From Candidatus Multivoradales bacterium (GTDB lineage: Bacteria > Acidobacteriota > Thermoanaerobaculia > Multivoradales > Multivoraceae), in NCBI GenBank assembly GCA_965223325.1, contig CBDCWI010000002.1, positions 1,280,001 through 1,344,000 of the forward strand: a stretch of 64,000 bases of DNA, written 5' to 3'. Below, one piece after another: positions 1 through 64,000 of this stretch. The position numbers and the translations under genes are program-made. Each line of letters starts with the position of its first letter. Within the stretch, counting starts at the first letter, position 1. The notes beneath the pieces were generated by a model. It was not told where the DNA came from. It saw only the letters and a list, made by a program, of their open reading frames with translations, and did no database searches.

Positions 1-71
1 CGCTCCGTGCCGCCCTCGATCGAGTACGCAGCGGTCGAGATACCAAACGTGAATCCCTCGGGAAAGCTCAT
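1..71 (-). CDS. glycoside hydrolase family 1 (beta-glucosidase-like), N-terminus only; runs off the window edge
   Basis: Manual translation from ATG at 71 gives MSFPEGFTFGISTAAYSIEGGTE, matching the GH1 N-terminal signature FP..F..G..TAAYQIEG. Not in the ORF track. Confidence 0.8.
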   Translation of the reverse strand, partial: MSFPEGFTFGISTAAYSIEGGTE

Positions 72-106
72 CCTGCCTTCTTCACTCCCTTGACTCGAAA
101 CGCCTT

Positions 107-1459
107 TCAACTGCGGCCGGCGAGCCACTCCTGACCGACATGAGAGATGACCAGGCGACGTTTACCGCGTCCACTGAGAGGGATTTCGGCGGTCCAGTCG
201 ATGGTGATCTCGACCTGGCCGCGAGTAGCGGCCAGGATCTCGCGGCAGAGCGTAGCCTCCACCAGGGCACGGTCGGCGCCCTCCCGGGCGACCAGACGCA
301 CCCGCAGGTCCTCTAGTGTTTCCTGAACCACCTGATAGTGCTCCAGGTGCTCTTCGAGCGACTTCATCAGCACCACGAAGAAGTGCATGACCAGAAAGGT
401 CTCGTCGGGCAGAACGATCAGGTCGGGTACCCGCCCCTCGACACGCTCGAGCATCGGGAGGGTCCGGCCGCAGAGGCAGGTGGCGTCAGGCGGTGCCGGC
501 ACCGCCAGATCACCGACTTCGTAGCGCACCAGGGGCATGGCGAAGTTGTCCAGCTGCGTGAGCACGACGCGCCCGAGCTCCCCGGGCGCACACGGGCCGT
601 CTGCTCCTAGCACCTCGAAGATCGCGTTCTCGGGGTGGAGGTGGTAACGGGTTTCGCTGTGCGCGCACTGGCTCGCCACGTGGAAGCCTTCGCCGCCGGC
701 CCCGTAGTAGTCGAAAACCCGCTGTTTGAAGACCCGCTCGATCGCTTCACGATAGGGCGTGTAGAGGGCATCACCGGTAGCCGTGATGCCATCGACCTCC
801 GGCACCTCGAGGCCGAGAGACTCGAAGCGCCGAGCCACGGCATAGAGCGACGACGAAAAACCGTTCAGATGCGCTGGCTCACTGCCCCTGGGCGACAGGG
901 CCCTTTGAACCGCACGAGCGTCGAGATCATCGGCGTTCATCGTCAGGTAGGCGCAACGAAACAAGCGATCCTGGAGTTTCTTCTTCCAACCCAGGCGGGG
1001 ATTCAGGTTCACCGTCACGTAGCGATCGCCCGGCGAGTACCCAGCCCAGTTCCAGATGCGAAAACGCAGCGCCCAGAACCAACTCTCCTGGGTCGCCGTG
1101 CGATAAAAGACCATCGGTCGCCCGGTCGAGCCACTGGTGGCATAGCGATAGACCTTCTCGTTCGTTTCGAGCGGAAAGAGGCCTTCCGGCGCATCGCGAA
1201 GGTCGTCCTTGGAAACCACCGGCAGCCCCGACAAGAGCTCGTAGTCCGAAGGAGGCCCTTCGCGGTTCTCGAACCCGCGATAGAAGGCACTCTTCTGACT
1301 TGTGGCGAGAAGCCGCTCGAGCTTTTCTTCCTGGCGTGCCCTCTGCTTCTCTCGCGACAGATTCTCCGACTCGTGCAACTGGCCGATGAGCGGCACAATG
1401 TGCGTGCCATTCGCCCGATCGAGAAGCGGGAACACCAGCTTCTCGAAAACACCACTCAC
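107..1459 (-). CDS. phenylacetate-CoA ligase-like (PaaK/CapK family) adenylate-forming enzyme
   Basis: AMP-binding motifs YATSGSTGRP, DYYG..E, RYEVGD and GRVPD; ~450 aa. Confidence 0.8.
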   Translation of the reverse strand: MSGVFEKLVFPLLDRANGTHIVPLIGQLHESENLSREKQRARQEEKLERLLATSQKSAFYRGFENREGPPSDYELLSGLPVVSKDDLRDAPEGLFPLETNEKVYRYATSGSTGRPMVFYRTATQESWFWALRFRIWNWAGYSPGDRYVTVNLNPRLGWKKKLQDRLFRCAYLTMNADDLDARAVQRALSPRGSEPAHLNGFSSSLYAVARRFESLGLEVPEVDGITATGDALYTPYREAIERVFKQRVFDYYGAGGEGFHVASQCAHSETRYHLHPENAIFEVLGADGPCAPGELGRVVLTQLDNFAMPLVRYEVGDLAVPAPPDATCLCGRTLPMLERVEGRVPDLIVLPDETFLVMHFFVVLMKSLEEHLEHYQVVQETLEDLRVRLVAREGADRALVEATLCREILAATRGQVEITIDWTAEIPLSGRGKRRLVISHVGQEWLAGRS

Positions 1460-3036
1460 TCGTGCTCCTTTGCCCCGGCGAGCGCTTCGAGCAGGGCCGA
1501 ATCGATGCGTGCCTTGACCGTGCGCCGGTCGAGGCCGAGGCGGCGGGCTGCTTCGACGTAGCTGCCGGCCTTCGAGTACACCAACGTCGTGTACCCCGAG
1601 AGCAGCTCGTCGGCGTCGAGATCACCTACCTCGAGGCGCGCCAGAAAGCCGGCGAGACCCGGCGGGTCGACCGCCTCGCCGCCGGCCGGGTGGTACGAGC
1701 CGCGCACCAGGACGTTGCGTACGCACTGCTCGAGCTCTCGGAAGTTTCCGCGCCATGGATACTCCGACCCGAGGTTCTGCCGAACGAAAGCCGTCGTCTC
1801 GGCGGCCAGCGAATCGGCCTCGGAGGCGCCCACCATACGCCCGGCGATGGTCGCGATCAGCCGACCGAGCTCAGACGGTGCATCGTCGAGTTGCTCGCGC
1901 AAGGACGGCGTGCGCACGATGTCCGAGCAGATTCGGTAGTAGAAGTCTTCGCGCATGCGGCCTTCTGCCATCTCGACCTCGGGCTCACGGTTGGTCGCCG
2001 CAATCAGTTTGCCGCGGAAGCGCCGGGTCTCGGTATCGCCGAGGCGCTGGAAGGTCCTGGTCTGGAGAACCCGCAACAGCTTTACCTGGATGGTTTCATC
2101 GATCTCGCCGATCTCGTCGAGAAACACCGAGCCGAGTGGTGGACAGACCTCGAACCAGCCCTCCCGGTCGGCCACTGCGCCGGTGAAGGCGCCACGCTGG
2201 TGGCCAAAGAGTTCCGACTCGATCAAGGTCGGCGAGAGGGCCACCAGGTTGAGGGCGAAAAAGGCTCCCTCGAAGTCTTCGGCAAATGCCTGCCTGGCCT
2301 GGTCAAAGGGAATGAATCGAGAAAGACCGATGGCCCGCGCAACTAATTCCTTACCCGTACCTGAGGGGCCGGTAATCAGCGTCGTGACATCGCCCATGCG
2401 GTCATAGAGGCCACGGCGGTAGCGGCGCATGTCGTGAGTGAAGATCGACTGCCAAACCGCCGAGCGCAGCGCCGCCGCCGGTTTCGAGGCACCAGCGAAG
2501 GTGCCGAAGACGAAGTGAAAGGCCCGTCGCAGCTGGAAGAACCACCCGAGGCACAACGAGGCGTCGAGGCGCTCGACCATCCCGAGGTCTGGATCGTTGA
2601 TCCAATGGTGAATCTGCTTCTCGAGCGCCGGGAAGATCGCCACCGGGCGGGTCGATGCCACACCGCCGCGCGCAATCAGTGCGCCGAGATCACCCTGATG
2701 CAGGTTATAGAGGTGGTAGAGAACGAGATCACGCCACAGGCGGCGCGTCTCCTCGCTGGGCCTATCGCCCTTTCTGTTCTTTTCTACCAGTCGAGGGCGC
2801 GCACGCTCGAGCAGCGCCGCGAGCCGCTGGTCGATCAAGGGTAGGTTGGGATTCTTCTCGTAGTCACTGGCCCGGTGCCAGACCTCCTGACCGAGCTCCT
2901 GGTACTGGCCGCCAAGAGCTTCGCGCTCGAGGGACACGCGCTCGACGGAGAAAGGATCAGCGTGTGACAAGCGCGCCACCGCCTCGACGAAAGCCCGGTC
3001 GGAACCGGCAAACAGATGGGGCGCAGCACTAGCCAT
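1456..3036 (-). CDS. sigma54-dependent enhancer-binding transcriptional regulator (AAA+ plus C-terminal HTH)
   Basis: Walker A GPSGTGKE, ESELFGH.GAFTGA, FLDEIGE, YPWRGNFRELE, HTH AARRLGLDRRTV; no REC domain. Confidence 0.92.
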   Translation of the reverse strand: MASAAPHLFAGSDRAFVEAVARLSHADPFSVERVSLEREALGGQYQELGQEVWHRASDYEKNPNLPLIDQRLAALLERARPRLVEKNRKGDRPSEETRRLWRDLVLYHLYNLHQGDLGALIARGGVASTRPVAIFPALEKQIHHWINDPDLGMVERLDASLCLGWFFQLRRAFHFVFGTFAGASKPAAALRSAVWQSIFTHDMRRYRRGLYDRMGDVTTLITGPSGTGKELVARAIGLSRFIPFDQARQAFAEDFEGAFFALNLVALSPTLIESELFGHQRGAFTGAVADREGWFEVCPPLGSVFLDEIGEIDETIQVKLLRVLQTRTFQRLGDTETRRFRGKLIAATNREPEVEMAEGRMREDFYYRICSDIVRTPSLREQLDDAPSELGRLIATIAGRMVGASEADSLAAETTAFVRQNLGSEYPWRGNFRELEQCVRNVLVRGSYHPAGGEAVDPPGLAGFLARLEVGDLDADELLSGYTTLVYSKAGSYVEAARRLGLDRRTVKARIDSALLEALAGAKEHE

Positions 3037-3111
3037 TCCCGGATCCTATGCAAGTCCGGGCCCGAAGATACAACCCGGGCCCAAGGGGCCTTCAGGTGTC
3101 AAACAGGAGGC

Positions 3112-3645
3112 TCAAGCCTTGACGACCTTGGTACTCGCCATCATGTCGTGGATGCAGCGTCGATCGGCACGGAAAATGAAGAGAACGTCGATAAGGCCAA
3201 AGAAGGGAATGAAGCTCACCAGCAGCTGCGTCGCCGCAAAGCGAATGAACACCACCTTCCCGACCGGAACCGGCGAGCCATCGTCGTTGACGATCTTCAC
3301 TCCGAGCATGCGCTTGCCGATCGTCTGACCATTCTCTGCCAGGAGTTTGAGGGTCCAGCCACACCAGGCAACAAGGCCGAGAAGCACGCCCAGAGCGCCG
3401 CCGAGCAAAGCGAGGTCCTCGTCAACCGAGACCATCGAGACCATAACCAGGAAGCCCGGCAGCAACACGGCCATCAGACTCAGATTGTCGACGATCTTGG
3501 CCACCAGGCGCGAACCCGGATCCGCCAGGGTCGAGTGGTCAGTGGCGGTCGGAGCGACTCCGCCGACGTCCGCGTTTGGCGCCGCGTAGGGGTTGTCGTA
3601 GGGCGAAAGGCTGGGTTGCAGAGTCTGCGGGTCGGACATCGTCAA
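3112..3645 (-). CDS. RDD family membrane protein
   Basis: NPYAAP N-terminus, RLVAKIVD, GQTIGKRMLGVKIV, RRCIHDMMAST. Confidence 0.88.
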   Translation of the reverse strand: MTMSDPQTLQPSLSPYDNPYAAPNADVGGVAPTATDHSTLADPGSRLVAKIVDNLSLMAVLLPGFLVMVSMVSVDEDLALLGGALGVLLGLVAWCGWTLKLLAENGQTIGKRMLGVKIVNDDGSPVPVGKVVFIRFAATQLLVSFIPFFGLIDVLFIFRADRRCIHDMMASTKVVKA

Positions 3646-3967
3646 TTTTCTCCAAAATACATCGAATACCAGACATACAAAGTATACATGGTTTCTAGCT
3701 CGATTCCCAGCCTCCTAAGTAAACCTCTCATTCAAAGGGACTTACGAGCCAGACGGAGGTCAGGTCGGCAGTCACCAGGATTCAGGCCCTCCCCAGAATC
3801 ATCCCAGTCATTTCCCAGTCGATCGCCCGGCGTTTGCCCGGCGACGGCCGGGCTGCCGATCCAACGAGGCAGGATCACTCCAGCGAGAATCCGCGGCCAA
3901 ACGCAGCTGCGGTGTGACGACCTTCGGAGGCTGAAGGCGAAGCGGGCCGCTTGCGCCGCAAACGGAG

Positions 3968-5251
3968 CTAGTACCGGAGAACCGAGAACAGCATCGCCTT
4001 TTGAACGTCAGTCGAGAATCCATCGGCGCTGTAGTCGGCGATCTTGAGACCGACGACCTGGCCGCCGGGCGCCTTCCAGGTCACGAGAGCATCGACTTCG
4101 GTGCCGTAGTCGCCCGAGGTGTTCTCGGCCGAAAAGTCGTGGTAGGCGGCCTGTACATTCCACACACCCTTGCCCCAGCCAAGCTTCAGGTAGAGGTCTT
4201 CGAGACCGTTGGCAGGAGTTGCGAGGAACTTGTCGGCGAAGCCGTTGAACTTGTGCAGTGTGGCAAGCGGGGTGATGAACGCCGTCGTCCCGTCGCCTTC
4301 GAGAACTTCGGTCCCGAGGCGAGCGCTCCAGGCACCCTGTTTGAGCCCGCCCTCGACCCGCAGGTAGTCGTGCGAGAGATCGGCGGCGTTGTCGCCATAG
4401 TCGTCCTGGCGGGCGAACTGTAGATCGTAGAGGCCCGCAAGACCAGAGGAACCGAGCGCGCTCGAGCCCGTGAAGCTCACCGCGACGGTCGCCCGTGAGC
4501 GCCCAGAAAGAGCCGCGGCGTCGTAGTCCAGCCACTGCCCCGAAATCCCCAACACTCCCCCACCGAACGCACGTCGCACGTCGGCTAGATGTCCCGTCAG
4601 GTCCTGCCGAGCGCCGGTGATCGTATGCACCCGGTCGAGGAAGACGTAGGAGAGCTTCCAGGCCTCCTTGCCTTCTCCGATGGCGGTATCGATCGACACG
4701 GCATCGAAACTCTGGTGGTTCTGACGCCAGGCAACCGCGCCAACGAAACGCTGGTCGCCGAGGTTCTTCTCGAACCGCCCGGCCTTGACCGCCACCTGGC
4801 CGCCGAAGTCGTAGGCCACCCAGGCCTGGTTGATCTCGGTGAGATCGGGGTCGGCGACCACGGGACGATTGGTCACACCGTTGTGAAGGGAGCGCGCACC
4901 AACATTGTTGTAGAGCTCCTCGCGCGGGCCACTGACGTCTTCGACCTCCAGCCCGAAGGTAAAGCCGCTCAACGGGGCACTCTGGAACACGAAACCGGAA
5001 CGCAGGGTGAGCGCCTCGCCATCGCGGCCTTCGAAACGCGCGGCGTCGTCATCGACAAACTCGAAGCGCGGTCTGAAGGAGACACCCCACTTGCCCTTCT
5101 TGAAAGTCTCCCCGAGGGTCGAAGCCACTTCATCCTCACTGTCCGATGCAGCCTGGGCAGCCGGAGGGGCGACCAGCGCGAGCGAGAAGAGGAGGGCAAG
5201 AGAGGCCAGGGCCGACGATCGGACAGTCCAACGAATGGTTCTATAAAGCAT
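3968..5251 (-). CDS. outer-membrane beta-barrel protein (alginate-export/AlgE-like porin)
   Basis: Signal peptide, alternating beta-strand pattern, RFVGAVAWRQN.QSFDA and TPLATLHKFNGFADKFL motifs, C-terminal aromatic residue; start may be 5275. Confidence 0.75.
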   Translation of the reverse strand: MLYRTIRWTVRSSALASLALLFSLALVAPPAAQAASDSEDEVASTLGETFKKGKWGVSFRPRFEFVDDDAARFEGRDGEALTLRSGFVFQSAPLSGFTFGLEVEDVSGPREELYNNVGARSLHNGVTNRPVVADPDLTEINQAWVAYDFGGQVAVKAGRFEKNLGDQRFVGAVAWRQNHQSFDAVSIDTAIGEGKEAWKLSYVFLDRVHTITGARQDLTGHLADVRRAFGGGVLGISGQWLDYDAAALSGRSRATVAVSFTGSSALGSSGLAGLYDLQFARQDDYGDNAADLSHDYLRVEGGLKQGAWSARLGTEVLEGDGTTAFITPLATLHKFNGFADKFLATPANGLEDLYLKLGWGKGVWNVQAAYHDFSAENTSGDYGTEVDALVTWKAPGGQVVGLKIADYSADGFSTDVQKAMLFSVLRY

Positions 5252-5326
5252 TGAAAAACTCCTGAGGGTGTGCACCCTACGTCCGAGAGGTAAGAAAAGG
5301 GAAAGGCGAAAAGGCGAGAAGAGGAA

Positions 5327-5914
5327 CTAGCCGCCGCTGGCCGTATGACCTAGCGGATCACTGACACTCGCCACCGCGACGTGGCACTGCCGGCAATTCA
5401 CGCGCTCGGGATGGCTGGTACGCAACTCGGGGCGCGCCGCATCGCCGTCATGACAGGCCAGGCAGTTCTCGCGCATGAAGACCCGATGCGGCAGTCGCGG
5501 CGGGGCGATCTCACTCGCTCGATCGCCGTGCACCCCGCCGGGCCCGGTGGCCGAGACTTCGAGGGCCTTGCCCACGAAGGTGGAGGCCACGAAGACGTCA
5601 TCGGTTGCCACCTCGACGTGACACTGGCGGCAGCGGGCAGCCGCCATTCCCAGCGTGCCGCCATGCGGCAGAGCTGGCGAGAGACCGACGTTTGGAACCT
5701 CGATCGCCCGGTCGCCATGACAGGAAACACATTCCGCCGAGAAACCGAGGTGCGGGATGACCGGAGGCGCACCGTGAAAGGCCCGGCGCTCGGCACGCTC
5801 GGCGTACGAAGCAGGATCTTCTCCAGGGCCCGGGCCCGGCGAGCAGCAGAGCGCGCCGAGGGACGCCACGAGAATGACTGCCAGTGTTCGAACCGTGAAT
5901 ACGGGGGGGCCCAT
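5327..5914 (-). CDS. napB: NapB-like nitrate reductase cytochrome c subunit, tetraheme (duplicated module)
   Basis: GAPPVIPH..CVSCH..CRQCHV repeated as APPRLPH..CLACH..CRQCHV; directly follows napA. Confidence 0.8.
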   Translation of the reverse strand: MGPPVFTVRTLAVILVASLGALCCSPGPGPGEDPASYAERAERRAFHGAPPVIPHLGFSAECVSCHGDRAIEVPNVGLSPALPHGGTLGMAAARCRQCHVEVATDDVFVASTFVGKALEVSATGPGGVHGDRASEIAPPRLPHRVFMRENCLACHDGDAARPELRTSHPERVNCRQCHVAVASVSDPLGHTASGG

Positions 5915-5925
5915 CTCGCGACCTC

Positions 5926-8340
5926 TCAGACCCGTTCGACGCGCACGGCGCACTTCTTGAAGTCAGGCTCTTTCGAGATGTTGTCCAGCGCGTCGAGTGT
6001 GAGCTCGTTGATCAACTTCGACTCGTCGAAGAAGGGCACGAAGACCGATCCTTCGGGCGGTGCCCCCCGCCCGTCGACGGCGGCTTGCAGTTCGATGGTG
6101 CCGCGGCGACTCGTTACCCGCACTCGCGACCCGTCCTGCACGCCGAGGCGCGCCGCATCGGCTGGATTGAGCTCGACGTAGGCCTCGGGTACCGCCTGGT
6201 GCAGCTGCCGTACGCGGCGGGTCATCGAACCGCTGTGCCAGTGTTCGAGGACCCGGCCGGTCGAGAGCCACAGAGGGTACTCGTCGTCTGGGATCTCGGC
6301 TGGCGGGTGGTAGGGGCGCAGCCAGAAGGCCGCCTTTTCGCCATACCCCTTGGCCTTGTAAAAGTGCACACCCTCGTTCTTCTTGACGTATGGGTCGATC
6401 CCGGCGGCGTAGCGATAGGGGGTTTCGCGCCCGTCGACAACCGGCCAGCGCAACCCACGGGTGGCCTTCAGATCCTCATAGGAGGCGAGATCTTTGCCGA
6501 CCCCGAGGGTGAAGCTCCGATACTCCTCGTACATCGCCTCGTGCCAGTCCCCCTCCCAGGGGAACAGGTACCCCATGCCCATGCGCCTGGCCACTTCGAC
6601 GATCTGCTCGGCGTCCTCGACCGCCTCGCCGGGAGGCTCGATCATCTTGTTCCAGTGCTGGGTGCGCCGCTCGGTGTTCCCGAAGACACCCTCGCGCTCG
6701 ATCCACGCGGCGGCAGGGAGCACGAGGTCGGCCATCTCGGTGGTCGGTGTCGGATAGATCTCGGAGACCACCACGAACCGACCGTCACCCGGCTGGCGCT
6801 CGAAACGATGCAGGTTGGGCAGCGACAACCACGGGTTGGTGGTCTGAATCCACATTGCTTTGACGTCACCGCGCCGAAGCGCACGAAACATGTCGACTGC
6901 GTGGTACCCGGGCTTGGGATTGATCGTCCCGGGTTCGAGGCCCCAGATCTCCTCAGTCTTCTTGCGGTGGTCGGGATTCATCACCACCATGTCGGCCGGC
7001 AGTCGATTCGACAGCGTGCCCACTTCGCGTGCCGTTCCGCACGCCGAAGGTTGCCCGGTGAGACTGAAGGGGTTGGCACCGGGGCGGCCGATCTTACCGG
7101 TGATCAGATGGAGGTCGTTGATCAGGTTGTTCATCCAGGTGCCGCGAGTGTGCTGGTTGACCCCCATGCACCACAGGCTGACCGTGCCGCGGCTGCGGGC
7201 CCCGTAGATCTCTGCCAGCGAGTGGATGGTCGCAGCAGGCACTCCGGTGATCTCACTCGTGCGCTCGGGGCTGTAGTCCGCCAGGAAGGTACGCAGCTCG
7301 GCGAGTGAACTGTCACGGCCCTTGTCTTTCCAGGTGTAGCGCTCGGCCTGGTCGCCGTAGCAGCCATAGCCGATCTCGTCCTGGTCTTCGATGCCGCGCT
7401 TCCAGACCACGTTCTCGTCGATGAACGCCTTGTCGATGGCGTCGTTCTCGAGCAGGAGATGCATGATGCCGTTGGCCAGCGCCAGATCGGTGCCGGGCTT
7501 GAACTGCACATAGAGATCGGCATACTGCGAGGTCGCCGTCCGCCGTGTCGCGAGGTCGATGATGCGAACGTCGGGGCGCTGGCGCCGGGCCTCGAGAATG
7601 CGGCTGAACAAGACCGGATGCGCCTCGGCCATGTTGTTGCCCCACAGCACGAAATCGTCGCCAACCTCGAAGTCTTCGTAGCAGCCCATCGGCTCGTCGC
7701 TCTGGAACTGGGTCACGAAACCCATCACCGCGCTCGCCATGCACAGACGCGCATTCGGGTCGATGTTGTTCGAACGCATTCCGCCTTTGACCCACTTGAG
7801 CGCCGCATACCCATCGTGCACGGTCCACTGTCCTGAGCCATAGACGGCCACCGACTCGGGACCACTCTCGGCCAAGGCCTCCTGGAACTTCTCGGCGATC
7901 AGATCGTAGGCCTCGTCCCAGGAAATGCGTTCGAGCTTCCCGTTGGCATTGCGGCGCTGCGGGTACAAGAGGCGGTCTTCGCCGTAGAGAAGACCCGGCA
8001 GGTGGTAGCCCTTGACACACAAGAGACCCCTGTTGACAGGGTTCTTGGTGTCGCCGCGCACGGCTACGGCGCGCCCATCCTGGACCCCGACCTCGACCCC
8101 ACAGCCGGCTCCACAGAAGCGACACGGGGCCTTCTGCCAGTTCACACCCTCACGATCGAGAGCCGCGACGTCGGTGTCGTCGGCGGCTGCCTCGATCTCT
8201 CGCGCTCGTTCCTGGTCGCTGCAAGAGAAGGCCGCTGCGGCCGCACCACCGGTACCAAGAACAGTCAGGAATCGACGTCGGTCGACACCACGTTTCGGAT
8301 CGTTCGGATTCTTCATCGGGTTCGTTTTCCGGAAGGCCAT
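5926..8340 (-). CDS. napA: periplasmic nitrate reductase catalytic subunit
   Basis: Tat motif DRRRFL, [4Fe-4S] motif CRFCGAGC...C, Mo-ligand region NARLCMASAV, GQPSACGTAREVG, C-terminal PDFKKCAV. Confidence 0.93.
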   Translation of the reverse strand: MAFRKTNPMKNPNDPKRGVDRRRFLTVLGTGGAAAAAFSCSDQERAREIEAAADDTDVAALDREGVNWQKAPCRFCGAGCGVEVGVQDGRAVAVRGDTKNPVNRGLLCVKGYHLPGLLYGEDRLLYPQRRNANGKLERISWDEAYDLIAEKFQEALAESGPESVAVYGSGQWTVHDGYAALKWVKGGMRSNNIDPNARLCMASAVMGFVTQFQSDEPMGCYEDFEVGDDFVLWGNNMAEAHPVLFSRILEARRQRPDVRIIDLATRRTATSQYADLYVQFKPGTDLALANGIMHLLLENDAIDKAFIDENVVWKRGIEDQDEIGYGCYGDQAERYTWKDKGRDSSLAELRTFLADYSPERTSEITGVPAATIHSLAEIYGARSRGTVSLWCMGVNQHTRGTWMNNLINDLHLITGKIGRPGANPFSLTGQPSACGTAREVGTLSNRLPADMVVMNPDHRKKTEEIWGLEPGTINPKPGYHAVDMFRALRRGDVKAMWIQTTNPWLSLPNLHRFERQPGDGRFVVVSEIYPTPTTEMADLVLPAAAWIEREGVFGNTERRTQHWNKMIEPPGEAVEDAEQIVEVARRMGMGYLFPWEGDWHEAMYEEYRSFTLGVGKDLASYEDLKATRGLRWPVVDGRETPYRYAAGIDPYVKKNEGVHFYKAKGYGEKAAFWLRPYHPPAEIPDDEYPLWLSTGRVLEHWHSGSMTRRVRQLHQAVPEAYVELNPADAARLGVQDGSRVRVTSRRGTIELQAAVDGRGAPPEGSVFVPFFDESKLINELTLDALDNISKEPDFKKCAVRVERV

Positions 8341-8391
8341 TGTTTAGGGCGCCGCTGCGGGCACTTTTAGGGGTGCGAGCTGAGCGAGAGC

Positions 8392-10044
8392 TCAGGGCCC
8401 GCTCGGAGCTGAGCCCTGTCCGTAGCGTTCCTGCATCTGACGACGGATCTGTTCCATCTGGTCTGTCGCACCCTGTTCGAACCAGGCGTGCTCGGGACGT
8501 GCAAGGAGGTCATTGATGACCTTCTCGGCCCGGGCCGCACCAGCGGCGTTGCCGTGCGAACGCCCATGGGCGACGAGCTCACGCGCCTGCGGGATGAGCT
8601 CCATGTAGAAGCGCTCGGCAACTTCATACATGCCGTGCCAATGGGTGTAGTCGGGAGCCATCATCGCAGCGCCATGGCGAGCGCGCCGGCCCTCGTGATG
8701 CCAGAGGTAGAACCAGGTCCACTCGATCTCTTCGTCGAATTGCGTGTCGGAGATCAGGCCGTTGCTGCGCAGCGCAGTCACAATGTCGCGACCGGGCTTG
8801 GCGAACTTCTCGTTGTAGAGAATCACCAGGTTGTCGTACTGCTTGTAGAAGCCCTCGATGTAGGAAGGCGTGTGGCAGTGCGAGCACACTTCCTTCATCC
8901 GATTGCGCTTCGAGGTCGCCGTATCGACGGTCAGCTTCTGGCGTTCGATCGGGTCTGTCTCCTTGACCAGGTGGCCGTTGATGTCGGTATCCATCACCAG
9001 CGACACCGGCGGGCGGTTGGTCCACGAAATGCGAGTCCCAGGATCGTGGGTCACCTCGCCGCCGTTGCGACTGTGGCCCGACATGTGGCAGGTGGCGCAG
9101 GTCGGCGCTTCAGAGTAGTCCTCGCCGAGGACCCAGTTCTCACCGTCGAGATCCATCTCATCCTTGAGATCGCGATAGGCGATCCCGTGTTTGGACTCTT
9201 CGAAGATCTCCTTCTGCGGATGATCTGGGCCGAGGTGACACTTGCCGCAGTTCTCAGGCTGCCGCGCACGCCGCGGCGAAAAGTCATGCCGGCTGTGACA
9301 TGCCGAGCAGGAACCGCGCGACCCGTCGAGGTTCAGGCGACCGATGCCCGTGTTGGGCCAGGTGCCTTGATGGAAAACTGGCCGGCCGTTGTCGGCCCGT
9401 TTGATACGCGCCACCGCGGCGGTGTTGGTTGGCTTTCCGTCCTCGTCCGGCTCGAGCTCATCGACCGTAATGCGACTTCCGTCGGCGGCCTCGAGCGCCA
9501 CCTTCGAACCGTGACACTGCTGGCAGCCGCTGAACGCCGAGGCACCGCCCTCGACCAACTCCATCGGGCGACCGGGGGTTGGCGAGTGAGGGTTGAAACT
9601 CCCGCGCGCACCCTCGACCGTTTCGGCGAGGAAGTTGTCGAGCGAGGCCAGGATGTTGCCGGCCGCCGCATGGTGACTGCTTTCGAACTGGTGCGCCTCT
9701 TCCTGGTGACACTGCCCGCAGTCGCGTGGTGTGACGACGGTCGCGATCAGGCTGCCGTAGTGCGAGTGCGCATCCGCCTCGCCCTCGTTGGCCTGATGGC
9801 AGTCATAGCACCCCACGCCACTGTGGGCGTGCTGGCTGCCTTCCCAGTGCTCGTTGATGCCGGGCGTGGTCTGACCATGGCAATCGACACACGACGCCGA
9901 TGAAGCCGGCACCGCGACTTTGACGGTCGTTACTCCGGCCTCTTCGGCCTTGCGGATGACTTCCATCCACTGCACGAAGACCAGCGACAGCAGGAAGACA
10001 GCCGCCAGGATGATGATGATCTTTCTTTTCTGATTCAGTGTCAT
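8392..10044 (-). CDS. octaheme cytochrome c, hydroxylamine oxidoreductase (HAO) family, with N-terminal membrane anchor
   Basis: Eight CxxCH motifs (CVDCH, CYDCH, CGQCH, CQQCH, CSACH, CGKCH, CATCH, CSHCH); HAO-type CSACHSRHDFS..ARQPENCGKCHLGPDHPQKEI and APDYTHWHG. Confidence 0.9.
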   Translation of the reverse strand: MTLNQKRKIIIILAAVFLLSLVFVQWMEVIRKAEEAGVTTVKVAVPASSASCVDCHGQTTPGINEHWEGSQHAHSGVGCYDCHQANEGEADAHSHYGSLIATVVTPRDCGQCHQEEAHQFESSHHAAAGNILASLDNFLAETVEGARGSFNPHSPTPGRPMELVEGGASAFSGCQQCHGSKVALEAADGSRITVDELEPDEDGKPTNTAAVARIKRADNGRPVFHQGTWPNTGIGRLNLDGSRGSCSACHSRHDFSPRRARQPENCGKCHLGPDHPQKEIFEESKHGIAYRDLKDEMDLDGENWVLGEDYSEAPTCATCHMSGHSRNGGEVTHDPGTRISWTNRPPVSLVMDTDINGHLVKETDPIERQKLTVDTATSKRNRMKEVCSHCHTPSYIEGFYKQYDNLVILYNEKFAKPGRDIVTALRSNGLISDTQFDEEIEWTWFYLWHHEGRRARHGAAMMAPDYTHWHGMYEVAERFYMELIPQARELVAHGRSHGNAAGAARAEKVINDLLARPEHAWFEQGATDQMEQIRRQMQERYGQGSAPSGP

Positions 10045-10060
10045 CAGGACTCCAAAAGGG

Positions 10061-11152
10061 TCAGTGGGCGACGGCTGCCTCCCAGATCGTCAGGATGGTG
10101 ATTGCGAACACGCCGACAATGCCAATCCAGACAGTCGCTTCTCGAAAACGTGTGTTCTTGCGGATCCAGGCGTCGATGAAGGGCCAGGTGAACATGACGA
10201 ACACGATGAAGCCCATCGACAGAATCGCAGCGGTTCCCGAGAACAGCTTCAACCAACGAAACGTCACATAGAAGAACCACTCGGGCTTGATCACGTCGGG
10301 GGTGACCAAGGGATCGGCCTTGGGGCCGAGGGTAGCCGGGAAAACAGTCGCCAGGAAAGACAAGAGGATCATCAGGGTGAGGCCGGCCATGACCTCGGAG
10401 AGCACGTGATCCGGGAAGAAGTTGAAGGTCTTCTTGGGCCTTTCTTTCTCGTCCTCGAACTCGAACTCGGTCACGCCCTGCAGCCGAATGATCGCAATGT
10501 GCACCACGATCAGCAGAATGAGGGTGATCGGAAGAACGGCGGCGTGGAGGACGTAGAAGCGCGGCAGAGTGTTGTCGTTGTAGACCTCTCCGCCGAGCAT
10601 GAAGTCGCGCATCAGGCCGCCAACGATCGGAACGTTGGCGGCGATATTGGCGCCGACCGTCGCACCCCAGAAGCTGAGCTGCTCGAACACCAGGCTGTAG
10701 CCGGTGAAGCCGAGCATCAACGACGTCAACAAGAGGCACATACCCACCATCCAGTTGAGCTCGCGCGGCTTTCTGAAGGCGCCAGTGAAATAGACCCGCA
10801 TCTGATGGAGCACGACCGCCGCAATCATCAGCGTCGCACCCCAGCGATGCAGGCTACGCAAGAACCACCCATACGACGCCTCGTTGGTGATGTAGAGCAC
10901 CGACTCGTAGGCGCTCTCTGGCGACGGCTTGTAGTAGAGCGCCAGCAGAATGCCGGTGACAATCTGCACCACGAACAGATAGGCCGGGGTGCCGCCGAGT
11001 GCGAACCACCACCGCTTGAGGTGGTTTGGGACCGGTTCATTGGTGAGCTCGCGCAGCTGCTCCATCGAGAAGGGCAGACGTTCCTGAATCCACTGGGCGG
11101 CGCGAGCTCCAGTCCTCCTGGTGAGCGAACGTTCGTGAGCCGGAGTCGTCAT
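10061..11152 (-). CDS. cytochrome b of a Rieske/cytb (bc-type) complex, fused b6 + subunit IV type
   Basis: GWFLRSLHRWGA, LHQMRVYF, FYVLHA...VVH heme ligands; Qo-site variant KPEWFFY. Confidence 0.92.
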   Translation of the reverse strand: MTTPAHERSLTRRTGARAAQWIQERLPFSMEQLRELTNEPVPNHLKRWWFALGGTPAYLFVVQIVTGILLALYYKPSPESAYESVLYITNEASYGWFLRSLHRWGATLMIAAVVLHQMRVYFTGAFRKPRELNWMVGMCLLLTSLMLGFTGYSLVFEQLSFWGATVGANIAANVPIVGGLMRDFMLGGEVYNDNTLPRFYVLHAAVLPITLILLIVVHIAIIRLQGVTEFEFEDEKERPKKTFNFFPDHVLSEVMAGLTLMILLSFLATVFPATLGPKADPLVTPDVIKPEWFFYVTFRWLKLFSGTAAILSMGFIVFVMFTWPFIDAWIRKNTRFREATVWIGIVGVFAITILTIWEAAVAH

Positions 11153-11162
11153 CTAACAGCCC

Positions 11163-11816
11163 CTAGGCGCTCTCGTCGTTGGCGGTCTGGTCGGCCACAG
11201 AGTGGGACGCCCGCTGCAGGTCCGGAAACAGGCACGGGTCATGACCAGGACCGATGGGGCAGGTCCCACGAAACACCTCGGGCGCTTCGATGGTGCCTTC
11301 GCCCGCCGCGACCTCGGCAGCTTCGAGCTCGATGAACAACAGGCCGTTCTCGACCTTGAGTGGGTAGGTCGGCAGGCTCTGTCCGGCTTCGGCCGGAGGA
11401 CCGCTAGTCGCCACCCCGGCAGGGTCGAACACGCCGTTGTGACACGGGCAAAAGAAGCGGTCGTTGGCAGCTTCCCAGTGCACCTGACAGCCGAGATGCG
11501 GGCAGGTAGACGACAGCGCAACCAACGAGTCGTCGCCCTCGCCCTGGCGGGCAATGTTGATCGTCGAGCCCAAAGGTGTACGGAAAACAATTGCCTCACC
11601 GGCAGCGATCCTCTCGGCGCCCGTGACGTACATCCAACGCGAGGTTTCGCCCGCCGCCGGATAGGCAAAGCGAGCCATGAAGACGGCCAGGGTGCCGTAG
11701 GCCGCCGCCAGTGCGCCGAACATCGAAACGCCAACTGCCCGGTGCAGAAAACCGCGGCGATCCTGCTCATCGGCCGGGTTGCTGGCCGGAAGGTGGTCAG
11801 AATGAGTGGTGTTCAC
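11163..11816 (-). CDS. Rieske [2Fe-2S] protein
   Basis: Tat-like DRRGFL plus TM helix; CPHLGC and CPCHNG boxes; GPP. Confidence 0.93.
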   Translation of the reverse strand: MNTTHSDHLPASNPADEQDRRGFLHRAVGVSMFGALAAAYGTLAVFMARFAYPAAGETSRWMYVTGAERIAAGEAIVFRTPLGSTINIARQGEGDDSLVALSSTCPHLGCQVHWEAANDRFFCPCHNGVFDPAGVATSGPPAEAGQSLPTYPLKVENGLLFIELEAAEVAAGEGTIEAPEVFRGTCPIGPGHDPCLFPDLQRASHSVADQTANDESA

Positions 11817-11883
11817 GCCGGGTGATCTCCCTGGACAGAAACGAAGAGGCGAGAGCGCAAAGGGGTCACAACAACGGGAATCA

Positions 11884-13533
11884 TCAGAAGGGCCTGAAGC
11901 CCGGCGAACCGAAGCGCTCCAGCGAGAAGAGGTGGTACATCGGATAGGCGTAGGCGATGATGATCAAAAGCACGGCCACTGCGGTCCACAAACCGAGGCG
12001 GTCCCACAGAAGCTCGCCACCGGTGACCTGCTCGGAGGCATGGAGCGGCCTGGCGAATTCGATCGAGGGCGGGTCGATATGTTTGCCCCAGATCATCGTC
12101 GCAGCGACCACGGCGATAAAGCACAGTGAGCTCACAAACAGCACCATGCCGCCGAGAGCCGAGAACATCGTCAGGTTCTCCCAGGCCTTCGAGGCCTCCG
12201 AGCCGGCGAAGTTCGAACTGTAGACCCGCCTCGGTTCACCGAGCAGCCCGGTGACGTGACTCGTCCAGGCGAACATCACCATGCCGAAGAACCACAGGTA
12301 GGGCTGAATCGTCGCGACCTCCCGCAGCATCAATGCGCGACCACTCAAACGCGGCAGGAGCCAGTACGAGGCACCCATGAACGAAAGCGCCACAGCAGTA
12401 CCAACGGTCAGATGAAAGTGCCCATGGATCCAGGCGGTGTTGTGCACCATCGTGTTCATGGCAAACGCCGCGTTGATCGCGCCGCCCCAACCACCGACGG
12501 CAAAGGTGATCATCGCCAGGGCGATGCACGCGAAGAACGGCTCGCGCCAGGGCAGCTTCCAGATCCAGTTGAACAAACCTGTAGCGCCGCGCAGGCGACC
12601 AGCGATCTCGAGCGAAGCGATGACTGTAAAGGCGGTGATCAGGCTCGGAAACAGGATCGCGTAGGTGGTCGCGGTATGGACCAGCTTCCACGACGCCGGA
12701 ATCCCCGGGTCGGTGAACTGATGGTGGAAGCCGACCGGAGTCGAGAACAGGATGAACATCACGAACACCACTCGGGCCAAGCGGTCACTGAACAAACGCC
12801 CCCCGGCGACCTCGGGCAGCACCGTGTACCAGAGCATGTAGGTCGGCAACAACCAGAAGTAGGTCAGCGGGTGACCGAACCACCAGAACCAGGTGCGCGC
12901 GACAATCGGATCGATGCGCTCGATCCACCCCAGAGACCAAGGTACCAGTTGACCAAGCACCTCGGCCGCAAGACCCGAGGTCGCCAGCAGCCAGATGATC
13001 ACCGAGGTGAGCATCGCGTGCATGGCAAGTGGCAGAGGCTCGACCTTGCCGCCGTTGCGGTTCTCGCGACGCCAGGCAAGCCAGGTGCGGATCATCACCA
13101 CGCACCAGATCCACGACCCAACGATCAGAAGGGTGGCGCCGATGTAGAACAGCGGGTGGGCCTGGAGCGGCGGATAGAACGTGTAGAGAACCGTCGCCTC
13201 GCCACTCAGAATCGTAAGAGCAGTAAGCAGTGAGCCAATCGTTGCCACCCAGAACGCACTCCACCCCATCGCCTCGCTCTCGAGCCGGCCGAGCGTCCGC
13301 CGAGCGATGACATAGCCGAGGCCCATGATGAAGAACGTCGTAAAAACCAGGGCCATCAAGACACCGTGCGCGGTCACCGAGACGTAGTAGACCTCGGGCG
13401 AACGAAACGCCACATCGAGGTCGGCACGCGAAAGCGACTGCATAACCGCCATCAAGGCGCCAATGCCAAAGGCTCCAATCGAGACGCCAAAGTTGGCGAG
13501 CGGCAGCTGATTGCGCCGCGTGGCTTCGTTCAT
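11884..13533 (-). CDS. cbaA: heme-copper oxidase subunit I, B-family (ba3/b(o/a)3 type)
   Basis: TAHGVLM, FWWFGHPLTYFWLLP, GFHHQF.DPGI, PSLITAFT, HNTAWIHGHFHL, PRR. Confidence 0.9.
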   Translation of the reverse strand: MNEATRRNQLPLANFGVSIGAFGIGALMAVMQSLSRADLDVAFRSPEVYYVSVTAHGVLMALVFTTFFIMGLGYVIARRTLGRLESEAMGWSAFWVATIGSLLTALTILSGEATVLYTFYPPLQAHPLFYIGATLLIVGSWIWCVVMIRTWLAWRRENRNGGKVEPLPLAMHAMLTSVIIWLLATSGLAAEVLGQLVPWSLGWIERIDPIVARTWFWWFGHPLTYFWLLPTYMLWYTVLPEVAGGRLFSDRLARVVFVMFILFSTPVGFHHQFTDPGIPASWKLVHTATTYAILFPSLITAFTVIASLEIAGRLRGATGLFNWIWKLPWREPFFACIALAMITFAVGGWGGAINAAFAMNTMVHNTAWIHGHFHLTVGTAVALSFMGASYWLLPRLSGRALMLREVATIQPYLWFFGMVMFAWTSHVTGLLGEPRRVYSSNFAGSEASKAWENLTMFSALGGMVLFVSSLCFIAVVAATMIWGKHIDPPSIEFARPLHASEQVTGGELLWDRLGLWTAVAVLLIIIAYAYPMYHLFSLERFGSPGFRPF

Positions 13534-14021
13534 GAACCAGCCCCCGCCGCTCCAGCCCCCAGCACAATCAGCTTGCCCTGCATCATGTGGTGAGAGAGGC
13601 CGCAGAACTCGTTACACACAATCAGGTACTCGCCGGGCTTCTCCAGTTCGACACTGAACTCGCTGACGTAGCCGGGCGTCACCGTGACATTGGCGTTGGT
13701 TCCAACAATCTGAAAACCGTGGATCACATCTGGGCTGGTGATGCGAAACCGCACCAGTCCGGGCGATACTCGAATCACCCCTGGCCTGAAGGCGAACATT
13801 TCGGCCACCGCGATGACCAGAGTCGAGCCGTCCGGCTGTTGCTCGACGCGAGGATCGGCGAACTCGGTCTCGGTTCGCACAAGAAGCGGATCAATGGTCT
13901 CGACGTGGCTCGGAGGCTCGACCGCGTGAAGAACAGCGGCAATACACACCGTCGCCAGGAACGACGCGATCATCAGGATCGAGAACCAGATCCACCAACG
14001 CTCATAGAGGTCGACCTTCAT
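13530..14021 (-). CDS. cbaB: heme-copper oxidase subunit II (CuA), ba3 type
   Basis: Single TM with YERWW, DVIHGF, CNEFCGLSHHMM CuA motif; 4-bp overlap with subunit I. Confidence 0.92.
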   Translation of the reverse strand: MKVDLYERWWIWFSILMIASFLATVCIAAVLHAVEPPSHVETIDPLLVRTETEFADPRVEQQPDGSTLVIAVAEMFAFRPGVIRVSPGLVRFRITSPDVIHGFQIVGTNANVTVTPGYVSEFSVELEKPGEYLIVCNEFCGLSHHMMQGKLIVLGAGAAGAGS

Positions 14022-14109
14022 CGCCCGCTCCAGGTGCACCTGGCCGCCAGGCCCCTAGCCACCCTGCCATGCAGAGCAGAAGGTCTATCGGTCATCGCAC
14101 GCGTTTCTC

Positions 14110-14277
14110 TCATTGAAGAGGTGCTCCGCGTTCGAGAAACACAAGGACATAGAGCCCAACCCACCCGAGGATGAAGAGCACTGCATAAACCACCATCACA
14201 GCGAGAGTCCCCTTCGGATGCTCAGGAAGGTCTTCAACACGGACGGTGTGTTCGGGGTGTGACTGCCGATCGTTCAT
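14110..14277 (-). CDS. cbaD: ba3-type oxidase small subunit IIa (55 aa)
   Basis: Manual translation MNDRQSHPEHTVRVEDLPEHPKGTLAVMVVYAVLFILGWVGLYVLVFLERGAPLQ has the PKG.LAV...W.G.Y..F..RG pattern of Thermus subunit IIa; too short to appear in the ORF track. Confidence 0.82.
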   Translation of the reverse strand: MNDRQSHPEHTVRVEDLPEHPKGTLAVMVVYAVLFILGWVGLYVLVFLERGAPLQ

Positions 14278-14679
14278 CTACAGGCCTCTTTGCAACCGGT
14301 CGCCTGATCTGCTACCAGCGTCAGAAGTTAGCGAGGAGCCACGGGCGACGACATACGTGAAAGCACGTAAAGAGATGGTGTGGAACAACAGGGGAAGGAG
14401 GGAAAGTCTGCGGGCGGCGCGAAGACTCTAACTGCTAGCTGACTCCGAACAAGAGATCGCGAGCCCGGGCAACAGCCAAGCCACCGTCCGAGCCCAGCGC
14501 CAAGACTGCATCACCAAAGAACCAATCCCGTCACAAAAGCGAGCTGCCGAAGGCACGAGCATGCCCCCACCCACCTAAGACTTTGCGGGACGTCGTCCGC
14601 CCGGCCTTCCTGCCCCATCCATTCCAACAACCGAGACCAAAACAACCGAAACAACCCGAGCAACCCGAGTCGTCAAGAA

Positions 14680-15378
14680 TCACAGAGAATCAAAAACCCC
14701 CCGCACATCGCCGAATCCAGCAGCCCGATCAGCCACCTCCTGCAAAGCGACCATCCGCTCCTCGAGCTCCAAGCGGCAGTGCTCGAACTCCGGCGAACGC
14801 ATGCGCGAAGGCACCTCCAGAGGCTCGCCGTACACCACTTCGACGCGCGCGAACGGCCAGGCCAAGAGAGTGCGGTCCCAGGTACGCGCGAGAATGCGCG
14901 CCGGGCGCGCCGAAACCGTGATCGGCACGATCAGACCACCAGTGCGCTGAGCCAGCGACACAATGCCGCCCTGGACCCGGCCGCGCGGCCCCCGCGAACC
15001 GTCGACCGCCAGGCAGGACCCCAGCTCCGGATCGGCACGAACGCGTCGAATCATGTCGACGATCGCCTGCAGACCGTCACGACCGGAGGAGCCCCGCACC
15101 ACCTCGAATCCCAGGCGCTCCTCGATCCTGGCCATCGCATCGCCGTCGAGACTCTTCGAACACATCGACAACCAGCGCCCGTTGCGGGCCCTGGCCATGA
15201 AGCACAGCAACATGAACGTTCGACCGTGCAGGAAGGCTCCCACGACCGGCCGGCCGGAAGCGCGCGCAGCGTCGAAATGTTCCCGACCAGTCTCGCGGTA
15301 ACGCCACGAACGATCGAGCAAGCGCAGGAGCGCCAGTGCCAGGATGGGCACCACCTGCCTCATCAACACCCGCTTCAT
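14680..15378 (-). CDS. DUF374 / lysophospholipid acyltransferase family protein
   Basis: FLHGR, SKSLDGD, VRGSS..G, AVDGSRGP, WDR.LL.WPF. Confidence 0.82.
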   Translation of the reverse strand: MKRVLMRQVVPILALALLRLLDRSWRYRETGREHFDAARASGRPVVGAFLHGRTFMLLCFMARARNGRWLSMCSKSLDGDAMARIEERLGFEVVRGSSGRDGLQAIVDMIRRVRADPELGSCLAVDGSRGPRGRVQGGIVSLAQRTGGLIVPITVSARPARILARTWDRTLLAWPFARVEVVYGEPLEVPSRMRSPEFEHCRLELEERMVALQEVADRAAGFGDVRGVFDSL

Positions 15379-15419
15379 CGGCAGGTCCTCTCAGGGAGAC
15401 TCAGCGGGCCGTAACAAGG

Positions 15420-15677
15420 CTAGGAGCCGTCGCTCTTGGTGCGCTGATCGAGAAACGTCACCAGGTCACCGATGGTCTTCATGCCCATCATTTCTTCGGC
15501 CTCGATCTCGACCCCGAACTCCTGCTCCAGATCGAAGATCAGATCGAGCACCGCCAGCGAGTCGAGACCGAAAGAATCGAAAGAGGTCACTTCGGTCACC
15601 GTGCTCCAGTCGACATCCTCGGTTGCCGATTCCTCCATGATCCGGCCGAGGCCGGCAATGATCCTCTCGCGCTCCAT
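15420..15677 (-). CDS. acyl carrier protein
   Basis: Acidic 85 aa protein with GLDSL phosphopantetheine site and LEQEFGVEI. Confidence 0.92.
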   Translation of the reverse strand: MERERIIAGLGRIMEESATEDVDWSTVTEVTSFDSFGLDSLAVLDLIFDLEQEFGVEIEAEEMMGMKTIGDLVTFLDQRTKSDGS

Positions 15678-15784
15678 GATCTCTCCTTGCTGTCGCCAAA
15701 CGGCGAAGGCTTACGTTTGCAGAGCGTAGCTGAAAGTCGACCGCGGCCTATCGGTCCGGAAACAGGCTCTTACTTACCAGGCCG

Positions 15785-17044
15785 TCAGTCGGCACGACCG
15801 AAGAGCAGAACTCCGTTTCCACCGCCAAAACCGAAACTGTTCTTCATCGCCACCCGGACTGGGAGCTCGGACGACTGGCCACCGACCAGCGGCACCTCGC
15901 AGGCGGGATCGGGGGACTCGAGGTTGAGATTCGGCGGCACCCGCCCTGCCTCGAGACCGAGGATCGTGGCGATGCCTTCGAGAACTCCCGAGGCACCCAG
16001 GGTGTGACCGAAGTACGACTTGTTGGCTCCCACGGGCGCATTGTCGGCGGCCGGCCCGAGTGCGGCGCGCACCGACTGAGCCTCGGTGACATCGTTAGCG
16101 GGCGTGCCGGTGCCATGCGCGTTGACGAATCCCACCTCGGCCGCATCGATCCGAGCGTCCTGGAGGGCGGCTCGAATCGCGCGCACCTGGCCAGCCTCAT
16201 CGGGCGCGGTCATGTGCGTGGCATCGGACGACTCACCGTAGCCGAGCACCCGCGCACGAACGGCGGCTCCGCGCGCTGCCGCAACCTCGGCCGCTTCGAG
16301 CAGCACCGCGCCGCCGCCCTCGCCGAGCAAAGTACCCTCGCGCGCGGAATCGAAAGGACGCACGGCGCGCTTTGGATCCGCGATCGGCGAGAGCACCCCG
16401 AGATTGTTCCAGACCCCGTAGTAGAACGGGTCGAGCCCAGCCTCGACGCCGCCGCAGAGCACCGCGTCGACATAGCCGTCGCGAATCATGCGCAACCCCT
16501 GACCGATGGCGTTGGTCGAAGAGGTGCACGCCGAGACGATCACCTGATTGGTGCCGCCCAGCCGGTGGTGAATCGACACCCCGGCCGAGATCGAGTTCGC
16601 CATGCACGCGGGAATCGTACTCGGGCGCATGCCCTTCGGCCCCTTCTCACCGAACCTCTTGTGCGACTCGTAAAGCGTCGTCGCAGCGCCGCTGCCACTG
16701 CCCCAGACGCTGGCAATCGGCAGAACCTCCGTACCCACGTTCTCTTCCGCCGGGTCGCGCCAACCGGCTTCGACCAGGGCCTGGCGTGCAACTTCGACGG
16801 CGTAGCGCAGGGTGCGGTCGGCGCGACGCAGTTTGCCCTTCTGCCGCTCATCGAGCGCGCTCAGGTCGACTTCGGCGGCGTTCTGCACCTTGTTGAGCGA
16901 CGCATCGAACACTGTGATCGGGCCAAGACCCGTCTCGCCACCAAGCAGATTGCTCCACACCGTATCGACATCGTTGCCGATCGCCGACACGATGCCCACC
17001 CCGGTCACCACCACCTCCCGCGCCACTAGGAACTCCTCATCCAC
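15785..17044 (-). CDS. fabF: beta-ketoacyl-ACP synthase II-like ketosynthase
   Basis: SACTSS (Cys), NAHGTGT, GHTLGASG, KNSFGFGG. Confidence 0.9.
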   Translation of the reverse strand: MDEEFLVAREVVVTGVGIVSAIGNDVDTVWSNLLGGETGLGPITVFDASLNKVQNAAEVDLSALDERQKGKLRRADRTLRYAVEVARQALVEAGWRDPAEENVGTEVLPIASVWGSGSGAATTLYESHKRFGEKGPKGMRPSTIPACMANSISAGVSIHHRLGGTNQVIVSACTSSTNAIGQGLRMIRDGYVDAVLCGGVEAGLDPFYYGVWNNLGVLSPIADPKRAVRPFDSAREGTLLGEGGGAVLLEAAEVAAARGAAVRARVLGYGESSDATHMTAPDEAGQVRAIRAALQDARIDAAEVGFVNAHGTGTPANDVTEAQSVRAALGPAADNAPVGANKSYFGHTLGASGVLEGIATILGLEAGRVPPNLNLESPDPACEVPLVGGQSSELPVRVAMKNSFGFGGGNGVLLFGRAD

Positions 17045-17814
17045 AGCCCGCCGTCGACGTGCAGGACCTGACCGGTGACGTAGGAGGCGCGTTCCGAAAG
17101 CAGGAAACAGACGACCTCGGCAATCTCTTCTGGACTCGCCAGGCGCCCGAGGGGAATCTGCAGGTTGTCGCGATTCTCCAGTGGCAAGGGGGCCGTCATG
17201 TCGGTGTCGACAAAGCCAGGAGACACGGCGTTACAGCGCACGCCGAAGCGCGCCGCCTCGAGCGCCAGGCTGTAGGTGAGGTTGACCAGCGCCGCCTTCG
17301 ACGCCGCATAGTCGGCACCCATCCACTTGCCGGGCCCGTGCGCCGACGTCGAGGCGATGTTGACGATCGCTCCCCGCTTCGCCTTGCGCATCAACTTGTA
17401 GGCCGTCTGGCTCGCCAACATCGCCGCCTCGACGTTGACCGCAAATGTCTGGCGCCAGGAATCGAGATCGAGGCCACGAAAGGCGACCGCTCGACCGCCG
17501 CCGGCGTTGTTGACGAGGCCGGAGAGACCGCCAGCAGCCGCATTGAAGTCCTCCACCAGCCCGATGGCCGAGGCGGCGTCCGCAAGGTCTGCGGTGAGCG
17601 CGATCGTCTTTCCCGCTTCGACGTGCTCGCCCGCGGCGACTTCCTCGGCGATCTCGGCACACGCTCGAGCAACCGCACTGGCGTTGCGTCCGTGCACTCC
17701 GACCGTCGCACCGGCAAGCGCCAGCTTCCTCGCCACGGCGTTGCCAATTCCACGCGTCGAGCCGGTGACCAGGACTCGCTGACCCGCCAGGCTGTCAGTT
17801 GTAGGACCGGTCAC
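17026..17814 (-). CDS. fabG: 3-oxoacyl-ACP reductase (SDR family)
   Basis: TGSTRGIG, VNNAG, YAASK, PGFVDTDM, VDGG. Confidence 0.85.
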   Translation of the reverse strand: MTGPTTDSLAGQRVLVTGSTRGIGNAVARKLALAGATVGVHGRNASAVARACAEIAEEVAAGEHVEAGKTIALTADLADAASAIGLVEDFNAAAGGLSGLVNNAGGGRAVAFRGLDLDSWRQTFAVNVEAAMLASQTAYKLMRKAKRGAIVNIASTSAHGPGKWMGADYAASKAALVNLTYSLALEAARFGVRCNAVSPGFVDTDMTAPLPLENRDNLQIPLGRLASPEEIAEVVCFLLSERASYVTGQVLHVDGGLWMRSS

Positions 17815-17833
17815 GCTCTTGGCTCCGGCCGCA

Positions 17834-18532
17834 TCACGGTTCTGGCCGAATCGGGAACCTGACCGCAGTGCGATCCCACTGAATGAGCAAGTCGACGCCA
17901 GAGCCTTCTGGTTCGAAGCCGATGATCAGCCCATGCGTCACCTCGTCGGTAGCCTCGGGGACCGCATCGACCGTCAGCACGTCGAGCTCGGGGTCGTACT
18001 CATCGGCAAGGTGCATGCCGAGCGCGCGGTTCAAGTGCAGGGTCCAGTGGTCGGCCCGCGGGGTCGTGAACAAGCTATAGAGACCCGGCTCGAGGGCCTG
18101 GCCACCGACCTTGACCGGAACCGTGACCGCCAGCTCGGTAGAACGATGGGCTCCCGTAGCCCAGACGGTGCCATAGGCGACCAGGCCTCCGAAGACCGTC
18201 CGCCCGCGGGTGTAGGGCTTGCCGTAGACGACATGCAGGTAGCCACCACCCGGCAGCCGTGCGCCCGCACGACCGACGGCGCTTCCCGGCGGCGGGTCGG
18301 CGGGGTCGAGCCGCAGGCCTTCGACCAGAAAGGTATCCGCGACAGGACCCTCGCTGGCACCATGGGCGTGTGCCGACTGCGCACCTGCCGGCGAAACGCT
18401 GAGTACGAGAACCGCGAGCGCGATGCCTGCTGCACTCTCGACTACTCGCGCACTCGCCCGAACGCCTTTCCTGACCTGACTCACCATGGTTCTTCGGCTC
18501 CCTGACTCTCGTATCCTGTTGTCGCGCTCCAC
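17834..18532 (-). CDS. DUF2911 domain secreted protein
   Basis: YGKPY.RGR.VFGGLV.YG.VW.TGA and G.YSLFT.P....W motifs; start uncertain. Confidence 0.75.
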   Translation of the reverse strand: MERDNRIRESGSRRTMVSQVRKGVRASARVVESAAGIALAVLVLSVSPAGAQSAHAHGASEGPVADTFLVEGLRLDPADPPPGSAVGRAGARLPGGGYLHVVYGKPYTRGRTVFGGLVAYGTVWATGAHRSTELAVTVPVKVGGQALEPGLYSLFTTPRADHWTLHLNRALGMHLADEYDPELDVLTVDAVPEATDEVTHGLIIGFEPEGSGVDLLIQWDRTAVRFPIRPEP

Positions 18533-18660
18533 GCCCCCAGGGGACGTGAGCCTCAGAATACAGCGCCAAGAGCGGTGAGTGCGCTCCAGGGCTCTGACGC
18601 AGGCAATCAGAACGCAGGTTCAGGACGCGGGTTCAGGACCAGGGCCTGGCCGAGAGGGGC

Positions 18661-19068
18661 TCAAAACTCCGGCAGGGTACGGTGCATCCACTGCACGCAC
18701 ACCGCCTGCAGCAGGCTGTCGAGCCCCTTGTCGGGCGACGGCAGATTCTGCACCCGCGTGCGTACCGACTTGCGGAAGAGGTGCGTGCCGTAGACAGCGA
18801 CCAGGAGGGTAACCACCAAACCGACCTGGACCGGTCCCCAACCTTCGAGCACCGTGCTCACCAGGGCCAGCAACGCCGCCGCCTGGAGAAGCAGGGTCAG
18901 TCCCAGACTCAAATACATCTGGCGCCTGGCGAGCGACTTGAAGGCGGCGAGGTGCTCCATCGTTTCGACCTTGTCGATCTGCGCCATGAAGTTCTGCATG
19001 TCGATCGTCGACGCGATCTGCAGCATCAAGGCAACGAAGAGAACGACGAGCAGGATGGTGGTGAACAT
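18661..19068 (-). CDS. hypothetical membrane protein
   Basis: Three hydrophobic segments; plausible start MFTTILL. Confidence 0.55.
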   Translation of the reverse strand: MFTTILLVVLFVALMLQIASTIDMQNFMAQIDKVETMEHLAAFKSLARRQMYLSLGLTLLLQAAALLALVSTVLEGWGPVQVGLVVTLLVAVYGTHLFRKSVRTRVQNLPSPDKGLDSLLQAVCVQWMHRTLPEF

Positions 19069-19189
19069 TCCAGCCTCGAAGGGAAGTGGAGGGAACCTTT
19101 GGTCGAAAGGCGATAACGCGCCCGAATCGGCGAGATTATACCATCGAAATACTTGTTTTAAGAGCTGTTCGCTCTCGGCGGCACACCTT

Positions 19190-19699
19190 CTACGGCTTCC
19201 AGAACGCCACCAGCCGTCCGGCGCACAAGACAGCGGTCCACAGCAGTAGCGACAGGCCACCCATCCAACGCGCCGCTCCAGGCACCTGGCCCCCGGGCGG
19301 CAGCGCCGCCACCCGTCCGGCGACCGTTCGGTGGTAGATCAACACGTTCACGAGCGCCGCGGACAGAAAGACCACCTTCCAGTGGAAGGCCGGGTTGCCG
19401 AGGTAGCCGCGCGGAATCCCAACGACGAACAAGGCGCCGGTCGCGGCACAGAGCAGGAAACCGAAGGCCCCGCAGCGCTCCAGCGGCCGAAACCCCGCCG
19501 GGGCCAGCTCTTTCACCCACCCGAGAAGACTGAGATCGAACAGCACGACGGTTCCGATCAGAAGCGTCAGGCCGAGAAAATGCAGGGACTCACACAATGG
19601 CCACGCCCAGGCCGACCAGTTCATGAACGACGACAACCAGGTGCCCTCGAGCCATGTCGCCAGGCCGTCGAGATACGGTGCGGGAGGAGCGGCGTTCAC
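19190..19699 (-). CDS. DUF6644-like membrane protein
   Basis: WP.CESLHFLGL.LLIG...FDL.LLG, NPAF.WK, W...L.AGRL.AF; GTG start overlaps upstream TGA. Confidence 0.7.
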   Translation of the reverse strand: MNAAPPAPYLDGLATWLEGTWLSSFMNWSAWAWPLCESLHFLGLTLLIGTVVLFDLSLLGWVKELAPAGFRPLERCGAFGFLLCAATGALFVVGIPRGYLGNPAFHWKVVFLSAALVNVLIYHRTVAGRVAALPPGGQVPGAARWMGGLSLLLWTAVLCAGRLVAFWKP

Positions 19700-20220
19700 A
19701 TGCTGCTCATCAGATGGCGGTAGGTGTAGGCCAGCAGGCGACCGGAAACGATCGCGGCCGTCCACGAAGCGAGCGACACCCAGGCGATGGGAACCAGACC
19801 GCGACGACTCTTTGCCGACGCGGCGCCAGGATCCCGCAGGTGGCCTTCGAGTCGGCGCGCGATCAGCACCGCCACCGCCACGCACAGCATCTTGAAGAAG
19901 AACATCGGGTTGGTCAGTGCCTTCGCCGGGTAGGCCACAAAGAGGAGTACACCGCTCAGCGCACTGGCGAGGAAACTCACCCACAGGATCGGAAAGAACC
20001 TCCTCATCGGCGGCAAAGGCAGCCGCGGCGCAATCCCGAGGATGCGGAGGTCGATGGCGATGCTCACTCCGGCGACGACTGCCAGAGCCAGAGTGTGCAG
20101 AGTGAGAACGCCGGGGAAGGCGAAGACCGACAAGGACTCACGCATCCAGACGCTGATCGCCGTCGCTTCGATCCAGCCGCTGACCTCGACCCAAGGAAAC
20201 GCCTGCACAGCGAGCCTCAC
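19696..20220 (-). CDS. DUF6644-like membrane protein (paralog)
   Basis: FP.VLTLHTL...IDLRILG, NPMFFFK, GRLLAY. Confidence 0.7.
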   Translation of the reverse strand: MRLAVQAFPWVEVSGWIEATAISVWMRESLSVFAFPGVLTLHTLALAVVAGVSIAIDLRILGIAPRLPLPPMRRFFPILWVSFLASALSGVLLFVAYPAKALTNPMFFFKMLCVAVAVLIARRLEGHLRDPGAASAKSRRGLVPIAWVSLASWTAAIVSGRLLAYTYRHLMSSM

Positions 20221-21932
20221 CGCTCTTCATCGCCTGGCAAAGCCGCACCGCGCAGCTGAGCCAGAGCAACTTCAGGGGAGATCTCCGGGGCGATCTCGAG
20301 AAGCGGTTCGAGCACGAACGCCCGTTGGCCCATGCGCGGATGCGGCACCACCAGGCCGGGTTCGTCGATCTCCTGGTCGCCGAACAGCAACAGGTCGAGA
20401 TCAACCACCCGTGGACCGTTGCGAAACGTCTTCTCGCGACCGAGCTCACGCTCGATGCGTTGCAACTGCTCGAGAAGAGACCGCGCGTCGAGTGCCACCT
20501 CGAGTCTCACGACGGCATTGAGGAAGTCCGGCTGATCGGCGAACCCCACCGGCTCGGTCTCGTAGAAGCTGGAACGGCCAGTGAGCCGGCCGAGTCGTGA
20601 GAGTAGGGCGATGGCGCGCTCGAGCGTTTCCCGCCGGGCACCGAGGTTGGCACCCAGGCCGACATAGGCCGGCACCACCGTGCCAGACGCCCCCACCAGG
20701 CGGGTGCACTCGACCGCCACCCGCGCTCCCAGCTGTCGGCTGATCTCTGGTTTCTCGACGCGTACACGAACCGACAGAACCGGCGCGCCGGCCTCACGGG
20801 CCAAGTCAAGCACCCGGTCGCCCAGTGACCGCGCCAGAGTCTCGAGCAGTCGCCACGGGCGCGCGGCGACATGCTCGGAAACGGCGGCGACGATGCGGGC
20901 ATAGTCGAGCCTGCCGGTGAGCACATCATCTTCGGGCCCTGGGCTGAACACGGCCTCGACGTCGACCAGGAGCGGCTGCGGCTTCTCACGCTCTCGGTCA
21001 GGAACACCGACCGTCGCCCGCAGTTCGAGACCCTCGACCAGGCTGCGCTCGTCTCCGGCGCGACCGATCTCCATACCCACCCAACTCCCGGGTCGAGCTC
21101 CTTGCGGCCGCAAGGCCTGGGCGACGTCGAGAGCACGACGGTTGGCCAGAACATCGTGCACCCGAACCACCGCCACTCCCGCGAGAACCGCATGCACCGT
21201 GGTTGCAATCGTGGCTTCGAGGCGCTCCCCTTGCGGCAAACCGAGAAGTTTCCCGAACATCGACTTGCGCGAGGTTCCCAAAACCACCGGCGCCCCCAGC
21301 TCGACCAACTGCGGCAGAGCACGCAGAAGCGCTGTGTTGTCCTCTAAGGTCTTGCCGAAGCCGATCCCGGGATCGAGGAGTAGCCGGACCCCGAACCGTT
21401 CGGCTGCAGCCAGACGCCGGCGCAGAAATAGCAGCACCTCACGGACGACGTCGTCGTACTGCGGTGCCGACTGCATGGTGGAGGGTGTCCCCTTCATGTG
21501 CATGGCAATGACCGGAGCGCCGGTGGAGGCCGCCACCTCGAGCATCGACTGCCGTGCGCCGCGAACGTCATTGATGATCGAAGCCCCTGCCGCCAATGCC
21601 GCTTCAGCCACCCCCGGCTTGCTGGTGTCGATGCTGATCGGAACGCCGTGGGCAGCCAGGCCCTCGACCACTGGCAGAATGCGCGCCAGCTCGGTTTCGG
21701 TTGAAACCGCTTCGGCACCCGGCCGGGTGCTCTCGCCCCCCACATCGAGCAGGTCTGCACCCTCTTCGATCAGTCGACGCCCGTAGTCGACCGCGTCGAG
21801 AGGGCGCAGAAACCTGCCGCCATCCGAGAAGCTGTCCGGCGTGACATTGACGATGCCCATCACGAGCGGGCGATCGAACGTCAGAACGGTCCCGTTCGCG
21901 AGCCCGAGCGGCATGAGGCTGCGACTAGCCAT
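20217..21932 (-). CDS. folP: trifunctional dihydropteroate synthase / dihydroneopterin aldolase / HPPK fusion (FolP-FolB-FolK)
   Basis: MGIVNVTPDSFSDGG, GGESTRPG, DPGIGFGK, SRKS (FolP); VGV..RER...Q, LDY, LLETLA, VEKP (FolB); YVGLGANLG, FLNAV, GPRVVDLDLL, VPHPRM.QRAFVL.PL (FolK). Confidence 0.92.
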   Translation of the reverse strand: MASRSLMPLGLANGTVLTFDRPLVMGIVNVTPDSFSDGGRFLRPLDAVDYGRRLIEEGADLLDVGGESTRPGAEAVSTETELARILPVVEGLAAHGVPISIDTSKPGVAEAALAAGASIINDVRGARQSMLEVAASTGAPVIAMHMKGTPSTMQSAPQYDDVVREVLLFLRRRLAAAERFGVRLLLDPGIGFGKTLEDNTALLRALPQLVELGAPVVLGTSRKSMFGKLLGLPQGERLEATIATTVHAVLAGVAVVRVHDVLANRRALDVAQALRPQGARPGSWVGMEIGRAGDERSLVEGLELRATVGVPDREREKPQPLLVDVEAVFSPGPEDDVLTGRLDYARIVAAVSEHVAARPWRLLETLARSLGDRVLDLAREAGAPVLSVRVRVEKPEISRQLGARVAVECTRLVGASGTVVPAYVGLGANLGARRETLERAIALLSRLGRLTGRSSFYETEPVGFADQPDFLNAVVRLEVALDARSLLEQLQRIERELGREKTFRNGPRVVDLDLLLFGDQEIDEPGLVVPHPRMGQRAFVLEPLLEIAPEISPEVALAQLRGAALPGDEER

Positions 21933-22206
21933 GGGTGGTGAGGGAACAGGGAGGGGAAGCCTGCGCCGGGCACCCGGGTCCGAGGGGGGCTGGGAACCGA
22001 GAGCCGGTGCACGACCGAACGAGGAGACTGACCAAGGAGGCCAAACAAGATGAAGGACGGCGCGTCATACGCGGAAGTCCAGCCACCGGCTTCTCCCTCC
22101 AGAGTTTGAGACCGGCCTCGTCGTCGCAAGTCACACCGATCCCTTCGGGGAAAGCAACCAACGCGCACCGGCCATTGGTAAGGCGAGTCGCCGCGACAAT
22201 AGCCGA

Positions 22207-23823
22207 GTGGGCAGTACACTGCCGTCGAGGTCCCTGGAGATGCGAGAAGTGGATGACTCAAAAGCCCTGGCAGGAGGTGGCGCGGCGCTGGTGGCGGCGA
22301 CGGTGCGATGGCTCCTGGCGGCCCTGATCGTCTTCCTGGCTGGGCAGATGGTTGCGCCGCCACTCAGCGCGCAGACCACCGATCCACGCGGGCGCGTTTC
22401 GGTACTCGGCGTCGGCGACGAAGAACTGCGTCGGCTGCGCGCCGCCGTGCCCGAGGGCGAAGCGAGCGGCGAAGTCATCGAGCTCACCATTCCTGACGCA
22501 GTGCGCCGTGCCCTGCGCCAGAGCCTCGCCGAGCGCACCGCGGGTGGAGCGGTGGCTGCAGCCGAGGCGCGCGTGCAGTCGGCGCGCGCGCGACGGCTAC
22601 CGGATCTGACCGCCAACCTCGGTTTCGTGCGCAGCGAGTTCAACCTCGCGGCATCCTTCTTTCGCGATCTTCCTCCGCCGGGCGGCGACAGCACCGAGGC
22701 GGCGACCGACCGCGGGGTCGTCGGGCCGTTCGAAGTCTGGGACGCCCGTTTCGGCCTGCGGGTACCACTCTACGACCGCGGGCTGGCGCTCGCCCACGAC
22801 GCTGCGGCGGCGCACCTCGAAGGCCAGCGTCACCACTACCAGGGGCAGCGCGATCTCATCGTCCTGGCGGTTTCGAATCTCTACCTGACCGCCGTCGCCC
22901 ACCGCACACGGGTCGAAGCCGCCGTGGCGCAACTCGAAACCTCGCGCTCGCTACGCGAACTCGCCGCGAGTCGCCATGCGGCCGGAATGGCGCCAGCGAT
23001 TGAAACCCTGCGCGCCGAGGTTGCGATGAGTGCCGACGAAGTCCGGTTGATTCGGGCGCAGAACGAACTCTCCAAGTCTCGGCTCGACCTCGCCTACGCC
23101 ATCGGTCTACCGGCCGGGCAGCGCTTCCGACTGGTCGAGGACATCCACTTCGAGCCCCTACCGCCCACCGACCTCGACGAGGCGATCGCACGTGCCTTCG
23201 AGCAGCGCGGCGACTGGGCCGCTTCGGCCGCCCGACGGCACGCGGCCAGCAGCCAGGTGCGCGCGCTGCGCGCCGAACGCCTCCCGCGCCTCGCAGCGGA
23301 GGCCAACTGGGGTCGGATCGGCCCTACCGAGGACGACCTCGAACCCACCTGGGGAATCGCTGCCAACCTGTCGGTTCCGATTTGGCGCTCCGGTCGAATC
23401 GCCGGTGCGCTGGCTGAAGCCCTGGCCGATTTCAGGCGTCGCGACGCCGAGCACAAAGCGCTCGAAGCGGCGATTCGTTTCCAGGTCGAAGCGGCGCTGC
23501 TCGACGCCGCAGCCGCCGAGCGAACGGTCACCGTCGCCCGCCAGGCCGTAGCGCTCGGTGATGCACAGCTGGTCCAGGCCCGCCACCGCTTCGAAGAGGG
23601 GGTCGCCAACAACATCGAAGTCCTCCGCGCGCAGGAAGATCTGGCGCGCCTGCGGGAGATCCTCATCAGCAGTCTCTTTGCCCACCGCACGGCCAAAGGC
23701 GCCGTGGCGCGGGCTCTCGGAATCGCCGAGGCACGCCTGGTCGAGTACCTTGTCGGCACGTCTCTGGCGACCGAGCCACAAGTCAACCAACTCCACGCAA
23801 ACGAAGAAGAGGCCAGGCGTTGA
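22207..23823 (+). CDS. TolC-family outer-membrane efflux protein
   Basis: Signal-like hydrophobic segment, two OEP repeats (RLP.L, LSVPIW, FEEGVANNIEVL.AQ); start uncertain. Confidence 0.85.
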   Translation: MGSTLPSRSLEMREVDDSKALAGGGAALVAATVRWLLAALIVFLAGQMVAPPLSAQTTDPRGRVSVLGVGDEELRRLRAAVPEGEASGEVIELTIPDAVRRALRQSLAERTAGGAVAAAEARVQSARARRLPDLTANLGFVRSEFNLAASFFRDLPPPGGDSTEAATDRGVVGPFEVWDARFGLRVPLYDRGLALAHDAAAAHLEGQRHHYQGQRDLIVLAVSNLYLTAVAHRTRVEAAVAQLETSRSLRELAASRHAAGMAPAIETLRAEVAMSADEVRLIRAQNELSKSRLDLAYAIGLPAGQRFRLVEDIHFEPLPPTDLDEAIARAFEQRGDWAASAARRHAASSQVRALRAERLPRLAAEANWGRIGPTEDDLEPTWGIAANLSVPIWRSGRIAGALAEALADFRRRDAEHKALEAAIRFQVEAALLDAAAAERTVTVARQAVALGDAQLVQARHRFEEGVANNIEVLRAQEDLARLREILISSLFAHRTAKGAVARALGIAEARLVEYLVGTSLATEPQVNQLHANEEEARR

Positions 23824-25082
23824 GCACCTCCGAAGGCAAGAACCCAGAACCGACTCATGGTTCGAAGGGCCGGCGCCGCCGAGGCGCCCTGGTTGGCGGC
23901 CTGATGGTCGCGTTGCTGGCTACGCTTCTCGTGGCCTGGTGGCTCGGGCGCCGCGAATCGACCGACAACGCTCACCTCGAGGGACATGTGCACCCGGTCG
24001 CCGCACGTGTCGAAGGACCGGTGATCGAAGTGGCGGTTGGAGAGAACCAGGAGGTCGAGAAAGGCGACGTCTTGTTTCGCATCGACCCGGCGCTCTACCG
24101 GGTCAACCTCGCCACCGCCGTCGCCCACCTGGCCGACGCGCGCGCCGAAGCGGCCGCGGCTCAGACTGGAGTGCCCATCGCCTCGACGACCACGCGCTCG
24201 GCTCTGCGTTCGGCACTGGCGAGCCGCGAGGGCGCGCGGACCGGCATCTTGCAAGCCAGACAACAAGCCGAAGTCGCCGAAGCAGAGCTCGACGCTGCTC
24301 TGGCGCGACGAGTACAGGCCGAGCGCGACCTTGAGCGTATGCAGCGACTCGTCGAGCGCGACGAAGTGTCACAGCAGGACTACGACCGTGCGGTCGCTGA
24401 GGAAACCAGAGCGCGCTCGGCGCACGCCGCCGCGCGGCTCGAGGTCGAGATCGCCGCCGGTCGCATGGACCAGGCAGCCGGCGCACTCGAGCGTGCCGAG
24501 GCGCTGGTCGCAGAGGCCCAGACGGCACCCCAACAGGTGGCAGTGCACGAGGCTGGAGCCAGTGCCGCCGCGGCGCGCCTCGAGTCCGCCGAGGCGGCAG
24601 TCGAGCAGGCGCAGCTGCAGCTGAAGTGGACCGAGGTGCGGGCTCCAGCCGCTGGGGTCATAGGCCGCAAGCGTGTCGAGGTCGGTCAGTTCCTGCGCCC
24701 CGGCGAGCCCGTCCTCGCCGTCGTGGCAAGCGGCGAGATCTGGGTCGTGGCGAACTTCAAGGAGACCCAACTCGAGCACCTCCGCCCCGGCCAGGAGGCG
24801 CGCGTCAAGGTCGATGCCTACCCTGCACTCGAGCTTTCTGGCAAGGTTGAAAGCCTGTCGGCGGCGACCGGTTCGCGCTTCAGCCTGCTGCCGGCCGAAA
24901 ACGCCACCGGCAACTTCGTCAAGGTCGTCCAGCGCGTTCCGGTACGCATCGGCCTCGATCCCGCAGCTCTTTCGGAGGCGACACGCGGCGGGCAACCGCT
25001 GCGGCCCGGCATGTCGGTGGTGGTGCGCGTGTACACCGGCGAGAGCAGAACGCCTCGAAGTGTCTCTCGCGACGCTCCCTGA
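23820..25082 (+). CDS. emrA: EmrA/HlyD-family membrane fusion protein
   Basis: ESTDNA, ANFKETQL, FSLLPAENATGNFVKVVQRVPVRI. Confidence 0.9.
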   Translation: MSTSEGKNPEPTHGSKGRRRRGALVGGLMVALLATLLVAWWLGRRESTDNAHLEGHVHPVAARVEGPVIEVAVGENQEVEKGDVLFRIDPALYRVNLATAVAHLADARAEAAAAQTGVPIASTTTRSALRSALASREGARTGILQARQQAEVAEAELDAALARRVQAERDLERMQRLVERDEVSQQDYDRAVAEETRARSAHAAARLEVEIAAGRMDQAAGALERAEALVAEAQTAPQQVAVHEAGASAAAARLESAEAAVEQAQLQLKWTEVRAPAAGVIGRKRVEVGQFLRPGEPVLAVVASGEIWVVANFKETQLEHLRPGQEARVKVDAYPALELSGKVESLSAATGSRFSLLPAENATGNFVKVVQRVPVRIGLDPAALSEATRGGQPLRPGMSVVVRVYTGESRTPRSVSRDAP

Positions 25083-26677
25083 TGGAGTCAGACGACAGGC
25101 CGACCCCCTCGTCATCTGCCGCGTTCACAGCAGGCGAGCCGACAGGTTCCGCGCTGCCCGAGAACCCCTGGCCGAGTGCCATCGCGATCATGCTGGCGAC
25201 CATGATGGTGTATCTCGACACCACGGTGGTCAACCTGTCGCTACCACACATGGCGGGCAGCCTCTCGGCCTCGATCCACGAGGCCACCTGGAGCCTGACC
25301 TCTTACCTGGCCGCCAACGCAGTCATCTTGCCGCTCACCGGTTGGCTGGCCAACTGGATCGGGCGCAAGCGTCTGATCATGGGCGCGCTGACCGGCTTCG
25401 TCGCTGCCTCGCTGGGCTGTGGCGTCTCGAGCTCGATCGGCATGCTGATCGTCTTCCGAGTCATCCAAGGTCTCACCGGCGGGGTAATGCAACCGATTTC
25501 GCAAGCGGTGCTGCTCGAGAGCTTTCCGGCTGACCAACGGGGAAAGGCGATGGGCGTCTGGTCGATGGGAATCGTCCTGGCACCGATCCTCGGGCCGGTG
25601 ATCGGCGGCTGGCTGACCGAGAACTGGAATTGGCGTTGGGTCTTTCTGATCAACGTGCCGGTGGGGCTCTTGAGCCTCCTTCTGGTGCGTCAGACGATCG
25701 TCGATCCGTCCTACATCAAGCGACAGACGGAGCGCATCGACTGGGCGGGCATCGGGCTGGTCACCCTGGGGATCGCCTGCATTCAGATCATGCTCGACCA
25801 GGGGCAGGACGAAGACTGGTTCAACTCGCGCTTCGTCGTTGGGCTTCTGGCGGTGGGAGTCGTTAGCCTGGTGATCTTCGTCGTCCGCAGCCTGCGCAGC
25901 GAGTACCCGGTGCTCGACCTCAGGGACCTGTGGATCCGCACCTTTGCCATCGGGACCGCCTTCTCCGGCCTGGTTGGCTATCTGCTCCACGGCTCGATCG
26001 TCGTTTTGCCGCTTCTCCTACAGACCCAGCTCGGGTTCCCGCCGCTCGAAGCCGGCCTGGCCATCGTGCCGCGCGGTATCGGCGCCTTTCTGGCTTTCCC
26101 CCTCGTCGGGGTGATCGCCGACCGCTTCGATCCCCGCAAGCTCCTGTTCGCCGGCCTGGTGCTGGGCAGCTTCACCATGTTCTGGTTCGCGACTCTGGAC
26201 CACTCGCTGGGCTACTGGGATCTGGTGGCGCCACAATTCATTCAGGGACTCGCCCTCGGACTCCTCTTCGTGCCCCTGTCGACGATCACCATGGACCCGA
26301 TCTCGCGACCACGCATGGGCAACGCCACCAGTGTCTACAACGTGGTGCGCAATCTCGGTTCGTCGATTGGCATCGCGATCGTCGCCACCCAGCTGACGCG
26401 CGGCCAGCTGCGCCACCAGGCGCACCTCATCGAAGGGATCACCGCGTACGACCCGGCGACCCGGCTGCGCCTCGAGTCGCTCGAGCAGCTGTGGAAAGAG
26501 GCCGGCGTCGACCCGGCCACCGCCGCCCTCGGGGCACGGGCGGCTCTCGGGCGCCTGGTCGATCAACAGGCTGGCATTCTCGCCTACCTGGATTCGTTCC
26601 GCCTCTTCGGCCTGGTGTTTCTGCTGATGTGCCCGTTCGTTTTCCTGATGGAGCGACCGCGTCATCTGCGGCGCTAG
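25082..26677 (+). CDS. emrB: DHA2 (EmrB/QacA) MFS efflux transporter
   Basis: LDTTVVNLSLPHM.GSL, TSYL.AN, GP..GGWLT....WRWVFLINVP, LDQGQ..DWF. Confidence 0.9.
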   Translation: MESDDRPTPSSSAAFTAGEPTGSALPENPWPSAIAIMLATMMVYLDTTVVNLSLPHMAGSLSASIHEATWSLTSYLAANAVILPLTGWLANWIGRKRLIMGALTGFVAASLGCGVSSSIGMLIVFRVIQGLTGGVMQPISQAVLLESFPADQRGKAMGVWSMGIVLAPILGPVIGGWLTENWNWRWVFLINVPVGLLSLLLVRQTIVDPSYIKRQTERIDWAGIGLVTLGIACIQIMLDQGQDEDWFNSRFVVGLLAVGVVSLVIFVVRSLRSEYPVLDLRDLWIRTFAIGTAFSGLVGYLLHGSIVVLPLLLQTQLGFPPLEAGLAIVPRGIGAFLAFPLVGVIADRFDPRKLLFAGLVLGSFTMFWFATLDHSLGYWDLVAPQFIQGLALGLLFVPLSTITMDPISRPRMGNATSVYNVVRNLGSSIGIAIVATQLTRGQLRHQAHLIEGITAYDPATRLRLESLEQLWKEAGVDPATAALGARAALGRLVDQQAGILAYLDSFRLFGLVFLLMCPFVFLMERPRHLRR

Positions 26678-26954
26678 GGGGGGTTCTGTTGATGCCCTGA
26701 TCCCATATCTACCCGGTTTCACGTCCCGTGGGGCTCCACACGGGACTGCTACGGCGCTCACCGCCGCCTTTTGTTGGCCGATCGGTCTGGTAGCTCGTTT
26801 GCACAACATCTGGCCAGGGATCACAAGATCTCTTGAGATTTGTAAAAAATCAGCATTTTCCTTGTAATCCCATGTGCCGCTGGAACAGGATCCCAGTTCA
26901 CACGGATCGATTCGAAACACCGACCGCCCCGGTGTGCGCCCCAGAGGATTCCGA

Positions 26955-27407
26955 ATGACTGACAGCATCGAGAGCCCAGGCCTGGTTTTGATCGTCGACG
27001 ACGAGCCGACCGTCCTCAACGTCACCAAACAGGTCGTCCAGCGGGCGGGCTTCAATTCCGTCACGGCGACCAGCGGCTTCGAGGCCATTGCCACCCTCGA
27101 AGAGGCCCCGATGGCCATCCAGTGCGTGCTTCTGGACATGAGCATGCCCGAGATGGACGGCGCACAGACCTTTCGCGAGCTCCGCAGGCTGAGAGCCGAC
27201 CTGCCCATCGTCCTGGTGAGCGGCTACCCCGATCTCGAGTCCGAACCTTGCTTTGCGACCGACAAGCCTTTCGCTTTCCTGCAGAAACCCTTCTCGATTG
27301 CTCAGATCGACGACGTGCTGCGGCGCGCCATCGAGGCCGGGAACCGCAGCGGACACCCGCGCAGCCCTTCGTCAGACGCCAGTAGCGAACGCCACGCGCG
27401 CGCCTGA
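26955..27407 (+). CDS. single-domain response regulator (CheY-like)
   Basis: LIVDDE, LLDMSMPEMDG, VSGY, LQKPF. Confidence 0.88.
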   Translation: MTDSIESPGLVLIVDDEPTVLNVTKQVVQRAGFNSVTATSGFEAIATLEEAPMAIQCVLLDMSMPEMDGAQTFRELRRLRADLPIVLVSGYPDLESEPCFATDKPFAFLQKPFSIAQIDDVLRRAIEAGNRSGHPRSPSSDASSERHARA

Positions 27408-27465
27408 ATAGGGCTTCTGATAGGGCTTCTGATAGAGCTTCTGATAGGGCTTCTGATAGGGCTTC
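27408..27465. repeat. 12-bp tandem repeat ATAGGGCTTCTG, ~4.8 copies
   Basis: Directly visible; one copy reads ATAGAGCTTCTG. Confidence 0.95.
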
Positions 27466-27682
27466 GAGCCTCGGTCTCGTTCGAGACCCACGACCCGGAA
27501 CATCGAAAGATGCCCTGGGCGTTACACGGCACTCTGATTGTGGCCAACCGCAGGCAAACTCGAGGTCATCTTCTGGCGACCGCTAAAAGTCGCGGCCCCT
27601 ATGGTTAGGATTCTTCTCCCGGCTGTCTACCGGCAGGAGGCGGCCTTCGTATCAACGGAGGCTGCGAGGAGGACCAAGATCG

Positions 27683-28432
27683 ATGACCACCCCAAAAAGC
27701 GAGCAGTCCACCACCACCCAGGGCCGCGCTGCGAGCGCCGGCACGGTAGCCCTGGTCGACGACGAAGCGACATTGCGCGAAACCGTCTCCTTCGCACTCG
27801 AGCGCCACGGTTTCCAGGTCGACACCTATGTCGACGGCCAGGAGGCCTGGGAACGCTTTCAAGAAGAGCTTCCCGATGTCGCCATCCTCGACGTGACCAT
27901 GCCGAGAATGGACGGGCTGGAGCTGTGCAGGCGCCTACGCTCGATCTCGGAGCGCCTGCCGATTCTCTTTCTGACCTCTCGCGACGAGGAGTTCGATCGC
28001 GTGCTCGGTCTCGAACTGGGTGCCGACGACTACCTCTGTAAGCCTTTCTCGATGCGCGAGCTCGAAGCCCGCGTCAAAGTCGTCTTCCGCCGTCTCGCAT
28101 TGTCCCGCGAGCCAATTCCCGATGACGAGACGTTGACACTCGGCGACGTCACCCTCGACCTTCAGCGGTACCAGACGCGCCTCGGCGGTGAACTCGTTCC
28201 ACTCACCATCACCGAGTTCCTGCTGGTCAAGGCCCTCGTTCAGAACCCCGGGCACGTCAAGACGCGCGCCCAGCTGATGAACGCGGCCTACGAACACGAC
28301 ACCTACGTCAGCGAGCGCACCATCGACAGTCATGTGAAACGGCTGCGCAAGAAGTTCACCGATCTAGACGCTGAATTCGACCTCATTGAAACGGTCTACG
28401 GCCTCGGCTACCGGGTGCGCACCGAAACGTGA
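27683..28432 (+). CDS. OmpR-family response regulator (ChvI-like)
   Basis: LVDDE, LDVTMPRMDG, FLTSRDEEFD, LELGADDY.CKPFS, PGHVKTR, RTIDSHVKRLRKKF, IETVYGLGY. Confidence 0.9.
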   Translation: MTTPKSEQSTTTQGRAASAGTVALVDDEATLRETVSFALERHGFQVDTYVDGQEAWERFQEELPDVAILDVTMPRMDGLELCRRLRSISERLPILFLTSRDEEFDRVLGLELGADDYLCKPFSMRELEARVKVVFRRLALSREPIPDDETLTLGDVTLDLQRYQTRLGGELVPLTITEFLLVKALVQNPGHVKTRAQLMNAAYEHDTYVSERTIDSHVKRLRKKFTDLDAEFDLIETVYGLGYRVRTET

Positions 28433-28457
28433 GGCCACGCTCTTCTCCAGTCGTCGT

Positions 28458-30053
28458 ATGACCCGCCTGGGCGAGGCACTCGAGCGCCTGCGGGTCGCTC
28501 TCTCGAGGATCTGGCTGCGCCTCCTGGCGTTCAATGTGCTGCTGGTCTTTCTGCCGCTGGCCGCAGTCTTCACGCTGCAGGTCTACGAAGATCAGCTGCT
28601 CGACCGTCAGGAGCAGGCGATGGCGCAGCAGGGGCGCCTGATCGCAGCGGCGCTCGGCGAATCAGGGCCCGTCGATGAGCGCCAGGCGCGGGAGTTGCTG
28701 CGCAAGCTCGAAGGTCGCACCCGTGCCCGTCTGCGAATCCTCGATGCCACGGGTCGCCTGCTCGCCGACACCAGTCAGCTCGGGCCGAGTTCGCCGACGG
28801 ACTCCCCGCCAGCTGCCGAGACGGAGAAACAGGACGCTCCCGAAGAGAGCCTGCTCTACCGCATCGGTGCCTCTCCGTTCCGTTTTCGCCAACGCTTCAA
28901 ACCCAGCCCTCCGGTGGCGGCCAGCGATGGCTACTCTCCCAATCAACCCTTCGACGGCCCAGAGGTCGAGCGCGCCCTCTCTGGAGCGTACGGTGCGGAC
29001 ACCCGCCTGACCCCTGGACAGCGTTCGGTGACCCTCTACAGCGCCATTCCGATTCGCGACGACCACCGCGTCGTTGGCGTGGCCCTGGTGTCGCAATCGA
29101 CGTTTTCGATCTTGCAAGACCTCTACGAAGTCCGCCTACAGGTCTTCAAGATCTTCCTGTTCTCGATCGCCGCGGCCTCGATCCTGAGCCTGGTTGTCGC
29201 GACGACCATCGCACGGCCCCTGCGGCGCCTGCGGCAGGAGACCGGCTCACTCATGGATGCCCGCGGTCGTCTGACCGGGGCGTTTGCTGAAAGCCGCCGC
29301 CGCGACGAGATCGGTGATCTGACGCGGGCGTTGCGTGAATTGTCGCGTCGGCTGGGCGAACATCAGGAACGGACTCGCAGCTTCGCAGCTGATCTGTCGC
29401 ACGAGTTCAAGAACCCGCTGGCTTCGATCCGGAGTGCCGCCGAGGTCCTTGACGTCGCCGAGAACGACCGCGAGCGCGAGCGTTTCCTCGAGATGATCAG
29501 GAGCGATACTGCGCGACTGGAGCGCCTCTTGACGTCGCTCCGCGACCTCTCGGTCATCGACGCCGGCGCCGACGCTCGTGACTCCAGCCGGATCTCGTTC
29601 GCCCGGCTCAGTGAGCCGATCGTCGAAGGATGGCGCGCGCGTCAGGGGCGCGGCCGCGAGGTTCGGCTGAGGTCCGACGGCCCGGAGCCCTGGGCGCAGT
29701 TCTCGGCCGACTATTTCGCCCAGGTCCTCGACAACCTCCTCGACAATGCGGCGTCGTTCTCGCCACCGGACGCTCCGATCGAAGTCGAGACCGCCGTCGC
29801 CGGCAACTGGTCTGAGCTCTCGGTTCGCGATCACGGTCCCGGCATCCCCGACCAGCACCTCGACCGGGTCTTCGACCGCTTCTTCACCTATCGTCCGGGC
29901 GAGGAACCTCGCGCCGACGAGCCCGACGAGCACTCGGGGCTCGGCCTGGCGATCGTCAAATCGATCATCGAAAGCCACGGCGGACAGGTCACCGTCGAAA
30001 ACGCGCAGGGCGGCGGGGCGCGCTTTACGATCCGCCTGCCCCGTGCGACCTGA
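28458..30053 (+). CDS. sensor histidine kinase (ChvG/CreC-like) with HAMP domain
   Basis: Two TMs, HAMP (DEIGDL), H-box SHEFKNPL, NLLDNA, DHGPGI, SGLGLAI. Confidence 0.9.
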   Translation: MTRLGEALERLRVALSRIWLRLLAFNVLLVFLPLAAVFTLQVYEDQLLDRQEQAMAQQGRLIAAALGESGPVDERQARELLRKLEGRTRARLRILDATGRLLADTSQLGPSSPTDSPPAAETEKQDAPEESLLYRIGASPFRFRQRFKPSPPVAASDGYSPNQPFDGPEVERALSGAYGADTRLTPGQRSVTLYSAIPIRDDHRVVGVALVSQSTFSILQDLYEVRLQVFKIFLFSIAAASILSLVVATTIARPLRRLRQETGSLMDARGRLTGAFAESRRRDEIGDLTRALRELSRRLGEHQERTRSFAADLSHEFKNPLASIRSAAEVLDVAENDRERERFLEMIRSDTARLERLLTSLRDLSVIDAGADARDSSRISFARLSEPIVEGWRARQGRGREVRLRSDGPEPWAQFSADYFAQVLDNLLDNAASFSPPDAPIEVETAVAGNWSELSVRDHGPGIPDQHLDRVFDRFFTYRPGEEPRADEPDEHSGLGLAIVKSIIESHGGQVTVENAQGGGARFTIRLPRAT

Positions 30054-30247
30054 ACCCCTCCCGAGTCCACGACGCGCCCCCCGGCCACGACACCCACCCG
30101 GGGACTCCGCCCTTGCCTCGAGAACTCCGTTCTCTTGGGTTTCAAAGCAATATTTGTTAATATCTATATTTCTCCGGGAGCGGGCCCGTAGCCCGTTCGA
30201 TCCCTCCCCCGCCCAGGAAACGGCCCGAGTCCTCACAGACGGAATCC

Positions 30248-30982
30248 ATGATCATGCTCGAACCACGCCTCGCTCTGACCTTCCTGTTGTTGGCCGGAGC
30301 CGCTTCGCTCGCCGCCGCTGACCACCTGGTGCTCATCGACGGCTCGGTCATGGAGACCAAAGGACCCTGGAAGCTCGAGGGGAACCGCGTCACCTTCACC
30401 AACTCCACCGGGGTCAAGAGCGTCGTGCGCGCATCGAACGTCGACCTCGAGGCATCACGAACCTACGAGCAGCGCATGGCCGAGGAGTACGCGCGTCGGG
30501 CAGCCGCAGCCGAGGCCGCTTCCAGCGCCATCGAGAGGCGCCCGGTCAACGTCGTAGAAGTCGCCGCGCGGCAGCCAGAGGCGCCGCACCGCCAGCAGGG
30601 AGTGATCGCCAACGAAGTCGTCATGAACGAACGGGGCAGCACCGTGGCGCTCGGCCAGCTCAGCAAGGACCTCGGGATCCGGGTCTTCCCATCTGACGAG
30701 CCCGGCGAAGCAGCGCGCCTAGAGGGCCTGACCCGTCAATACCTCAATCGCACTCTCGCCATCGTCTCGCGCTTTGACTACGAGAAGGGGTTGGGCGCAG
30801 TGCGAGATGCCGAACCGGAACTGCGTGAGGTCGCAGGGGCCGCTCGGCAAAGGGCAGCTCGCGAACCCGAGTACATTCGCGACGGTCTCGAGCAACTCGC
30901 CGATGCACTCGACCGACTCGCGACGATGGCGGTACGCAACAAACGTGGTTTCGCGAAGTTGATCGGCCCGCACGTCGGGTAG
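30248..30982 (+). CDS. hypothetical exported protein
   Basis: Signal peptide followed by ADHLVLIDG; GC-rich coding bias. Confidence 0.55.
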   Translation: MIMLEPRLALTFLLLAGAASLAAADHLVLIDGSVMETKGPWKLEGNRVTFTNSTGVKSVVRASNVDLEASRTYEQRMAEEYARRAAAAEAASSAIERRPVNVVEVAARQPEAPHRQQGVIANEVVMNERGSTVALGQLSKDLGIRVFPSDEPGEAARLEGLTRQYLNRTLAIVSRFDYEKGLGAVRDAEPELREVAGAARQRAAREPEYIRDGLEQLADALDRLATMAVRNKRGFAKLIGPHVG

Positions 30983-31020
30983 CTGGGGCAACACGCCACC
31001 TTGGTGTAGCCTCGCGCCCT

Positions 31021-31434
31021 ATGCCAACGCTACTCCGCGGTGTGCGCGGCGCAACCCGTCTGAGCGAGGACTCGCGTGAAGCACTGCTGGTCGCTACCGG
31101 CGAGCTGCTCCTCTTGATGGTGCGAGAGAACGACATCAAGCCCGAAGACGTCGCCAGCGCCTGGTTCACCACCACGCCCGATCTGGTCGCCGAGTATCCC
31201 GCACTGGCGGCGCGCAAGCTCGGTTGGAAGGACGTACCGCTGCTCTGCGCTCACGAGATGAATGTGCCCCACGGCCTCGCGCAGTGCGTGCGTATCCTCT
31301 TGCACTGGAACACAGCGGTTGCGCAGGCAGACATTCGACACGTCTACATTCGAGGCGCCGAGGTGCTGCGGCCGGACAATCTCGATCTCTATGACGTGCC
31401 GGAGGTGGCCGAGGTACCCTTCGATCTCGATTGA
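31021..31434 (+). CDS. aroH: chorismate mutase, AroH class
   Basis: RGVRGAT, FTTTPDL.AEYPA.AAR, EMNVP, HVY.RGA..LRPD. Confidence 0.92.
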   Translation: MPTLLRGVRGATRLSEDSREALLVATGELLLLMVRENDIKPEDVASAWFTTTPDLVAEYPALAARKLGWKDVPLLCAHEMNVPHGLAQCVRILLHWNTAVAQADIRHVYIRGAEVLRPDNLDLYDVPEVAEVPFDLD

Positions 31435-31451
31435 TCGGCGCAAGTTCAGAG

Positions 31452-33095
31452 CTAGTCGCGCAGCTCGGGGTACGTGTACCAGTAGGCGATCTCGGGTTCT
31501 TCCTTGGTCATCACTTCGAGTACTGCGGGACGACCTTCGCGAGTTGCGGCATGGGCACGCTCGAAGGCAGCCACCAGGTCTGTTGGATCGTCGACCCGCT
31601 CCGACCAGGCACCGAGGCCCGAGGCGACGCGCTGATAGTCACCACTCAGGTACTTGGTGCCGAAGCGCTCCGAGGCGACCGGAATGTTCTTCTCGTAGTT
31701 CCCCATCGCCTGATTGTTCAAGAGCACCGTCATGATCGGAATCTTCTCGCGCACGGCGGTCTCGAGATCCATCCCGACCATGCCAAAGGCAGCGTCACCC
31801 ATGAAGTTGACCACCAACTTGTCGGGGCAGGCGAGCTTTGCACCCATCGCACAGCCGAGCGAGAAACCGAGTTGGGTCGAGTGCCCCCAGCCGATGTAGC
31901 CGCGCGGGCTGGTGGCTTGATAGATCGGCACCAGTTGGTCGCGAGAGCCACCGGACTCATGGGTCACGATGATGTCGTCGGGATCGAAGGTCTCCATGAA
32001 GTCGGCGATCACCCGATAGGGGTTGATCGGCACTTCGTCCGAAGTCAAAAGCGGTTGCCAGCGCGCCTGCCAGACGCCGCGTCGTTCGGCGATCAGCGCC
32101 TCGACCGGACCACGCTCGCGCGACGCTCCACCCGCCTCTTCGAGCAGCGCCTCGAGGGTGAGTCGGGCGTCGCCCAGAAGTGGAACGTCGGCGCGGAAGG
32201 CAAGGTTGAGGTCCAGGGCATCCACCGTGTTGTGGATCAACCTCTTGGCGCCCGGGATGGGGGGAGCGGTGAAGTCGCGCGCCAGGCTGGCACCAAGCGC
32301 AAAAACGACATCGGCCTCCGCCAGAGCCGAGGCGGCCATCGACGTCATGCTGAAACCACCGGTGCCCAGCGACAACGGATGGTCTTCAGGAAAGCCACTC
32401 TTGCCCATCAAGGTGGTCATGACGGGGAGCGCCAACTGCTCGGCAAACCGAACCAGCTGCTCGCTGGCTCGCGACCAGAGGACACCCTGGCCGGCCCAGA
32501 TCATCGGCCGCTCGGCTTGAGAGAGGAGCTCGAGGGCAGCGCGCACGGATTCGCGGTCCGGTCCGAAGCGCGCCGCCTTGATCGGTTTGTAGTCCAGCGC
32601 CTCGCTCAATTCCTGACGCGCGACATCGACCGGAACCTCGAGCATCGCCGGGCGCGGCCGTCCAGTACGCAAGGCCGTCATCGCTTGCGCCAAGCGACCG
32701 GGCAAGGCATCGGCCGATGAGGCCAGGCCGAACCACTTGGTTGCCGCCCCGTAGCGGGGGCCGGCATCGAAGGTCGGCTGAGTGTTGACCAGCTGACTGC
32801 CCGGATGGCCGGGGAGAAACAAGACCGGGCTCGAATCCGTGTAGGCCTGGGCGATGCCCGCAAAGGCGTTCTCGACGCCCGCACTCTGCTGCACCGTCAC
32901 CACCCCTAAGCGCTCACCGTTGGTGGCCCGCGAGAAACCGTCGGCCATGTTGCCGGCAACACGCTCCTGGCGCGCCACGATCGGCCGAATCCCGGCCGCA
33001 GCCAGCGAATCGAGGATAGGCGTGAACGGAAAGCAGAACACACACTCAACGCCCTCCCGCTTGAGAATCTCAGCCACAGCCTCACCGCCACGCAT
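31452..33095 (-). CDS. thiamine-diphosphate-dependent enzyme (acetolactate synthase large subunit-like)
   Basis: RQER...MADG, GDAAFGM...NN ThDP motif; strong RBS (AGGAGGAGGT) before ATG at 33095. Confidence 0.88.
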   Translation of the reverse strand: MRGGEAVAEILKREGVECVFCFPFTPILDSLAAAGIRPIVARQERVAGNMADGFSRATNGERLGVVTVQQSAGVENAFAGIAQAYTDSSPVLFLPGHPGSQLVNTQPTFDAGPRYGAATKWFGLASSADALPGRLAQAMTALRTGRPRPAMLEVPVDVARQELSEALDYKPIKAARFGPDRESVRAALELLSQAERPMIWAGQGVLWSRASEQLVRFAEQLALPVMTTLMGKSGFPEDHPLSLGTGGFSMTSMAASALAEADVVFALGASLARDFTAPPIPGAKRLIHNTVDALDLNLAFRADVPLLGDARLTLEALLEEAGGASRERGPVEALIAERRGVWQARWQPLLTSDEVPINPYRVIADFMETFDPDDIIVTHESGGSRDQLVPIYQATSPRGYIGWGHSTQLGFSLGCAMGAKLACPDKLVVNFMGDAAFGMVGMDLETAVREKIPIMTVLLNNQAMGNYEKNIPVASERFGTKYLSGDYQRVASGLGAWSERVDDPTDLVAAFERAHAATREGRPAVLEVMTKEEPEIAYWYTYPELRD

Positions 33096-33144
33096 GCAAC
33101 ACCTCCTCCTGTACCGATGTCTTCTGCCCATCGTAGTCCCTAGA

Positions 33145-33210
33145 CCCGGGCATCTCCCGGGCATCTCCCGGGCATCTCCCGGGCATCTCCCGGGCGTTTC
33201 CCGGGCAATC
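33145..33210. repeat. 11-bp tandem repeat CCCGGGCATCT (4 perfect + 2 degenerate copies)
   Basis: Directly visible in a divergent intergenic region. Confidence 0.95.
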
Positions 33211-33420
33211 GACTGGGGTGATTCTGGTAAATCTCGGGCTTGGGCGGTCGGTGGCGGGTTCGAGATACCCTCTTGTGACTTCAAGGCGAGCGGCGCTATC
33301 CTAAACCCCTAGTTTCTGAGGTTTCCAGTGAGCTGGAAACCCCTTTGAAGGTTCCGGATTCCCCGGGAAGCCTGTTCTCTCCACGGTCTGCGATTCAAGC
33401 CACAAGAAGGGCTTCACGCT

Positions 33421-34737
33421 ATGAACGCAGAGTTCGCACAACCAGCGACCCAAGGCACTGAAACCTCGCGCCCCGAGCGCAACCCGCAACAGACCGCTAC
33501 CACGGGACGCATCGTTGTTTTTCAATTGGAGCACGCGGCGGACTTCCCGATCCGCGACGTCAGCGCCAACTTCGAAACGCTGTCGGGGTTCTCGGTACGC
33601 GAGGCGCGTGGCAATCCCCTGGCGCAGCTTGTCGAGCCGGAGTATCGTGAGCTGCTGCAAGAGAACTGGCAGTTGGAGACGCCACTGCACGGGCTTCGCA
33701 TCCCCTTGATGACGGCCGACGGCGAAAGCCGCCTGTGGCTCGAGTTCGATGCCTCGCTGGAACTCTGTCACCCGCGCGACGCCGGCAACGGGTTGCTGCA
33801 TCGCCACGCGATCGATTGCACGACGGCACACGACCAGCGAGAGACCAACCCCTGCGAGCGAGCGCTCGACCAATCGAGTCGGGCGGTGGCGATTCACGAC
33901 AACCTCGGGCAGATCCTGTGGGCCAACCGCGCCTATCTGGAGCAAACGGGCTTTGACGCCAAGCACCTGATCGGCCGCAGCGCGCCCATCGTCTCGGACG
34001 ACCGGCGCGACTTCAATCGCCGTCGGGAGGCGCTCGCCGCCGTGCATGACGGCAACCCCTGGCGCGGTGAGCTCAAGTTCGTGCGGGGCGACGGAGTGGT
34101 GCGTTGGGGTGCTGTCACCCTCGACCCGATCCGCGGCAACGACGGCCAGGTCGAGCGCTACATGTCGATGCTCGAAGACATCACAGACCTCAAAGAAGCA
34201 CAGCTCAAGCTCGAGCAAGCAGCCTTGAGCGACCCGCTGACCGAGCTTCCCAACCGGCGCGCCTTTCTCGACCGCCTTCAGTACGCGGTGGAGTCATCGC
34301 AGCGGGTTCGCCGCACGGCCGCGCTGTTCTACCTCGACCTCGATTACTTCAAGGAGGTCAACGACACTCTCGGGCATGGTGCCGGCGACAAGGTCCTCGA
34401 GACCGTCGCCCAGAGGCTGCGCCGCCGCCTGCGCACCTCTGATCTGGTATCGAGGATCGGCGGCGACGAATTCACCCTCCTGCTCTCCGACATCAAGAAT
34501 CGCGAGACCTGCGCGCGGATCGCCGAAGATCTTCTAGCCGAGGTCGCCAGACCGATCGGAACCCTCCGTTGTGACGTAACAGCGTCGATCGGAATCGCAC
34601 TGATTCCCGAAGACAGCGTCGAAGCGGACCGACTGCTTGAGAACGCCGACCATGCGCTCTACCGCGCCAAGGCCGCCGGTCGCAACCGCTACCGTTTCTT
34701 CAACGACCCGGCGCGGGCTTCGGCACCCAGCCCCTGA
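33421..34737 (+). CDS. PAS-domain diguanylate cyclase
   Basis: PAS/PAC, DPLTELPNRR, DLDYFK.VND, RTSD I-site, GGDEF. Confidence 0.92.
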   Translation: MNAEFAQPATQGTETSRPERNPQQTATTGRIVVFQLEHAADFPIRDVSANFETLSGFSVREARGNPLAQLVEPEYRELLQENWQLETPLHGLRIPLMTADGESRLWLEFDASLELCHPRDAGNGLLHRHAIDCTTAHDQRETNPCERALDQSSRAVAIHDNLGQILWANRAYLEQTGFDAKHLIGRSAPIVSDDRRDFNRRREALAAVHDGNPWRGELKFVRGDGVVRWGAVTLDPIRGNDGQVERYMSMLEDITDLKEAQLKLEQAALSDPLTELPNRRAFLDRLQYAVESSQRVRRTAALFYLDLDYFKEVNDTLGHGAGDKVLETVAQRLRRRLRTSDLVSRIGGDEFTLLLSDIKNRETCARIAEDLLAEVARPIGTLRCDVTASIGIALIPEDSVEADRLLENADHALYRAKAAGRNRYRFFNDPARASAPSP

Positions 34738-34745
34738 ACGATTCC

Positions 34746-35375
34746 GTGGCGCCCGAAGAAATCAGCCCGGGCGACGTCGACTGCGTTCTGTTCGACCTCG
34801 GGGGAGTCCTCGTCGATTTCCAGGGAGTCGAAACGCTGGCACGTTGGACCGGTGATTCTTCGGAAACGATCTGGGATCGCTGGTTGAGCTCAGAGGCGGT
34901 GAGGGCCTATGAGCGCGGGGCATGTGACACAGGAACTTTCGTCCGTGAGGTCGTCCACGAGTTCGAGCTCGACCTCGCCCCGGCGGAGTTCGCCGAAGCC
35001 TTCCAAGGTGCGATCACCGGCGTGCTGCCGGGTGCCATCGACCTGCTTCGAGAGCTCAAGGGACGCACCCTCCTCGGGTGTCTCTCGAACACCAACGACC
35101 TGCACTGGCGTCAAATGTGCGGCTGGGGTCTCGACCGACATCTCGACCGCTTCTTCCTGTCGTTCGAGATCGGCGCTGTAAAGCCCGATGCGGCGATCTT
35201 CGACCACGTCGCCCACGACCTCGCCATCCCGCGCCACCGCATTCTCTTCTTCGACGACAACCAGCTGAACGTCGACGGCGCCCGCGATGCAGGATTCAGA
35301 GCGCAGCGCGCCAATGGTCCGAACGACTGCCAAAGAGCGCTCGGAGCCTTTCTCAAAAAACCGGTTCCCGGCTGA
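34746..35375 (+). CDS. HAD-superfamily hydrolase (YihX-like)
   Basis: FDLGGVL, LSNTN, KPD, FFDD. Confidence 0.88.
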   Translation: MAPEEISPGDVDCVLFDLGGVLVDFQGVETLARWTGDSSETIWDRWLSSEAVRAYERGACDTGTFVREVVHEFELDLAPAEFAEAFQGAITGVLPGAIDLLRELKGRTLLGCLSNTNDLHWRQMCGWGLDRHLDRFFLSFEIGAVKPDAAIFDHVAHDLAIPRHRILFFDDNQLNVDGARDAGFRAQRANGPNDCQRALGAFLKKPVPG

Positions 35376-35466
35376 GCCGGCCAACAACGCTCGACCGCTC
35401 GAGGGCCGACAAAAAGGGCCATCTGTTGTACCATCCCGCCCGCGCCGTCCGGTCGAGAGGGCCCAA

Positions 35467-35541
35467 GCCGATGTAGCTCAGGGGTAGAGCAGCTGATTCG
35501 TAATCAGCAGGTCAGCGGTTCAAATCCGCTCATCGGCTCCA
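35467..35541 (+). tRNA. tRNA-Thr(CGT)
   Basis: Acceptor stem GCCGATG/CATCGGC plus TCCA; anticodon arm GCTGA-TTCGTAA-TCAGC; T-loop GGTTCAAATCC. Confidence 0.96.
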
Positions 35542-35729
35542 GCGACGCCCCGGAGAAACCTGGAACGCAAGATGGTCAGCCGCCGCCGTCGGGCTTGGTG
35601 ACCGTGACGGCAGAGTGCTCGCACACCAACCGAGCAACCAGGGGCGAGAGGCTCAAGAACGCTGGGGTCGCCACAGCGGTTCTGTTGGTGGTCGGGCTGG
35701 TTCCCGCTCTCCCAGAGAAGGTTCAGAAG

Positions 35730-35854
35730 AGTCCCGGGTCCTTGCCCTGATCCCTGCCCTCGCCTTGCCGGTCATGGCGCTGCAGGCCGGCTCGAGCGGC
35801 GGCCAACTGGTCTACGAGCATGGCGCAGCGGCGGCCTGGGCAGAAGGATCTTGA
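35730..35854 (+). pseudogene. possible 3' remnant of a membrane protein gene (DUF2231-like C-terminus)
   Basis: Frame reads VLALIPALALPVMALQAGSSGGQLVYEHGAAAAW with no credible upstream coding part. Confidence 0.3.
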
Positions 35855-35900
35855 AGCCCCAGGAACGTTGAGCGGCTCACTTGCGCAGTAGGCCTCTTCC

Positions 35901-36494
35901 TCAGTCCGGGAGGGCACAGTGCCGACGCTTGCGGCACCGTGCCAGGAAACGTTCACAGGCCGGGAAGTCACCGAGCTGATCGGAACGGTGCGCCCAGTTC
36001 AAGGTGTAGGCGACGATGATGTCGGTGACCGAAAAGGCGTCTCCGATCAACCATTCCTTCGCCTCGAAGACCTGCTCGAAGACCGCGAGTCCCGCTCTGA
36101 CCTCTCGCCCGTTGGGCCCGGCGATGTCTGGCAGGCGCTCGGCTTCGGGGTAGAACCAGGTGTGCTTCGCCGTACTCCACAGCCAGGCTTCGATCTCGGT
36201 AAGAACGAAACTCGCCCACTGCGCGTGAAGACCACGCTCGTAGGTGCCCGTCGGCGCGATGAGGCCAGCTTCGGAGTGAAGGTCGCACAGGTACTCACAG
36301 ATCGCCGCCGACTCAAACAGCGGCCTGCCGTCGATTTCGATCGCCGGCAACTTCGCCTGCGGGTGGATGCGCCGGAGCTCGGTCGTGCCGATGAGCTCCC
36401 GGTCGGCCACCGACTCGAAGTCGAGACCGAGTTCGAGCAGCGTCCAGCGAACGCGCACTGAACGCGTTGGCCCGTATTCGTAGAGCTTGATCAT
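35901..36494 (-). CDS. glutathione S-transferase family protein
   Basis: TRS.RVRW.L.ELG, P..KLP, LFESAAI..YL, FSVTDI. Confidence 0.88.
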   Translation of the reverse strand: MIKLYEYGPTRSVRVRWTLLELGLDFESVADRELIGTTELRRIHPQAKLPAIEIDGRPLFESAAICEYLCDLHSEAGLIAPTGTYERGLHAQWASFVLTEIEAWLWSTAKHTWFYPEAERLPDIAGPNGREVRAGLAVFEQVFEAKEWLIGDAFSVTDIIVAYTLNWAHRSDQLGDFPACERFLARCRKRRHCALPD

Positions 36495-36661
36495 GGCGGC
36501 TTCCTGTTGATTCAACGGTGGGGGTTTTCTCGCCACCAGTGTAGTCGGCCCGGCCTGGCTGGCCCGCACCCTGAAAGAGAACGAAACACAAAAAGGGTCG
36601 GCAACCGGGAGGCCGCCGACCCTTCCCACAGTTCGTGGCGAACTGGCGAGATCGAGAGCCT

Positions 36662-38092
36662 CTAGGAGGCCTCGGCGCCAAGCACCGCCTTGACCTCGAG
36701 GAACTCCTCGAAGCCGTGCTCGCCCCACTCGCGCCCGTTGCCGGACTGCTTGTAGCCACCGAATGGCGCCGAGAAGTCGGGGCCGGCACCGTTGATATGC
36801 ACGTTGCCGGTACGCAACTGGGCGGCGACGCGACGGGCGTGCTCGGTGTCACCCGACTGCACGTAGCCCGACAGGCCGTAGACCGTGTCGTTGGCGAGCT
36901 CGATGGCCTCTTCTTCGTCCTTGTAGGGAAGGATGGCGATGACCGGGCCAAAGATCTCCTCGCGGGCAATGGTCATCTCGTTGTTGACGTTGCCAAACAC
37001 CGTGGGCTTGACGAAATAGCCCTTTTCGTAGCCCTCGGGCTTGCCCGGACCACCGGCGACGAGCTCGGCACCTTCTTCGATGCCCTTCTCGATCAGTTCC
37101 TGGATCCTGGCGTACTGAGTTTCGCTGACCACCGGACCGATCGCCGTGGTCTCTTCTTCAGGCCGCCCCACCTGGATGGCCTCGGCCGCCTCCTTGGCGT
37201 ACTCGAGAGCCTGCTCATGCTTCTCTGCCGGCACGAACATGCGTGTGCCAGCGTTGCAGCTCTGGCCACTGTTGGTGAAGCACGCCTGCACACCCCCCTT
37301 GACGGCAGCCTCGAGGTCGGCGTCGTCGAGAACGATATTGGCCGACTTGCCGCCGAGCTCCTGGGCGACGCGCTTGATCGTGTCGGCAGCGGCCTTGGCG
37401 ACTTCGCGCCCGGCGCGCGTCGAACCTGTGAAGGAGACCATGTCGATGTCGGGGTGCTCGGAGAGCGCGGCACCGACGGTTGGCCCGTCGCCATTGACCA
37501 GGTTGAAGACACCGGCAGGCACGCCCGCGTCATGGAGAATCTCCGCCAGGAGAATGCCCGAGAGCGGCGCCACTTCGCTGGGCTTGAGAACCATCGTGCA
37601 ACCAGCCGCTAGAGCAGGGGCGACTTTGCAGGCGATCTGGTTGACCGGCCAGTTCCAGGGAGTGATCAAACCGCAAACACCAACTGGCTCCTTCATCAGG
37701 AGCGTCGAACCGCGCTGCTCGGTGAACTCGTAGCCGGAGAGAATCTCGAGGGCGCCCGCAAAGTGCGCCAAGCCCGACGGAGCCTGGGCGTACTTGGCCA
37801 GCTTGGCCGGCGCGCCCATCTCGAGCGAGATCACATCGGCCATTTCCTGCAGGCGTTCCTGGTAGCCAGCGACAATGCGCTGCAAGAGCTCAACCCGTTC
37901 CTGCTTACTGGTCTGTGAGAACGACGGAAACGCCGCCTTGGCCGCTCCGACCGCGGAATCGACATCGGCCTGTGAGCCAAGGCTGATGCGGCCGGCGAGC
38001 TCTTCGGTGGAGGGGTTGATGACGTCGAGGGTCCTGGGCTCAGCCGGATCGACCCAGGCTCCGTTGATGTAGAACTGCAGGGCTTCTTTCAT
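36662..38092 (-). CDS. NAD(P)-dependent aldehyde dehydrogenase
   Basis: ITPWNWP, KPSE, FTGST, ELGGKS, SGQSC, EEIFGPV, PFGGYKQSG. Confidence 0.93.
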   Translation of the reverse strand: MKEALQFYINGAWVDPAEPRTLDVINPSTEELAGRISLGSQADVDSAVGAAKAAFPSFSQTSKQERVELLQRIVAGYQERLQEMADVISLEMGAPAKLAKYAQAPSGLAHFAGALEILSGYEFTEQRGSTLLMKEPVGVCGLITPWNWPVNQIACKVAPALAAGCTMVLKPSEVAPLSGILLAEILHDAGVPAGVFNLVNGDGPTVGAALSEHPDIDMVSFTGSTRAGREVAKAAADTIKRVAQELGGKSANIVLDDADLEAAVKGGVQACFTNSGQSCNAGTRMFVPAEKHEQALEYAKEAAEAIQVGRPEEETTAIGPVVSETQYARIQELIEKGIEEGAELVAGGPGKPEGYEKGYFVKPTVFGNVNNEMTIAREEIFGPVIAILPYKDEEEAIELANDTVYGLSGYVQSGDTEHARRVAAQLRTGNVHINGAGPDFSAPFGGYKQSGNGREWGEHGFEEFLEVKAVLGAEAS

Positions 38093-38384
38093 GATGGGTG
38101 ACCTCTGTTGCGGAGGAGCCGTGACTCCTCGGGGGTTGCGGGGTGGTATGAGCTGGGCTTCTCCACTGGCGACCGCCACGAGCAGAAGCACGCTGGCGCA
38201 CAGGATCCGAACCAAGGGAATCTCGCTGGCGGAGAACACCTAGGATCGCAGGATCCGCCCTCGATTTCCACCCCCGCGCCGCCGTGGACCCGCGCACACC
38301 CTTGAACCATTAGCATTCCGGGGTCACCGGAAACACCGGATCGACGCGACCCCGCTGTCACCTCCGACAGCGAAGGAGTTCGAA

Positions 38385-38849
38385 GTGGCTGGTTTGTACC
38401 TGGAAGAGCTCGAGATTGACGCCAGAATCGAGCATTTGCCGCACCGTACGGTCACCGAGACCGACAACCTCCTCTTCTCCACCATGACCCACAACGCGCA
38501 GCCGCTGCATGTGGACGCTGAGTTCGCGGGGCAGTCCCTGCACGGCCAGATCCTGGTCAACAGCATGTGGACCCTCGCCTACGTAGTGGGCGTCTCGGTG
38601 GCCGATACGACCCTCGGCACGACTCTGGGCAACCTCGGCTTCGAGGCGATCGAGTTCCCCAACCCGGTCTTTATCGGCGACACCATCTGCGCCGCGACCC
38701 GGGTCGTCAAGAAGCGCGAATCGAAGAGCAAGCCTGACCGCGGCATCGTGGTGTTCGAACACATCGGGACCAACCAGCGCGGTGAAGTCGTCTGCACCGC
38801 GGTGCGCAAAGCGATGATGCTTCGCCTGCCCGCTGGCCAGGAAAGCTGA
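38385..38849 (+). CDS. MaoC-family dehydratase (hot-dog fold)
   Basis: RTVTETDN..F...T.N.QPLH.D, NQRGEVV. Confidence 0.88.
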   Translation: MAGLYLEELEIDARIEHLPHRTVTETDNLLFSTMTHNAQPLHVDAEFAGQSLHGQILVNSMWTLAYVVGVSVADTTLGTTLGNLGFEAIEFPNPVFIGDTICAATRVVKKRESKSKPDRGIVVFEHIGTNQRGEVVCTAVRKAMMLRLPAGQES

Positions 38850-38855
38850 GCGCCC

Positions 38856-39773
38856 GTGGCTCGTCTGAGGCGTTCGCTCCACTTCGTGCCCGGCGCCAAC
38901 GAGCGCATGCTCGAGAAGTCGCTCCTAAGCGCTGCCGACTCGCTGGTTCTCGATCTCGAAGACGCGGTCACTCCCGACAACAAGGACAGCGCCCGAGCCA
39001 CCGTTGCCAGTTGGCTTGCCACCCGTGACTTCGGCCGCCAGGAGCGCACCGTGCGCATGAACCCCCTGCACTCGCCATGGGGCCGGGCAGATCTCGAGGC
39101 GACGATGACGCACCCGCCAGACGCCTACCTGGTGCCCAAGGCCGAGGGCCTCGCGGACATTGAAGCCATCGACGAGCACCTGAGCGCCCTGGAAAAGCAA
39201 TACGGCCACCCCCACCGCGGCGTCGGATTGATTCCCATCGCCACTGAAACTCCACGCGGCGTGCTCGAGATCGCCGCCATCGCAGCGCACCCACGAGTCA
39301 TCGCAATCACCTGGGGAGCAGAAGACCTCTCAGCCGCCCTCGGCGCGCGCCAGAACCGCGACGCCAACGGCCGCTTTCTGCCAGTCTTCGAGCACTGCCG
39401 CACGATGGCTTTGCTAGCAGGAGCTGCGGCTGGCATTCCGGCGCTCGATACGGTGTTCGTCGACGTGCGCGACAAGGAGGGCCTGGAGCGCGAAGCCCGC
39501 GAAGCGGCGGCGGTCGGTTGGAGCGGCAAGATGAGCATTCACCCGGCCCAGCTCGAGGCCATCCATGCGGCGTTCAGCCCGAGCCCAGAAGAGGTCGCGG
39601 GCGCCGAGGCCCTCTTGGCCGCCTTCCTGGAACATCAGGCCGAGGGTCGGATGGCGTTCACCTGGCAAGGCCAGATGGTCGACGGGCCCCATCTCGAGCG
39701 TGCCCGCCGCCTTCTCGAGCGCGCCCGAAGAACCAGCGAAGCAGAGGGCACCGCAGAGGGCACCAGCCCTTGA
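38856..39773 (+). CDS. CitE-like CoA-ester lyase (HpcH/HpaI aldolase/citrate lyase family)
   Basis: [33 protein letters not shown]. Confidence 0.9.
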
Positions 39774-40138
39774 TGCCGCCGGTCATCAATCTCGACGAGA
39801 AGCTGGCTCTCTTCGCCGAGCACTGGCAGCCTCGGATCGTTGCAGGGCTCAACGATTACCACCTCAAGGTAGCCAAGGTCGAGGGGTCCTTCGATTGGCA
39901 CAGCCACCCCGAAACCGACGAGGTCTTCATGGTGCTCGCCGGCGAACTGACGATCGACTTCCGCGACGGTTCACGCGTGCTAGCACCCGGCGAAGTGATC
40001 GTGGTTCCGAAAGGCGTTCTGCATCGACCTCATGCCGATACGGAATGCCACATCCTACTCATCGAACCTGCTGGCACCAGAAACACGGGCGACAACGAAG
40101 ATTCGGAGAAGACTGCGGCCAACGACGTCTGGATCTGA
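39773..40138 (+). CDS. cupin domain protein
   Basis: [34 protein letters not shown]. Confidence 0.88.
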
Positions 40139-40169
40139 ACCGCGGAAGACCTCGTAGCAACCCCAGCTC

Positions 40170-40619
40170 ATGCGCTACGTCCACACCAACATCATCGCCC
40201 GCGACTGGCCCAGCCTTGCAGACTTCTACGCCCAGGTGTTCGAGTGCGAGTTTGTCCCACCGGAGCGCAACCAGGCCGGCAACTGGCTCGCAAGAGGAAC
40301 CGGTGTCGCCGGAGCTGCCCTCGAAGGCGTCCACCTGCTCTTGCCGGGCCATGGCCCAACGGGCCCCACGCTCGAGATCTACAGCTATCGGCAGATGCTC
40401 GACGGGCCTCCGGTACCGGCAGCCAACCGGCGCGGTCTCGGGCACCTCGCCTTCGAGGTCGACGACGTCGCCTCGACCCTGACCAGAGTTCTCGAGCGCG
40501 GTGGGAGCGCGCTCGGCGAGATCACGGAGCGCGACATCCAAGGTGTCGGCAAGCTGACCTTCGTCTACGCCACCGACCCTGAAGGCAACATCCTCGAGCT
40601 CCAGAGCTGGTCGACCTAG
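40170..40619 (+). CDS. VOC/glyoxalase family protein
   Basis: HTNI, GHLAFEVDD, DPEGNILEL. Confidence 0.88.
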   Translation: MRYVHTNIIARDWPSLADFYAQVFECEFVPPERNQAGNWLARGTGVAGAALEGVHLLLPGHGPTGPTLEIYSYRQMLDGPPVPAANRRGLGHLAFEVDDVASTLTRVLERGGSALGEITERDIQGVGKLTFVYATDPEGNILELQSWST

Positions 40620-41083
40620 GCGTCGCCCTCATTCTTTTTCGGCCGCACCAACATGACGCCACCCAGGTAGGCCCCGAAGGCACCAACGAACGGAATGACC
40701 CAGTTGAACCAGGTGGGCTGCACAGCATGCTGACCTGCCTCCATGAAGGTCATCTCCGCCACCGGTTTGTTGATCGGCTCACGATTCGAAGTCACGCGAT
40801 TCGCCGATAGCGCCGTCATCACCCCGATTGCGACCAGCATGGTGACCAAGAGTGACACCGCCCGCGGCCCCCGCCCCACCTTACGCGCCACCACACCCCC
40901 AACCAGCGCGGCGAGGAAACCAAACACCAGCGCAAAACCGACCCAGGCACCGGACGGCGCCGGCCCCTCCCCCTCAAACGCCCCGGTCCCACCGAGCACT
41001 CCCCAAGCCACTGCCATTCCTGCCATCACCACAACCGCCATCAGCAGGTAACCAAGAACGGCCGCCAGAATCGAGCGCAACAT
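40616..41083 (-). CDS. hypothetical membrane protein
   Basis: Four hydrophobic helices; MLRSILAAVLGY start. Confidence 0.65.
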   Translation of the reverse strand: MLRSILAAVLGYLLMAVVVMAGMAVAWGVLGGTGAFEGEGPAPSGAWVGFALVFGFLAALVGGVVARKVGRGPRAVSLLVTMLVAIGVMTALSANRVTSNREPINKPVAEMTFMEAGQHAVQPTWFNWVIPFVGAFGAYLGGVMLVRPKKNEGDA

Positions 41084-41266
41084 CGCAACGCCTCCGTTTT
41101 GTCAGAAAGTTGGATTGATGCTACCCCGCGGATTCACGCCTCCAAGGAAGCAACCAGGCGGGAGCCCTCCGCGCAAGTCGCCGAAGGCGCGCGCATGAAA
41201 GCGCGGCGTGCGAAGCACGAGCGCGTCACCCCCCTCATCCAGACTTGAGCCGGACGAGGGTCCTGA

Positions 41267-41552
41267 GGGCGGGGCGGGGGATTCACGACCCCCAGGGAGC
41301 AGTCAGGCGGGAAAGGCGCAGGATCCGACTTGGGTTTCCGCGGGGTGCGGGCGGGATCAGGGCTGGCAAGTGTTTGAGCGATGGGTTTTCTGGAGGCTGG
41401 GACCCCCACCAACGCCGAAGACGCCTGGTCACCGACACCCCCCACGCCGAAGCTTCGCGAGTTTTGCCAGCCCCCCGCACGTGCCCCGCGGAAACCCTAG
41501 TCGGATGCGCCGGCCGCCGCTCCCTGGGGGTCGTGAATCCCCCGTCCCGCCC
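41267..41552. repeat. long nested inverted repeat (MITE-like or structured element)
   Basis: 34-bp outer IR (41267-41300 / 41519-41552, 1 mismatch) plus two internal IR pairs. Confidence 0.8.
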
Positions 41553-41633
41553 GGCGCAGTCCACAACCTCACCCAACCAGCACAAAACAACGCCGTCCCA
41601 GGAACCAACAACCAGGATCAGTAGCCACCAACC

Positions 41634-41696
41634 ACCAATGACCAAAGACCAAAGACCAACGACCAACGACCAACGACCAACCAGAAACCAGAAACT
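41634..41696. repeat. heptameric tandem repeats (ACCAA[TAC]G / AGAAACC)
   Basis: About 9 degenerate 7-mers abutting the SNF2 stop codon. Confidence 0.85.
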
Positions 41697-44600
41697 CAGG
41701 AAAGAAGCATACGCAGATCGTCCGCGCTCAAGTCCTTCAGTCCTGTTCCTTTGCCTTCCAGGATTGCTTCTGCCAGCTGCTTCTTGGTGCCCTGCAGCTC
41801 GAGCATCTTCTCCTCGACGGTGTCTCGGGCAATCAGCTTGTAGGCGAAGACCGGTTGGGTCTGGCCAATGCGATGGGCGCGATCGATTGCCTGGGCTTCG
41901 ACGGCCGGGTTCCACCACGGGTCGAGCAAGAAGACGTAGCTGGCCGCGGTCAGGTTGAGGCCTACTCCGCCGGCTTTGAGACTGATCAGGAAAAGGTTCG
42001 TGTCAGGGTCGTTCTGGAACCGATCGACGACCGCGGCGCGGTCGCGCGTCGAGCCGTCGAGATAGGCGTAGGTGATCTCGCGCTCGTCGAGGTTCTCGCG
42101 CACGAAACCGAGCAGCTTGGTGAACTGCGAGAACACCAGGACCTTGTGACCCTCGGAGAGGATCTCTTTGACCTGTTCGAGAAGGGTCTCGAGCTTGGCG
42201 CTGCCGGCTTCGCTCCAGCTTTCGTCGACCAGGCCGGGGTGGCAGGCGATCTGACGAAGCCGCAGGAGTGCCTCCAGAACTTGCATCGTTGAACCGCCGA
42301 CGCCCTTCTTCTCGACCTGGTCGAGCAGGCTCTCGGCGTAGGTGACTCGCAGCTGATCGTAGAGCTTCTGTTGCTCGTCGGTCATGGTGCACAGCAGAAC
42401 CTGTTCAGTCTTCTCGGGCAGGTCGGGCAGGACTTCCTGTTTCGTGCGCCTGAGAATGAAGGGGCGTAAGCCACGGGCGACCAGTTCGAGCTCCTTCTGA
42501 CTGGCGTCGCGGCCACCGAGCAGAACCTCGAGTGCCGGCATGCGACCGAGCAGGCCGGGGTTGAGAAACTCGAAGATCGAACCGAGCTCACCGAGGTGGT
42601 TCTCGATCGGCGTACCGGTCAAGGCGAGACGGTGCTCTGCCTGCAGCAGACGGGCAGCCTTGGCGGTTTGCGACTCGGGGTTCTTGATCGCCTGCGCCTC
42701 GTCGAGGATGACGGTGTCGAACTCGACGGTGGCCAGGTGCCCGATGTCGCGGCGCAACGTGCCGTAGGTCGTCACGACGAGATCGAAGTCGGCCAGACGA
42801 TCGCGCAAGCCTTCGCGTGCCGCGCCCAGGTACTCCACCGTTTCGAGGGTTGGCGTGAACCTCTTGGCTTCGTCGATCCAGTTGTAGATCAAGCTGCGGG
42901 GAGCGACGACAAGAATCGGCAGGCCGGTCGTGCGGCTCTTGGTGCGGTACTTCTTGATCAGTGCCAGAGCCTGGACGGTCTTGCCGAGGCCCATGTCATC
43001 AGCCAACACGCCGCCGAGGCTGTACTCGCGCAAGAACTCGAGCCAGCCGAGCCCCATCTCCTGGTAACCGCGCAGCTTGCCCTTGAATCCGCGCGGAGCC
43101 TTCTGCGGATCGATGGCCTCGAACGAGCGGATCTTCTCGCGCAGGGCGGCAAAGGCAGAGTCGACGTCGACCGCCGGCTGCGCCACCAACAGAGCGTCGA
43201 CGAGGCCGGCCTGCGAGGGATGGAAACGCAGGCCGTCTTCGGAGGAGCTCTGGGCGAGCTGTGCCAGCGAATCGTAGGCGTCGACCATGTCGCTAGTGAG
43301 CAGGCCCTCGGAACCGTCCTCGAGGGTGATCGTGCGTTCACCGCGTGAGATCGCCTCCAGGATGCGAGCGAACTCGACTCGGTCGCCGGCAAAGTCGACT
43401 TCGCCGCTGAGCTCGAACCAGTCGAGCCCGCTTTCGACCCGCAACTTGGGCGGGCTCGCCGAGCGATAGGACGTACCGCGCACTTCGACTTCCCAGCCGG
43501 CGGCGAGCAGCGGTTCGGCAACCGTCGCCAGCTCCTCCGGCGGCAGCTCGAGAACGTCTGGATGAGCCGAGGGCTTTAAACCCAGCTCGAGAAGCTGCAC
43601 CAGGTACTCGCGCTCGGCCTCCATCTCGCGACGGATGAAGCGTTTCTTCTCGAAGTCGATCACCGCCGGGCGGGCGTCGCCGGCTGAGACCTCGAGAACG
43701 CCGTAGGCGAACGAAAGGTCGGCCAGCAACTGCGGGTTCATGAACTCGGGAGCATCTTCTGGTTCGAGGACCAGGCGGGGCTGAACGACCGCCTCTTCGC
43801 GCGCCAGCTGGAAGTCTTCCGGCGCCTCGAGGCGAGGCAGCCCCGGCATTTCGAGCAACGTGGTCACCGCCTCCTCCATGTCCCCTTCGGGGAAGACGAT
43901 CTCGTCCTTGCCGGTGAGGAGGTCGATCCATGGGCCATCGCCTGCCGACTTGACCTCGAAGTGACCGATCTCGTCGCCCACAACGACCAGCGCGCGACCC
44001 GAGTCAGCAAGCGTCGCACCGGGGCCGTCGTCGGAGGGTTCGGGGAGCAGCAGCTGCACCTTCGACAACGGAACTTCCTGCTCCTCGCGCTCGAGAATGC
44101 CGCGCAGGCGCATGCGGCCAGCTGCTGCGAACTCGAGATGGAGCGCTAGCGTCCAGGGATCGCCGGTCGCATAGCGAAGCGTTTTGGGATCGCCCAGCCG
44201 CCGCCCATCCCAGAGCCTGAGAGCGTCACGCTGCGCGAGATCCGGGAGTACCGAGTCCCAGAGGCTCGGCGGCAGCTGAATTCGCGGAAAGCCACCCGAG
44301 CGCGCCGCTGCACGCTTCTTCTTGCGATTACCCCGCGCACGCCGCTGGTTCCCCTTGCCGCCCTTGGGTGCATCAGGTGACACCGCCGCAACCACCGTCA
44401 TCGCCGTCTCGTCCGCGCTGTTACCGGACTCGCCGCCAGAGAGGAGCTCTTCGATTTCGGCGAGCTCGAGGTCCTGGCGCCGCAGTTTGCCGGGCTTACC
44501 CGACTGGGTCGGTTTGCGACCGAAGATGTCGAGTGTCAACTGGCCGCCGGCGGCACTGGCCGTTGTGTTCAGGAGCAGATAGATGCTGACGTCAGACTGG

Positions 44601-45361
44601 AGGACGTTGGCCTGCCCGTTCTTGGCCGCCGTCTGCGCCTGGGCCTGAGCATCGAGCAGCTTCTCGGTGTCTTCGCTGATCGACAAGAGCTGTCGACGCC
44701 ATGAAGGACCGCCCGCCGGCCGTTGGCGCCGGTCGTCTGACTTGCGAGAACGACGCTTGCGGCTGCGCGTGCTCTTGGTGTGGGTCGAAACTGCAGCGAG
44801 CTCCGGCCAACGCGAAACACGATCTTTTCTGAGACCAATGCGGCTCTTGCCGGGCGGCTGCGCGATGACCGCGGTCGCGGCACCGTTGGCCTTCTTGCCC
44901 TTCTTGTCTCGGCTCTGACCACGGCGGCCTTCTGGCCCTCCCATGCCCTCGTCACTCTCCGGAAGAGCGGCGCCATTTGCGTTTCTTGACCCGAGACCGC
45001 CGAGGTCGAGCAACGTCGCCCAGATGTGCTTGCACGGCGTCCCGCCGGCGAACCGCTCGCATTCACAGAACACGTGCAAGCGGCGCTCTTCCGCTACCCG
45101 CGACCAGTCGATTCCAACCCCGTAGGTGCTCTTGTTCGAGCCCTTGACCTGCGCCAGAGCGCGATCTCCTATGACTTCGAGAAGCACGCGACCCTGCTTC
45201 TGGTAGCTCTCGCCACGCTTGCGGTCGCCAGGTTGAAAGTGCGACGTACTGCGCTGATGCAGCGGAGCCGAGTCGGATCGCTTGCCGCCACGGCGTTGGC
45301 GTGGTCGACCACGACGTCGACGGGGACGACTCGGGCGTTCCTGGGTCTCTTCTTCGGCCAT
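41696..45361 (-). CDS. SWIM zinc-finger SNF2/SWI2-family ATPase
   Basis: CEC..CKHIWA, LRGYQ..G..WL, ADDMGLGKT, LDEAQ.IKN, LTGTPIEN, FSQF, SLKAGG.GLNL, WWNPAVE.QA.DRAHRIGQ. Confidence 0.93.
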   Translation of the reverse strand: MAEEETQERPSRPRRRRGRPRQRRGGKRSDSAPLHQRSTSHFQPGDRKRGESYQKQGRVLLEVIGDRALAQVKGSNKSTYGVGIDWSRVAEERRLHVFCECERFAGGTPCKHIWATLLDLGGLGSRNANGAALPESDEGMGGPEGRRGQSRDKKGKKANGAATAVIAQPPGKSRIGLRKDRVSRWPELAAVSTHTKSTRSRKRRSRKSDDRRQRPAGGPSWRRQLLSISEDTEKLLDAQAQAQTAAKNGQANVLQSDVSIYLLLNTTASAAGGQLTLDIFGRKPTQSGKPGKLRRQDLELAEIEELLSGGESGNSADETAMTVVAAVSPDAPKGGKGNQRRARGNRKKKRAAARSGGFPRIQLPPSLWDSVLPDLAQRDALRLWDGRRLGDPKTLRYATGDPWTLALHLEFAAAGRMRLRGILEREEQEVPLSKVQLLLPEPSDDGPGATLADSGRALVVVGDEIGHFEVKSAGDGPWIDLLTGKDEIVFPEGDMEEAVTTLLEMPGLPRLEAPEDFQLAREEAVVQPRLVLEPEDAPEFMNPQLLADLSFAYGVLEVSAGDARPAVIDFEKKRFIRREMEAEREYLVQLLELGLKPSAHPDVLELPPEELATVAEPLLAAGWEVEVRGTSYRSASPPKLRVESGLDWFELSGEVDFAGDRVEFARILEAISRGERTITLEDGSEGLLTSDMVDAYDSLAQLAQSSSEDGLRFHPSQAGLVDALLVAQPAVDVDSAFAALREKIRSFEAIDPQKAPRGFKGKLRGYQEMGLGWLEFLREYSLGGVLADDMGLGKTVQALALIKKYRTKSRTTGLPILVVAPRSLIYNWIDEAKRFTPTLETVEYLGAAREGLRDRLADFDLVVTTYGTLRRDIGHLATVEFDTVILDEAQAIKNPESQTAKAARLLQAEHRLALTGTPIENHLGELGSIFEFLNPGLLGRMPALEVLLGGRDASQKELELVARGLRPFILRRTKQEVLPDLPEKTEQVLLCTMTDEQQKLYDQLRVTYAESLLDQVEKKGVGGSTMQVLEALLRLRQIACHPGLVDESWSEAGSAKLETLLEQVKEILSEGHKVLVFSQFTKLLGFVRENLDEREITYAYLDGSTRDRAAVVDRFQNDPDTNLFLISLKAGGVGLNLTAASYVFLLDPWWNPAVEAQAIDRAHRIGQTQPVFAYKLIARDTVEEKMLELQGTKKQLAEAILEGKGTGLKDLSADDLRMLLS

Positions 45362-45801
45362 ACGGAGTGGGCCTACCTTGTGAGGCTCGGTTGAGCAGTG
45401 ATGTCTATGCAGAGGTTTTCGAGAACCGGGCCATCACGAACGATGGCTGGCGTCGTACCGATCTTCCGGGCCTATGGAACGTTGGTTGAGGCCCGGGTGC
45501 TGCGAGTGGAAGCACTAAGAGCGCTGTACCGGCAGAAGCTGCACCGGGGAACACCGCCTCTGGCGGCTGCGCCCTTTTGTGGAGCGTCTCGGGCTTGTCT
45601 CTTGGCTCGGTCGCAATGAGGGACCCTCGCGTTGCTTCTTACGGCTCGGGAGGCGTCCTGCGAGAAAGATGCTACCACCTTTTGAGGGCCGTTGGCATTT
45701 TTTCGTGGCGATCCTTCTAGGACAACCCGCATGGTCCCATTCCTCGAGGCCAGGGACCCAAGCGCCACCCCCCACCCGGCCCCAGTCTCTAGACTGTCGA
45801 G

Positions 45802-46551
45802 ATGGACAAGCCACCGCTGGCCCACGATGCCTATGAACGCCTGGCGGATCGTTACGCCGAACACATCGACACCAAGCCCCACAACGCCTACTACGAGCGG
45901 CCCGCGCTCACCTCCCTCATCCCGCCCGTCGAGGGACGGCTGGTGCTCGACGCCGGTTGTGGAACCGGGGTGTACAGCGAGCTTCTCGCGGCAGGCGGGG
46001 CCACGGTCATCGCCCTCGACGCCAGCGAGCGCATGCTCGAACACGCTCGCCGGCGACTCGCGACCGCCATCGAAGCGGAAGCCGTAGCCCTTGCGCGAGC
46101 TGACCTCAACGAGCGCCTCGACATCGCTGACGCAACGGTTGATCTGGTCGTGGCCGCCCTTTGCGTCGACTACATCGAAGACTGGCACAGGTTGTTCGCC
46201 GAGTTTCGACGGGTCCTCCGGGAGGGCGGGCACCTCGTCTTCTCCACCGGACATCCGGCCTTCGAAGCAGAGTTCTTCGCCACCGATGACTACTTCTCAA
46301 TCGAGAAGGTGGAGTGCACCTGGAGCGGCTTTGGGATCGAGGTCGTCATGCCGAGCTACCGGCGCTCACTCGAAGCTACGCTGATGCCACTTCTCGAGAC
46401 CGGGTTCGAAATCGAGCGCCTGCTCGAACCACGTCCCACGGAAGACTTCCGGGCAGCCGACCCGAAGCGCTTCGAACGTCTCATGCATCGCCCGAGCTTC
46501 CTGTGTATCCGAGCCCGCGCAGGAAGACGTACGGCGGATCAGGAGATTTGA
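45802..46551 (+). CDS. class I SAM-dependent methyltransferase
   Basis: VLDAGCGTG, DAS..ML, RVLR.GG. Confidence 0.88.
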   Translation: MDKPPLAHDAYERLADRYAEHIDTKPHNAYYERPALTSLIPPVEGRLVLDAGCGTGVYSELLAAGGATVIALDASERMLEHARRRLATAIEAEAVALARADLNERLDIADATVDLVVAALCVDYIEDWHRLFAEFRRVLREGGHLVFSTGHPAFEAEFFATDDYFSIEKVECTWSGFGIEVVMPSYRRSLEATLMPLLETGFEIERLLEPRPTEDFRAADPKRFERLMHRPSFLCIRARAGRRTADQEI

Positions 46552-46671
46552 CAGGGTGCCGGAGCTCGGGTTGAATGGACGCCCCACCCGTCCTGACCGA
46601 AAGCGACCTGGTGCACCCGCGCCCCAGCCGGCGAGGGAGTGGCGCAACCCGCAAGCAACAGGAGACCCACC

Positions 46672-47685
46672 ATGATCGACACCTACCGCATCTACGGCTC
46701 CGAAATGTCGCCGTACTCGGTCAAGGTGCGCTCGTACTTTCGCTACAAGAGCATTCCCCATCAGTGGATCCTGCGCGGCCCCCACAACCAGGACGAGTTC
46801 CAGAAGTACGCCCGCCTGCCGCTCGTCCCGCTGGTGGTGACGCCCGAAGACGAAGGCATCCAGGACTCGACCCCGATCATCGAGCGACTCGAAGAGCGGT
46901 TCGGTGAGCCTTCGATTCACCCCGCCGACCCGACCCTCGCCTTTCTGTCGGCGCTGCTCGAAGAGTTCGGCGACGAATGGGGCAACAAGTGGATGTTCCA
47001 CCTTCGCTGGGCGCGCGAAGTCGACCAGAAGAGCTCAGCGGGTCGCATTGCCGCTGGCATGGCACAAGGCACCGATGAGGCACAGCGCACTCAGATTGCC
47101 GAGCAGATCAGGGAGCGCATGGTGGGTCGCGTCTGGTTCGTAGGCTCGAGCCTGGCCACAGCGCCGCAGATCGAGGAAACCTTCGCCGACGCCATTGCAG
47201 CCCTCGAGCCACACTTCGAGACGCGGCCCTACCTTTTTGGTGACCGCCCTGCATTCGCCGATTTCGGCCTCTGGGCACAGCTCTACTGCGCCTGGACCGA
47301 CCCGACCGGCGGTGCGATGATCGAAGGCCGCGCACCGCAGACGCTGGCCTGGATCCAACGCATGCTGTGGCCAAAGGTGGAAGACAACGGGCCTTCCCAA
47401 GGCGCATTCGAAGACTGGCGAACGCTCGAGCCCACCCTCGCCCCCTTCATCTCGCGCTTCGTGAGCGGTCTGTTCCTCCCCTGGTCGGTCGCCAACGCGC
47501 AGGCTCTCGAGGCTGGTGACGCGCGTTTCACCGTCGAGCTCGAGGGCTCTCCGTTCACCCAGAAGCCGCAGAAGTACCACGCTCGCTCGTTGTCGGCGCT
47601 CTCTAGTCGCTACGAAGCGATCGCCGATAAGAGCACGCTCGAGCCCCTCCTCGATTCGCTCGGAGCCCTCGCGTACCTCGGCTGA
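46672..47685 (+). CDS. glutathione S-transferase-like protein
   Basis: SPYSVKVRSY.RYK, QDSTPII, YLFG.RP..ADFGL. Confidence 0.8.
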   Translation: MIDTYRIYGSEMSPYSVKVRSYFRYKSIPHQWILRGPHNQDEFQKYARLPLVPLVVTPEDEGIQDSTPIIERLEERFGEPSIHPADPTLAFLSALLEEFGDEWGNKWMFHLRWAREVDQKSSAGRIAAGMAQGTDEAQRTQIAEQIRERMVGRVWFVGSSLATAPQIEETFADAIAALEPHFETRPYLFGDRPAFADFGLWAQLYCAWTDPTGGAMIEGRAPQTLAWIQRMLWPKVEDNGPSQGAFEDWRTLEPTLAPFISRFVSGLFLPWSVANAQALEAGDARFTVELEGSPFTQKPQKYHARSLSALSSRYEAIADKSTLEPLLDSLGALAYLG

Positions 47686-47692
47686 GCGCAGC

Positions 47693-48097
47693 TCATGGAA
47701 CGGCGCAGTCGTCGAGCAGCGGAACGCCTTCGCTGATGATTCCGTCGCGGGCGTAGAAGCCGCTGGCACGCGGCACAATTCCGACCGAGAGTTGGGGCTC
47801 GCACCAGACGACCATGCGATCCGCACGCCCCCGTTGACCATCGGGGTCACCAGCCAACCCATCCCAGGCATCGGGCGAATAGAGCACGCAGGGTGCGGCG
47901 GTCTCCTGGCAGTCACGCTCGAGCCGCGCTACCAGCGCGCGGCTCGAAAGCGCCCGCATCACCCAGGTGCTGCTCTCACGCAGTGCACTGACCTCGCGCA
48001 TCTGCCGCGCCTTCTCGACTTCCGCCCTGGCCAGCAACCAGATCGCCGGCACCAGAGTAAACACCAGCACCGGCGTCAACCAACGGCGCCAGAACAC
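47693..48097 (-). CDS. hypothetical protein with N-terminal TM segment
   Basis: Fills the gap between genes; start uncertain. Confidence 0.35.
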   Translation of the reverse strand: MFWRRWLTPVLVFTLVPAIWLLARAEVEKARQMREVSALRESSTWVMRALSSRALVARLERDCQETAAPCVLYSPDAWDGLAGDPDGQRGRADRMVVWCEPQLSVGIVPRASGFYARDGIISEGVPLLDDCAVP

Positions 48098-48155
48098 ACC
48101 TCGCGTTCTACTCAAGCGGTTCCTCGACCTCTCGTGCCTCGCCCTTGCTCCTTGG

Positions 48156-49754
48156 CTACTGCGAAGCCCGCTCCATGCCGGCAAGCGACACGACGTTCTT
48201 GGGATAGATCGCGAGATCCTCCGCGAATCTCTTCGCGGCATCATCAGAGCGACCCGCAGCGAGCAGCGTCTCGCCCAGAATCTGCCGCACCGGAATCGGC
48301 CAGGGGGGTGGCTCGTCGTAAACCAGCGCGTCTTCGAACTCGACCGCCTTCTCGAGGTGACCAATGGCACTCTTCATGTCGCCGTCTGCCGCCGCCAGAC
48401 GGCCTGCGAGGACGCGGTGACCGATCTCAACGATGCGGCGTACTGAGTTGAGACCCCAGATCGAGGTCTCTTCGAGGGAGGTATCGGCAGCGATTCGAGA
48501 AACTGCGACCAGCTCCTCGCGCGCCGCCGCCTGCTCTCCGGTCGCCTGAAGCGCCAGGCCTCGCGCTGTGTGCCAGATGGCTCTCGGGAACGCCAACTCG
48601 GTTCCCGGATCCTTCTGGGCGAGGATCTCGTTCCAGCGCTCGAAGCGAATCTTCTCGAACAGATGCGCCGAATAGTAGAGCTGCAAGGCACCCGCTCCCG
48701 GATCGGCCATGCTGTCCTTGTCGACCTGATCTCGAATGTGTGCCATGGCCGGTGCCGAAAGCGACTGCTCACCCGAGAACATCGCCGCCACCGCCAGCAT
48801 GTGGTGGTTGTGCAACATGTAGGTGAAGTACTCGGGTGGCACCGGGTGTTTGGCGGCGTAGTTGTCATCGTCTTTGATGGCCCGCTGGTTGACGCGAATC
48901 GCGTCGTCGTAGCGCCCCAGCCGAATGTAGATGTGCGAGGCCATGTGAACGAGATGACCCGTCGCCTGCTCGCCATCGGCCAGTCGATCGGCCGCCGGTT
49001 CGCCGAGGTCGGGACGCACCTTTTCGACCGCGTGAATCAAGAGGTGGTTGGCGCCCGGGTGCGCCTCATCACGCTCGAGCACTGAGGTCAGAAGCTCCAG
49101 AAACTCGGTGGTCACAGGGCGGGGTTCACCGTCATCTGTCCAGTAGTCCCAGGCGGTGGTGTCCATCAACGACTCAGCGAACAGGGTCGCGATCGTGAGG
49201 TTGTCGGGGTAGGCACGGGCCACGCGTCGCATGGCGCGCGCGTAGGCCTGGTCGCGTGCGGAACGGTCTTCGAGCGGGGCGTCGCCATAGCGCGCCTCGA
49301 GAGCACCGATCAGGGCCTGTTCACGTTCGGTGGTCTTGGGTGCCCTCTCGACGGCTTTCGCCAGGGCGGTGCGCAGCGCATCGTGGTGGACGAGATCGAG
49401 GCGATCGTTGATGTTGGGGCCGAGCACCAGCGCCTTGCCCCACGCACACATCGCGCATTGCGGATCTTCGGTCAGTGCGCGATCGAAACTCCGAGCTGCT
49501 TCGATGTGGTTGAAGCCCCAGGCTTCGTACAAACCCGCTTCGAAGTGTTTCTGCGCCGCCGGCGCAGTAGTCGTGATCTCGAAGTCGATCTGGTGGTCGC
49601 CGTGGTCGTGACCGCCGTCCGCCCGCAGTGGCGGCAGCACACCGAGCGAAATGAGGGCCAGAACGATGAACTGAACAACGACGAAGAGAAAGGTCCTCAC
49701 CGGTGAACCGGTTGGGTGGACCGCGACCGGGCGTGGTGGTGTAGAGATTCGCAT
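48156..49754 (-). CDS. exported tetratricopeptide-repeat protein
   Basis: Signal peptide, AQ..F..G....WGFNH.EA, CAMCAWG, HPGA.H..IHAVE, HL.HM.SHIY.R.G.Y. Confidence 0.75.
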   Translation of the reverse strand: MRISTPPRPVAVHPTGSPVRTFLFVVVQFIVLALISLGVLPPLRADGGHDHGDHQIDFEITTTAPAAQKHFEAGLYEAWGFNHIEAARSFDRALTEDPQCAMCAWGKALVLGPNINDRLDLVHHDALRTALAKAVERAPKTTEREQALIGALEARYGDAPLEDRSARDQAYARAMRRVARAYPDNLTIATLFAESLMDTTAWDYWTDDGEPRPVTTEFLELLTSVLERDEAHPGANHLLIHAVEKVRPDLGEPAADRLADGEQATGHLVHMASHIYIRLGRYDDAIRVNQRAIKDDDNYAAKHPVPPEYFTYMLHNHHMLAVAAMFSGEQSLSAPAMAHIRDQVDKDSMADPGAGALQLYYSAHLFEKIRFERWNEILAQKDPGTELAFPRAIWHTARGLALQATGEQAAAREELVAVSRIAADTSLEETSIWGLNSVRRIVEIGHRVLAGRLAAADGDMKSAIGHLEKAVEFEDALVYDEPPPWPIPVRQILGETLLAAGRSDDAAKRFAEDLAIYPKNVVSLAGMERASQ

Positions 49755-49953
49755 GGAATAGACCTCCTTGGAGACGAGCACTGAGGGGCTCATTGGGGGA
49801 CTGCCGGAATGCCCGCCGAGCGGCCCGGCATCGTGCACTCCTGGTAACGCACCCGGGAATCAGATCCCGCCACTCCGCTACAGTACAGGGCCCGCGCCGA
49901 GACCCGAGAACCGTATCGACCGGACGGCTCCCGCGCCGCCCGCAGGAGAACCC

Positions 49954-50433
49954 ATGCCCGAAGAGCTCTCTCCCAACAGCGAACGATGGTGGACGATCTA
50001 CCTCGCCGGCGAGATCCACAGCGACTGGCGCGAGGTGATCGAGCGCGGCACAACCGAGCTCGGTCTCCCGGTCCAGTTCACTGCCCCCAACACCAACCAC
50101 GCCGCCAGCGACGACTGCGGCGAGGCGATTCTCGGCAAGGAAGAGAGCGCCTTCTGGCGCGATCACAAGGGCGCCAAGCTCAACGCAATACGCACCCGAA
50201 CCCTGATCGGCGACGCCGATCTGGTGGTGGTGCGTTTCGGAGAGAAGTACAAACAGTGGAACGCCGCCTTTGACGCCGGCCTGGCAGTGGCCCAGGGCAT
50301 TCCGCTGGTCGTGCTGCACCCCGAAGAGCACACCCACGCTCTCAAGGAGATCGACGGTGCCGCCCTGGCGGTGGCGGGAGAACCGGAGCAGGTCGTCGCC
50401 ATCCTGCGCTACGTGATCCGGGGAGAACTCTAG
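49954..50433 (+). CDS. YtoQ family protein
   Basis: YLAGEIHSDWR, SDDCG, RFGEKYKQWNAAFDAG, HALKE. Confidence 0.85.
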   Translation: MPEELSPNSERWWTIYLAGEIHSDWREVIERGTTELGLPVQFTAPNTNHAASDDCGEAILGKEESAFWRDHKGAKLNAIRTRTLIGDADLVVVRFGEKYKQWNAAFDAGLAVAQGIPLVVLHPEEHTHALKEIDGAALAVAGEPEQVVAILRYVIRGEL

Positions 50434-50613
50434 TACCCCGTACCATTGAAACGCACAGCGTCTGCGCGGTCCTCGCGCTCGATCTCTGTGTTGTCACTCC
50501 TCGACAGATCACTGCATCGAGGCGACCGCCGATCCGATCGAGATTCGGCAACTCGTGGCGCAAGGCTCGAGGAACAAGCGCCAAACGATCAGTGGCCGGT
50601 AGGGCCAGATTCC

Positions 50614-52191
50614 CTAGCGGTGCATCATGCGGCGCCCGGCACCTACCGCCTCGGCCCAGGCTCCGGCGCCGTTCTCGAACCCATCCGAGAACAAGAGCCC
50701 ACATCGGCCGACTCCGATCTCGTCGGGGTGAAACGACTCCCACTCGCCGAGATGACGCTCGGCGTTGTTCCAGGCGAACAAGCGACGCCCGGGATCGACG
50801 TCGTAGACGTTGTTCGAGAAGCGGTTGTTCTTGCAGCAGAAGTACGAAGCGTCGCCGACGTCCTGCAGCATGGCCGATGCAAAGCCGTTGTTGGGCTGAC
50901 GTACGCAGTTGTTGTGCACGTTGAGGTCTGAGATCTCGTAGACACCCAGGGGACCCGAACCACGCGCCTGGGTCATGGCGGTAATGCCATCAGCGTTGTC
51001 GAGCACTTCGTTGTGATGGATCTCGACGCCGCGCGAGGACGACACCGCGATCCCTGCTCCCCAGCCCCAGTCGGGGTGCGCAAACCCGTTGCGCATGACG
51101 ACGTTGTGGTCGAACTCGGCGTTGTAGCTGATCTCGTGGTAGATGCCGGGACGGGTGTTGTCAGTGATCAGGTTGTGGTGAAAGTGCACGTTGACGTTCA
51201 CTTCGTCGGTCCACAGACCCGGACCGAAGTTGTGGTGCACGTAGTTGTAGGCCGCCTCGAGGCGCTCACTACCCGTGAACTTCGTGGCACCGCCCTCCCA
51301 GTCGACCTTGTAGCCCGCCAGGTTGTTGTAGGCGATCTCGTTGTTGAGGATGCGGATGTCGTTGCCGCGCCCGCCGATGCCCTTCTGGCCGTTGTGGTGG
51401 ACGTAGTTGCCATCGACCAGTGAGTTGTGGACTGCGCGGATGCCGGTGCCGTGGTTCAGTCGCACCTCGTTGTTGATGATCTTCCAGCGCAGGCCGAGCG
51501 AGTCATTGAAATCGTTGTTCTTCTGCGCGTCGATGGCACCCCACTGCGCGTGGTTCGAGTACTTCTCGACCACCAGATCGCGAATCTCGACGTCGTCAGC
51601 AGGACCGTAGAAGGCGCGCTGGGTGACCGAAGCCTCCACGACCCTCACCGAAGGATCGGTACCGATGTAGATGCGGTCGGCACCGTAGTCGAAGTAGAAG
51701 GAACTCGGACCGACCTGTGACAGCGACCCGACCTGCTCGAGCGTCACGTCGTCGATGAAAACGTCTTCCGGTCGATTGCACATCCCTCGCCCGGGGTCGC
51801 AGGTTCCGAAGCTACCCTGCTCCTGGGTCTGGCCGGTGGCGTACCAGACGTCTCCCTGGCGCGTCCAATGCGGCAGGTGGCGCGAACCGTTGATTACCGA
51901 AAGGCGTTCGCGATTCGGCCCCAGAGTGCCGCGGAACTTCTGACGGTTCTTCGGTTGAATCGAGTACAACCGGTAGGTCCCCGGCGCGAAGCGGAACGAC
52001 TCACCTTCCGGCGCCGCCTGGACGATCGCCTGGATGTCGTCGCCTGGGTGAACGACGATCTCAGAAGCAGCAGCGGTCGCAAGACCCAGGGCGCCGAGAC
52101 CAGAAAACAGGACCACAAGCCCCGGGCAGCGACCGCGAGGCGCTTTTCGTGTGAACGCAGAACGGGCGTTACCCCAGATTTCTCGAAGCAT
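50614..52191 (-). CDS. secreted right-handed parallel beta-helix protein
   Basis: Signal peptide, PbH1-like Asn ladders (VHHNG, IAYNN, GPGLWTD, GIYHEIS), C-terminal LFSDGFENG..AW; start uncertain. Confidence 0.8.
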   Translation of the reverse strand: MLREIWGNARSAFTRKAPRGRCPGLVVLFSGLGALGLATAAASEIVVHPGDDIQAIVQAAPEGESFRFAPGTYRLYSIQPKNRQKFRGTLGPNRERLSVINGSRHLPHWTRQGDVWYATGQTQEQGSFGTCDPGRGMCNRPEDVFIDDVTLEQVGSLSQVGPSSFYFDYGADRIYIGTDPSVRVVEASVTQRAFYGPADDVEIRDLVVEKYSNHAQWGAIDAQKNNDFNDSLGLRWKIINNEVRLNHGTGIRAVHNSLVDGNYVHHNGQKGIGGRGNDIRILNNEIAYNNLAGYKVDWEGGATKFTGSERLEAAYNYVHHNFGPGLWTDEVNVNVHFHHNLITDNTRPGIYHEISYNAEFDHNVVMRNGFAHPDWGWGAGIAVSSSRGVEIHHNEVLDNADGITAMTQARGSGPLGVYEISDLNVHNNCVRQPNNGFASAMLQDVGDASYFCCKNNRFSNNVYDVDPGRRLFAWNNAERHLGEWESFHPDEIGVGRCGLLFSDGFENGAGAWAEAVGAGRRMMHR

Positions 52192-52358
52192 CAGCAGACT
52201 CCTACAGGACCCGGAACCGGTCCCCACATCCCATGGAAACTTCAGGCGGCGAATAGAAAGCCCCTGAAACCAGAAAACATCGTCGCGCGATGAGCGACAA
52301 GTGTAACCTATCGCATCGAGACATGCACAAACCAATATTTCAACACGCTTTCGCCCCA

Positions 52359-53966
52359 TCACCAGGTCGCAGAACGGCGGCCAAGAGCGCTGCTCCAGCC
52401 TCTGAACCCACTCTCGAAGCTGTCGAAGAAGAGCATCTCCGGCCCCGGCGCGAAGGAGCAGGCAGCGCCGATGATCGCATCGCTGGGGTGGTAGGAGATC
52501 CAGCTTCCCTGCCGCCTTTCGCCGTTGTTCCAGACAAAGAAATTCGGACCAGCGTCGGGCACGTCGTAGGTGTTGTTCTCGAAACGGTTGCCCAGCGCGT
52601 TGAAGATCGACAGGTCCGCGATGTCCTGTAGGGCACCGGCTGCCCATCCCTTGCTCTGGCGGACGCAGTTCTCATGCACCCAGAGATCACGCACCTCGTA
52701 CTTGCCGCGTGGCCCACTTCCGCGAGCCTGCTGAATGGCGATGATGCCGTCGGCGTTGTCGAGGACCTTGTTGTAGCGCACCTCGACGCCACTCGATGCC
52801 GCAACCAGGATCCCGGCGCCCCAACCCCAGACGTCGAAGCCGAAGCCGTTGCCGACCACGGTGTTGTACTCGATCAGCGCATCGAAACTGATCTCGTGGT
52901 AGATGCCGATCTTGTCGTTGTTGGCGACCAGGTTGTGGTGGTGATGGGCATCCTGGTTGTCGATGTCTGTCCAGATGCCCGGACCATAGTTGTCGTGCAC
53001 GTGGTTGTAGGCCACTTCGAGGGCGCTGGTGTACGCGAACTTGGTGCCGCCGGCTTCCCAATTGACGGTAAAGCCGGTGGTGTTGTTCCAGGCGATGTCG
53101 TTGGCGAGCACCTTGATGCGCGCCCCGTTGCCGGCAATGCCGAGCTGGCCGTTGTGATGTACGAAGCTGTTGCGCGCCGTGCCGAAGTCGTTGAGCCGGA
53201 TACCGGCGCCGTGGTTGTAGCGCGCCTCGACGTTCTCGACCAGCCAGCGCAGGCCACGCGGACTCGTCGTCCGGTCGTTGTGGAACTGGGCGTCGATGGC
53301 GCCGTGTTGCGCGTGGTTCGCGTACTTCTCGACCACCAGGTCACGAACCACCACATCATCCGCGGGGCCGATGATTGCCCGGTCTGTCAAGGTGGTTTCG
53401 ATGACCCGGCCGCCAGGGTCTGTACCGATCCAGATGCGGTCGGCGCCGTAGTCGAAGTAGAAGGTCCCGGCGTTGACCTCGCCGAGCGACCCGACCTGCT
53501 GCAGCAGCTGATTGTCGATGTAGACGTCCTCGGGATGACCGCACAACGGGCTTTCACTCACGCAGGCTCCGTGCGCCCCGCGGTCCTGCGTCTGGCCATC
53601 GGCAAACCAACGGTCGCCATCTCTGGTCCATGAACTCAGGCGCCGGGCGCCAGTGAGGACCGTCAGGCGTTCGCCATTCGGACCGAGAGTTCCCGCCCAC
53701 ACCTGGCCATCGCGTGGCCGCACCGTCTGCTGCACGTAGATACCGGGTCGCAAGCGAAAGTGCGTTCCCTCGGCGTAGGTCTGGGCGGCAGCGTTCAGAT
53801 CATCGCCCGGCGAGAGCACGACCTCCGCCATCGTCGGCGGTGCACAGAGGAGTGCCAGTCCTGAGATCAAAGCTAGTCTCGGCGCCCCTCTTCTCTGGCG
53901 TTGCCGTCTTGTCGTCCGTCGCTCGCTCCACGCCGGCGGCCGACTACCCCAAATGGTCGTCATCAA
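52359..53966 (-). CDS. secreted right-handed parallel beta-helix protein (paralog)
   Basis: Same motifs (FYFDYGADRI, EKY.NHAQ.GAIDAQ, GIYHEIS); C-terminal LFFDSFESG..GWSS. Confidence 0.8.
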   Translation of the reverse strand: MMTTIWGSRPPAWSERRTTRRQRQRRGAPRLALISGLALLCAPPTMAEVVLSPGDDLNAAAQTYAEGTHFRLRPGIYVQQTVRPRDGQVWAGTLGPNGERLTVLTGARRLSSWTRDGDRWFADGQTQDRGAHGACVSESPLCGHPEDVYIDNQLLQQVGSLGEVNAGTFYFDYGADRIWIGTDPGGRVIETTLTDRAIIGPADDVVVRDLVVEKYANHAQHGAIDAQFHNDRTTSPRGLRWLVENVEARYNHGAGIRLNDFGTARNSFVHHNGQLGIAGNGARIKVLANDIAWNNTTGFTVNWEAGGTKFAYTSALEVAYNHVHDNYGPGIWTDIDNQDAHHHHNLVANNDKIGIYHEISFDALIEYNTVVGNGFGFDVWGWGAGILVAASSGVEVRYNKVLDNADGIIAIQQARGSGPRGKYEVRDLWVHENCVRQSKGWAAGALQDIADLSIFNALGNRFENNTYDVPDAGPNFFVWNNGERRQGSWISYHPSDAIIGAACSFAPGPEMLFFDSFESGFRGWSSALGRRSATW

Positions 53967-54291
53967 GACTCTCCTGAAACGAAAGGAAGGGAAGAAAAGA
54001 TCAGCGCAGAGAGCAGGGAGTCAGAACGACTCGGGGGGTGGGCGAGAAGCAGGTTCTGCCTCTTCCAGCTGAGTAGACATATTCTAATCAATCTATTTTA
54101 GAGCTGTCCACACCCCTCTCAATACAAAGATTTCTACTTTTCGCGCTGCACCCCTCGGTTATCCCAGCAAGGCGGCTAGACAGTGCCCTGGGCAAGGCGC
54201 CTGGCGCTACCATGAGCACCGCCGCCTCGTCCCAGAAACCCCCGCCGTCCGCGCCTCGAGAACCGCGCGGATCGCAATAAAGGAGCACACC

Positions 54292-57200
54292 TTGCTGCCT
54301 CTTTCCTCGCCCGAACGTCTCGTTGCACTCTCTGACCGCTCCTGGCTCTTCGTCGGCCATCTCGCGCTGGCCTTCGTCGCCGCCATCGGGAGCCCGGCAA
54401 GCGTTGGAGCGCAAGAAGAGGACACGCCGACCTGGAGCGTCGCGGCACCGCCGGACGCTCCGACCTACGAGGCGGAAATCGATGTCACCGAGGGGACCTG
54501 GATGTCGGTCGACGTCCACCCGGGCGGCCAGCATCTGGTCTTCGACCTGCTCGGTGACCTCTACCTGCTGCCGATCGAAGGCGGCGACGCCCAGGCTCTG
54601 ACCACCGGACTGGCGTGGGACTTCCAGCCGCGCTTCAGTCCTGACGGCCGGGAGGTCGCCTTCACCAGCGACCGCGACGGCGGCGACAACCTATGGGTCC
54701 TTGACCTCGGCGATGCCCTTCAGGGAGGCGATGTCGGCGAGGCACGCCAGATCAGCAAGGAGGACTTCCGGTTGGTCAACTCGCCAGCCTGGAGCCCCGA
54801 CGGTCGCTACCTGGTGGGCCGCAAGCACTTCACCTCGACGCGCTCGCTCGGTGCCGGCGAGATCTGGATGTGGCACGCGAGTGGCGAGGGCAGCGGCCTG
54901 CAACTCAACGAACGTCCCAACGACCAGAAGGACCTCGGCGAACCGTCCTTCTCGCCCGACGGACGCTACGTCTATTTCAGCCGCGACTCGACACCCGGCG
55001 GCACCTTCCAGTACAGCAAAGACTCGAATGGCGAGATCTACACCATCCGTCGCATCGATCGAACGACCGGCGAAATCGACGTCGTCTTGCGCGGGCCAGG
55101 CGGCGCGGTGCGCCCGACGCCTTCTCCCGACGGTCGCTGGCTGGCGTTCGTGCGCCGCGAGCGTTTCCAGAGCAAGCTCTTCGTTCACGACCTGGTAAGC
55201 GGTGCGAACCATCTCGTCTACGACCGGCTCGACCGAGACATGCAGGAGATCTGGGCGATCCATGGTGTCTATCCGGCCCTCGCCTGGACACCCGATTCCG
55301 ATGCGCTGATCTTCTGGGCCAATGGTGGGATCCATCGCGTCGCGCGAACTGGAGGCGAGGCCGAAACGGTTCCCTTCCGCGTCCGGGCGACCCGCACACT
55401 CACCGAAGCCCTGCGCTATACGGTCGACCCGGCGCCCGAGAAGCAACACACCAACGCCCTGCGCTGGCTGCAGGTCTCCCCCGACGGCAAGCGCCTGGTG
55501 TTCGAAGCGCTCGGCAAGCTATGGACTCGCGAACGGCCTTCAGACTCCACCCCGTGGGGCGAGGCGCGGCGCCTGACCTCCCAGAACGATCACTTCGAGC
55601 TCTACCCCGAGTTCTCTCGCGACAGTTCACAGATCGTCTATGTCACCTGGGACGACGAAGAGTTCGGCAGCATACGACTCGTCGCCTCGACCGGCGGCAC
55701 CGGGCGCACTCTCACTGAGACCCCCGGCCACTGGGTCGAGCCGACCCTGTCGCCCGACGGCACCACGGTCGTAGCGCGTAAGATCGGTGGTGGCCGACTG
55801 CGGAGTCCCCTGTGGTCGAAAGAACCGGGACTGTGGGTGGTTCCGGTCACCGGCGGCGGCGCGTCGCGCCGCTTGCGTACCTCGGGTCTTAGGCCGCACT
55901 TCGGTGCCACCAACGATCGGGTCTTCTTCATCGACATCGAGAGTTGGGACTCTCGTTTCCTACGCAGTACTCCGCTCGCAGGCATCACACCCTCAGAAGG
56001 CGAACGCACCCACGCCACAAGCAAGATCGCCACCGAGATGCGGGTCTCTCCAACCGGCGAATGGCTCGCCTTCGTCGAAGGGTTCAAAGCATTCGTCGCG
56101 CCGTTCCCAGACGCTGCGAAGGCGATCGCGATCGGCCCGAAAATGAGTGCCCTGCCAGTTACCGAAGTTTCTGCCGACGCTGGCGAGGCGGTTCACTGGT
56201 CGGGCGATGCAGAGACCCTCTACTGGGCCCGCGGGCCGGAGCTTTTCGAGCGCGCCTTGAACACCGCGTTCACTTTCCTCGCCGACAGGCCCGACGAGCT
56301 TCCCAGCGACGCTCCTTCAGGAACCGACGTCGGCTTCGATTTCACCCCCCTCCGGCCCGGTTCAGACTCTTTACTTGCCATCGTCGGTGCGCGCCTGGTG
56401 ACGATGGCCGGCGAGGCCCACGACGAGGTGATCGAAGACGGCACGATCCTGGTGCGCAACGACCGGATCGTCGCGGTTGGCGCGCGCTCGGCAATCGACG
56501 TCCCGCCCGAGGCGCATCGACTCGATGGAGCGGGAAAGACCGTGATCCCCGGCCTGCTCGATGCCCACTACCACGGCGCACAGGGAAGTTCTGAGATCGT
56601 GCCCGAGACCAACTGGAACAATCTCGCAGCACTGGCCTTCGGGGTGACCACGGTGCACGATCCGTCGAACGACACCAGCACCTTCTTCGCCGCCAGCGAG
56701 CTGCAGCGGGCCGGCGAGATCACCGCACCGCGGCTGTTTTCGACCGGCACCATCCTCTATGGCGCCGCAGGCGACTTCAAAGCCGATATCCAGACCCTCG
56801 ACGACGCCCGTTCTCACCTCCGGCGCCTGCAGGCGGCCGGCGCCTTCTCGGTCAAGAGCTACAACCAACCGCGGCGCGACCAGCGACAGAAGATCGTCAA
56901 GGCGGCGCGGGAGCTCGAGATGATGGTGGTCAACGAAGGCGGCGCCACCTTCCAACACAACATGACCATGATCGCCGACGGTCATACCGGCATCGAACAC
57001 TCGCTCGCCGTCGGTGCGATCTACGATGACGTCCTGCAGTACTGGGGTCAGAGTGCGGTAGGCAACACCCCAACCCTGGGCGTCGCGTTCGGCGGCATCG
57101 AGGGCGAGCGCTATTGGTATCAGCACACTAAGGTGTGGGACAACGAGCGCCTGCTGGCCTTTGTGCCCCGTGCCCGGGTTGATGCGCGCGCCCGTCGACC

Positions 57201-57624
57201 GACCATGGCCCCCGAGGAGGAGTACAACCACATTCTGGCCGCTCGGGTCGTCAAGCAACTGCACGACGCCGGTGTCGGCATCCAGGTCGGGGCGCACGGC
57301 CAACGCGAAGGTCTGGCCGCCCACTGGGAGATGTGGATGTTCGAACAGGGCGGCATGACGCCTCTCGAAGCGTTGCGTGCCGGCACCTGGAACGGCGCCA
57401 AGCACCTCGGGCTCGACGGCGACCTCGGATCGATCGAAGTAGGAAAGCTCGCCGACCTGGCGATCATCGATTGCAATCCGCTCGCGGACCTGCGCTGTTC
57501 GATCAACGTTTCGCACGTGGTGCTCGGTGGCCGGCTCTACAATGCCAGCGATATGGCCCAGATCGCGCCATCGGTCGAAGCCGCGCCAAGGCTCTGGTTC
57601 CACGACGAGCGGGCGACCGACTGA
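54292..57624 (+). CDS. exported amidohydrolase with N-terminal TolB-like (PD40) beta-propeller repeats
   Basis: Repeated P.FSPDG motifs; PGLLDAHYH, GVTTVHDP, KSYNQPRR.QRQ, GAHGQ, GSIEVGKLADL. Confidence 0.88.
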   Translation: MLPLSSPERLVALSDRSWLFVGHLALAFVAAIGSPASVGAQEEDTPTWSVAAPPDAPTYEAEIDVTEGTWMSVDVHPGGQHLVFDLLGDLYLLPIEGGDAQALTTGLAWDFQPRFSPDGREVAFTSDRDGGDNLWVLDLGDALQGGDVGEARQISKEDFRLVNSPAWSPDGRYLVGRKHFTSTRSLGAGEIWMWHASGEGSGLQLNERPNDQKDLGEPSFSPDGRYVYFSRDSTPGGTFQYSKDSNGEIYTIRRIDRTTGEIDVVLRGPGGAVRPTPSPDGRWLAFVRRERFQSKLFVHDLVSGANHLVYDRLDRDMQEIWAIHGVYPALAWTPDSDALIFWANGGIHRVARTGGEAETVPFRVRATRTLTEALRYTVDPAPEKQHTNALRWLQVSPDGKRLVFEALGKLWTRERPSDSTPWGEARRLTSQNDHFELYPEFSRDSSQIVYVTWDDEEFGSIRLVASTGGTGRTLTETPGHWVEPTLSPDGTTVVARKIGGGRLRSPLWSKEPGLWVVPVTGGGASRRLRTSGLRPHFGATNDRVFFIDIESWDSRFLRSTPLAGITPSEGERTHATSKIATEMRVSPTGEWLAFVEGFKAFVAPFPDAAKAIAIGPKMSALPVTEVSADAGEAVHWSGDAETLYWARGPELFERALNTAFTFLADRPDELPSDAPSGTDVGFDFTPLRPGSDSLLAIVGARLVTMAGEAHDEVIEDGTILVRNDRIVAVGARSAIDVPPEAHRLDGAGKTVIPGLLDAHYHGAQGSSEIVPETNWNNLAALAFGVTTVHDPSNDTSTFFAASELQRAGEITAPRLFSTGTILYGAAGDFKADIQTLDDARSHLRRLQAAGAFSVKSYNQPRRDQRQKIVKAARELEMMVVNEGGATFQHNMTMIADGHTGIEHSLAVGAIYDDVLQYWGQSAVGNTPTLGVAFGGIEGERYWYQHTKVWDNERLLAFVPRARVDARARRPTMAPEEEYNHILAARVVKQLHDAGVGIQVGAHGQREGLAAHWEMWMFEQGGMTPLEALRAGTWNGAKHLGLDGDLGSIEVGKLADLAIIDCNPLADLRCSINVSHVVLGGRLYNASDMAQIAPSVEAAPRLWFHDERATD

Positions 57625-57759
57625 CCGGCCAAGACCAGGGGGGCAAAGGGGGCAATGAGGGAACGGGGCGGTCTGCCCGGCGTTGTTCTTTCAACAGCCC
57701 CTAGAACTCATACAGCCGCTGCTGCAACTCGGACACCACGGAAGCCTCCGGAGAAACCT

Positions 57760-60519
57760 ATGTTCAACGGTCTCGACGTCGATCTGCGCTACGCCGTACG
57801 CAACCTGGTGCGCTACCCGGGTTTCTCACTCCTCGCCCTTCTGGCCCTCACGGTAGGTCTCGGAGCATGCATCGCGATCTGGAGCGTCATCTACGCCGTC
57901 GCCCTGCGTCCGCTGCCGTGGAACGGAGCCGATCGCCTGGTATCGCTCGCCGAGCGTGACCCTTCCCAACCGGAGATGGCGCGTTCCGGTTTCGAGCTCT
58001 CCCACCTGCGGGAGTGGAACGAGCACTCGACTACTCTCGAAGCAGTGGCAGGCTACATGGGCGCCGGCCTGGTGTTGACCGCCTCGGGGCAGGAACCGAC
58101 TCGTCTCGAGGCGCTAAGGGTCTCACCCGAGTTCTTCGACGTCCTCGGGGCGACCCCGGCCCACGGCCGGACCTTCGAACGGAGCGAAGTCGAAGCCGGT
58201 GAAACGCGACTCGCCGTCCTCAGTCACGCGACCTATCTCCAGCACCTGGGAGGCGACCCGGCACGAATCGGCGAGACTCTGCGCCTCGACGGCGACCCGT
58301 ACCTCGTTCTCGGTGTAATGCCCGAGGGCTTCCGCTTCCCAGACGACTCGGTCGAACTCTGGACCCCACTCGCCTGGGCACCGGTCACGCCGGGCCCCGA
58401 TGGTCAGCAACCCGAGCGCCATATCCAGCTTCCAGCAATCGGACGCCTGGCACCTGGGACCACCATTGCCCAGGCCGAAGCCGAAGGACAGATCTTGCTC
58501 GAACAGCTCGACACGGCGCGTCGACAGCGCACCATCGGCCGCCTCGAAGCGCGCCGTCAACGGGCGCTCGAGTCCACCGATGAATCAGTGGGAGGGCCAG
58601 CGATCGGCGAGGAACCCAGCAACGGCCCTGGCCCCCGTCGCCGCGTCGTGCGGCGCACAGCCTCCGGCGAGGCAAATAGCGAGTCTGCTGGCGGAGGAGC
58701 AGCGAATGGACAGGAGGGACAACGGCGGGTCGTACGCCGTCGCGGCGACCCGGGCGGCCCTGGTGGGCCTGGTGGGCCTGGTGGGCCAGGCGGCGAGCCA
58801 GAGGATCCCGAACGCCTTGCCGCGATGGCTCAAGAGATCAGCGCCGCACCACCACCGCAACTCGAGATCACCGGCATGCTCGAGCAACAGGTCGCCCCCA
58901 TCAGACCAGCTCTTCGTCTGTTGGCGGGAACTGTTCTCCTGGTGCTGCTGGTGGCCTGCGCCAACGTCGCCAACCTGCTTCTGACCCGCGGCGTCGGGCG
59001 CCGCCGCGAGCTCGCAACGCGCGCCGCCCTCGGTTCGAGCCGAGGAGGGCTGGCACGTCTACTGATCGCCGAGTCCTTGGTCCTCGCACTCGTCGGTGGG
59101 GTGCTCGGCCTGGCCTTCGCCTGGGGCGCCCTCTACTGGCTCCGTACCCTGGTCCCAGCCGACGTACCGCGCGGCGACGAGATCGGGCTCTATCCGCCGG
59201 TTCTCTTGTTCGCACTCGGCCTGGTGCTCCTATGCACCCTCTTGTTCGGCGCGGTGCCGATTCTGCAGACGCGCTTTTCCAGTCTCGTGGCGTCGCTCGG
59301 CCGGGATGCCACACCGACATCGGGCGGTCGTTCCATGCAGTCTCTGTTGCGCGGAGGCCTGGTGATCGCCGAGGTGGCGCTGGCGCTTCTTCTCCTTTTG
59401 GGCGCGGCGCTGTTCGCCAACAGCTTCCTGACCCTGTCGCGTGTTGACCCCGGCTACCAACCTCACAACGTGATCACGGCCGAGGTCGCACCTCCCGCGA
59501 GCCGCTACCCCGCTGGAGCGGTGCGCAACGGTTTCTACCGAGATCTCCTCGAGCGGCTCCGGGCTCTGCCCGGCGTTGATGACGCCGGGGTGGTGAACTT
59601 CCTCCCCCTTACGCGAAGTCGAATCGCGCTGAGCCTGCAAATCGAAGGGCAGGCGCCGCCTGCCGACCCCAGCGAGGCACCGCAGGCCGACCTGCGACTG
59701 GTCAGTGCCGGCTATCTCGAAGCGATGGGGATTCCACTCACCCAAGGACGCCTCTTCGAACGGCGTGACGCCTCGAGTGGCCAACCGGTCGTGATGGTGA
59801 ACCGGGTGTTTGCCGAGCGCTACCTCGAAGAAGGCCGCGCCGTCGGCACCAGACTTGCCAACTTCGGCGAGATCATCGGAGTCCTCGGCGACGTGCGAGC
59901 GCAAGGACTCGACGCCGACCCCACGCCGACGTTCTACCTGCTCATCGACGCAGCACCAGCGATGATGAGTGACATCTTCACCCGCATGTCGGTGGCCGTG
60001 CGCTCCGACCGCCCGCAAGAGGCGATCCCGGCGATGCGCACCGCGCTGGCCGGTCTCGACCCGCAGGTACCGTTCGAGGACCTGCGCTTGATGGACGAGC
60101 GGCTGTACGAATCGGTCGCCACACCGCGCTTCTACGCCACCGTGCTCTCGATCTTCGGGCTCGTCGGTCTCTTACTCGCCATTGTCGGGGTCTACGGCGT
60201 GTTGTCGTTTGCCGTGCACCAGGAAACCCGAGAAAACGGTGTACGCATGGCACTCGGCGCAGCCCCCACGACTCTCCTACGTCGCACCGTCTGGCGCGGC
60301 GCGCGCTTGGCCCTGATCGGCATCGCCATCGGCCTCGTCGCGGCCTACTTCCTGGCCCGCCTCGTGGGCTCGCTCCTGTTCGGCATCGAAGCGACCGATC
60401 CTCTCACCTGGGCCATTGCCATTGCGGTCATGCTCCTCACCGCCACCATCGCCTGCCTGGTTCCGGCTCGACGCGTAGCCCGCGCCGACCCGGTCCAGGC
60501 GCTCCGCTACGACGGCTGA
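57760..60519 (+). CDS. duplicated MacB/FtsX-type ABC permease (acidobacterial duplicated orphan permease-like)
   Basis: DLRYA.R.L...PGF, VLLVACANVANLLL.R...R.RE.A.RAALG, G.YGV.SF.V.Q..RE.GVRMALGA, DP..ALR. Confidence 0.9.
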   Translation: MFNGLDVDLRYAVRNLVRYPGFSLLALLALTVGLGACIAIWSVIYAVALRPLPWNGADRLVSLAERDPSQPEMARSGFELSHLREWNEHSTTLEAVAGYMGAGLVLTASGQEPTRLEALRVSPEFFDVLGATPAHGRTFERSEVEAGETRLAVLSHATYLQHLGGDPARIGETLRLDGDPYLVLGVMPEGFRFPDDSVELWTPLAWAPVTPGPDGQQPERHIQLPAIGRLAPGTTIAQAEAEGQILLEQLDTARRQRTIGRLEARRQRALESTDESVGGPAIGEEPSNGPGPRRRVVRRTASGEANSESAGGGAANGQEGQRRVVRRRGDPGGPGGPGGPGGPGGEPEDPERLAAMAQEISAAPPPQLEITGMLEQQVAPIRPALRLLAGTVLLVLLVACANVANLLLTRGVGRRRELATRAALGSSRGGLARLLIAESLVLALVGGVLGLAFAWGALYWLRTLVPADVPRGDEIGLYPPVLLFALGLVLLCTLLFGAVPILQTRFSSLVASLGRDATPTSGGRSMQSLLRGGLVIAEVALALLLLLGAALFANSFLTLSRVDPGYQPHNVITAEVAPPASRYPAGAVRNGFYRDLLERLRALPGVDDAGVVNFLPLTRSRIALSLQIEGQAPPADPSEAPQADLRLVSAGYLEAMGIPLTQGRLFERRDASSGQPVVMVNRVFAERYLEEGRAVGTRLANFGEIIGVLGDVRAQGLDADPTPTFYLLIDAAPAMMSDIFTRMSVAVRSDRPQEAIPAMRTALAGLDPQVPFEDLRLMDERLYESVATPRFYATVLSIFGLVGLLLAIVGVYGVLSFAVHQETRENGVRMALGAAPTTLLRRTVWRGARLALIGIAIGLVAAYFLARLVGSLLFGIEATDPLTWAIAIAVMLLTATIACLVPARRVARADPVQALRYDG

Positions 60520-60552
60520 GTGAGGCGCCGAGACCCGCGACAGACAGATCGG

Positions 60553-61040
60553 ACCAACCACGCCCCGCCGGCCAGCCCCGAGCTACAGAACCTCATGGCG
60601 GCGCGTGACAACGAAGCCACGAATCCGCGGCGCGCAACGGTCCGCTTGCGCTGCAAGGGTGATGCTAGCGAGGGGTGTAGTAACCACCCCACGCCGACAC
60701 AAGAGTCGACCCAAGCCCAGTAACGCGGGCCCGTCCAGGCCCACGCCCCACAAATCGACCTACCACGCCCCGTCGACCACCACCGAGCTACAAGACCTCA
60801 TGCCGGCCCGTGACAACGAAGCCACGGATCCGCGGCGCGCGACGGGCCGCCGAAGGCCGAGGGCGGAGCTGCAGGGCGGACGCCGCGCGCATACGACACG
60901 CGCCACGGTCCGCTTGCGCCGCAAGAGTGACGACTAGCGAGGGGTGTGGTAACCACCTGACGCCGACTCCAGAGGCGAACCAGACCCAGTAGCGCGGGCC
61001 ACTCCGGGCCGGCGCCCCAACACCGACCAACCACGCCCCT
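60553..61040. repeat. imperfect direct repeat of a ~205-270 bp intergenic unit
   Basis: 60578-60731 aligns with 60783-61000, the latter carrying an ~60 bp insertion; ACCACGCCCC marks unit boundaries. Confidence 0.8.
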
Positions 61041-61042
61041 CG

Positions 61043-61762
61043 CTAGTCCCTCGACATGAAGAGCCGCAAGATGTACCAGAACATCAGAGCGATCGAAGCG
61101 AACAGTTCCATCGCCGCCGCGACGTAGCGGTCTTCTGGATAGTGGTGCAGCACGTTCGAGGTGTCGTAGAGAACGGCGAGGCCGGCAAACGCCACCATCG
61201 CTGCGGAGAACCAGATGCCGAGGGTGAACTTGAACAGCACCGCGGCAACAATCAGTCCGAGGGCAGCGAAGCCCATGAACACCAGTGCCCCGCGCATGAA
61301 CGAGAAGTCCTTGCGGGTGATAAAAACGACTGCCGTGAGCCCAGTGAACAAACCAACCGTCGCAAACGCCGCTCCTTGAATGGCACCGGGTGTGTACGCC
61401 GCAGCGACATACAGAAGCGGTACGAAGATCACCGCTTGGGCGGCGATCAACGCGCCGTAGGCCAGGTACTGCATCGGCAGCGATCTCACAGTGTGCGACA
61501 CGTGTGACGCGATCCAGCTGACGACGATGAAGGCGCCGAGCACGAACAGCCAGTTGGTGCCCAACATGACGCGGGCCATGCTTTCGGCCATGCCGCTCGA
61601 GAACAAGATGACCTCGATGGCGGCAAACGCCAGAATGCCGCCCATCAGATGGGCATAGGTGCGCGTGAAGAACTGCGCTCGCGCGCCGGTTCCTTCGGCG
61701 GTGATCGGGGTGTTGTGGATCTCGTGGGGTGGGTTGGGCGCCCCTTGATAGATCTCACTCAT
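61043..61762 (-). CDS. Bax inhibitor-1/YccA family membrane protein
   Basis: Seven TMs, RTY.HL, RKDFSF, LYDTSN, YVAAA.ELF. Confidence 0.88.
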   Translation of the reverse strand: MSEIYQGAPNPPHEIHNTPITAEGTGARAQFFTRTYAHLMGGILAFAAIEVILFSSGMAESMARVMLGTNWLFVLGAFIVVSWIASHVSHTVRSLPMQYLAYGALIAAQAVIFVPLLYVAAAYTPGAIQGAAFATVGLFTGLTAVVFITRKDFSFMRGALVFMGFAALGLIVAAVLFKFTLGIWFSAAMVAFAGLAVLYDTSNVLHHYPEDRYVAAAMELFASIALMFWYILRLFMSRD

Positions 61763-62045
61763 TCTGAACTCTCCTCTCGGTCGCCCCGCCGTGCGAGGCA
61801 ACCCTGGTTTAGGACTGCAATCAAGGAAAACGTCACGATCGAGGAAACGTAACGCAGAGAATTGGAATTTCGGTCGCGATGTGACCCGAAGGGTCTTCCA
61901 TAAGACCGCTCGCGCCGATTCGCGACTCCAGGGTTCCGAACCGATCGGCCGGACACCGATTATATATTGTCGCCTCTCGATCGCTCTATTCCGCGTAACC
62001 TGTCCCTCGACCCCGATCCTGCAAGACGGCACAGAAGGCTGAGGC

Positions 62046-62525
62046 GTGAAAGAAAAGCACATTCGCATCCGTATCGAGCAATGCCTGGCGCTCTCGAAGG
62101 CCTCTAACTGCCCGCGCCGCAAGTTCGGAGCGCTGCTCCTTGACCCGGAACGAAACGTCACCCTGATGGACGGCTACAACGGCGGTCCGCGTGGCGGCGG
62201 CGATCTGTGCGGCGGCCACGTCTGCCTGCGCGACAAAGGGGAGATCCCATCGGGTGAACGCATGGAAGTCGGCTGCCATCACGCAGAAATGAACGTGGTG
62301 TGCAACTGCGCCGCGGCGGGCGTGCCGACCCGCGGCGCCTGGCTGCTGGTCACCGGGGAGCCCTGTGTTCTGTGCGCCAAGCTCATCCATCACGCCGGCA
62401 TCCAGAAGGTCATCGTGGTCGGCGGCGGCTACGCGGGCGCCAACGGCGTCGACTACTTGCGCGCCCATGGCGTGCAGGTCGATAGCGTCGAGGGCCCGCA
62501 GGATCCGCGCCTGGCGGACTCCTGA
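62046..62525 (+). CDS. dCMP deaminase (ComEB-like) family protein
   Basis: S.C.RR..GA, GYNG.P.G, HAEMN, PCVLCAK...AGI. Confidence 0.88.
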
Positions 62526-62607
62526 CGCCGCCGCCGAGCAGTCGGGCCGCACCGGCTACACTGCGCCCACCGATTCCAGACATTTCAACAAGAGAGCGGA
62601 GTTCCCC

Positions 62608-64000
62608 ATGGGCACGGACCACTACGGTTTTCACGGTCGGGTTCTGGTCGTCGACCTGACCTCTCGGATGACCTCCGATTTGGAGATCGATCCTTCCGTC
62701 TACCGCCAGTTTCTCGGCGGCTACGGCCTCGGCTCCTATTTGATGTGGAAGCACTTCCCCGCCGGCACCGACGCGCTGGCGCCGGAGGCGTGCTTCGCGA
62801 TCGTGTCGGGGCTGCTCACTGGGGTGCGCACTCCCTTTTCGGGTCGTATCCAGATTGTCGGTAAGTCGCCGCTTACCAACACCTGGGCCGACTCGAACTC
62901 GGGCGGCAGCGTCGCCGTTCATCTGCGCAACGCAGGCTACGACGGTCTGCTGGTCAAAGGTCGGGCCGCGGAGCCGACGCTGTTGGTCATCGACAACGGC
63001 GAGGTGCGGTTTGAGGCGGCCGGCGACCTCTGGGGCCAGGAGATCCCGGAGGTCTTTGACGCTCTGCAGGCGCGTTTTGGAACCAAGCGTACGGTCGGAG
63101 TGTCAGCAATTGGCCCGGCGGGCGAAGGGCAGGCGAAGATCGCCTCGGTGATGAACGATCGCTACCACGCCTTCGGCCGCCAGGGTTTCGGCGCCATCTA
63201 CGGCAGCAAGAACATCAAGGCAATCGTTGTCGGTGGAGACGCCAAGCCGGTTCCGATTCACGATGAGGCGCGCTTCCGCGAGCTCTGCGACGGGGTCACC
63301 AAGGAGTACCGAAGCGACATTGGCCCGCTGATGCGCTTCGTGGTCTGGGCTGCGGCCCCCAAGAAGTACCTGGGCTTTCTCTACCGCGCGTTCGCCCGTT
63401 TCGGGATGAAGATCGAGTCGCCACAACCAGCGATGCGCCAGCTGTGGTCTGACCGCGGCACAACCGCAGCGGTGGCTCTGAGCGTCGAAAACGGCGACGG
63501 CCCGGTCAAGAACTGGAAGGGCGTTGGCTCGCGCGACTTTCCGCTGTCGAAGAAGGGCTGGAAGCTCGACGGTGCCGAGGTCGACAAGATCATCACCAAG
63601 AAGCTGAGCTGTGGTGACTGCCCTGCGCCCTGCAAAGGAATCGTCGGCATCAAGAGGCGGGGCCTGGCAGATGTGCGCCGGCCAGACTACGAAACGATCG
63701 TCGGCTTCGGCGCCAATCTGATCAACGACGACCTGGAAACGGTCACTGCCTGTCACGACGCCTGCAACCGCTATGGAATGGACGCGGTCTCTTCGAGCGC
63801 CACCCTGGCCTGGGTCTGCGAGGCGACCGAGCTGGGGATTCTGACCAGAGACGATCTCGACGGTGTCGACATGCGTTGGGGCAACGGCGAAGCCGCCCTC
63901 GAGCTGACGGTACAAATGGGCGAAGGCACGGGTTGTGGCGCCTGGCTACGGCATGGTCTGGCTTCGGCGTCGAAGCACATCGGCCGCGGCACCGAAGAGT
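62608..64000 (+). CDS. aldehyde:ferredoxin oxidoreductase (tungsten AOR family), truncated by window end
   Basis: Manual translation [17 protein letters not shown]...FLGGYGLG...KSPLT....SNSGG...AGYD...IGPAGE...[14 protein letters not shown]; absent from the ORF track because there is no stop in the window. Confidence 0.88.

Follow-up and report, generated by a model that had tools for sequence, protein, structure and literature searches.

A cluster of nine genes in the window (the whole 64,000-nucleotide stretch of DNA that was analyzed) encodes a ba3-type oxygen reductase, a Rieske/cytochrome b complex, an octahaem cytochrome c of the HAO family, a periplasmic nitrate reductase with a tetrahaem cytochrome, and an outer-membrane porin. 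The explanation that best accounts for the whole is that these proteins would make up a branched quinol:nitrite oxidoreductase that also feeds Nap and the oxidase, and we regard this explanation as fairly likely. The first-pass annotation had proposed that a single quinol-oxidizing complex supplies several electron acceptors, and our results bear on that proposal in several ways. First, the gene identities support it. Secondly, the order of the core genes is kept in related loci. Third, the genome contains only one Rieske gene, one cytochrome b gene and one HAO gene. Fourth, several alternatives are missing from the genome. Fifth, linkage to the oxidase recurs in four arrangements inside one clade. 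Lastly, the oxidase, which had been taken as part of the module, was adjacent to the Rieske, cytochrome b and octahaem genes in only 5 of 80 related loci, and this part of the proposal was overstated.

Organization of the gene cluster

An ORF check of the window located all nine co-oriented reading frames at 3968-14277 on the minus strand, where they had first been annotated (Table 1). The families assigned to them agreed with the profile matches, except for the haem count of the protein annotated as NapB. Calculated from the ORF coordinates, the gaps from cbaD to cytochrome b are +70, -4, +67 and +10 nt, and those from cytochrome b to the porin are +16, +51, -28 (+8 if translation starts at the ATG of codon 13) and +51 nt. 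The 4-bp overlap described in the first-pass annotation was found, whereas the upper end of its gap range, about 90 bp, was too high, the largest gap being 70 nt.

Table 1. Features of the nine-gene cluster and its upstream region, with positions in the window
Feature	Position	Strand	Evidence or remark
Upstream non-coding region	14278..14679	-	terminator-like hairpin of preceding gene at 14674-14650
cbaD, ba3-type oxidase subunit IIa, 55 aa, one transmembrane helix	14110..14277	-	Pfam CoxIIa
cbaB, oxidase subunit II with CuA centre	13530..14039	-	Pfam COX2
cbaA, B-family haem-copper oxidase subunit I	11884..13533	-	COX1
Oxidase block/Rieske junction, 67 nt	11817..11883	-	ORF coordinates
Rieske 2Fe-2S subunit, twin-arginine leader	11163..11816	-	Pfam Rieske
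Cytochrome b, b6-like N-terminal + subunit-IV-like C-terminal fusion	10061..11152	-	Cytochrome_B + Cytochrom_B_C
Octahaem cytochrome c, HAO family, N-terminal membrane anchor	8392..10044	-	PF13447, eight CxxCH
napA, periplasmic molybdopterin nitrate reductase, twin-arginine leader	5926..8340	-	NF010055
Tetrahaem 'double NapB' (NapM-like) cytochrome	5327..5953	-	four CxxCH
AlgE-family outer-membrane beta-barrel porin	3968..5275	-	Pfam Alginate_exp

The short gaps and the absence of terminator-like sites suggest that the nine genes are co-transcribed. The upstream hairpin directly follows a DUF374 gene (14680-15378), and the promoter of the cluster probably lies in the non-coding region ahead of cbaD, in which no sigma-70-like site was scored and no sigma-54-like match was found. 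Between cbaA and the Rieske gene, no terminator-like site was identified and the predicted fold was ordinary (z = 0.28). An internal promoter is possible at this junction, because one relative (G003) has its oxidase and Rieske genes in divergent orientation.

Identification of the encoded proteins

The Rieske protein (43.7 bits, Pfam) has an RRGFL leader in its translation and both cluster-binding boxes of the CxH...CxxH type (CPHLGC and CPCHNG). Cytochrome b matched the Pfam Cytochrome_B (179 bits) and Cytochrom_B_C (37.6 bits) profiles. Its residues H102, H116, H203 and H218, as well as P290-E291-W292 (PEWF, a PEWY-type Qo motif), are invariant in all 51 aligned sequences. Cytochrome c1 (PF02167) had no match in the genome, which is 98.2% complete, the scope to which all whole-genome negatives given here apply, and the octahaem gene occupies the position of c1. 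Since a monohaem c1/f third subunit is missing, the complex is a non-canonical member of the Rieske/cytochrome b family, like the anammox and Caldithrix forms.

The octahaem cytochrome contains eight CxxCH motifs, at residues 52, 79, 109, 174, 246, 266, 316 and 387, and scored 81.6 bits against PF13447 (cut-off 21.9). All eight haem motifs are invariant in the 51-sequence alignment, as are D274 and H275; averaged over columns, identity across phyla is 69%. The D274-H275 pair corresponds in the alignment to the Asp-His pair at the catalytic haem of Nitrosomonas HAO. The closest solved structure by sequence is IhOCC of Ignicoccus hospitalis (PDB 4qo5), with an E value of 3.7e-41 for the single sequence and 1.6e-110 for the family profile, compared with 5e-53 for the Nitrosomonas HAO structures. 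IhOCC is also a membrane-associated member of the HAO family, but it has Asp-Val where the window octahaem and Nitrosomonas HAO have Asp-His, and the text consulted in PMC4429474 makes no mention of a Rieske/cytochrome b neighbour.

Residue 467 of Nitrosomonas HAO is described as a covalently bound tyrosine (PMC11726666). In our profile alignment this tyrosine falls on His468 of the octahaem cytochrome, with a posterior of about 0.6 there and an invariant Tyr466 two residues upstream, and the octahaem probably lacks the tyrosine that in Nitrosomonas HAO is cross-linked to haem 4 of the adjoining subunit. HAOs without the cross-link were shown to act as reductases; epsilonHao and Kuenenia HAOr reduce nitrite or hydroxylamine, and their oxidizing activity is negligible (PMC8042395). 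Conversely, the octahaem could work in the oxidative direction known from nitrifiers and form nitrite from hydroxylamine or NO, a role to which membership in the HAO family and the closeness of the invariant Y466 to the cross-link position would lend themselves. We consider such a role highly implausible: the aligned position itself is a histidine, a Rieske/cytochrome b complex gives electrons to its c-type subunit and takes none from it, and the co-location with NapA points to reduction.

When cytochrome b and the octahaem cytochrome were modelled together, the ipSAE was 0.83, against 0.00 for the best of three controls. The control proteins, however, were unrelated ones, perhaps without a membrane helix, and a hydrophobic anchor could score well against any membrane protein. 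Among solved complexes, 116 of 157 reached the ipSAE mark, and among mismatched pairs 2 of 215 did; this calibration holds only roughly because the alignments for the model were self-built. Runs agreed in at least 98% of contacts, and partner pLDDT was at least 85. In the model, octahaem residues 1-38 face cytochrome b residues 107-123 and 338-360 and the loops at 271-295, and the N-terminal anchor of the octahaem is thus predicted to contact cytochrome b. HAO-family enzymes are trimers in solved cases and Rieske/cytochrome b complexes are dimers, a mismatch that counts against a complex of the two.

NapA scored 944.2 bits against NF010055 (cut-off 904) and 914.7 bits against TIGR01706, slightly below the cut-off of 930.55. 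Its translation contains an RRRFL leader and an N-terminal Cys cluster (4Fe-4S), as in periplasmic NapA. The next protein had been annotated as dihaem NapB, an assignment that had to be abandoned: it contains four CxxCH motifs, and the whole protein scored 25.0 bits against a Pfam NapB cut-off of 25.1. Its two halves scored 19.8 and 18.6 bits, both below the same cut-off, and are 39% identical to each other over 62 aa (E 2e-7), which indicates a tandem duplication of a NapB-like unit (NapM-like). This tetrahaem cytochrome follows NapA in 38 of the 39 loci with room for it, and is presumed to be the electron donor to NapA. The porin scored 38.3 bits against Alginate_exp (cut-off 25.2), and all 30 of its Atlas feature matches were to Alginate_exp clusters. 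A homologue accompanies the module in 18 of 80 loci, some of them without nap genes, and the protein may be a nitrate or nitrite channel.

The three oxidase proteins together are those of a B-family (ba3-type) oxygen reductase. CbaD matched Pfam CoxIIa with 24.8 bits (cut-off 20.7), and cbaD homologues also sit ahead of cbaB in relatives. The CbaB translation contains a histidine followed by C-x3-C-x3-H-x2-M, the ligands of CuA. The CuA site in subunit II indicates that the donor is a cytochrome c or a cupredoxin and not quinol. The ba3 oxidase of Thermus receives its electrons from soluble cytochrome c552. CbaA matched COX1 with 313.5 bits (Pfam). Its best solved matches are the Thermus thermophilus ba3 chains (E 2e-126), with A-type chains at E 1e-15 or worse, and its HPxxY, HH and HxH motifs align with those of Thermus ba3, so that the CuB and haem ligands are kept. 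The Thermus enzyme (PDB 1ehk, 1xme and others) likewise has subunits I, II with CuA, and IIa; unlike those in the window, its genes are not linked to a Rieske/cytochrome b complex.

Conservation in related loci

The gene order was compared in 80 related loci from Acidobacteriota, Gemmatimonadota, Planctomycetota and other phyla (phyla assigned by record titles). The Rieske, cytochrome b and octahaem genes are adjacent in 67 of the 69 loci whose upstream sequence extends for 1.8 kb or more, and NapA follows this triad in 46 of 72. In the other 26, no consistent gene was found after the triad among 30 downstream ORFs scanned, and the triad therefore forms an independent unit. All nine genes are present in the same order in three relatives from the window's family (G001, G008 and G012), of which G001 belongs to its genus and has a fragmented cytb-HAO-napA stretch. 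The part from cbaA to HAO is also present in a further relative (G013). The first-pass annotation had made the arrangement depend on conserved order in relatives; the core order from Rieske/cytb through HAO to NapA is indeed strongly kept, and the adjacency of the triad together with recurrence of the full set in three family relatives places the arrangement beyond chance.

The existence of triads without an adjacent reductase is relevant to the function of the octahaem cytochrome. It could be no more than an electron wire, a bulky stand-in for c1 that does not itself turn over a substrate. The complex would then be an ordinary quinol:cytochrome c reductase that supplies NapA, the ba3 oxidase and possibly NosZ. 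Consistent with this are the usual c1/f position of the octahaem gene in a genome without c1, the predicted placement of the anchor on cytochrome b, and the 26 of 72 triads noted above. However, all 51 aligned sequences share the Asp-His pair and the haem-4 motif without variation, which would not be expected of a mere wire, an anion-type porin lies beside nap-less triads, and no other dissimilatory nitrite reductase was found in the genome. For these reasons a wire function is improbable, and nitrite reduction by the octahaem is preferred.

The oxidase has a different distribution. The five loci in which it adjoins the triad are all within the window's HAO clade, and in the tree all cba-linked loci fall inside this clade (SH-aLRT 97). 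As judged from these loci, the oxidase is an optional add-on outside the conserved module. Close CbaA orthologues (63-70% identical) are present in 8 of 30 relatives, all eight of which also have HAO, and this oxidase clade was found in none of the 19 HAO-less relatives. B-type oxidases of lower identity (39-46%) were also seen in 13 HAO-less genomes of the class sample. In 7 of the 8 relatives with both, no more than 5 kb separates oxidase and triad; the arrangements are four in number, two of which lack nap genes. In G021 the oxidase is on another contig.

Other electron routes in the genome

The usual feeders of Nap were reported to be missing in the first-pass annotation, along with NrfA. 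Our profile search of the window likewise found no napC, napGH, napD, nrfA or c1-type cytochrome. Neither NapH nor NapD was found in the whole genome, but the absence of NapC did not hold there, as a single NapC/NirT-family gene is located 3 Mb from the window. It lies in a cluster of beta-barrel and multihaem (porin-cytochrome-like) genes, and such clusters are typical of outer-membrane electron conduits. No NrfA was found in the genome, which fits the NrfA independence proposed in the first-pass annotation. In addition, NirS and Hcp were not found in the genome and NirK had no match above cut-off. The genome also encodes a NarG above cut-off, and Nap is not its sole nitrate reductase, as well as a nos cluster, two A-type oxidases, and an ACIII-like locus beside a caa3 oxidase with monohaem cytochromes c near the caa3 genes. 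The ACIII-like locus with caa3, NarG and the NapC/NirT-family cytochrome are other routes that count against the branched oxidoreductase.

These routes would permit an arrangement with no shared path, in which the ba3 oxidase is transcribed separately and draws on other cytochromes c, for instance through the ACIII-like complex, and Nap depends on the distant NapC/NirT cytochrome. The 67-nt gap between cbaA and the Rieske gene, the divergent oxidase genes in G003 and the separate contig in G021 agree with such an arrangement, as do the ACIII-like locus, the monohaem cytochromes c and the NapC-family gene themselves. Against it, the linkage of oxidase and triad recurs in four arrangements and in 7 of 8 relatives with both, 0 of 19 HAO-less relatives carry this oxidase clade, the NapC-family gene sits in a conduit-type cluster, and NapA-NapM directly follows the triad in 46 of 72 loci. 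We therefore consider separate paths unlikely.

The nos cluster raises the matter of denitrification, in which NapA would produce nitrite, the HAO without its cross-link would convert it to NO, the B-family enzyme would form N2O, and the nos cluster N2. In favour of this, searches of the genome found no NirS, NirK or NOR, genetic linkage connects the oxidase with the window's HAO clade, and Thermus ba3 is reported to reduce NO slowly. Moreover, Kuenenia HAOr is reported to make NO from nitrite (PMC8042395). CbaA, on the other hand, has retained HPxxY together with every CuB and haem ligand that true oxygen reductases have and is nearest to Thermus ba3, and 75 of the 80 triad loci have no such enzyme nearby. 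The presence of nosZ without other denitrification genes is common among organisms and also speaks against this pathway, which is quite improbable in our estimate. The genome's three PF00115 matches include no NOR, which favours ammonium over NO as the octahaem product.

Comparison with known systems

The first-pass annotation knew of no characterized system with the full combination. The wiring is not unprecedented, as the core of Rieske/cytb, Hao and Nap has already been published and the link to a ba3 oxidase seems to be the sole new element of the wiring. In the literature surveyed, the core wiring was predicted from genomes and no biochemical test of it was found. One close case is Caldithrix abyssi (Cabys_2564-2556), for which a genomic proposal has Rieske/cytb feeding NapM and/or epsilonHao with energy conservation (PMC5317091). 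As there described, a c1-less Rieske/cytb lies in a nap cluster with tetrahaem NapM, NapA and an adjacent octahaem Hao without the tyrosine, and the described system includes neither NrfA nor NapC, as in the window. The Caldithrix cluster differs in having napGH and napF, another gene order and no linked oxidase, the oxidase of that organism being thought defective.

In Nitrospira moscoviensis and N. japonica, the gene for an octahaem nitrite reductase (ONR) adjoins Rieske/cytb genes; the ONR is taken to reduce nitrite to ammonium, and its expression was detected by RT-PCR in strain NJ1 (PMC5767232). In the accessible part of that source, the ONR gene is near glnA/amtB, is read as assimilatory and has no linked nap or oxidase genes, and the likeness to the window is one of description. 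In Kuenenia stuttgartiensis, Kuste4569-4574 encodes a b6-like cytochrome b, a subunit-IV-like part, a Rieske protein and an HAO-like octahaem cytochrome, for which nitrite reduction is proposed and all subunits of which are reported to co-migrate (PMC12954380). According to the same source, that complex additionally contains another multihaem cytochrome as well as a subunit that is an NAD(P) oxidoreductase, and electron bifurcation to NAD(P)+ is assumed for it. In the window, by comparison, cytochrome b consists of a single fused polypeptide, and the complex has no c-type subunit other than the octahaem.

The Qcr complex of Campylobacter jejuni has its own dihaem cytochrome c. It has no HAO-type subunit, and its genes are not clustered with nap. 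Periplasmic nitrate respiration in this organism is nevertheless reported to be Qcr-dependent (Garg et al. 2018, cited in PMC6896113), so that, as proposed here, Nap electrons pass through a Rieske/cytochrome bc complex and nitrate reduction is electrogenic.

Proposed electron flow

The branched oxidoreductase would be a three-subunit membrane complex of the Rieske protein, the fused cytochrome b and the anchored octahaem cytochrome, the last replacing cytochrome c1/f. Quinol would be oxidized at the intact Qo site, from which one electron would pass to the Rieske cluster and on to the haem chain of the octahaem, while the other would be recycled through the two b haems in a Q-cycle. Owing to this recycling, each electron delivered to the periplasm would be coupled to proton release. 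At the five-coordinate haem 4 of the octahaem, with its Asp-His pair and probably without a cross-link to tyrosine, nitrite would be reduced, and in this genome the likeliest product is ammonium. The haem wire of the octahaem would also lead to two branches: one to the double-NapB tetrahaem cytochrome and NapA, which would reduce nitrate to nitrite, and the other, in this lineage, to the CuA of the ba3-type oxidase, which would reduce oxygen to water. The AlgE-type porin may pass anions across the outer membrane. We infer the Q-cycle, the nitrite substrate, the ammonium product and the electron flow to NapA and the oxidase from the genes and their arrangement.

A stronger form of this proposal is that the octahaem is at once the equivalent of c1, a nitrite reductase and the direct donor to CuA, and that the nine genes encode an obligate supercomplex with three outlets (oxygen, nitrate and nitrite). 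We consider this form doubtful. If it were true, one Qo site would let the organism run proton-motive nitrate ammonification and micro-oxic respiration side by side, and the oxidase might also scavenge NO released by the octahaem.

The nine genes and their products

The nine co-oriented genes described in the first-pass annotation are present on the minus strand from 3968 to 14277, and their families were matched. The assignments are collected in the following table.

Genes of the cluster in coding order, with the basis of each assignment
Product	Position	Strand	Basis
CoxIIa (cbaD)	14110-14277	-	family match
Oxidase subunit II, CuA type (cbaB)	13530-14039	-	family match; CuA ligand pattern in translation
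Haem-copper oxidase subunit I (cbaA)	11884-13533	-	family match
Rieske protein	11163-11816	-	family match; twin-arginine leader
Cytochrome b, single chain with b6-like N-terminal and subunit-IV-like C-terminal part	10061-11152	-	
HAO-family multihaem cytochrome (octahaem)	8392-10044	-	family match; eight CxxCH
NapA	5926-8340	-	NF010055, 944.2 bits (cut-off 904); twin-arginine leader
Multihaem cytochrome (tetrahaem)	5327-5953	-	four CxxCH
Alginate-export-type outer-membrane barrel (porin)	3968-5275	-	family match

Subunit I is placed by its sequence in the B family of haem-copper oxidases. Its best solved relatives are the Thermus thermophilus ba3 chains (E 2e-126), whereas A-type chains are reached at E 1e-15 or worse, and its HPxxY, HH and HxH motifs align with those of solved relatives. 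Because subunit II carries a CuA ligand pattern, the oxidase would be supplied by a periplasmic electron donor instead of quinol. NapA scored 914.7 bits against TIGR01706 in the family search, where the cut-off is 930.55. The translated octahaem cytochrome begins with a hydrophobic segment in which a cleavage site is not evident. The gene following NapA had been called napB; this is corrected here, as its product has four haem motifs and is a duplicated NapB-like, NapM-like protein, since its halves are 39% identical to each other (E 2e-7) and each has a weak Pfam NapB match, under the cut-off. Against solved structures the tetrahaem protein gave no match and the porin gave one (E 0.086).

By ORF coordinates, the distances between neighboring genes of the cluster range from a 28-nt overlap up to 70 nt. 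A promoter scan of 3000-15500 returned one promoter-like site, within a gene. The terminator scan of the same region returned 13 terminator-like sites (8.4 +/- 3.6 expected), and the sole intergenic one, at 14674-14650, lies upstream of cbaD, behind the preceding gene. None of five junction folds was unusual (z -0.80 to +0.32) or better than shuffled sequence. On the coding strand, the spacers before the porin gene (5276-5326) and before the Rieske gene (11817-11883) show a striking excess of pyrimidines, including long C/U runs, and no structure is predicted for them.

The porin gene is directly followed by a minus-strand gene at 3112-3645 for an RDD-family membrane protein and by one at 1456-3036 for a sigma-54 activator, whose first 215 residues match no family. 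A plus-strand ORF at 3016-4047 was rejected as a gene, as it lacks a family match and the minus-strand RDD-family ORF, with high third-position G+C, fits better. No link between the activator and the cluster was found. A short sigma-54 consensus matched the window 28 times, with 24.3 +/- 4.4 matches expected, but 14278-14679 had no match; no sigma-54-like promoter was found upstream of the cluster.

Conservation of the Rieske, cytochrome b and octahaem genes

A scan of one genome per species yielded 591 pattern matches, 578 of which encode a relative of the octahaem cytochrome. The best 80 of these 578 loci were kept, and the nine window proteins were mapped on them by tblastn. Matches with query coverage below 40% were dropped, as were NapA matches below 50% identity in order to exclude other molybdoenzymes. 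Among these best 80 of 578 loci, 69 have at least 1.8 kb of upstream DNA, and in 67 of them, all but L039 and L058, the octahaem gene is immediately preceded by genes for Rieske and cytochrome b, so that this part of the gene order noted in the window is conserved. NapA is directly downstream in 46 of the 72 loci with at least 1.5 kb on that side, and the tetrahaem gene comes next after NapA in 38 of the 39 loci that have room for it. No recurrent downstream partner was found among 30 downstream ORFs from 20 of the 26 nap-less loci. Thus, the invariant unit is Rieske-cytochrome b-octahaem, referred to here as the triad.

Record titles place the loci in Acidobacteriota (Thermoanaerobaculia, Vicinamibacteria), Gemmatimonadota, Planctomycetota and several candidate phyla, and across these phyla the octahaem relatives in the best 80 of 578 loci are 65-79% identical to the window's protein. 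In a quick tree of the window and 50 of the 80 loci (those with both ORFs complete), phyla grouped better than chance, not cleanly, with 5 changes for Acidobacteriota and 7 for nap presence. The module is patchy in the window's class, where 18 of the 121 genomes sampled carry it, and in one genus 5 of 17, which suggests an accessory, possibly mobile unit. The window's octahaem cytochrome has a long terminal branch in its clade (0.40, median 0.16); its closest metagenomic relative is 85% identical, and species representatives are all at or below 79%.

Linkage of the ba3-type oxidase to the triad

A B-type oxidase lies within 10 kb in five of the best 80 of 578 loci, and in four of the 45 that are flanked by 9 kb or more on each side. 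Four of the five oxidase-linked loci are in the tree (L020 was not included), and all four fall in the window's clade (SH-aLRT 97). The comparison took in 30 relatives at genus, family or order level; the octahaem cytochrome is present in 11 of them and a close CbaA orthologue (63-70% identical) in eight. All eight of the latter also have the octahaem cytochrome, and no close CbaA orthologue was found in the 19 relatives without it; these kin are not independent, so this co-occurrence is a pattern and not a statistic.

Nine regions were mapped, and four arrangements were found. First, cbaDBA precedes Rieske-cytb-HAO-napA-napM(-porin), as in the window, in genomes G001, G008 and G012 and in part in G013. 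Second, cbaDBA follows that module in G024 and loci L008, L009 and L022. Third, the order Rieske-cytb-HAO-cbaDBA, without nap, occurs in G020 and L020. Lastly, cbaDBA is divergent from Rieske-cytb-HAO-porin in G003. The oxidase of G021 is on a separate contig. Locus L012 seems to belong to genome G024, and L003 to G019, so these add no cases. Because the oxidase genes have been re-linked repeatedly in different orders, twice without nap, the arrangements argue that this ba3 clade functions together with the triad itself. A dependence of the whole ba3 family on the module was rejected: in the class sample, 13 of 16 B-type-positive genomes (39-46% identical) had no octahaem match. Only the clade of close CbaA orthologues is tied to the module; B-type oxidases in general are not. 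The link suggests a role for the module at the oxic-anoxic boundary.

Two of the mapped regions have broken genes. In the same-genus relative G001 (L100, C2:1350000-1368000, about 6500-11700) the nine-gene order is kept, but napA is broken into three or more ORFs, the octahaem gene into two or more, and the identity of cytochrome b is down to 52%. On either side, cbaA and the Rieske and porin genes seem undamaged; either the operon has decayed in its middle part or the assembly may contain local errors. In G020 (L105, contig C27, about 6800-8400) cbaA directly follows the octahaem gene, with no nap genes, and is in two adjoining pieces in different frames, a frameshift or sequencing error.

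The octahaem cytochrome as a predicted subunit and a putative reductase

In a fold test, cytochrome b (alignment A2) and the octahaem cytochrome (A3) reached an ipSAE of 0.83, and the best control 0.00; the alignments were self-made, and the controls may not be membrane proteins. The ipSAE mark is reached by 116 of 157 solved complexes and by 2 of 215 mismatched pairs. Contacts agreed by at least 98% between runs, with a partner pLDDT of at least 85, and the predicted interface lies between the first 38 octahaem residues and cytochrome b helices at about 107-123 and 338-360 plus the PEWF-motif loop. The model supports, and does not show, binding of the octahaem cytochrome to cytochrome b. The HAO family forms trimers and the Rieske/cytb core is dimeric, which is a mismatch for the proposed complex. 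Cytochrome b keeps its four histidines and Qo motif, and the Rieske protein keeps both of its boxes. In the box CPCHNG, with V-F after it, these positions are those at which high-potential Rieske proteins carry a hydrogen-bonding Ser and Tyr. This would suggest a centre that is presumably lower-potential, of the menaquinol type.

A profile of 41 full-length octahaem representatives, selected by hand from 150 listed, matches the Ignicoccus hospitalis octahaem cytochrome (IhOCC, PDB 4qo5; E 1.6e-110) and Nitrosomonas HAO (E 5e-53). D274-H275 aligns with the Asp-His pair of the HAO distal pocket, and all 51 of the 51 close homologues keep this pair and every haem motif. In Nitrosomonas HAO, Tyr467 is the tyrosine that is covalently bound (PMC11726666). 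Residue 467 of the HAO chain falls on the His468 column of the window's protein, a correspondence taken from profile-alignment coordinates only, with a posterior no higher than about 0.6; two residues before it stands Tyr466, which is invariant. In the solved-structure search the C-terminal third alone reached only 4qo5, not Nitrosomonas HAO, and representative P0260, considered as an HAO-like bridge, proved IhOCC-like, so the tyrosine question rests on the profile alignment. The cross-link is probably absent, an assignment that the nearby Tyr466 and the low posterior weaken.

HAOs free of the cross-link are described as reductases, with nitrite and hydroxylamine as substrates of the epsilonHaos and NO as the product that Kuenenia HAOr makes from nitrite (PMC8042395). 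Reduction of nitrite to ammonium is favoured for the window's protein because no NOR was found among the three haem-copper oxidases in the family search of the genome, and because the porin also occurs beside nap-less triads.

Nitrogen and electron-transfer genes in the rest of the genome

The window's genome is large and heterotroph-like (6.7 Mb, 98.2% complete, 2 contigs). Whole-genome tblastn with the window proteins found the Rieske, cytochrome b, octahaem and tetrahaem genes in single copy. Family searches of this 98.2%-complete genome found no NrfA, NirS, NapH, Hcp, NapD or cytochrome c1, and for NirK only weak multicopper matches (33.9 bits, cut-off 296.3). The octahaem cytochrome is thus the only candidate dissimilatory nitrite reductase found. 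The first-pass annotation had proposed a pathway independent of NrfA and had seen no napC or napGH in the window; the absence of NrfA and NapH extends to the genome searches, and one NapC/NirT-family gene is present. This sole NapC/NirT-family tetrahaem (L092, C2:4267411-4271070) has as neighbors a beta-barrel of 780 aa and a multihaem "paired CXXCH" protein, and the group resembles a porin-cytochrome conduit of the kind used in extracellular electron transfer.

Nap is not the sole nitrate reductase, since a NarG-type enzyme (L109, C2:3732413-3736036) scores 1467.7 bits against a cut-off of 1084. Its neighborhood is unusual, with an NrfD-family gene about 7 kb on (C2:3743036) and a weak molybdopterin match between. 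One of the NrfD-family genes lies just upstream of a caa3 cluster, a locus that looks ACIII-like; the Rieske/cytb complex is probably not the sole quinol:cytochrome c route. A full-length NosZ-like gene (530 bits, cut-off 625) has NosD and ABC partners. This nos cluster (L093, C1:515000-532000) also encodes a dihaem-cupredoxin protein; NirS, NirK and NOR were not found in the genome searches.

Comparison with known systems

The nine-gene finding is real and conserved, and the proposed wiring, in which one quinol-oxidising Q-cycle complex feeds oxygen, nitrate and nitrite reduction, is its most economical reading. Modules of this kind have already been predicted from genomes, and the window's cluster varies that kind without being a new one; a ba3 oxidase linked to such a module was not found in a search of mostly open-access main texts. 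Caldithrix abyssi has napM-napA-napGH, accompanied by genes for Rieske and cytochrome b and adjoined by an epsilonHao, and lacks NrfA and NapC; its authors propose that the Rieske/cytb pair feeds NapM and/or epsilonHao in an electrogenic pathway (PMC5317091). Nitrospira japonica and N. moscoviensis have an octahaem nitrite reductase with a cytochrome bc complex (PMC5767232). Kuenenia Kuste4569-4574 combines an HAO-like octahaem with extra multihaem proteins and an NAD(P) module, and the role of the homologous complex in anammox bacteria is described as an open question (PMC12954380). The window's complex, with three subunits and no NAD(P) module, is the simplest form. The relevant passages of these three papers propose the function from genomes and report no biochemical assay of such a complex.

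Other systems share parts of the module. Deferribacter has napMADGH-hao without Rieske/cytb (PMC6896113); the same paper cites work on Campylobacter, in which Nap respiration depends on Qcr, and on Wolinella, in which an N2O respiration depends on Rieske/bc. A Phycisphaerae survey describes HAO-like proteins as possible nitrite reductases and, in the relevant passages, reports no bc1 complex (PMC11266412). Nothing on the module was found in PMC8906906, bioRxiv 2020.10.01.322446 or PMC12758564. What is new is that the genes of one ba3 clade are repeatedly coupled to the Rieske-cytochrome b-octahaem unit.

Significance

Nap and NrfA- or Hao-type nitrite reduction are classically regarded as non-electrogenic steps. 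If Nap and nitrite reduction were routed via the Q-cycle complex, the energy yield of nitrate ammonification would be higher, and DNRA would be expected to compete better with denitrification in soils and sediments. The module occurs in at least 578 species-representative genomes, spread over many phyla. The window's version is the simplest form and occurs in a large, heterotroph-like genome; therefore, it could be a tractable model for a catalytic multihaem enzyme that replaces cytochrome c1.

What the first reader, a model, noticed from the sequence alone, without database searches (positions are those of the whole stretch)
8392..11816. Rieske/cytb complex whose c-type subunit is a catalytic HAO-family octaheme
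Seen: Rieske, cytb and octaheme genes are spaced by 10 and 16 bp, and the octaheme has an N-terminal TM segment. Known: anammox Planctomycetes encode Rieske/cytb complexes with HAO-like subunits. Inference: the octaheme may replace cytochrome c1, making a direct quinol:nitrite (or NO/hydroxylamine) oxidoreductase, or a heme wire distributing electrons to NapB and CuA, in what is probably a non-anammox organism.
Basis: partly seen in the sequence, partly recalled or inferred. Interest (0 to 1): 0.8.

Follow-up and report, generated by a model that had tools for sequence, protein, structure and literature searches.

The report
Rieske/cytochrome b complex with octaheme reductase
Three tightly packed genes encode a membrane quinol-oxidising complex whose usual small cytochrome c is replaced by a membrane-anchored eight-haem enzyme that most likely reduces nitrite, a widespread but biochemically untested module already noted in genome papers.

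Summary
In detail: Rieske (11163-11816), cytochrome b (10061-11152) and an eight-CxxCH protein (8392-10044) lie on the minus strand, 10 and 16 bp apart. The octaheme has an N-terminal membrane helix.

It belongs to the HAO fold family and is closest to the Ignicoccus octaheme nitrite reductase IhOCC. It keeps the Asp-His pair of the HAO active site. His aligns where oxidising HAOs carry their cross-linking Tyr.

This is the genome's only cytochrome b and only HAO-family gene. No cytochrome c1, NrfA, NirS, NirK, NirA/B or Hcp was found. Rieske and cytochrome b lie directly upstream of the octaheme in 67 of 69 related loci. NapA follows in 42 of 68. A co-fold places the octaheme's helix on cytochrome b (0.80 against 0.00 for controls).

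Best reading: a quinol:nitrite oxidoreductase that probably makes ammonium. It may also feed the co-encoded NapA/four-haem NapB and ba3-type oxidase.

It is not anammox-like. The anammox complex-linked HAO is only 24% identical and sits behind a separate hexaheme.

The same trio is in print for Nitrospira and Caldithrix, and this scan has reported it at least eight times on other DNA. It is real and untested at the bench, but not new.

The parts
11163..11816 (-). Rieske [2Fe-2S] subunit, 217 aa. It has a twin-arginine motif RRGFL (residues 20-24), an N-terminal anchor, and the cluster boxes CPHLGC (105-110) and CPCH (123-126).
   Evidence: The box II context CPCHNGVF lacks the Ser and Tyr of high-potential bc1 Rieske proteins (recalled rule, not tested).
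10061..11152 (-). Cytochrome b, 363 aa, a fused b6-like and subunit-IV-like protein. It has haem ligands H102, H116, H203 and H218, the Qo motif PEWF at 290-293, and Ala at the b6f haem-ci cysteine position (WFALGG).
   Evidence: It is the only PF00033 match in the genome.
8392..10044 (-). Membrane-anchored octaheme cytochrome c of the HAO/IhOCC family, 550 aa.
   Evidence: It is the only PF13447 match in the genome.
9940..10038 (-). N-terminal transmembrane helix of the octaheme (residues 3-35), the predicted contact with cytochrome b.
   Evidence: AF2 helix 3-35. The co-fold interface is octaheme residues 1-38 against cytochrome b 107-123, 338-360, 271-277 and 289-295. Invariant positions within the helix across phyla are shown.
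9511..9525 (-). Fourth CxxCH motif (CQQCH, residues 174-178), the position of the catalytic five-coordinate haem in HAO-family enzymes.
   Evidence: for the position. The assignment follows the family's haem order (Soares et al.) and is inferred.
9217..9228 (-). PDHP, containing Asp274-His275, which align with the distal-pocket Asp267-His268 of Nitrosomonas HAO.
   Evidence: Profile alignment to 4fas. Invariant in 29 of 29 family members.
8632..8652 (-). DYTHWHG (465-471). His468 aligns with the cross-linking Tyr451 of Kuenenia HOX, and Tyr466 is invariant two residues upstream.
11884..13533 (-). Haem-copper oxidase subunit I of the B family (ba3 type). The active-site H221-x3-Y225 and the CuB and haem histidines are present.
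   Evidence: 425 bits to Thermus thermophilus ba3 subunit I. Motifs. The NOR-type relatives lack this Tyr (PMC11214002).
13530..14039 (-). Oxidase subunit II with the CuA motif CNEFCGLSHHMM.
14110..14277 (-). 55-aa single-helix ORF at the head of the operon, possibly a ba3 subunit IIa-like peptide.
   Evidence: The assignment is inference only.
5926..8340 (-). Periplasmic nitrate reductase NapA with the twin-arginine motif RRRF.
   Evidence: NF010055 944.2 bits, cut-off 904..
5327..5953 (-). NapB-like tetraheme ('double NapB') with four CxxCH motifs and a lipoprotein-like N-terminus.
   Evidence: A homologue follows NapA in 27 loci.
3968..5275 (-). Outer-membrane beta-barrel of the alginate-export (AlgE-like) family, the last gene of the cluster.
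   Evidence: PF13372 38.3 bits. A homologue lies beside the trio in 23 loci by ORF clustering and in 15 of 80 by tblastn at 40% coverage or more.

Best explanation
The three genes encode one membrane complex, probably of an Acidobacteriota bacterium. A Rieske/cytochrome b core oxidises quinol at a Qo site. Its high-potential outlet is not cytochrome c1 or f. It is an HAO/IhOCC-family octaheme held on cytochrome b by its own N-terminal transmembrane helix. Electrons from the Rieske cluster would enter the octaheme's haem chain and reach the fourth haem, which is open on its distal side and lined by Asp274, His275 and Arg344. There nitrite, made in the same compartment by the co-encoded NapA, is reduced, most likely all the way to ammonium. 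Because quinol would be oxidised through a Q-cycle-type core, this periplasmic nitrite reduction would be coupled to proton-motive force. Nitrate reduction would be coupled too if the octaheme passes electrons on to the four-haem NapB. Shown here: the gene order, the family assignments, conservation of the trio, absence of alternative partners and enzymes in this genome, and a co-fold that passes its controls. Inferred: the electron path, the substrate and product, and any hand-over to NapB or to the CuA of the ba3-type oxidase.
For: Gene order and spacing.

Family and fold. PF13447 scores 81.6 bits. The best solved relative by sequence is IhOCC 4qo5, at E 3.7e-41 for the single sequence and 9.7e-81 for the profile. 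The AF2 model has pLDDT 91.3 and pTM 0.84. Foldseek gives 4qo5 at E 2.9e-21 with TM 0.62/0.65, followed by HAO, HOX and HDH chains; NrfA and ONR score E 7.6e-3 or worse.

Active site. Asp274-His275 align with NeHAO Asp267-His268 and are invariant in 29 of 29 family members. Seven non-motif histidines are conserved, enough for seven bis-His haems and one open haem. KsHOX Tyr451 aligns with His468.

Subunit role. The genome has one cytochrome b, one HAO-family gene and no cytochrome c1. Rieske and cytochrome b lie directly upstream in 67 of 69 loci with room for them, and gaps of about 9-60 nt between cytochrome b and the octaheme are typical's table, where some cytochrome b starts were mis-called. 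No other conserved c-type cytochrome occurs in the neighbourhoods apart from the NapB-like tetraheme. The co-fold of cytochrome b with the octaheme scored 0.80 (runs 0.80, 0.80, 0.81) against a best control of 0.00. That mark was reached by 116 of 157 solved complexes and 2 of 215 mismatched pairs. The runs agree in at least 85% of contacts and the partner's pLDDT is 86. My own alignments were used, so the calibration counts hold only roughly. I know of no solved complex of an HAO-type protein with cytochrome b, so a pass by likeness is unlikely. That statement rests on recall and on the PDB hit lists.

Enzyme role. The genome (98.2% complete) has NapA but no NrfA, no NirS (27), no NirK above cut-off (28), no NirA/B-type NIR_SIR (78), no Hcp (tblastn, 102) and no NOR. 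Its three haem-copper enzymes are two A-type oxidases and this B-type one, which keeps the active-site Tyr. IhOCC is described as an octaheme nitrite reductase without P460 (PMC9250108, passages read). The trio stands alone, with unrelated flanks, in 26 of 68 loci.

The aerobic chain has its own alternative complex III and caa3 oxidase elsewhere, so this complex is a specialised branch.
Against: Nothing here is biochemical. The co-fold places only the helix (residues 1-38) with confidence. HAO-family proteins are usually oligomers built on three C-terminal helices, which are present here, whereas bc cores are dimers; how the two symmetries fit is unexplained. An invariant Tyr466 lies two residues from the position aligned with the cross-linking Tyr, at the low-confidence end of the hhalign alignment, so an unusual cross-link is not strictly excluded. 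The product (ammonium, NO or hydroxylamine) is inferred only from the absence of downstream enzymes. IhOCC itself has Val in place of His275, so active-site chemistry may differ from the nearest solved relative. Absence calls rest on Pfam/NCBIfam models and one tblastn query in a two-contig genome.
Confidence: 0.6

Rival explanations
1. The octaheme is only an electron-transfer subunit, a long haem wire. It links the Rieske cluster to NapB/NapA, to the CuA of the ba3-type oxidase or to other periplasmic acceptors. Its HAO-like pocket would be a relic or serve only in detoxification.
For: It lies between a ba3-type oxidase and NapA/tetraheme NapB in one gene string with no NapC or NapGH. The only NapC/NirT-family gene is far away beside a porin-like gene. 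NapA follows the octaheme in 42 of 68 loci, and B-type oxidase genes lie in 5 of 80 loci. Other Rieske/cytochrome b complexes use multihaem c subunits as wires (Kuenenia Kuste4573, PMC12954380).
Against: The Asp-His pair and Arg344 are invariant in 29 of 29 members across several phyla, which is hard to explain for a relic. In 26 of 68 loci the trio has no redox partner next to it. The genome would then have no way to dispose of the nitrite made by NapA. The two roles do not exclude each other.
Confidence: 0.15
2. The octaheme is a nitrite reductase that is merely co-transcribed with the Rieske/cytochrome b genes. It is anchored by its own helix or released by signal peptidase, and it receives electrons by transient collision, perhaps through a soluble carrier. 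It would not be a stable subunit replacing c1.
For: No experimental interaction data exist. The co-fold gives confident contacts for the helix only. AlphaFold3 failed to dock the HAO-like Kuste4574 on its complex in Kuenenia although the subunits co-migrate (PMC12954380). One relative (L057) lacks the Rieske/cytochrome b genes and sits behind Hcp.
Against: The helix is conserved across phyla at specific positions (M1, L3, K6, L13, L21, V24, Q25, E28, E35 in at least 26 of 29), unlike ordinary signal peptides. It is predicted to pack against cytochrome b helices with 0.80 against 0.00 for controls. No c1-like or other small cytochrome c is conserved in the clusters, and the genome has no c1.
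Confidence: 0.15
3. The enzyme performs a one-electron reduction of nitrite to NO, like the Kuenenia HAOr Kustc0458, or works mainly on NO or hydroxylamine. The co-encoded ba3-type oxidase would remove NO.
For: Kustc0458 is the second-best solved relative. HAO proteins without the Tyr cross-link can make NO (Ferousi et al. 2021, as cited in PMC9250108). Rrf2-type regulators flank the trio in 5 loci, a globin lies between the octaheme and NapA in L075, and Hcp precedes it in L057. B-family oxidases reduce NO slowly (PMC11214002).
Against: The genome has no dedicated NO reductase of the haem-copper family and no Hcp. The closest solved relative is described as an octaheme nitrite reductase, and the Nitrospira homologous arrangement is read as ammonium-forming.
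Confidence: 0.1

Closest known systems
Nitrospira octaheme cytochrome c (OCC, also called ONR) with adjacent Rieske/cytochrome b genes (N. moscoviensis, N. japonica). Sources: Koch et al. 2015 and Ushiki et al. 2018, as summarised in PMC6311188 and PMC5767232 (passages read).
   Same: An OCC gene is co-localised with two genes for a Rieske/cytochrome b complex. [quoted passage not shown] There is no biochemical characterisation.
   Different: In Nitrospira the trio sits in a nitrogen-assimilation cluster and is read as assimilatory. Here it is flanked by a ba3-type oxidase and NapA/tetraheme NapB/porin. I could not fetch a Nitrospira sequence, so orthology with the window's protein was not tested.
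Caldithrix abyssi nap-Rieske/cytochrome b-epsilonHao locus, Cabys_2564-2556 (Kublanov et al. 2017, PMC5317091; passages read).
   Same: Rieske, cytochrome b and an HAO-family octaheme lie next to a Nap cluster. There is no canonical bc1, no nearby monohaem c and no NrfA. [quoted passage not shown]
   Different: Caldithrix has NapM, NapG and NapH and lacks NapB. Here there is no NapM/G/H, there is a four-haem NapB, and a ba3-type oxidase lies upstream. Sequence relatedness to Cabys_2556 was not tested.
IhOCC (Igni_0955) of Ignicoccus hospitalis, PDB 4QO5.
   Same: It is the best solved relative by sequence and by fold. It has eight haems in the HAO arrangement and no P460 cross-link, and it is described as an octaheme nitrite reductase (PMC9250108).
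   Different: Foldseek gives 24% identity. IhOCC has Asp-Val where the window protein has Asp-His. It is archaeal. No Rieske/cytochrome b partnership is mentioned for it in the passages I read.
Kuenenia stuttgartiensis Rieske/cytochrome b complex Kuste4569-4574 (PMC12954380; passages read).
   Same: A Rieske/cytochrome b complex is associated with an HAO-like octaheme proposed to reduce nitrite, and the subunits co-migrate.
   Different: The anammox complex has split b6 and subunit IV, an NAD(P) oxidoreductase subunit and a separate membrane-anchored hexaheme in the c1/f position; the HAO-like protein is an extra subunit. In an anammox genome with the same gene order (L128), that HAO is 24% identical to the window protein over residues 52-408, whereas two other paralogues reach 42-43% over the full length.
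Sister octaheme family (P0134 type) of Planctomycetota, including Brocadiaceae.
   Same: It is about 45-50% identical. In L115 it is followed by NapA and a NapB-like tetraheme.
   Different: It is preceded by a tetraheme, a 4Fe-4S protein and an NrfD-like membrane protein in place of Rieske/cytochrome b. A different quinol dehydrogenase module feeds the same kind of enzyme.
Qcr-dependent periplasmic nitrate and N2O respiration in Campylobacterota (Garg et al. 2018; Hein et al. 2017). I saw these only as entries in a reference list; their content is recalled.
   Same: A Rieske/cytochrome bc complex, rather than NapC, supplies periplasmic reductases, which makes the pathway electrogenic.
   Different: Those complexes keep a dihaem cytochrome c subunit and soluble carriers, and no octaheme enzyme is built in.

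Membership tests
HAO/IhOCC-family octaheme cytochromes c (Pfam PF13447) | Eight CxxCH haem-binding motifs in the family's order | tested here: met
   Motifs start at residues 52, 79, 109, 174, 246, 266, 316 and 387. 75 of 76 homologous ORFs of 520 aa or more also have eight; L038, which is N-terminally truncated, has seven.
HAO/IhOCC-family octaheme cytochromes c (Pfam PF13447) | Profile match above the curated cut-off, and the HAO fold with C-terminal long helices | tested here: met
   81.6 bits against a cut-off of 21.9. Foldseek top hits are 4qo5, 6h5l, 1fgj, 4n4j and 6hif, all with probability 1.00. Long helices run at 393-427, 439-460 and 464-496.
HAO/IhOCC-family octaheme cytochromes c (Pfam PF13447) | Open (five-coordinate) fourth haem with a distal Asp-His pair | tested here: inconclusive
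   Asp274-His275 align with NeHAO Asp267-His268 and are invariant in 29 of 29. Seven conserved non-motif His residues fit seven bis-His haems. Coordination itself cannot be read from sequence.
Oxidising HAO/HOX/HDH subgroup (P460 haem) | Tyrosine that cross-links to the catalytic haem of the neighbouring subunit | tested here: not met
   The KsHOX orthologue was identified at 1153 bits to 4n4j, with Tyr451 in the motif NQTYGNG. hhalign of A1 against A3 aligns Tyr451 with His468, which is His in 27 of 29 and Gln in 2. Caveat: this is the end of the alignment, and an invariant Tyr466 lies two residues upstream.
Rieske/cytochrome b complexes (bc1/b6f superfamily) | Rieske protein with CxH and CxxH cluster boxes, disulfide cysteines and a Tat-type anchor | tested here: met
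   CPHLGC at 105-110, CPCH at 123-126 and RRGFL at 20-24. PF00355 scores 43.7 bits.
Rieske/cytochrome b complexes (bc1/b6f superfamily) | Cytochrome b with four haem-ligand histidines and a PEWY-type Qo motif | tested here: met
   H102, H116, H203, H218 and P290-E291-W292 are invariant in 25 of 25 sequences. The spacing is 13 residues in helix B and 14 in helix D, as in b6 (the b6 comparison is recalled).
Rieske/cytochrome b complexes (bc1/b6f superfamily) | A cytochrome c1, f or dihaem c subunit | tested here: not met
   There is no PF02167 match in the genome. No such gene occurs in the cluster or is conserved in 80 related loci. The octaheme occupies that gene position.
Anammox Rieske/cytochrome b complex R/b-3 (Kuste4569-4574 type) | Split b6 and subunit IV, an NAD(P) oxidoreductase subunit, a separate membrane-anchored hexaheme, and an additional HAO-like subunit | tested here: not met
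   The window has a fused 363-aa cytochrome b, no extra genes between Rieske and the octaheme, and no hexaheme. An anammox-type cluster (L128) shows Rieske, a 595-aa protein, b6, a 248-aa protein and a hexaheme ahead of its octaheme. That octaheme is 24% identical to the window's.
Nitrospira-type OCC with Rieske/cytochrome b | An OCC gene co-localised with Rieske and cytochrome b genes | tested here: met
   the literature description is.
Nitrospira-type OCC with Rieske/cytochrome b | Orthology of the octaheme with the Nitrospira protein | not tested
   No named Nitrospira sequence could be fetched with the tools, and none of the 80 loci kept is labelled Nitrospirota.
NrfA / ONR nitrite reductases | NrfA/ONR fold and the Cytochrom_C552 profile | tested here: not met
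   There is no PF02335 hit. Foldseek E-values to ONR and NrfA chains are 7.6e-3 or worse, with TM 0.29 or less.
B-family haem-copper oxygen reductase (the upstream oxidase) | CuB histidines and the active-site His-x3-Tyr that the NOR-type relatives lack | tested here: met
   HPLTY at 221-225, FHHQ at 269-272 and GHFHL at 371-375. 425 bits to T. thermophilus ba3. The criterion comes from PMC11214002.

The most novel reading that the evidence does not exclude
The whole string from 14277 to 3968 (small peptide, ba3 subunits II and I, Rieske, cytochrome b, octaheme, NapA, four-haem NapB, outer-membrane channel) encodes one branched respiratory assembly. In it the membrane-anchored octaheme would be both enzyme and hub. 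It would take electrons from the Rieske cluster, reduce nitrite to ammonium at its own fourth haem, and hand electrons sideways to NapB/NapA and to the CuA of the high-affinity oxidase. A single Q-cycle core would then make oxygen, nitrate and nitrite reduction all proton-motive and let the cell switch between them without soluble carriers.
Probability: 0.2. Interest if true: 0.7.

Novelty: new member of a known kind. Interest (0 to 1): 0.4.

Why it matters
If the complex works as inferred, periplasmic nitrite reduction would be driven through a Q-cycle-type quinol oxidase instead of the non-electrogenic NapC/NrfH route. Nitrate reduction would be too, if the octaheme feeds NapB. That would raise the energy yield of nitrate ammonification.

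The protein family is very large. 7997 of 8000 scored candidates matched, and at least 578 genomic loci were found among species representatives. These span Acidobacteriota, Gemmatimonadota, Planctomycetota and other phyla common in soils and sediments.

Such genes are commonly annotated 'hydroxylamine oxidoreductase'. That label could mislead metagenomic nitrogen-cycle budgets towards nitrification where the enzyme probably retains nitrogen as ammonium.

No member has been purified, so a single biochemical study would annotate thousands of genes. For this window itself, the finding is one more example of a module already noted in print and repeatedly in this scan.

Tried and rejected
RNA evidence for co-transcription: the look-up of sequencing runs listed four holders from one study and none on record as RNA ('no RNA holder listed'). 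I did not lay reads.

Operon signals: the consensus scan gave 1 promoter-like site (shuffles 1.4 +/- 1.3) and 13 terminator-like sites (shuffles 8.0 +/- 3.4), none convincing inside the string. A sigma-54 consensus search, prompted by the activator gene at 1456-3036, found 5 matches with up to one mismatch in the window against 4.14 expected, none near 14280-14680.

Reading the upstream oxidase as an eNOR/bNOR-type NO reductase was rejected, because the active-site His-x3-Tyr is present.

Reading the anammox R/b-linked HAO as the closest relative was rejected.

The nearest anammox paralogue (P0134 type) turned out not to be the R/b-linked one. It sits behind a tetraheme, a 4Fe-4S protein and an NrfD-like protein.

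A three-chain co-fold (Rieske, cytochrome b and octaheme; 1130 residues) exceeded the 1000-residue limit, so I folded only cytochrome b with the octaheme.

Model coordinates are not returned, so haem-ligand geometry and the position of Tyr466 could not be checked.

Literature searches for this module in Acidobacteriota or Gemmatimonadota returned no paper describing it there. PMC8906906 and PMC10732223 only list hao, R/b and nap genes.

Full report
**The observation.** On the minus strand, one search lists ORFs at 11163..11816 (217 aa), 10061..11152 (363 aa) and 8392..10044 (550 aa).

Pfam assigns a Rieske domain to the first. It assigns cytochrome b N- and C-terminal domains in one chain to the second. 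It assigns the HAO-type 'Multi-haem_cyto' family PF13447 to the third.

- The Rieske protein has a twin-arginine motif (RRGFL) and both cluster boxes, CPHLGC and CPCH.
- The cytochrome b has the four haem-ligand histidines and a PEWF Qo motif. These are invariant in 25 of 25 homologues.
- The third protein has eight CxxCH motifs. Its N-terminus reads KRK followed by 19 hydrophobic residues, which AlphaFold2 models as a single helix, residues 3-35. The model has mean pLDDT 91.3 and pTM 0.84.

**The surrounding genes.** The trio is the middle of a longer minus-strand gene string. In order it runs:

- a 55-aa one-helix ORF (14110-14277);
- oxidase subunit II with a CuA motif;
- oxidase subunit I;
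- Rieske, cytochrome b and the octaheme;
- NapA, which scores above the NCBIfam equivalog cut-off (944.2 against 904 bits);
- a NapB-like protein with four CxxCH motifs;
- an AlgE-like outer-membrane barrel.

Subunit I scores 425 bits to Thermus thermophilus ba3 and keeps the His-x3-Tyr of oxygen reductases. The NO-reducing offshoots of the B family lack that Tyr (PMC11214002, passages). I therefore read it as an oxygen reductase and rejected an eNOR-type reading.

**What the octaheme is.**

- By sequence, the best solved relative is IhOCC of Ignicoccus hospitalis (4qo5). It scores E 3.7e-41 with the single sequence and 9.7e-81 with a 48-sequence profile. Next come Kuenenia Kustc0458, then Nitrosomonas HAO, Kuenenia HOX and HDH.
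- Foldseek on the model gives the same order: 4qo5 at E 2.9e-21 with TM 0.62/0.65. NrfA and ONR chains score E 7.6e-3 or worse.
- The profile alignment to Nitrosomonas HAO puts Asp274-His275 on the distal-pocket pair Asp267-His268, and Arg344 on Tyr334. All three are invariant in 29 of 29 family members from several phyla.
- Seven further histidines outside the motifs are conserved. That is the number needed for seven bis-His haems and one open haem.
- To test the tyrosine cross-link that defines oxidising HAOs, I took the HAO paralogues of an unnamed anammox genome (11 PF13447 matches). I identified the HOX orthologue (1153 bits to 4n4j, Tyr451 in NQTYGNG) and aligned profiles. Tyr451 falls on His468, which is His in 27 of 29 members and Gln in 2.
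- The caveat is that this is the end of the alignment, and an invariant Tyr466 lies two residues upstream.
- Soares et al. (PMC9250108, passages) describe IhOCC as an octaheme nitrite reductase without P460. They note that HAO proteins lacking the cross-link reduce rather than oxidise.

**Is the octaheme the c-type subunit of the complex?** Four lines of evidence agree.

1. The genome has 6.69 Mb in 2 contigs and is 98.2% complete. It has exactly one cytochrome b, one HAO-family gene and no cytochrome c1. By tblastn, Rieske, cytochrome b and the octaheme are single copy.
2. A scan of one genome per species found 578 loci encoding a relative, and the best 80 were kept at 65-79% identity.
   - Of the 69 loci with at least 1900 nt upstream, 67 have Rieske and cytochrome b directly upstream of the octaheme.
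   - One exception is L038. There the gene is truncated, and a piece matching the first 111 residues lies elsewhere in the genome.
   - The other exception is L057, where the upstream gene is Hcp.
3. Clustering 746 neighbouring ORFs found no other conserved c-type cytochrome except the NapB-like tetraheme.
4. A co-fold of cytochrome b with the octaheme scored 0.80 in three runs against 0.00 for the best of three controls.
   - That mark was reached by 116 of 157 solved complexes and 2 of 215 mismatched pairs.
   - The runs agree in at least 85% of contacts and the partner's pLDDT is 86. My own alignments were used, so the counts hold only roughly.
   - The confident interface is octaheme residues 1-38 against cytochrome b helices 107-123 and 338-360 and the P-side loops 271-277 and 289-295.
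   - The haem domain is not confidently placed.

The helix also carries positions conserved in at least 26 of 29 members, which is unlike a disposable signal peptide.

**Is the octaheme an enzyme here?** The genome encodes NapA but none of the following:

- NrfA;
- cd1 NirS;
- NirK above cut-off (three weak multicopper hits);
- sirohaem NirA/B-type reductase;
- Hcp;
- a haem-copper NO reductase (three PF00115 hits: two A-type oxidases and the B-type one).

The octaheme is therefore the only recognisable route for the nitrite that NapA makes. A product such as NO or hydroxylamine would have no recognised consumer. That is why I favour six-electron reduction to ammonium.

The trio also occurs on its own, with unrelated flanking genes, in 26 of 68 loci. 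This fits a self-contained quinol:acceptor oxidoreductase. Hints of nitrogen-oxide physiology recur nearby: Rrf2-type regulators in 5 loci, a globin in L075 and Hcp in L057.

**Place in the respiratory chain.** An alternative complex III (ActA-F) lies directly upstream of a caa3-type oxidase elsewhere on the same contig. A second A-type oxidase exists as well. The Rieske/cytochrome b-octaheme complex is therefore a specialised branch, not the organism's general complex III.

NapA follows the octaheme within 1.6 kb in 42 of 68 loci. B-type oxidase genes lie in 5 of 80 loci. There is no NapC or NapGH in the cluster, and the only NapC/NirT-family gene sits elsewhere beside a porin-like gene. Hand-over of electrons from the octaheme to the four-haem NapB, and perhaps to CuA, is thus plausible. 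It rests on gene order alone.

**Organism.** The octaheme falls in a well-supported 13-row clade, nine of whose rows are Acidobacteriota (mostly Thermoanaerobaculia), in a FastTree of 77 rows. Earlier notes on this genome also speak of Acidobacteriota. With one HAO-family gene and an aerobic chain, it is not an anammox bacterium. Phylum labels are strongly clustered on the tree (12 changes against 34.0 in shuffles). The module is therefore mostly inherited within phyla, with some transfers.

**Comparison with what is known.**

Kuste4569-4574 has split b6 and subunit IV, an NAD(P) oxidoreductase and a separate multihaem subunit in the c1/f position. The HAO-like Kuste4574 is an additional subunit (PMC12954380, passages).
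- In an anammox genome I found the same gene order: Rieske, a 595-aa protein, b6, a 248-aa protein, a hexaheme and then an octaheme. That octaheme is only 24% identical to the window's over residues 52-408. Two other paralogues reach 42-43% over the full length.
- One of those two belongs to a sister family (P0134 type). It is preceded by a tetraheme, a 4Fe-4S protein and an NrfD-like protein, and in one planctomycete it is followed by NapA and a NapB-like tetraheme. This looks like a swap of the quinol-dehydrogenase module in front of the same enzyme.
- The real precedents are genome papers. [quoted passage not shown]
- In Caldithrix abyssi a Nap cluster carries Rieske, cytochrome b and an epsilonHao. 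The authors consider direct transfer from the complex to the octaheme (PMC5317091).
- None of these has been studied biochemically, according to the passages I read.
- My searches found no paper describing the module in Acidobacteriota or Gemmatimonadota.
- This scan has reported the same module at least eight times on other genomes. One of those notes led me to the Nitrospira literature, which I then read myself.

**Verdict.** The finding is a further, well-preserved member of a known and widespread but experimentally untouched module. The specific feature here is that it is strung together with a ba3-type oxidase upstream and NapA, a double NapB and a porin downstream.

Open points are the product of the enzyme, whether the octaheme also serves as a hub for NapB and CuA, the role of the invariant Tyr466, and how an HAO-type head fits on a dimeric bc core.

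Noticed in passing
window 10064-10066 (cytochrome b His363); alignment A2: The last residue of cytochrome b is a histidine in 22 of 25 homologues (motif WEAxVxH). By b6f topology (recalled) it should lie on the periplasmic side, near the octaheme. It may be a contact or ligand residue. It is missing in the three planctomycete-type sequences that carry the long insert.
   Followed up: no
alignment A2, column of window cytochrome b Ala51 (window 10991-11008, WFALGG): Six of 25 homologues (L013, L014, L022, L031, L053, L074) have Cys at the position that binds haem ci in b6f and Bacillus-type complexes (position recalled). The window has Ala. The family may be mixed with respect to a third haem on the N side.
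   Followed up: no
L050:8520-9998, L063:8516-9982, L069:8515-9984: In a planctomycete-type subgroup the cytochrome b is about 490 aa. A hydrophobic insert of about 130 residues, probably extra membrane helices, sits between the b6-like and subunit-IV-like halves.
   Followed up: no
L113, L114, L115 (unnamed Planctomycetota genomes G189, G396, G392): A sister octaheme family (about 45-50% identical; some members named from Brocadiaceae) sits behind a tetraheme, a 4Fe-4S protein and an NrfD-like membrane protein in place of Rieske/cytochrome b. In L115 it is followed by NapA and a NapB-like tetraheme. This looks like a module swap of the quinol dehydrogenase.
   Followed up: partly
window 5327-5953: The NapB-like protein has four CxxCH motifs, twice the two of NapB (recalled), and a lipoprotein-like N-terminus. 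Homologues follow NapA in 27 related loci.
   Followed up: partly
L020:9904-10383; also L050, L065, L074 and L075 directly upstream of Rieske; L075:12427-12891; L057:840-2531: Rrf2-family regulators flank the trio in 5 loci. A globin gene lies between the octaheme and NapA in L075. Hcp (prismane family) precedes the octaheme in L057, the one intact locus without Rieske/cytochrome b. All three hint at NO or hydroxylamine physiology.
   Followed up: partly
L038 / L099 and L100 (genome G003): In one Gemmatimonadota chromosome the octaheme gene lacks its first 54 residues and has no Rieske/cytochrome b upstream. A piece matching residues 1-111 lies about 1.27 Mb away. This is either a rearrangement or an assembly artefact.
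   Followed up: no
own genome C2:1201711-1214566 (locus L090): A complete alternative complex III (ActA-like multihaem, ActB, NrfD-like ActC, ActD, a cytochrome c, a further membrane protein) lies directly upstream of SCO1 and a caa3-type oxidase, about 66 kb before the window.
   Followed up: partly
own genome C2:4267411-4270474 (locus L092:9411-12474): The only NapC/NirT-family tetraheme of the genome lies next to a 780-aa porin-like protein and not next to nap or nrf genes. It may be a porin-cytochrome type conduit.
   Followed up: no
window 1456-3036 and 3016-4047: A sigma-54-dependent activator and a 343-aa ORF with no family match lie just beyond the porin gene. No sigma-54 promoter consensus was found near the start of the respiratory gene string.
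   Followed up: partly
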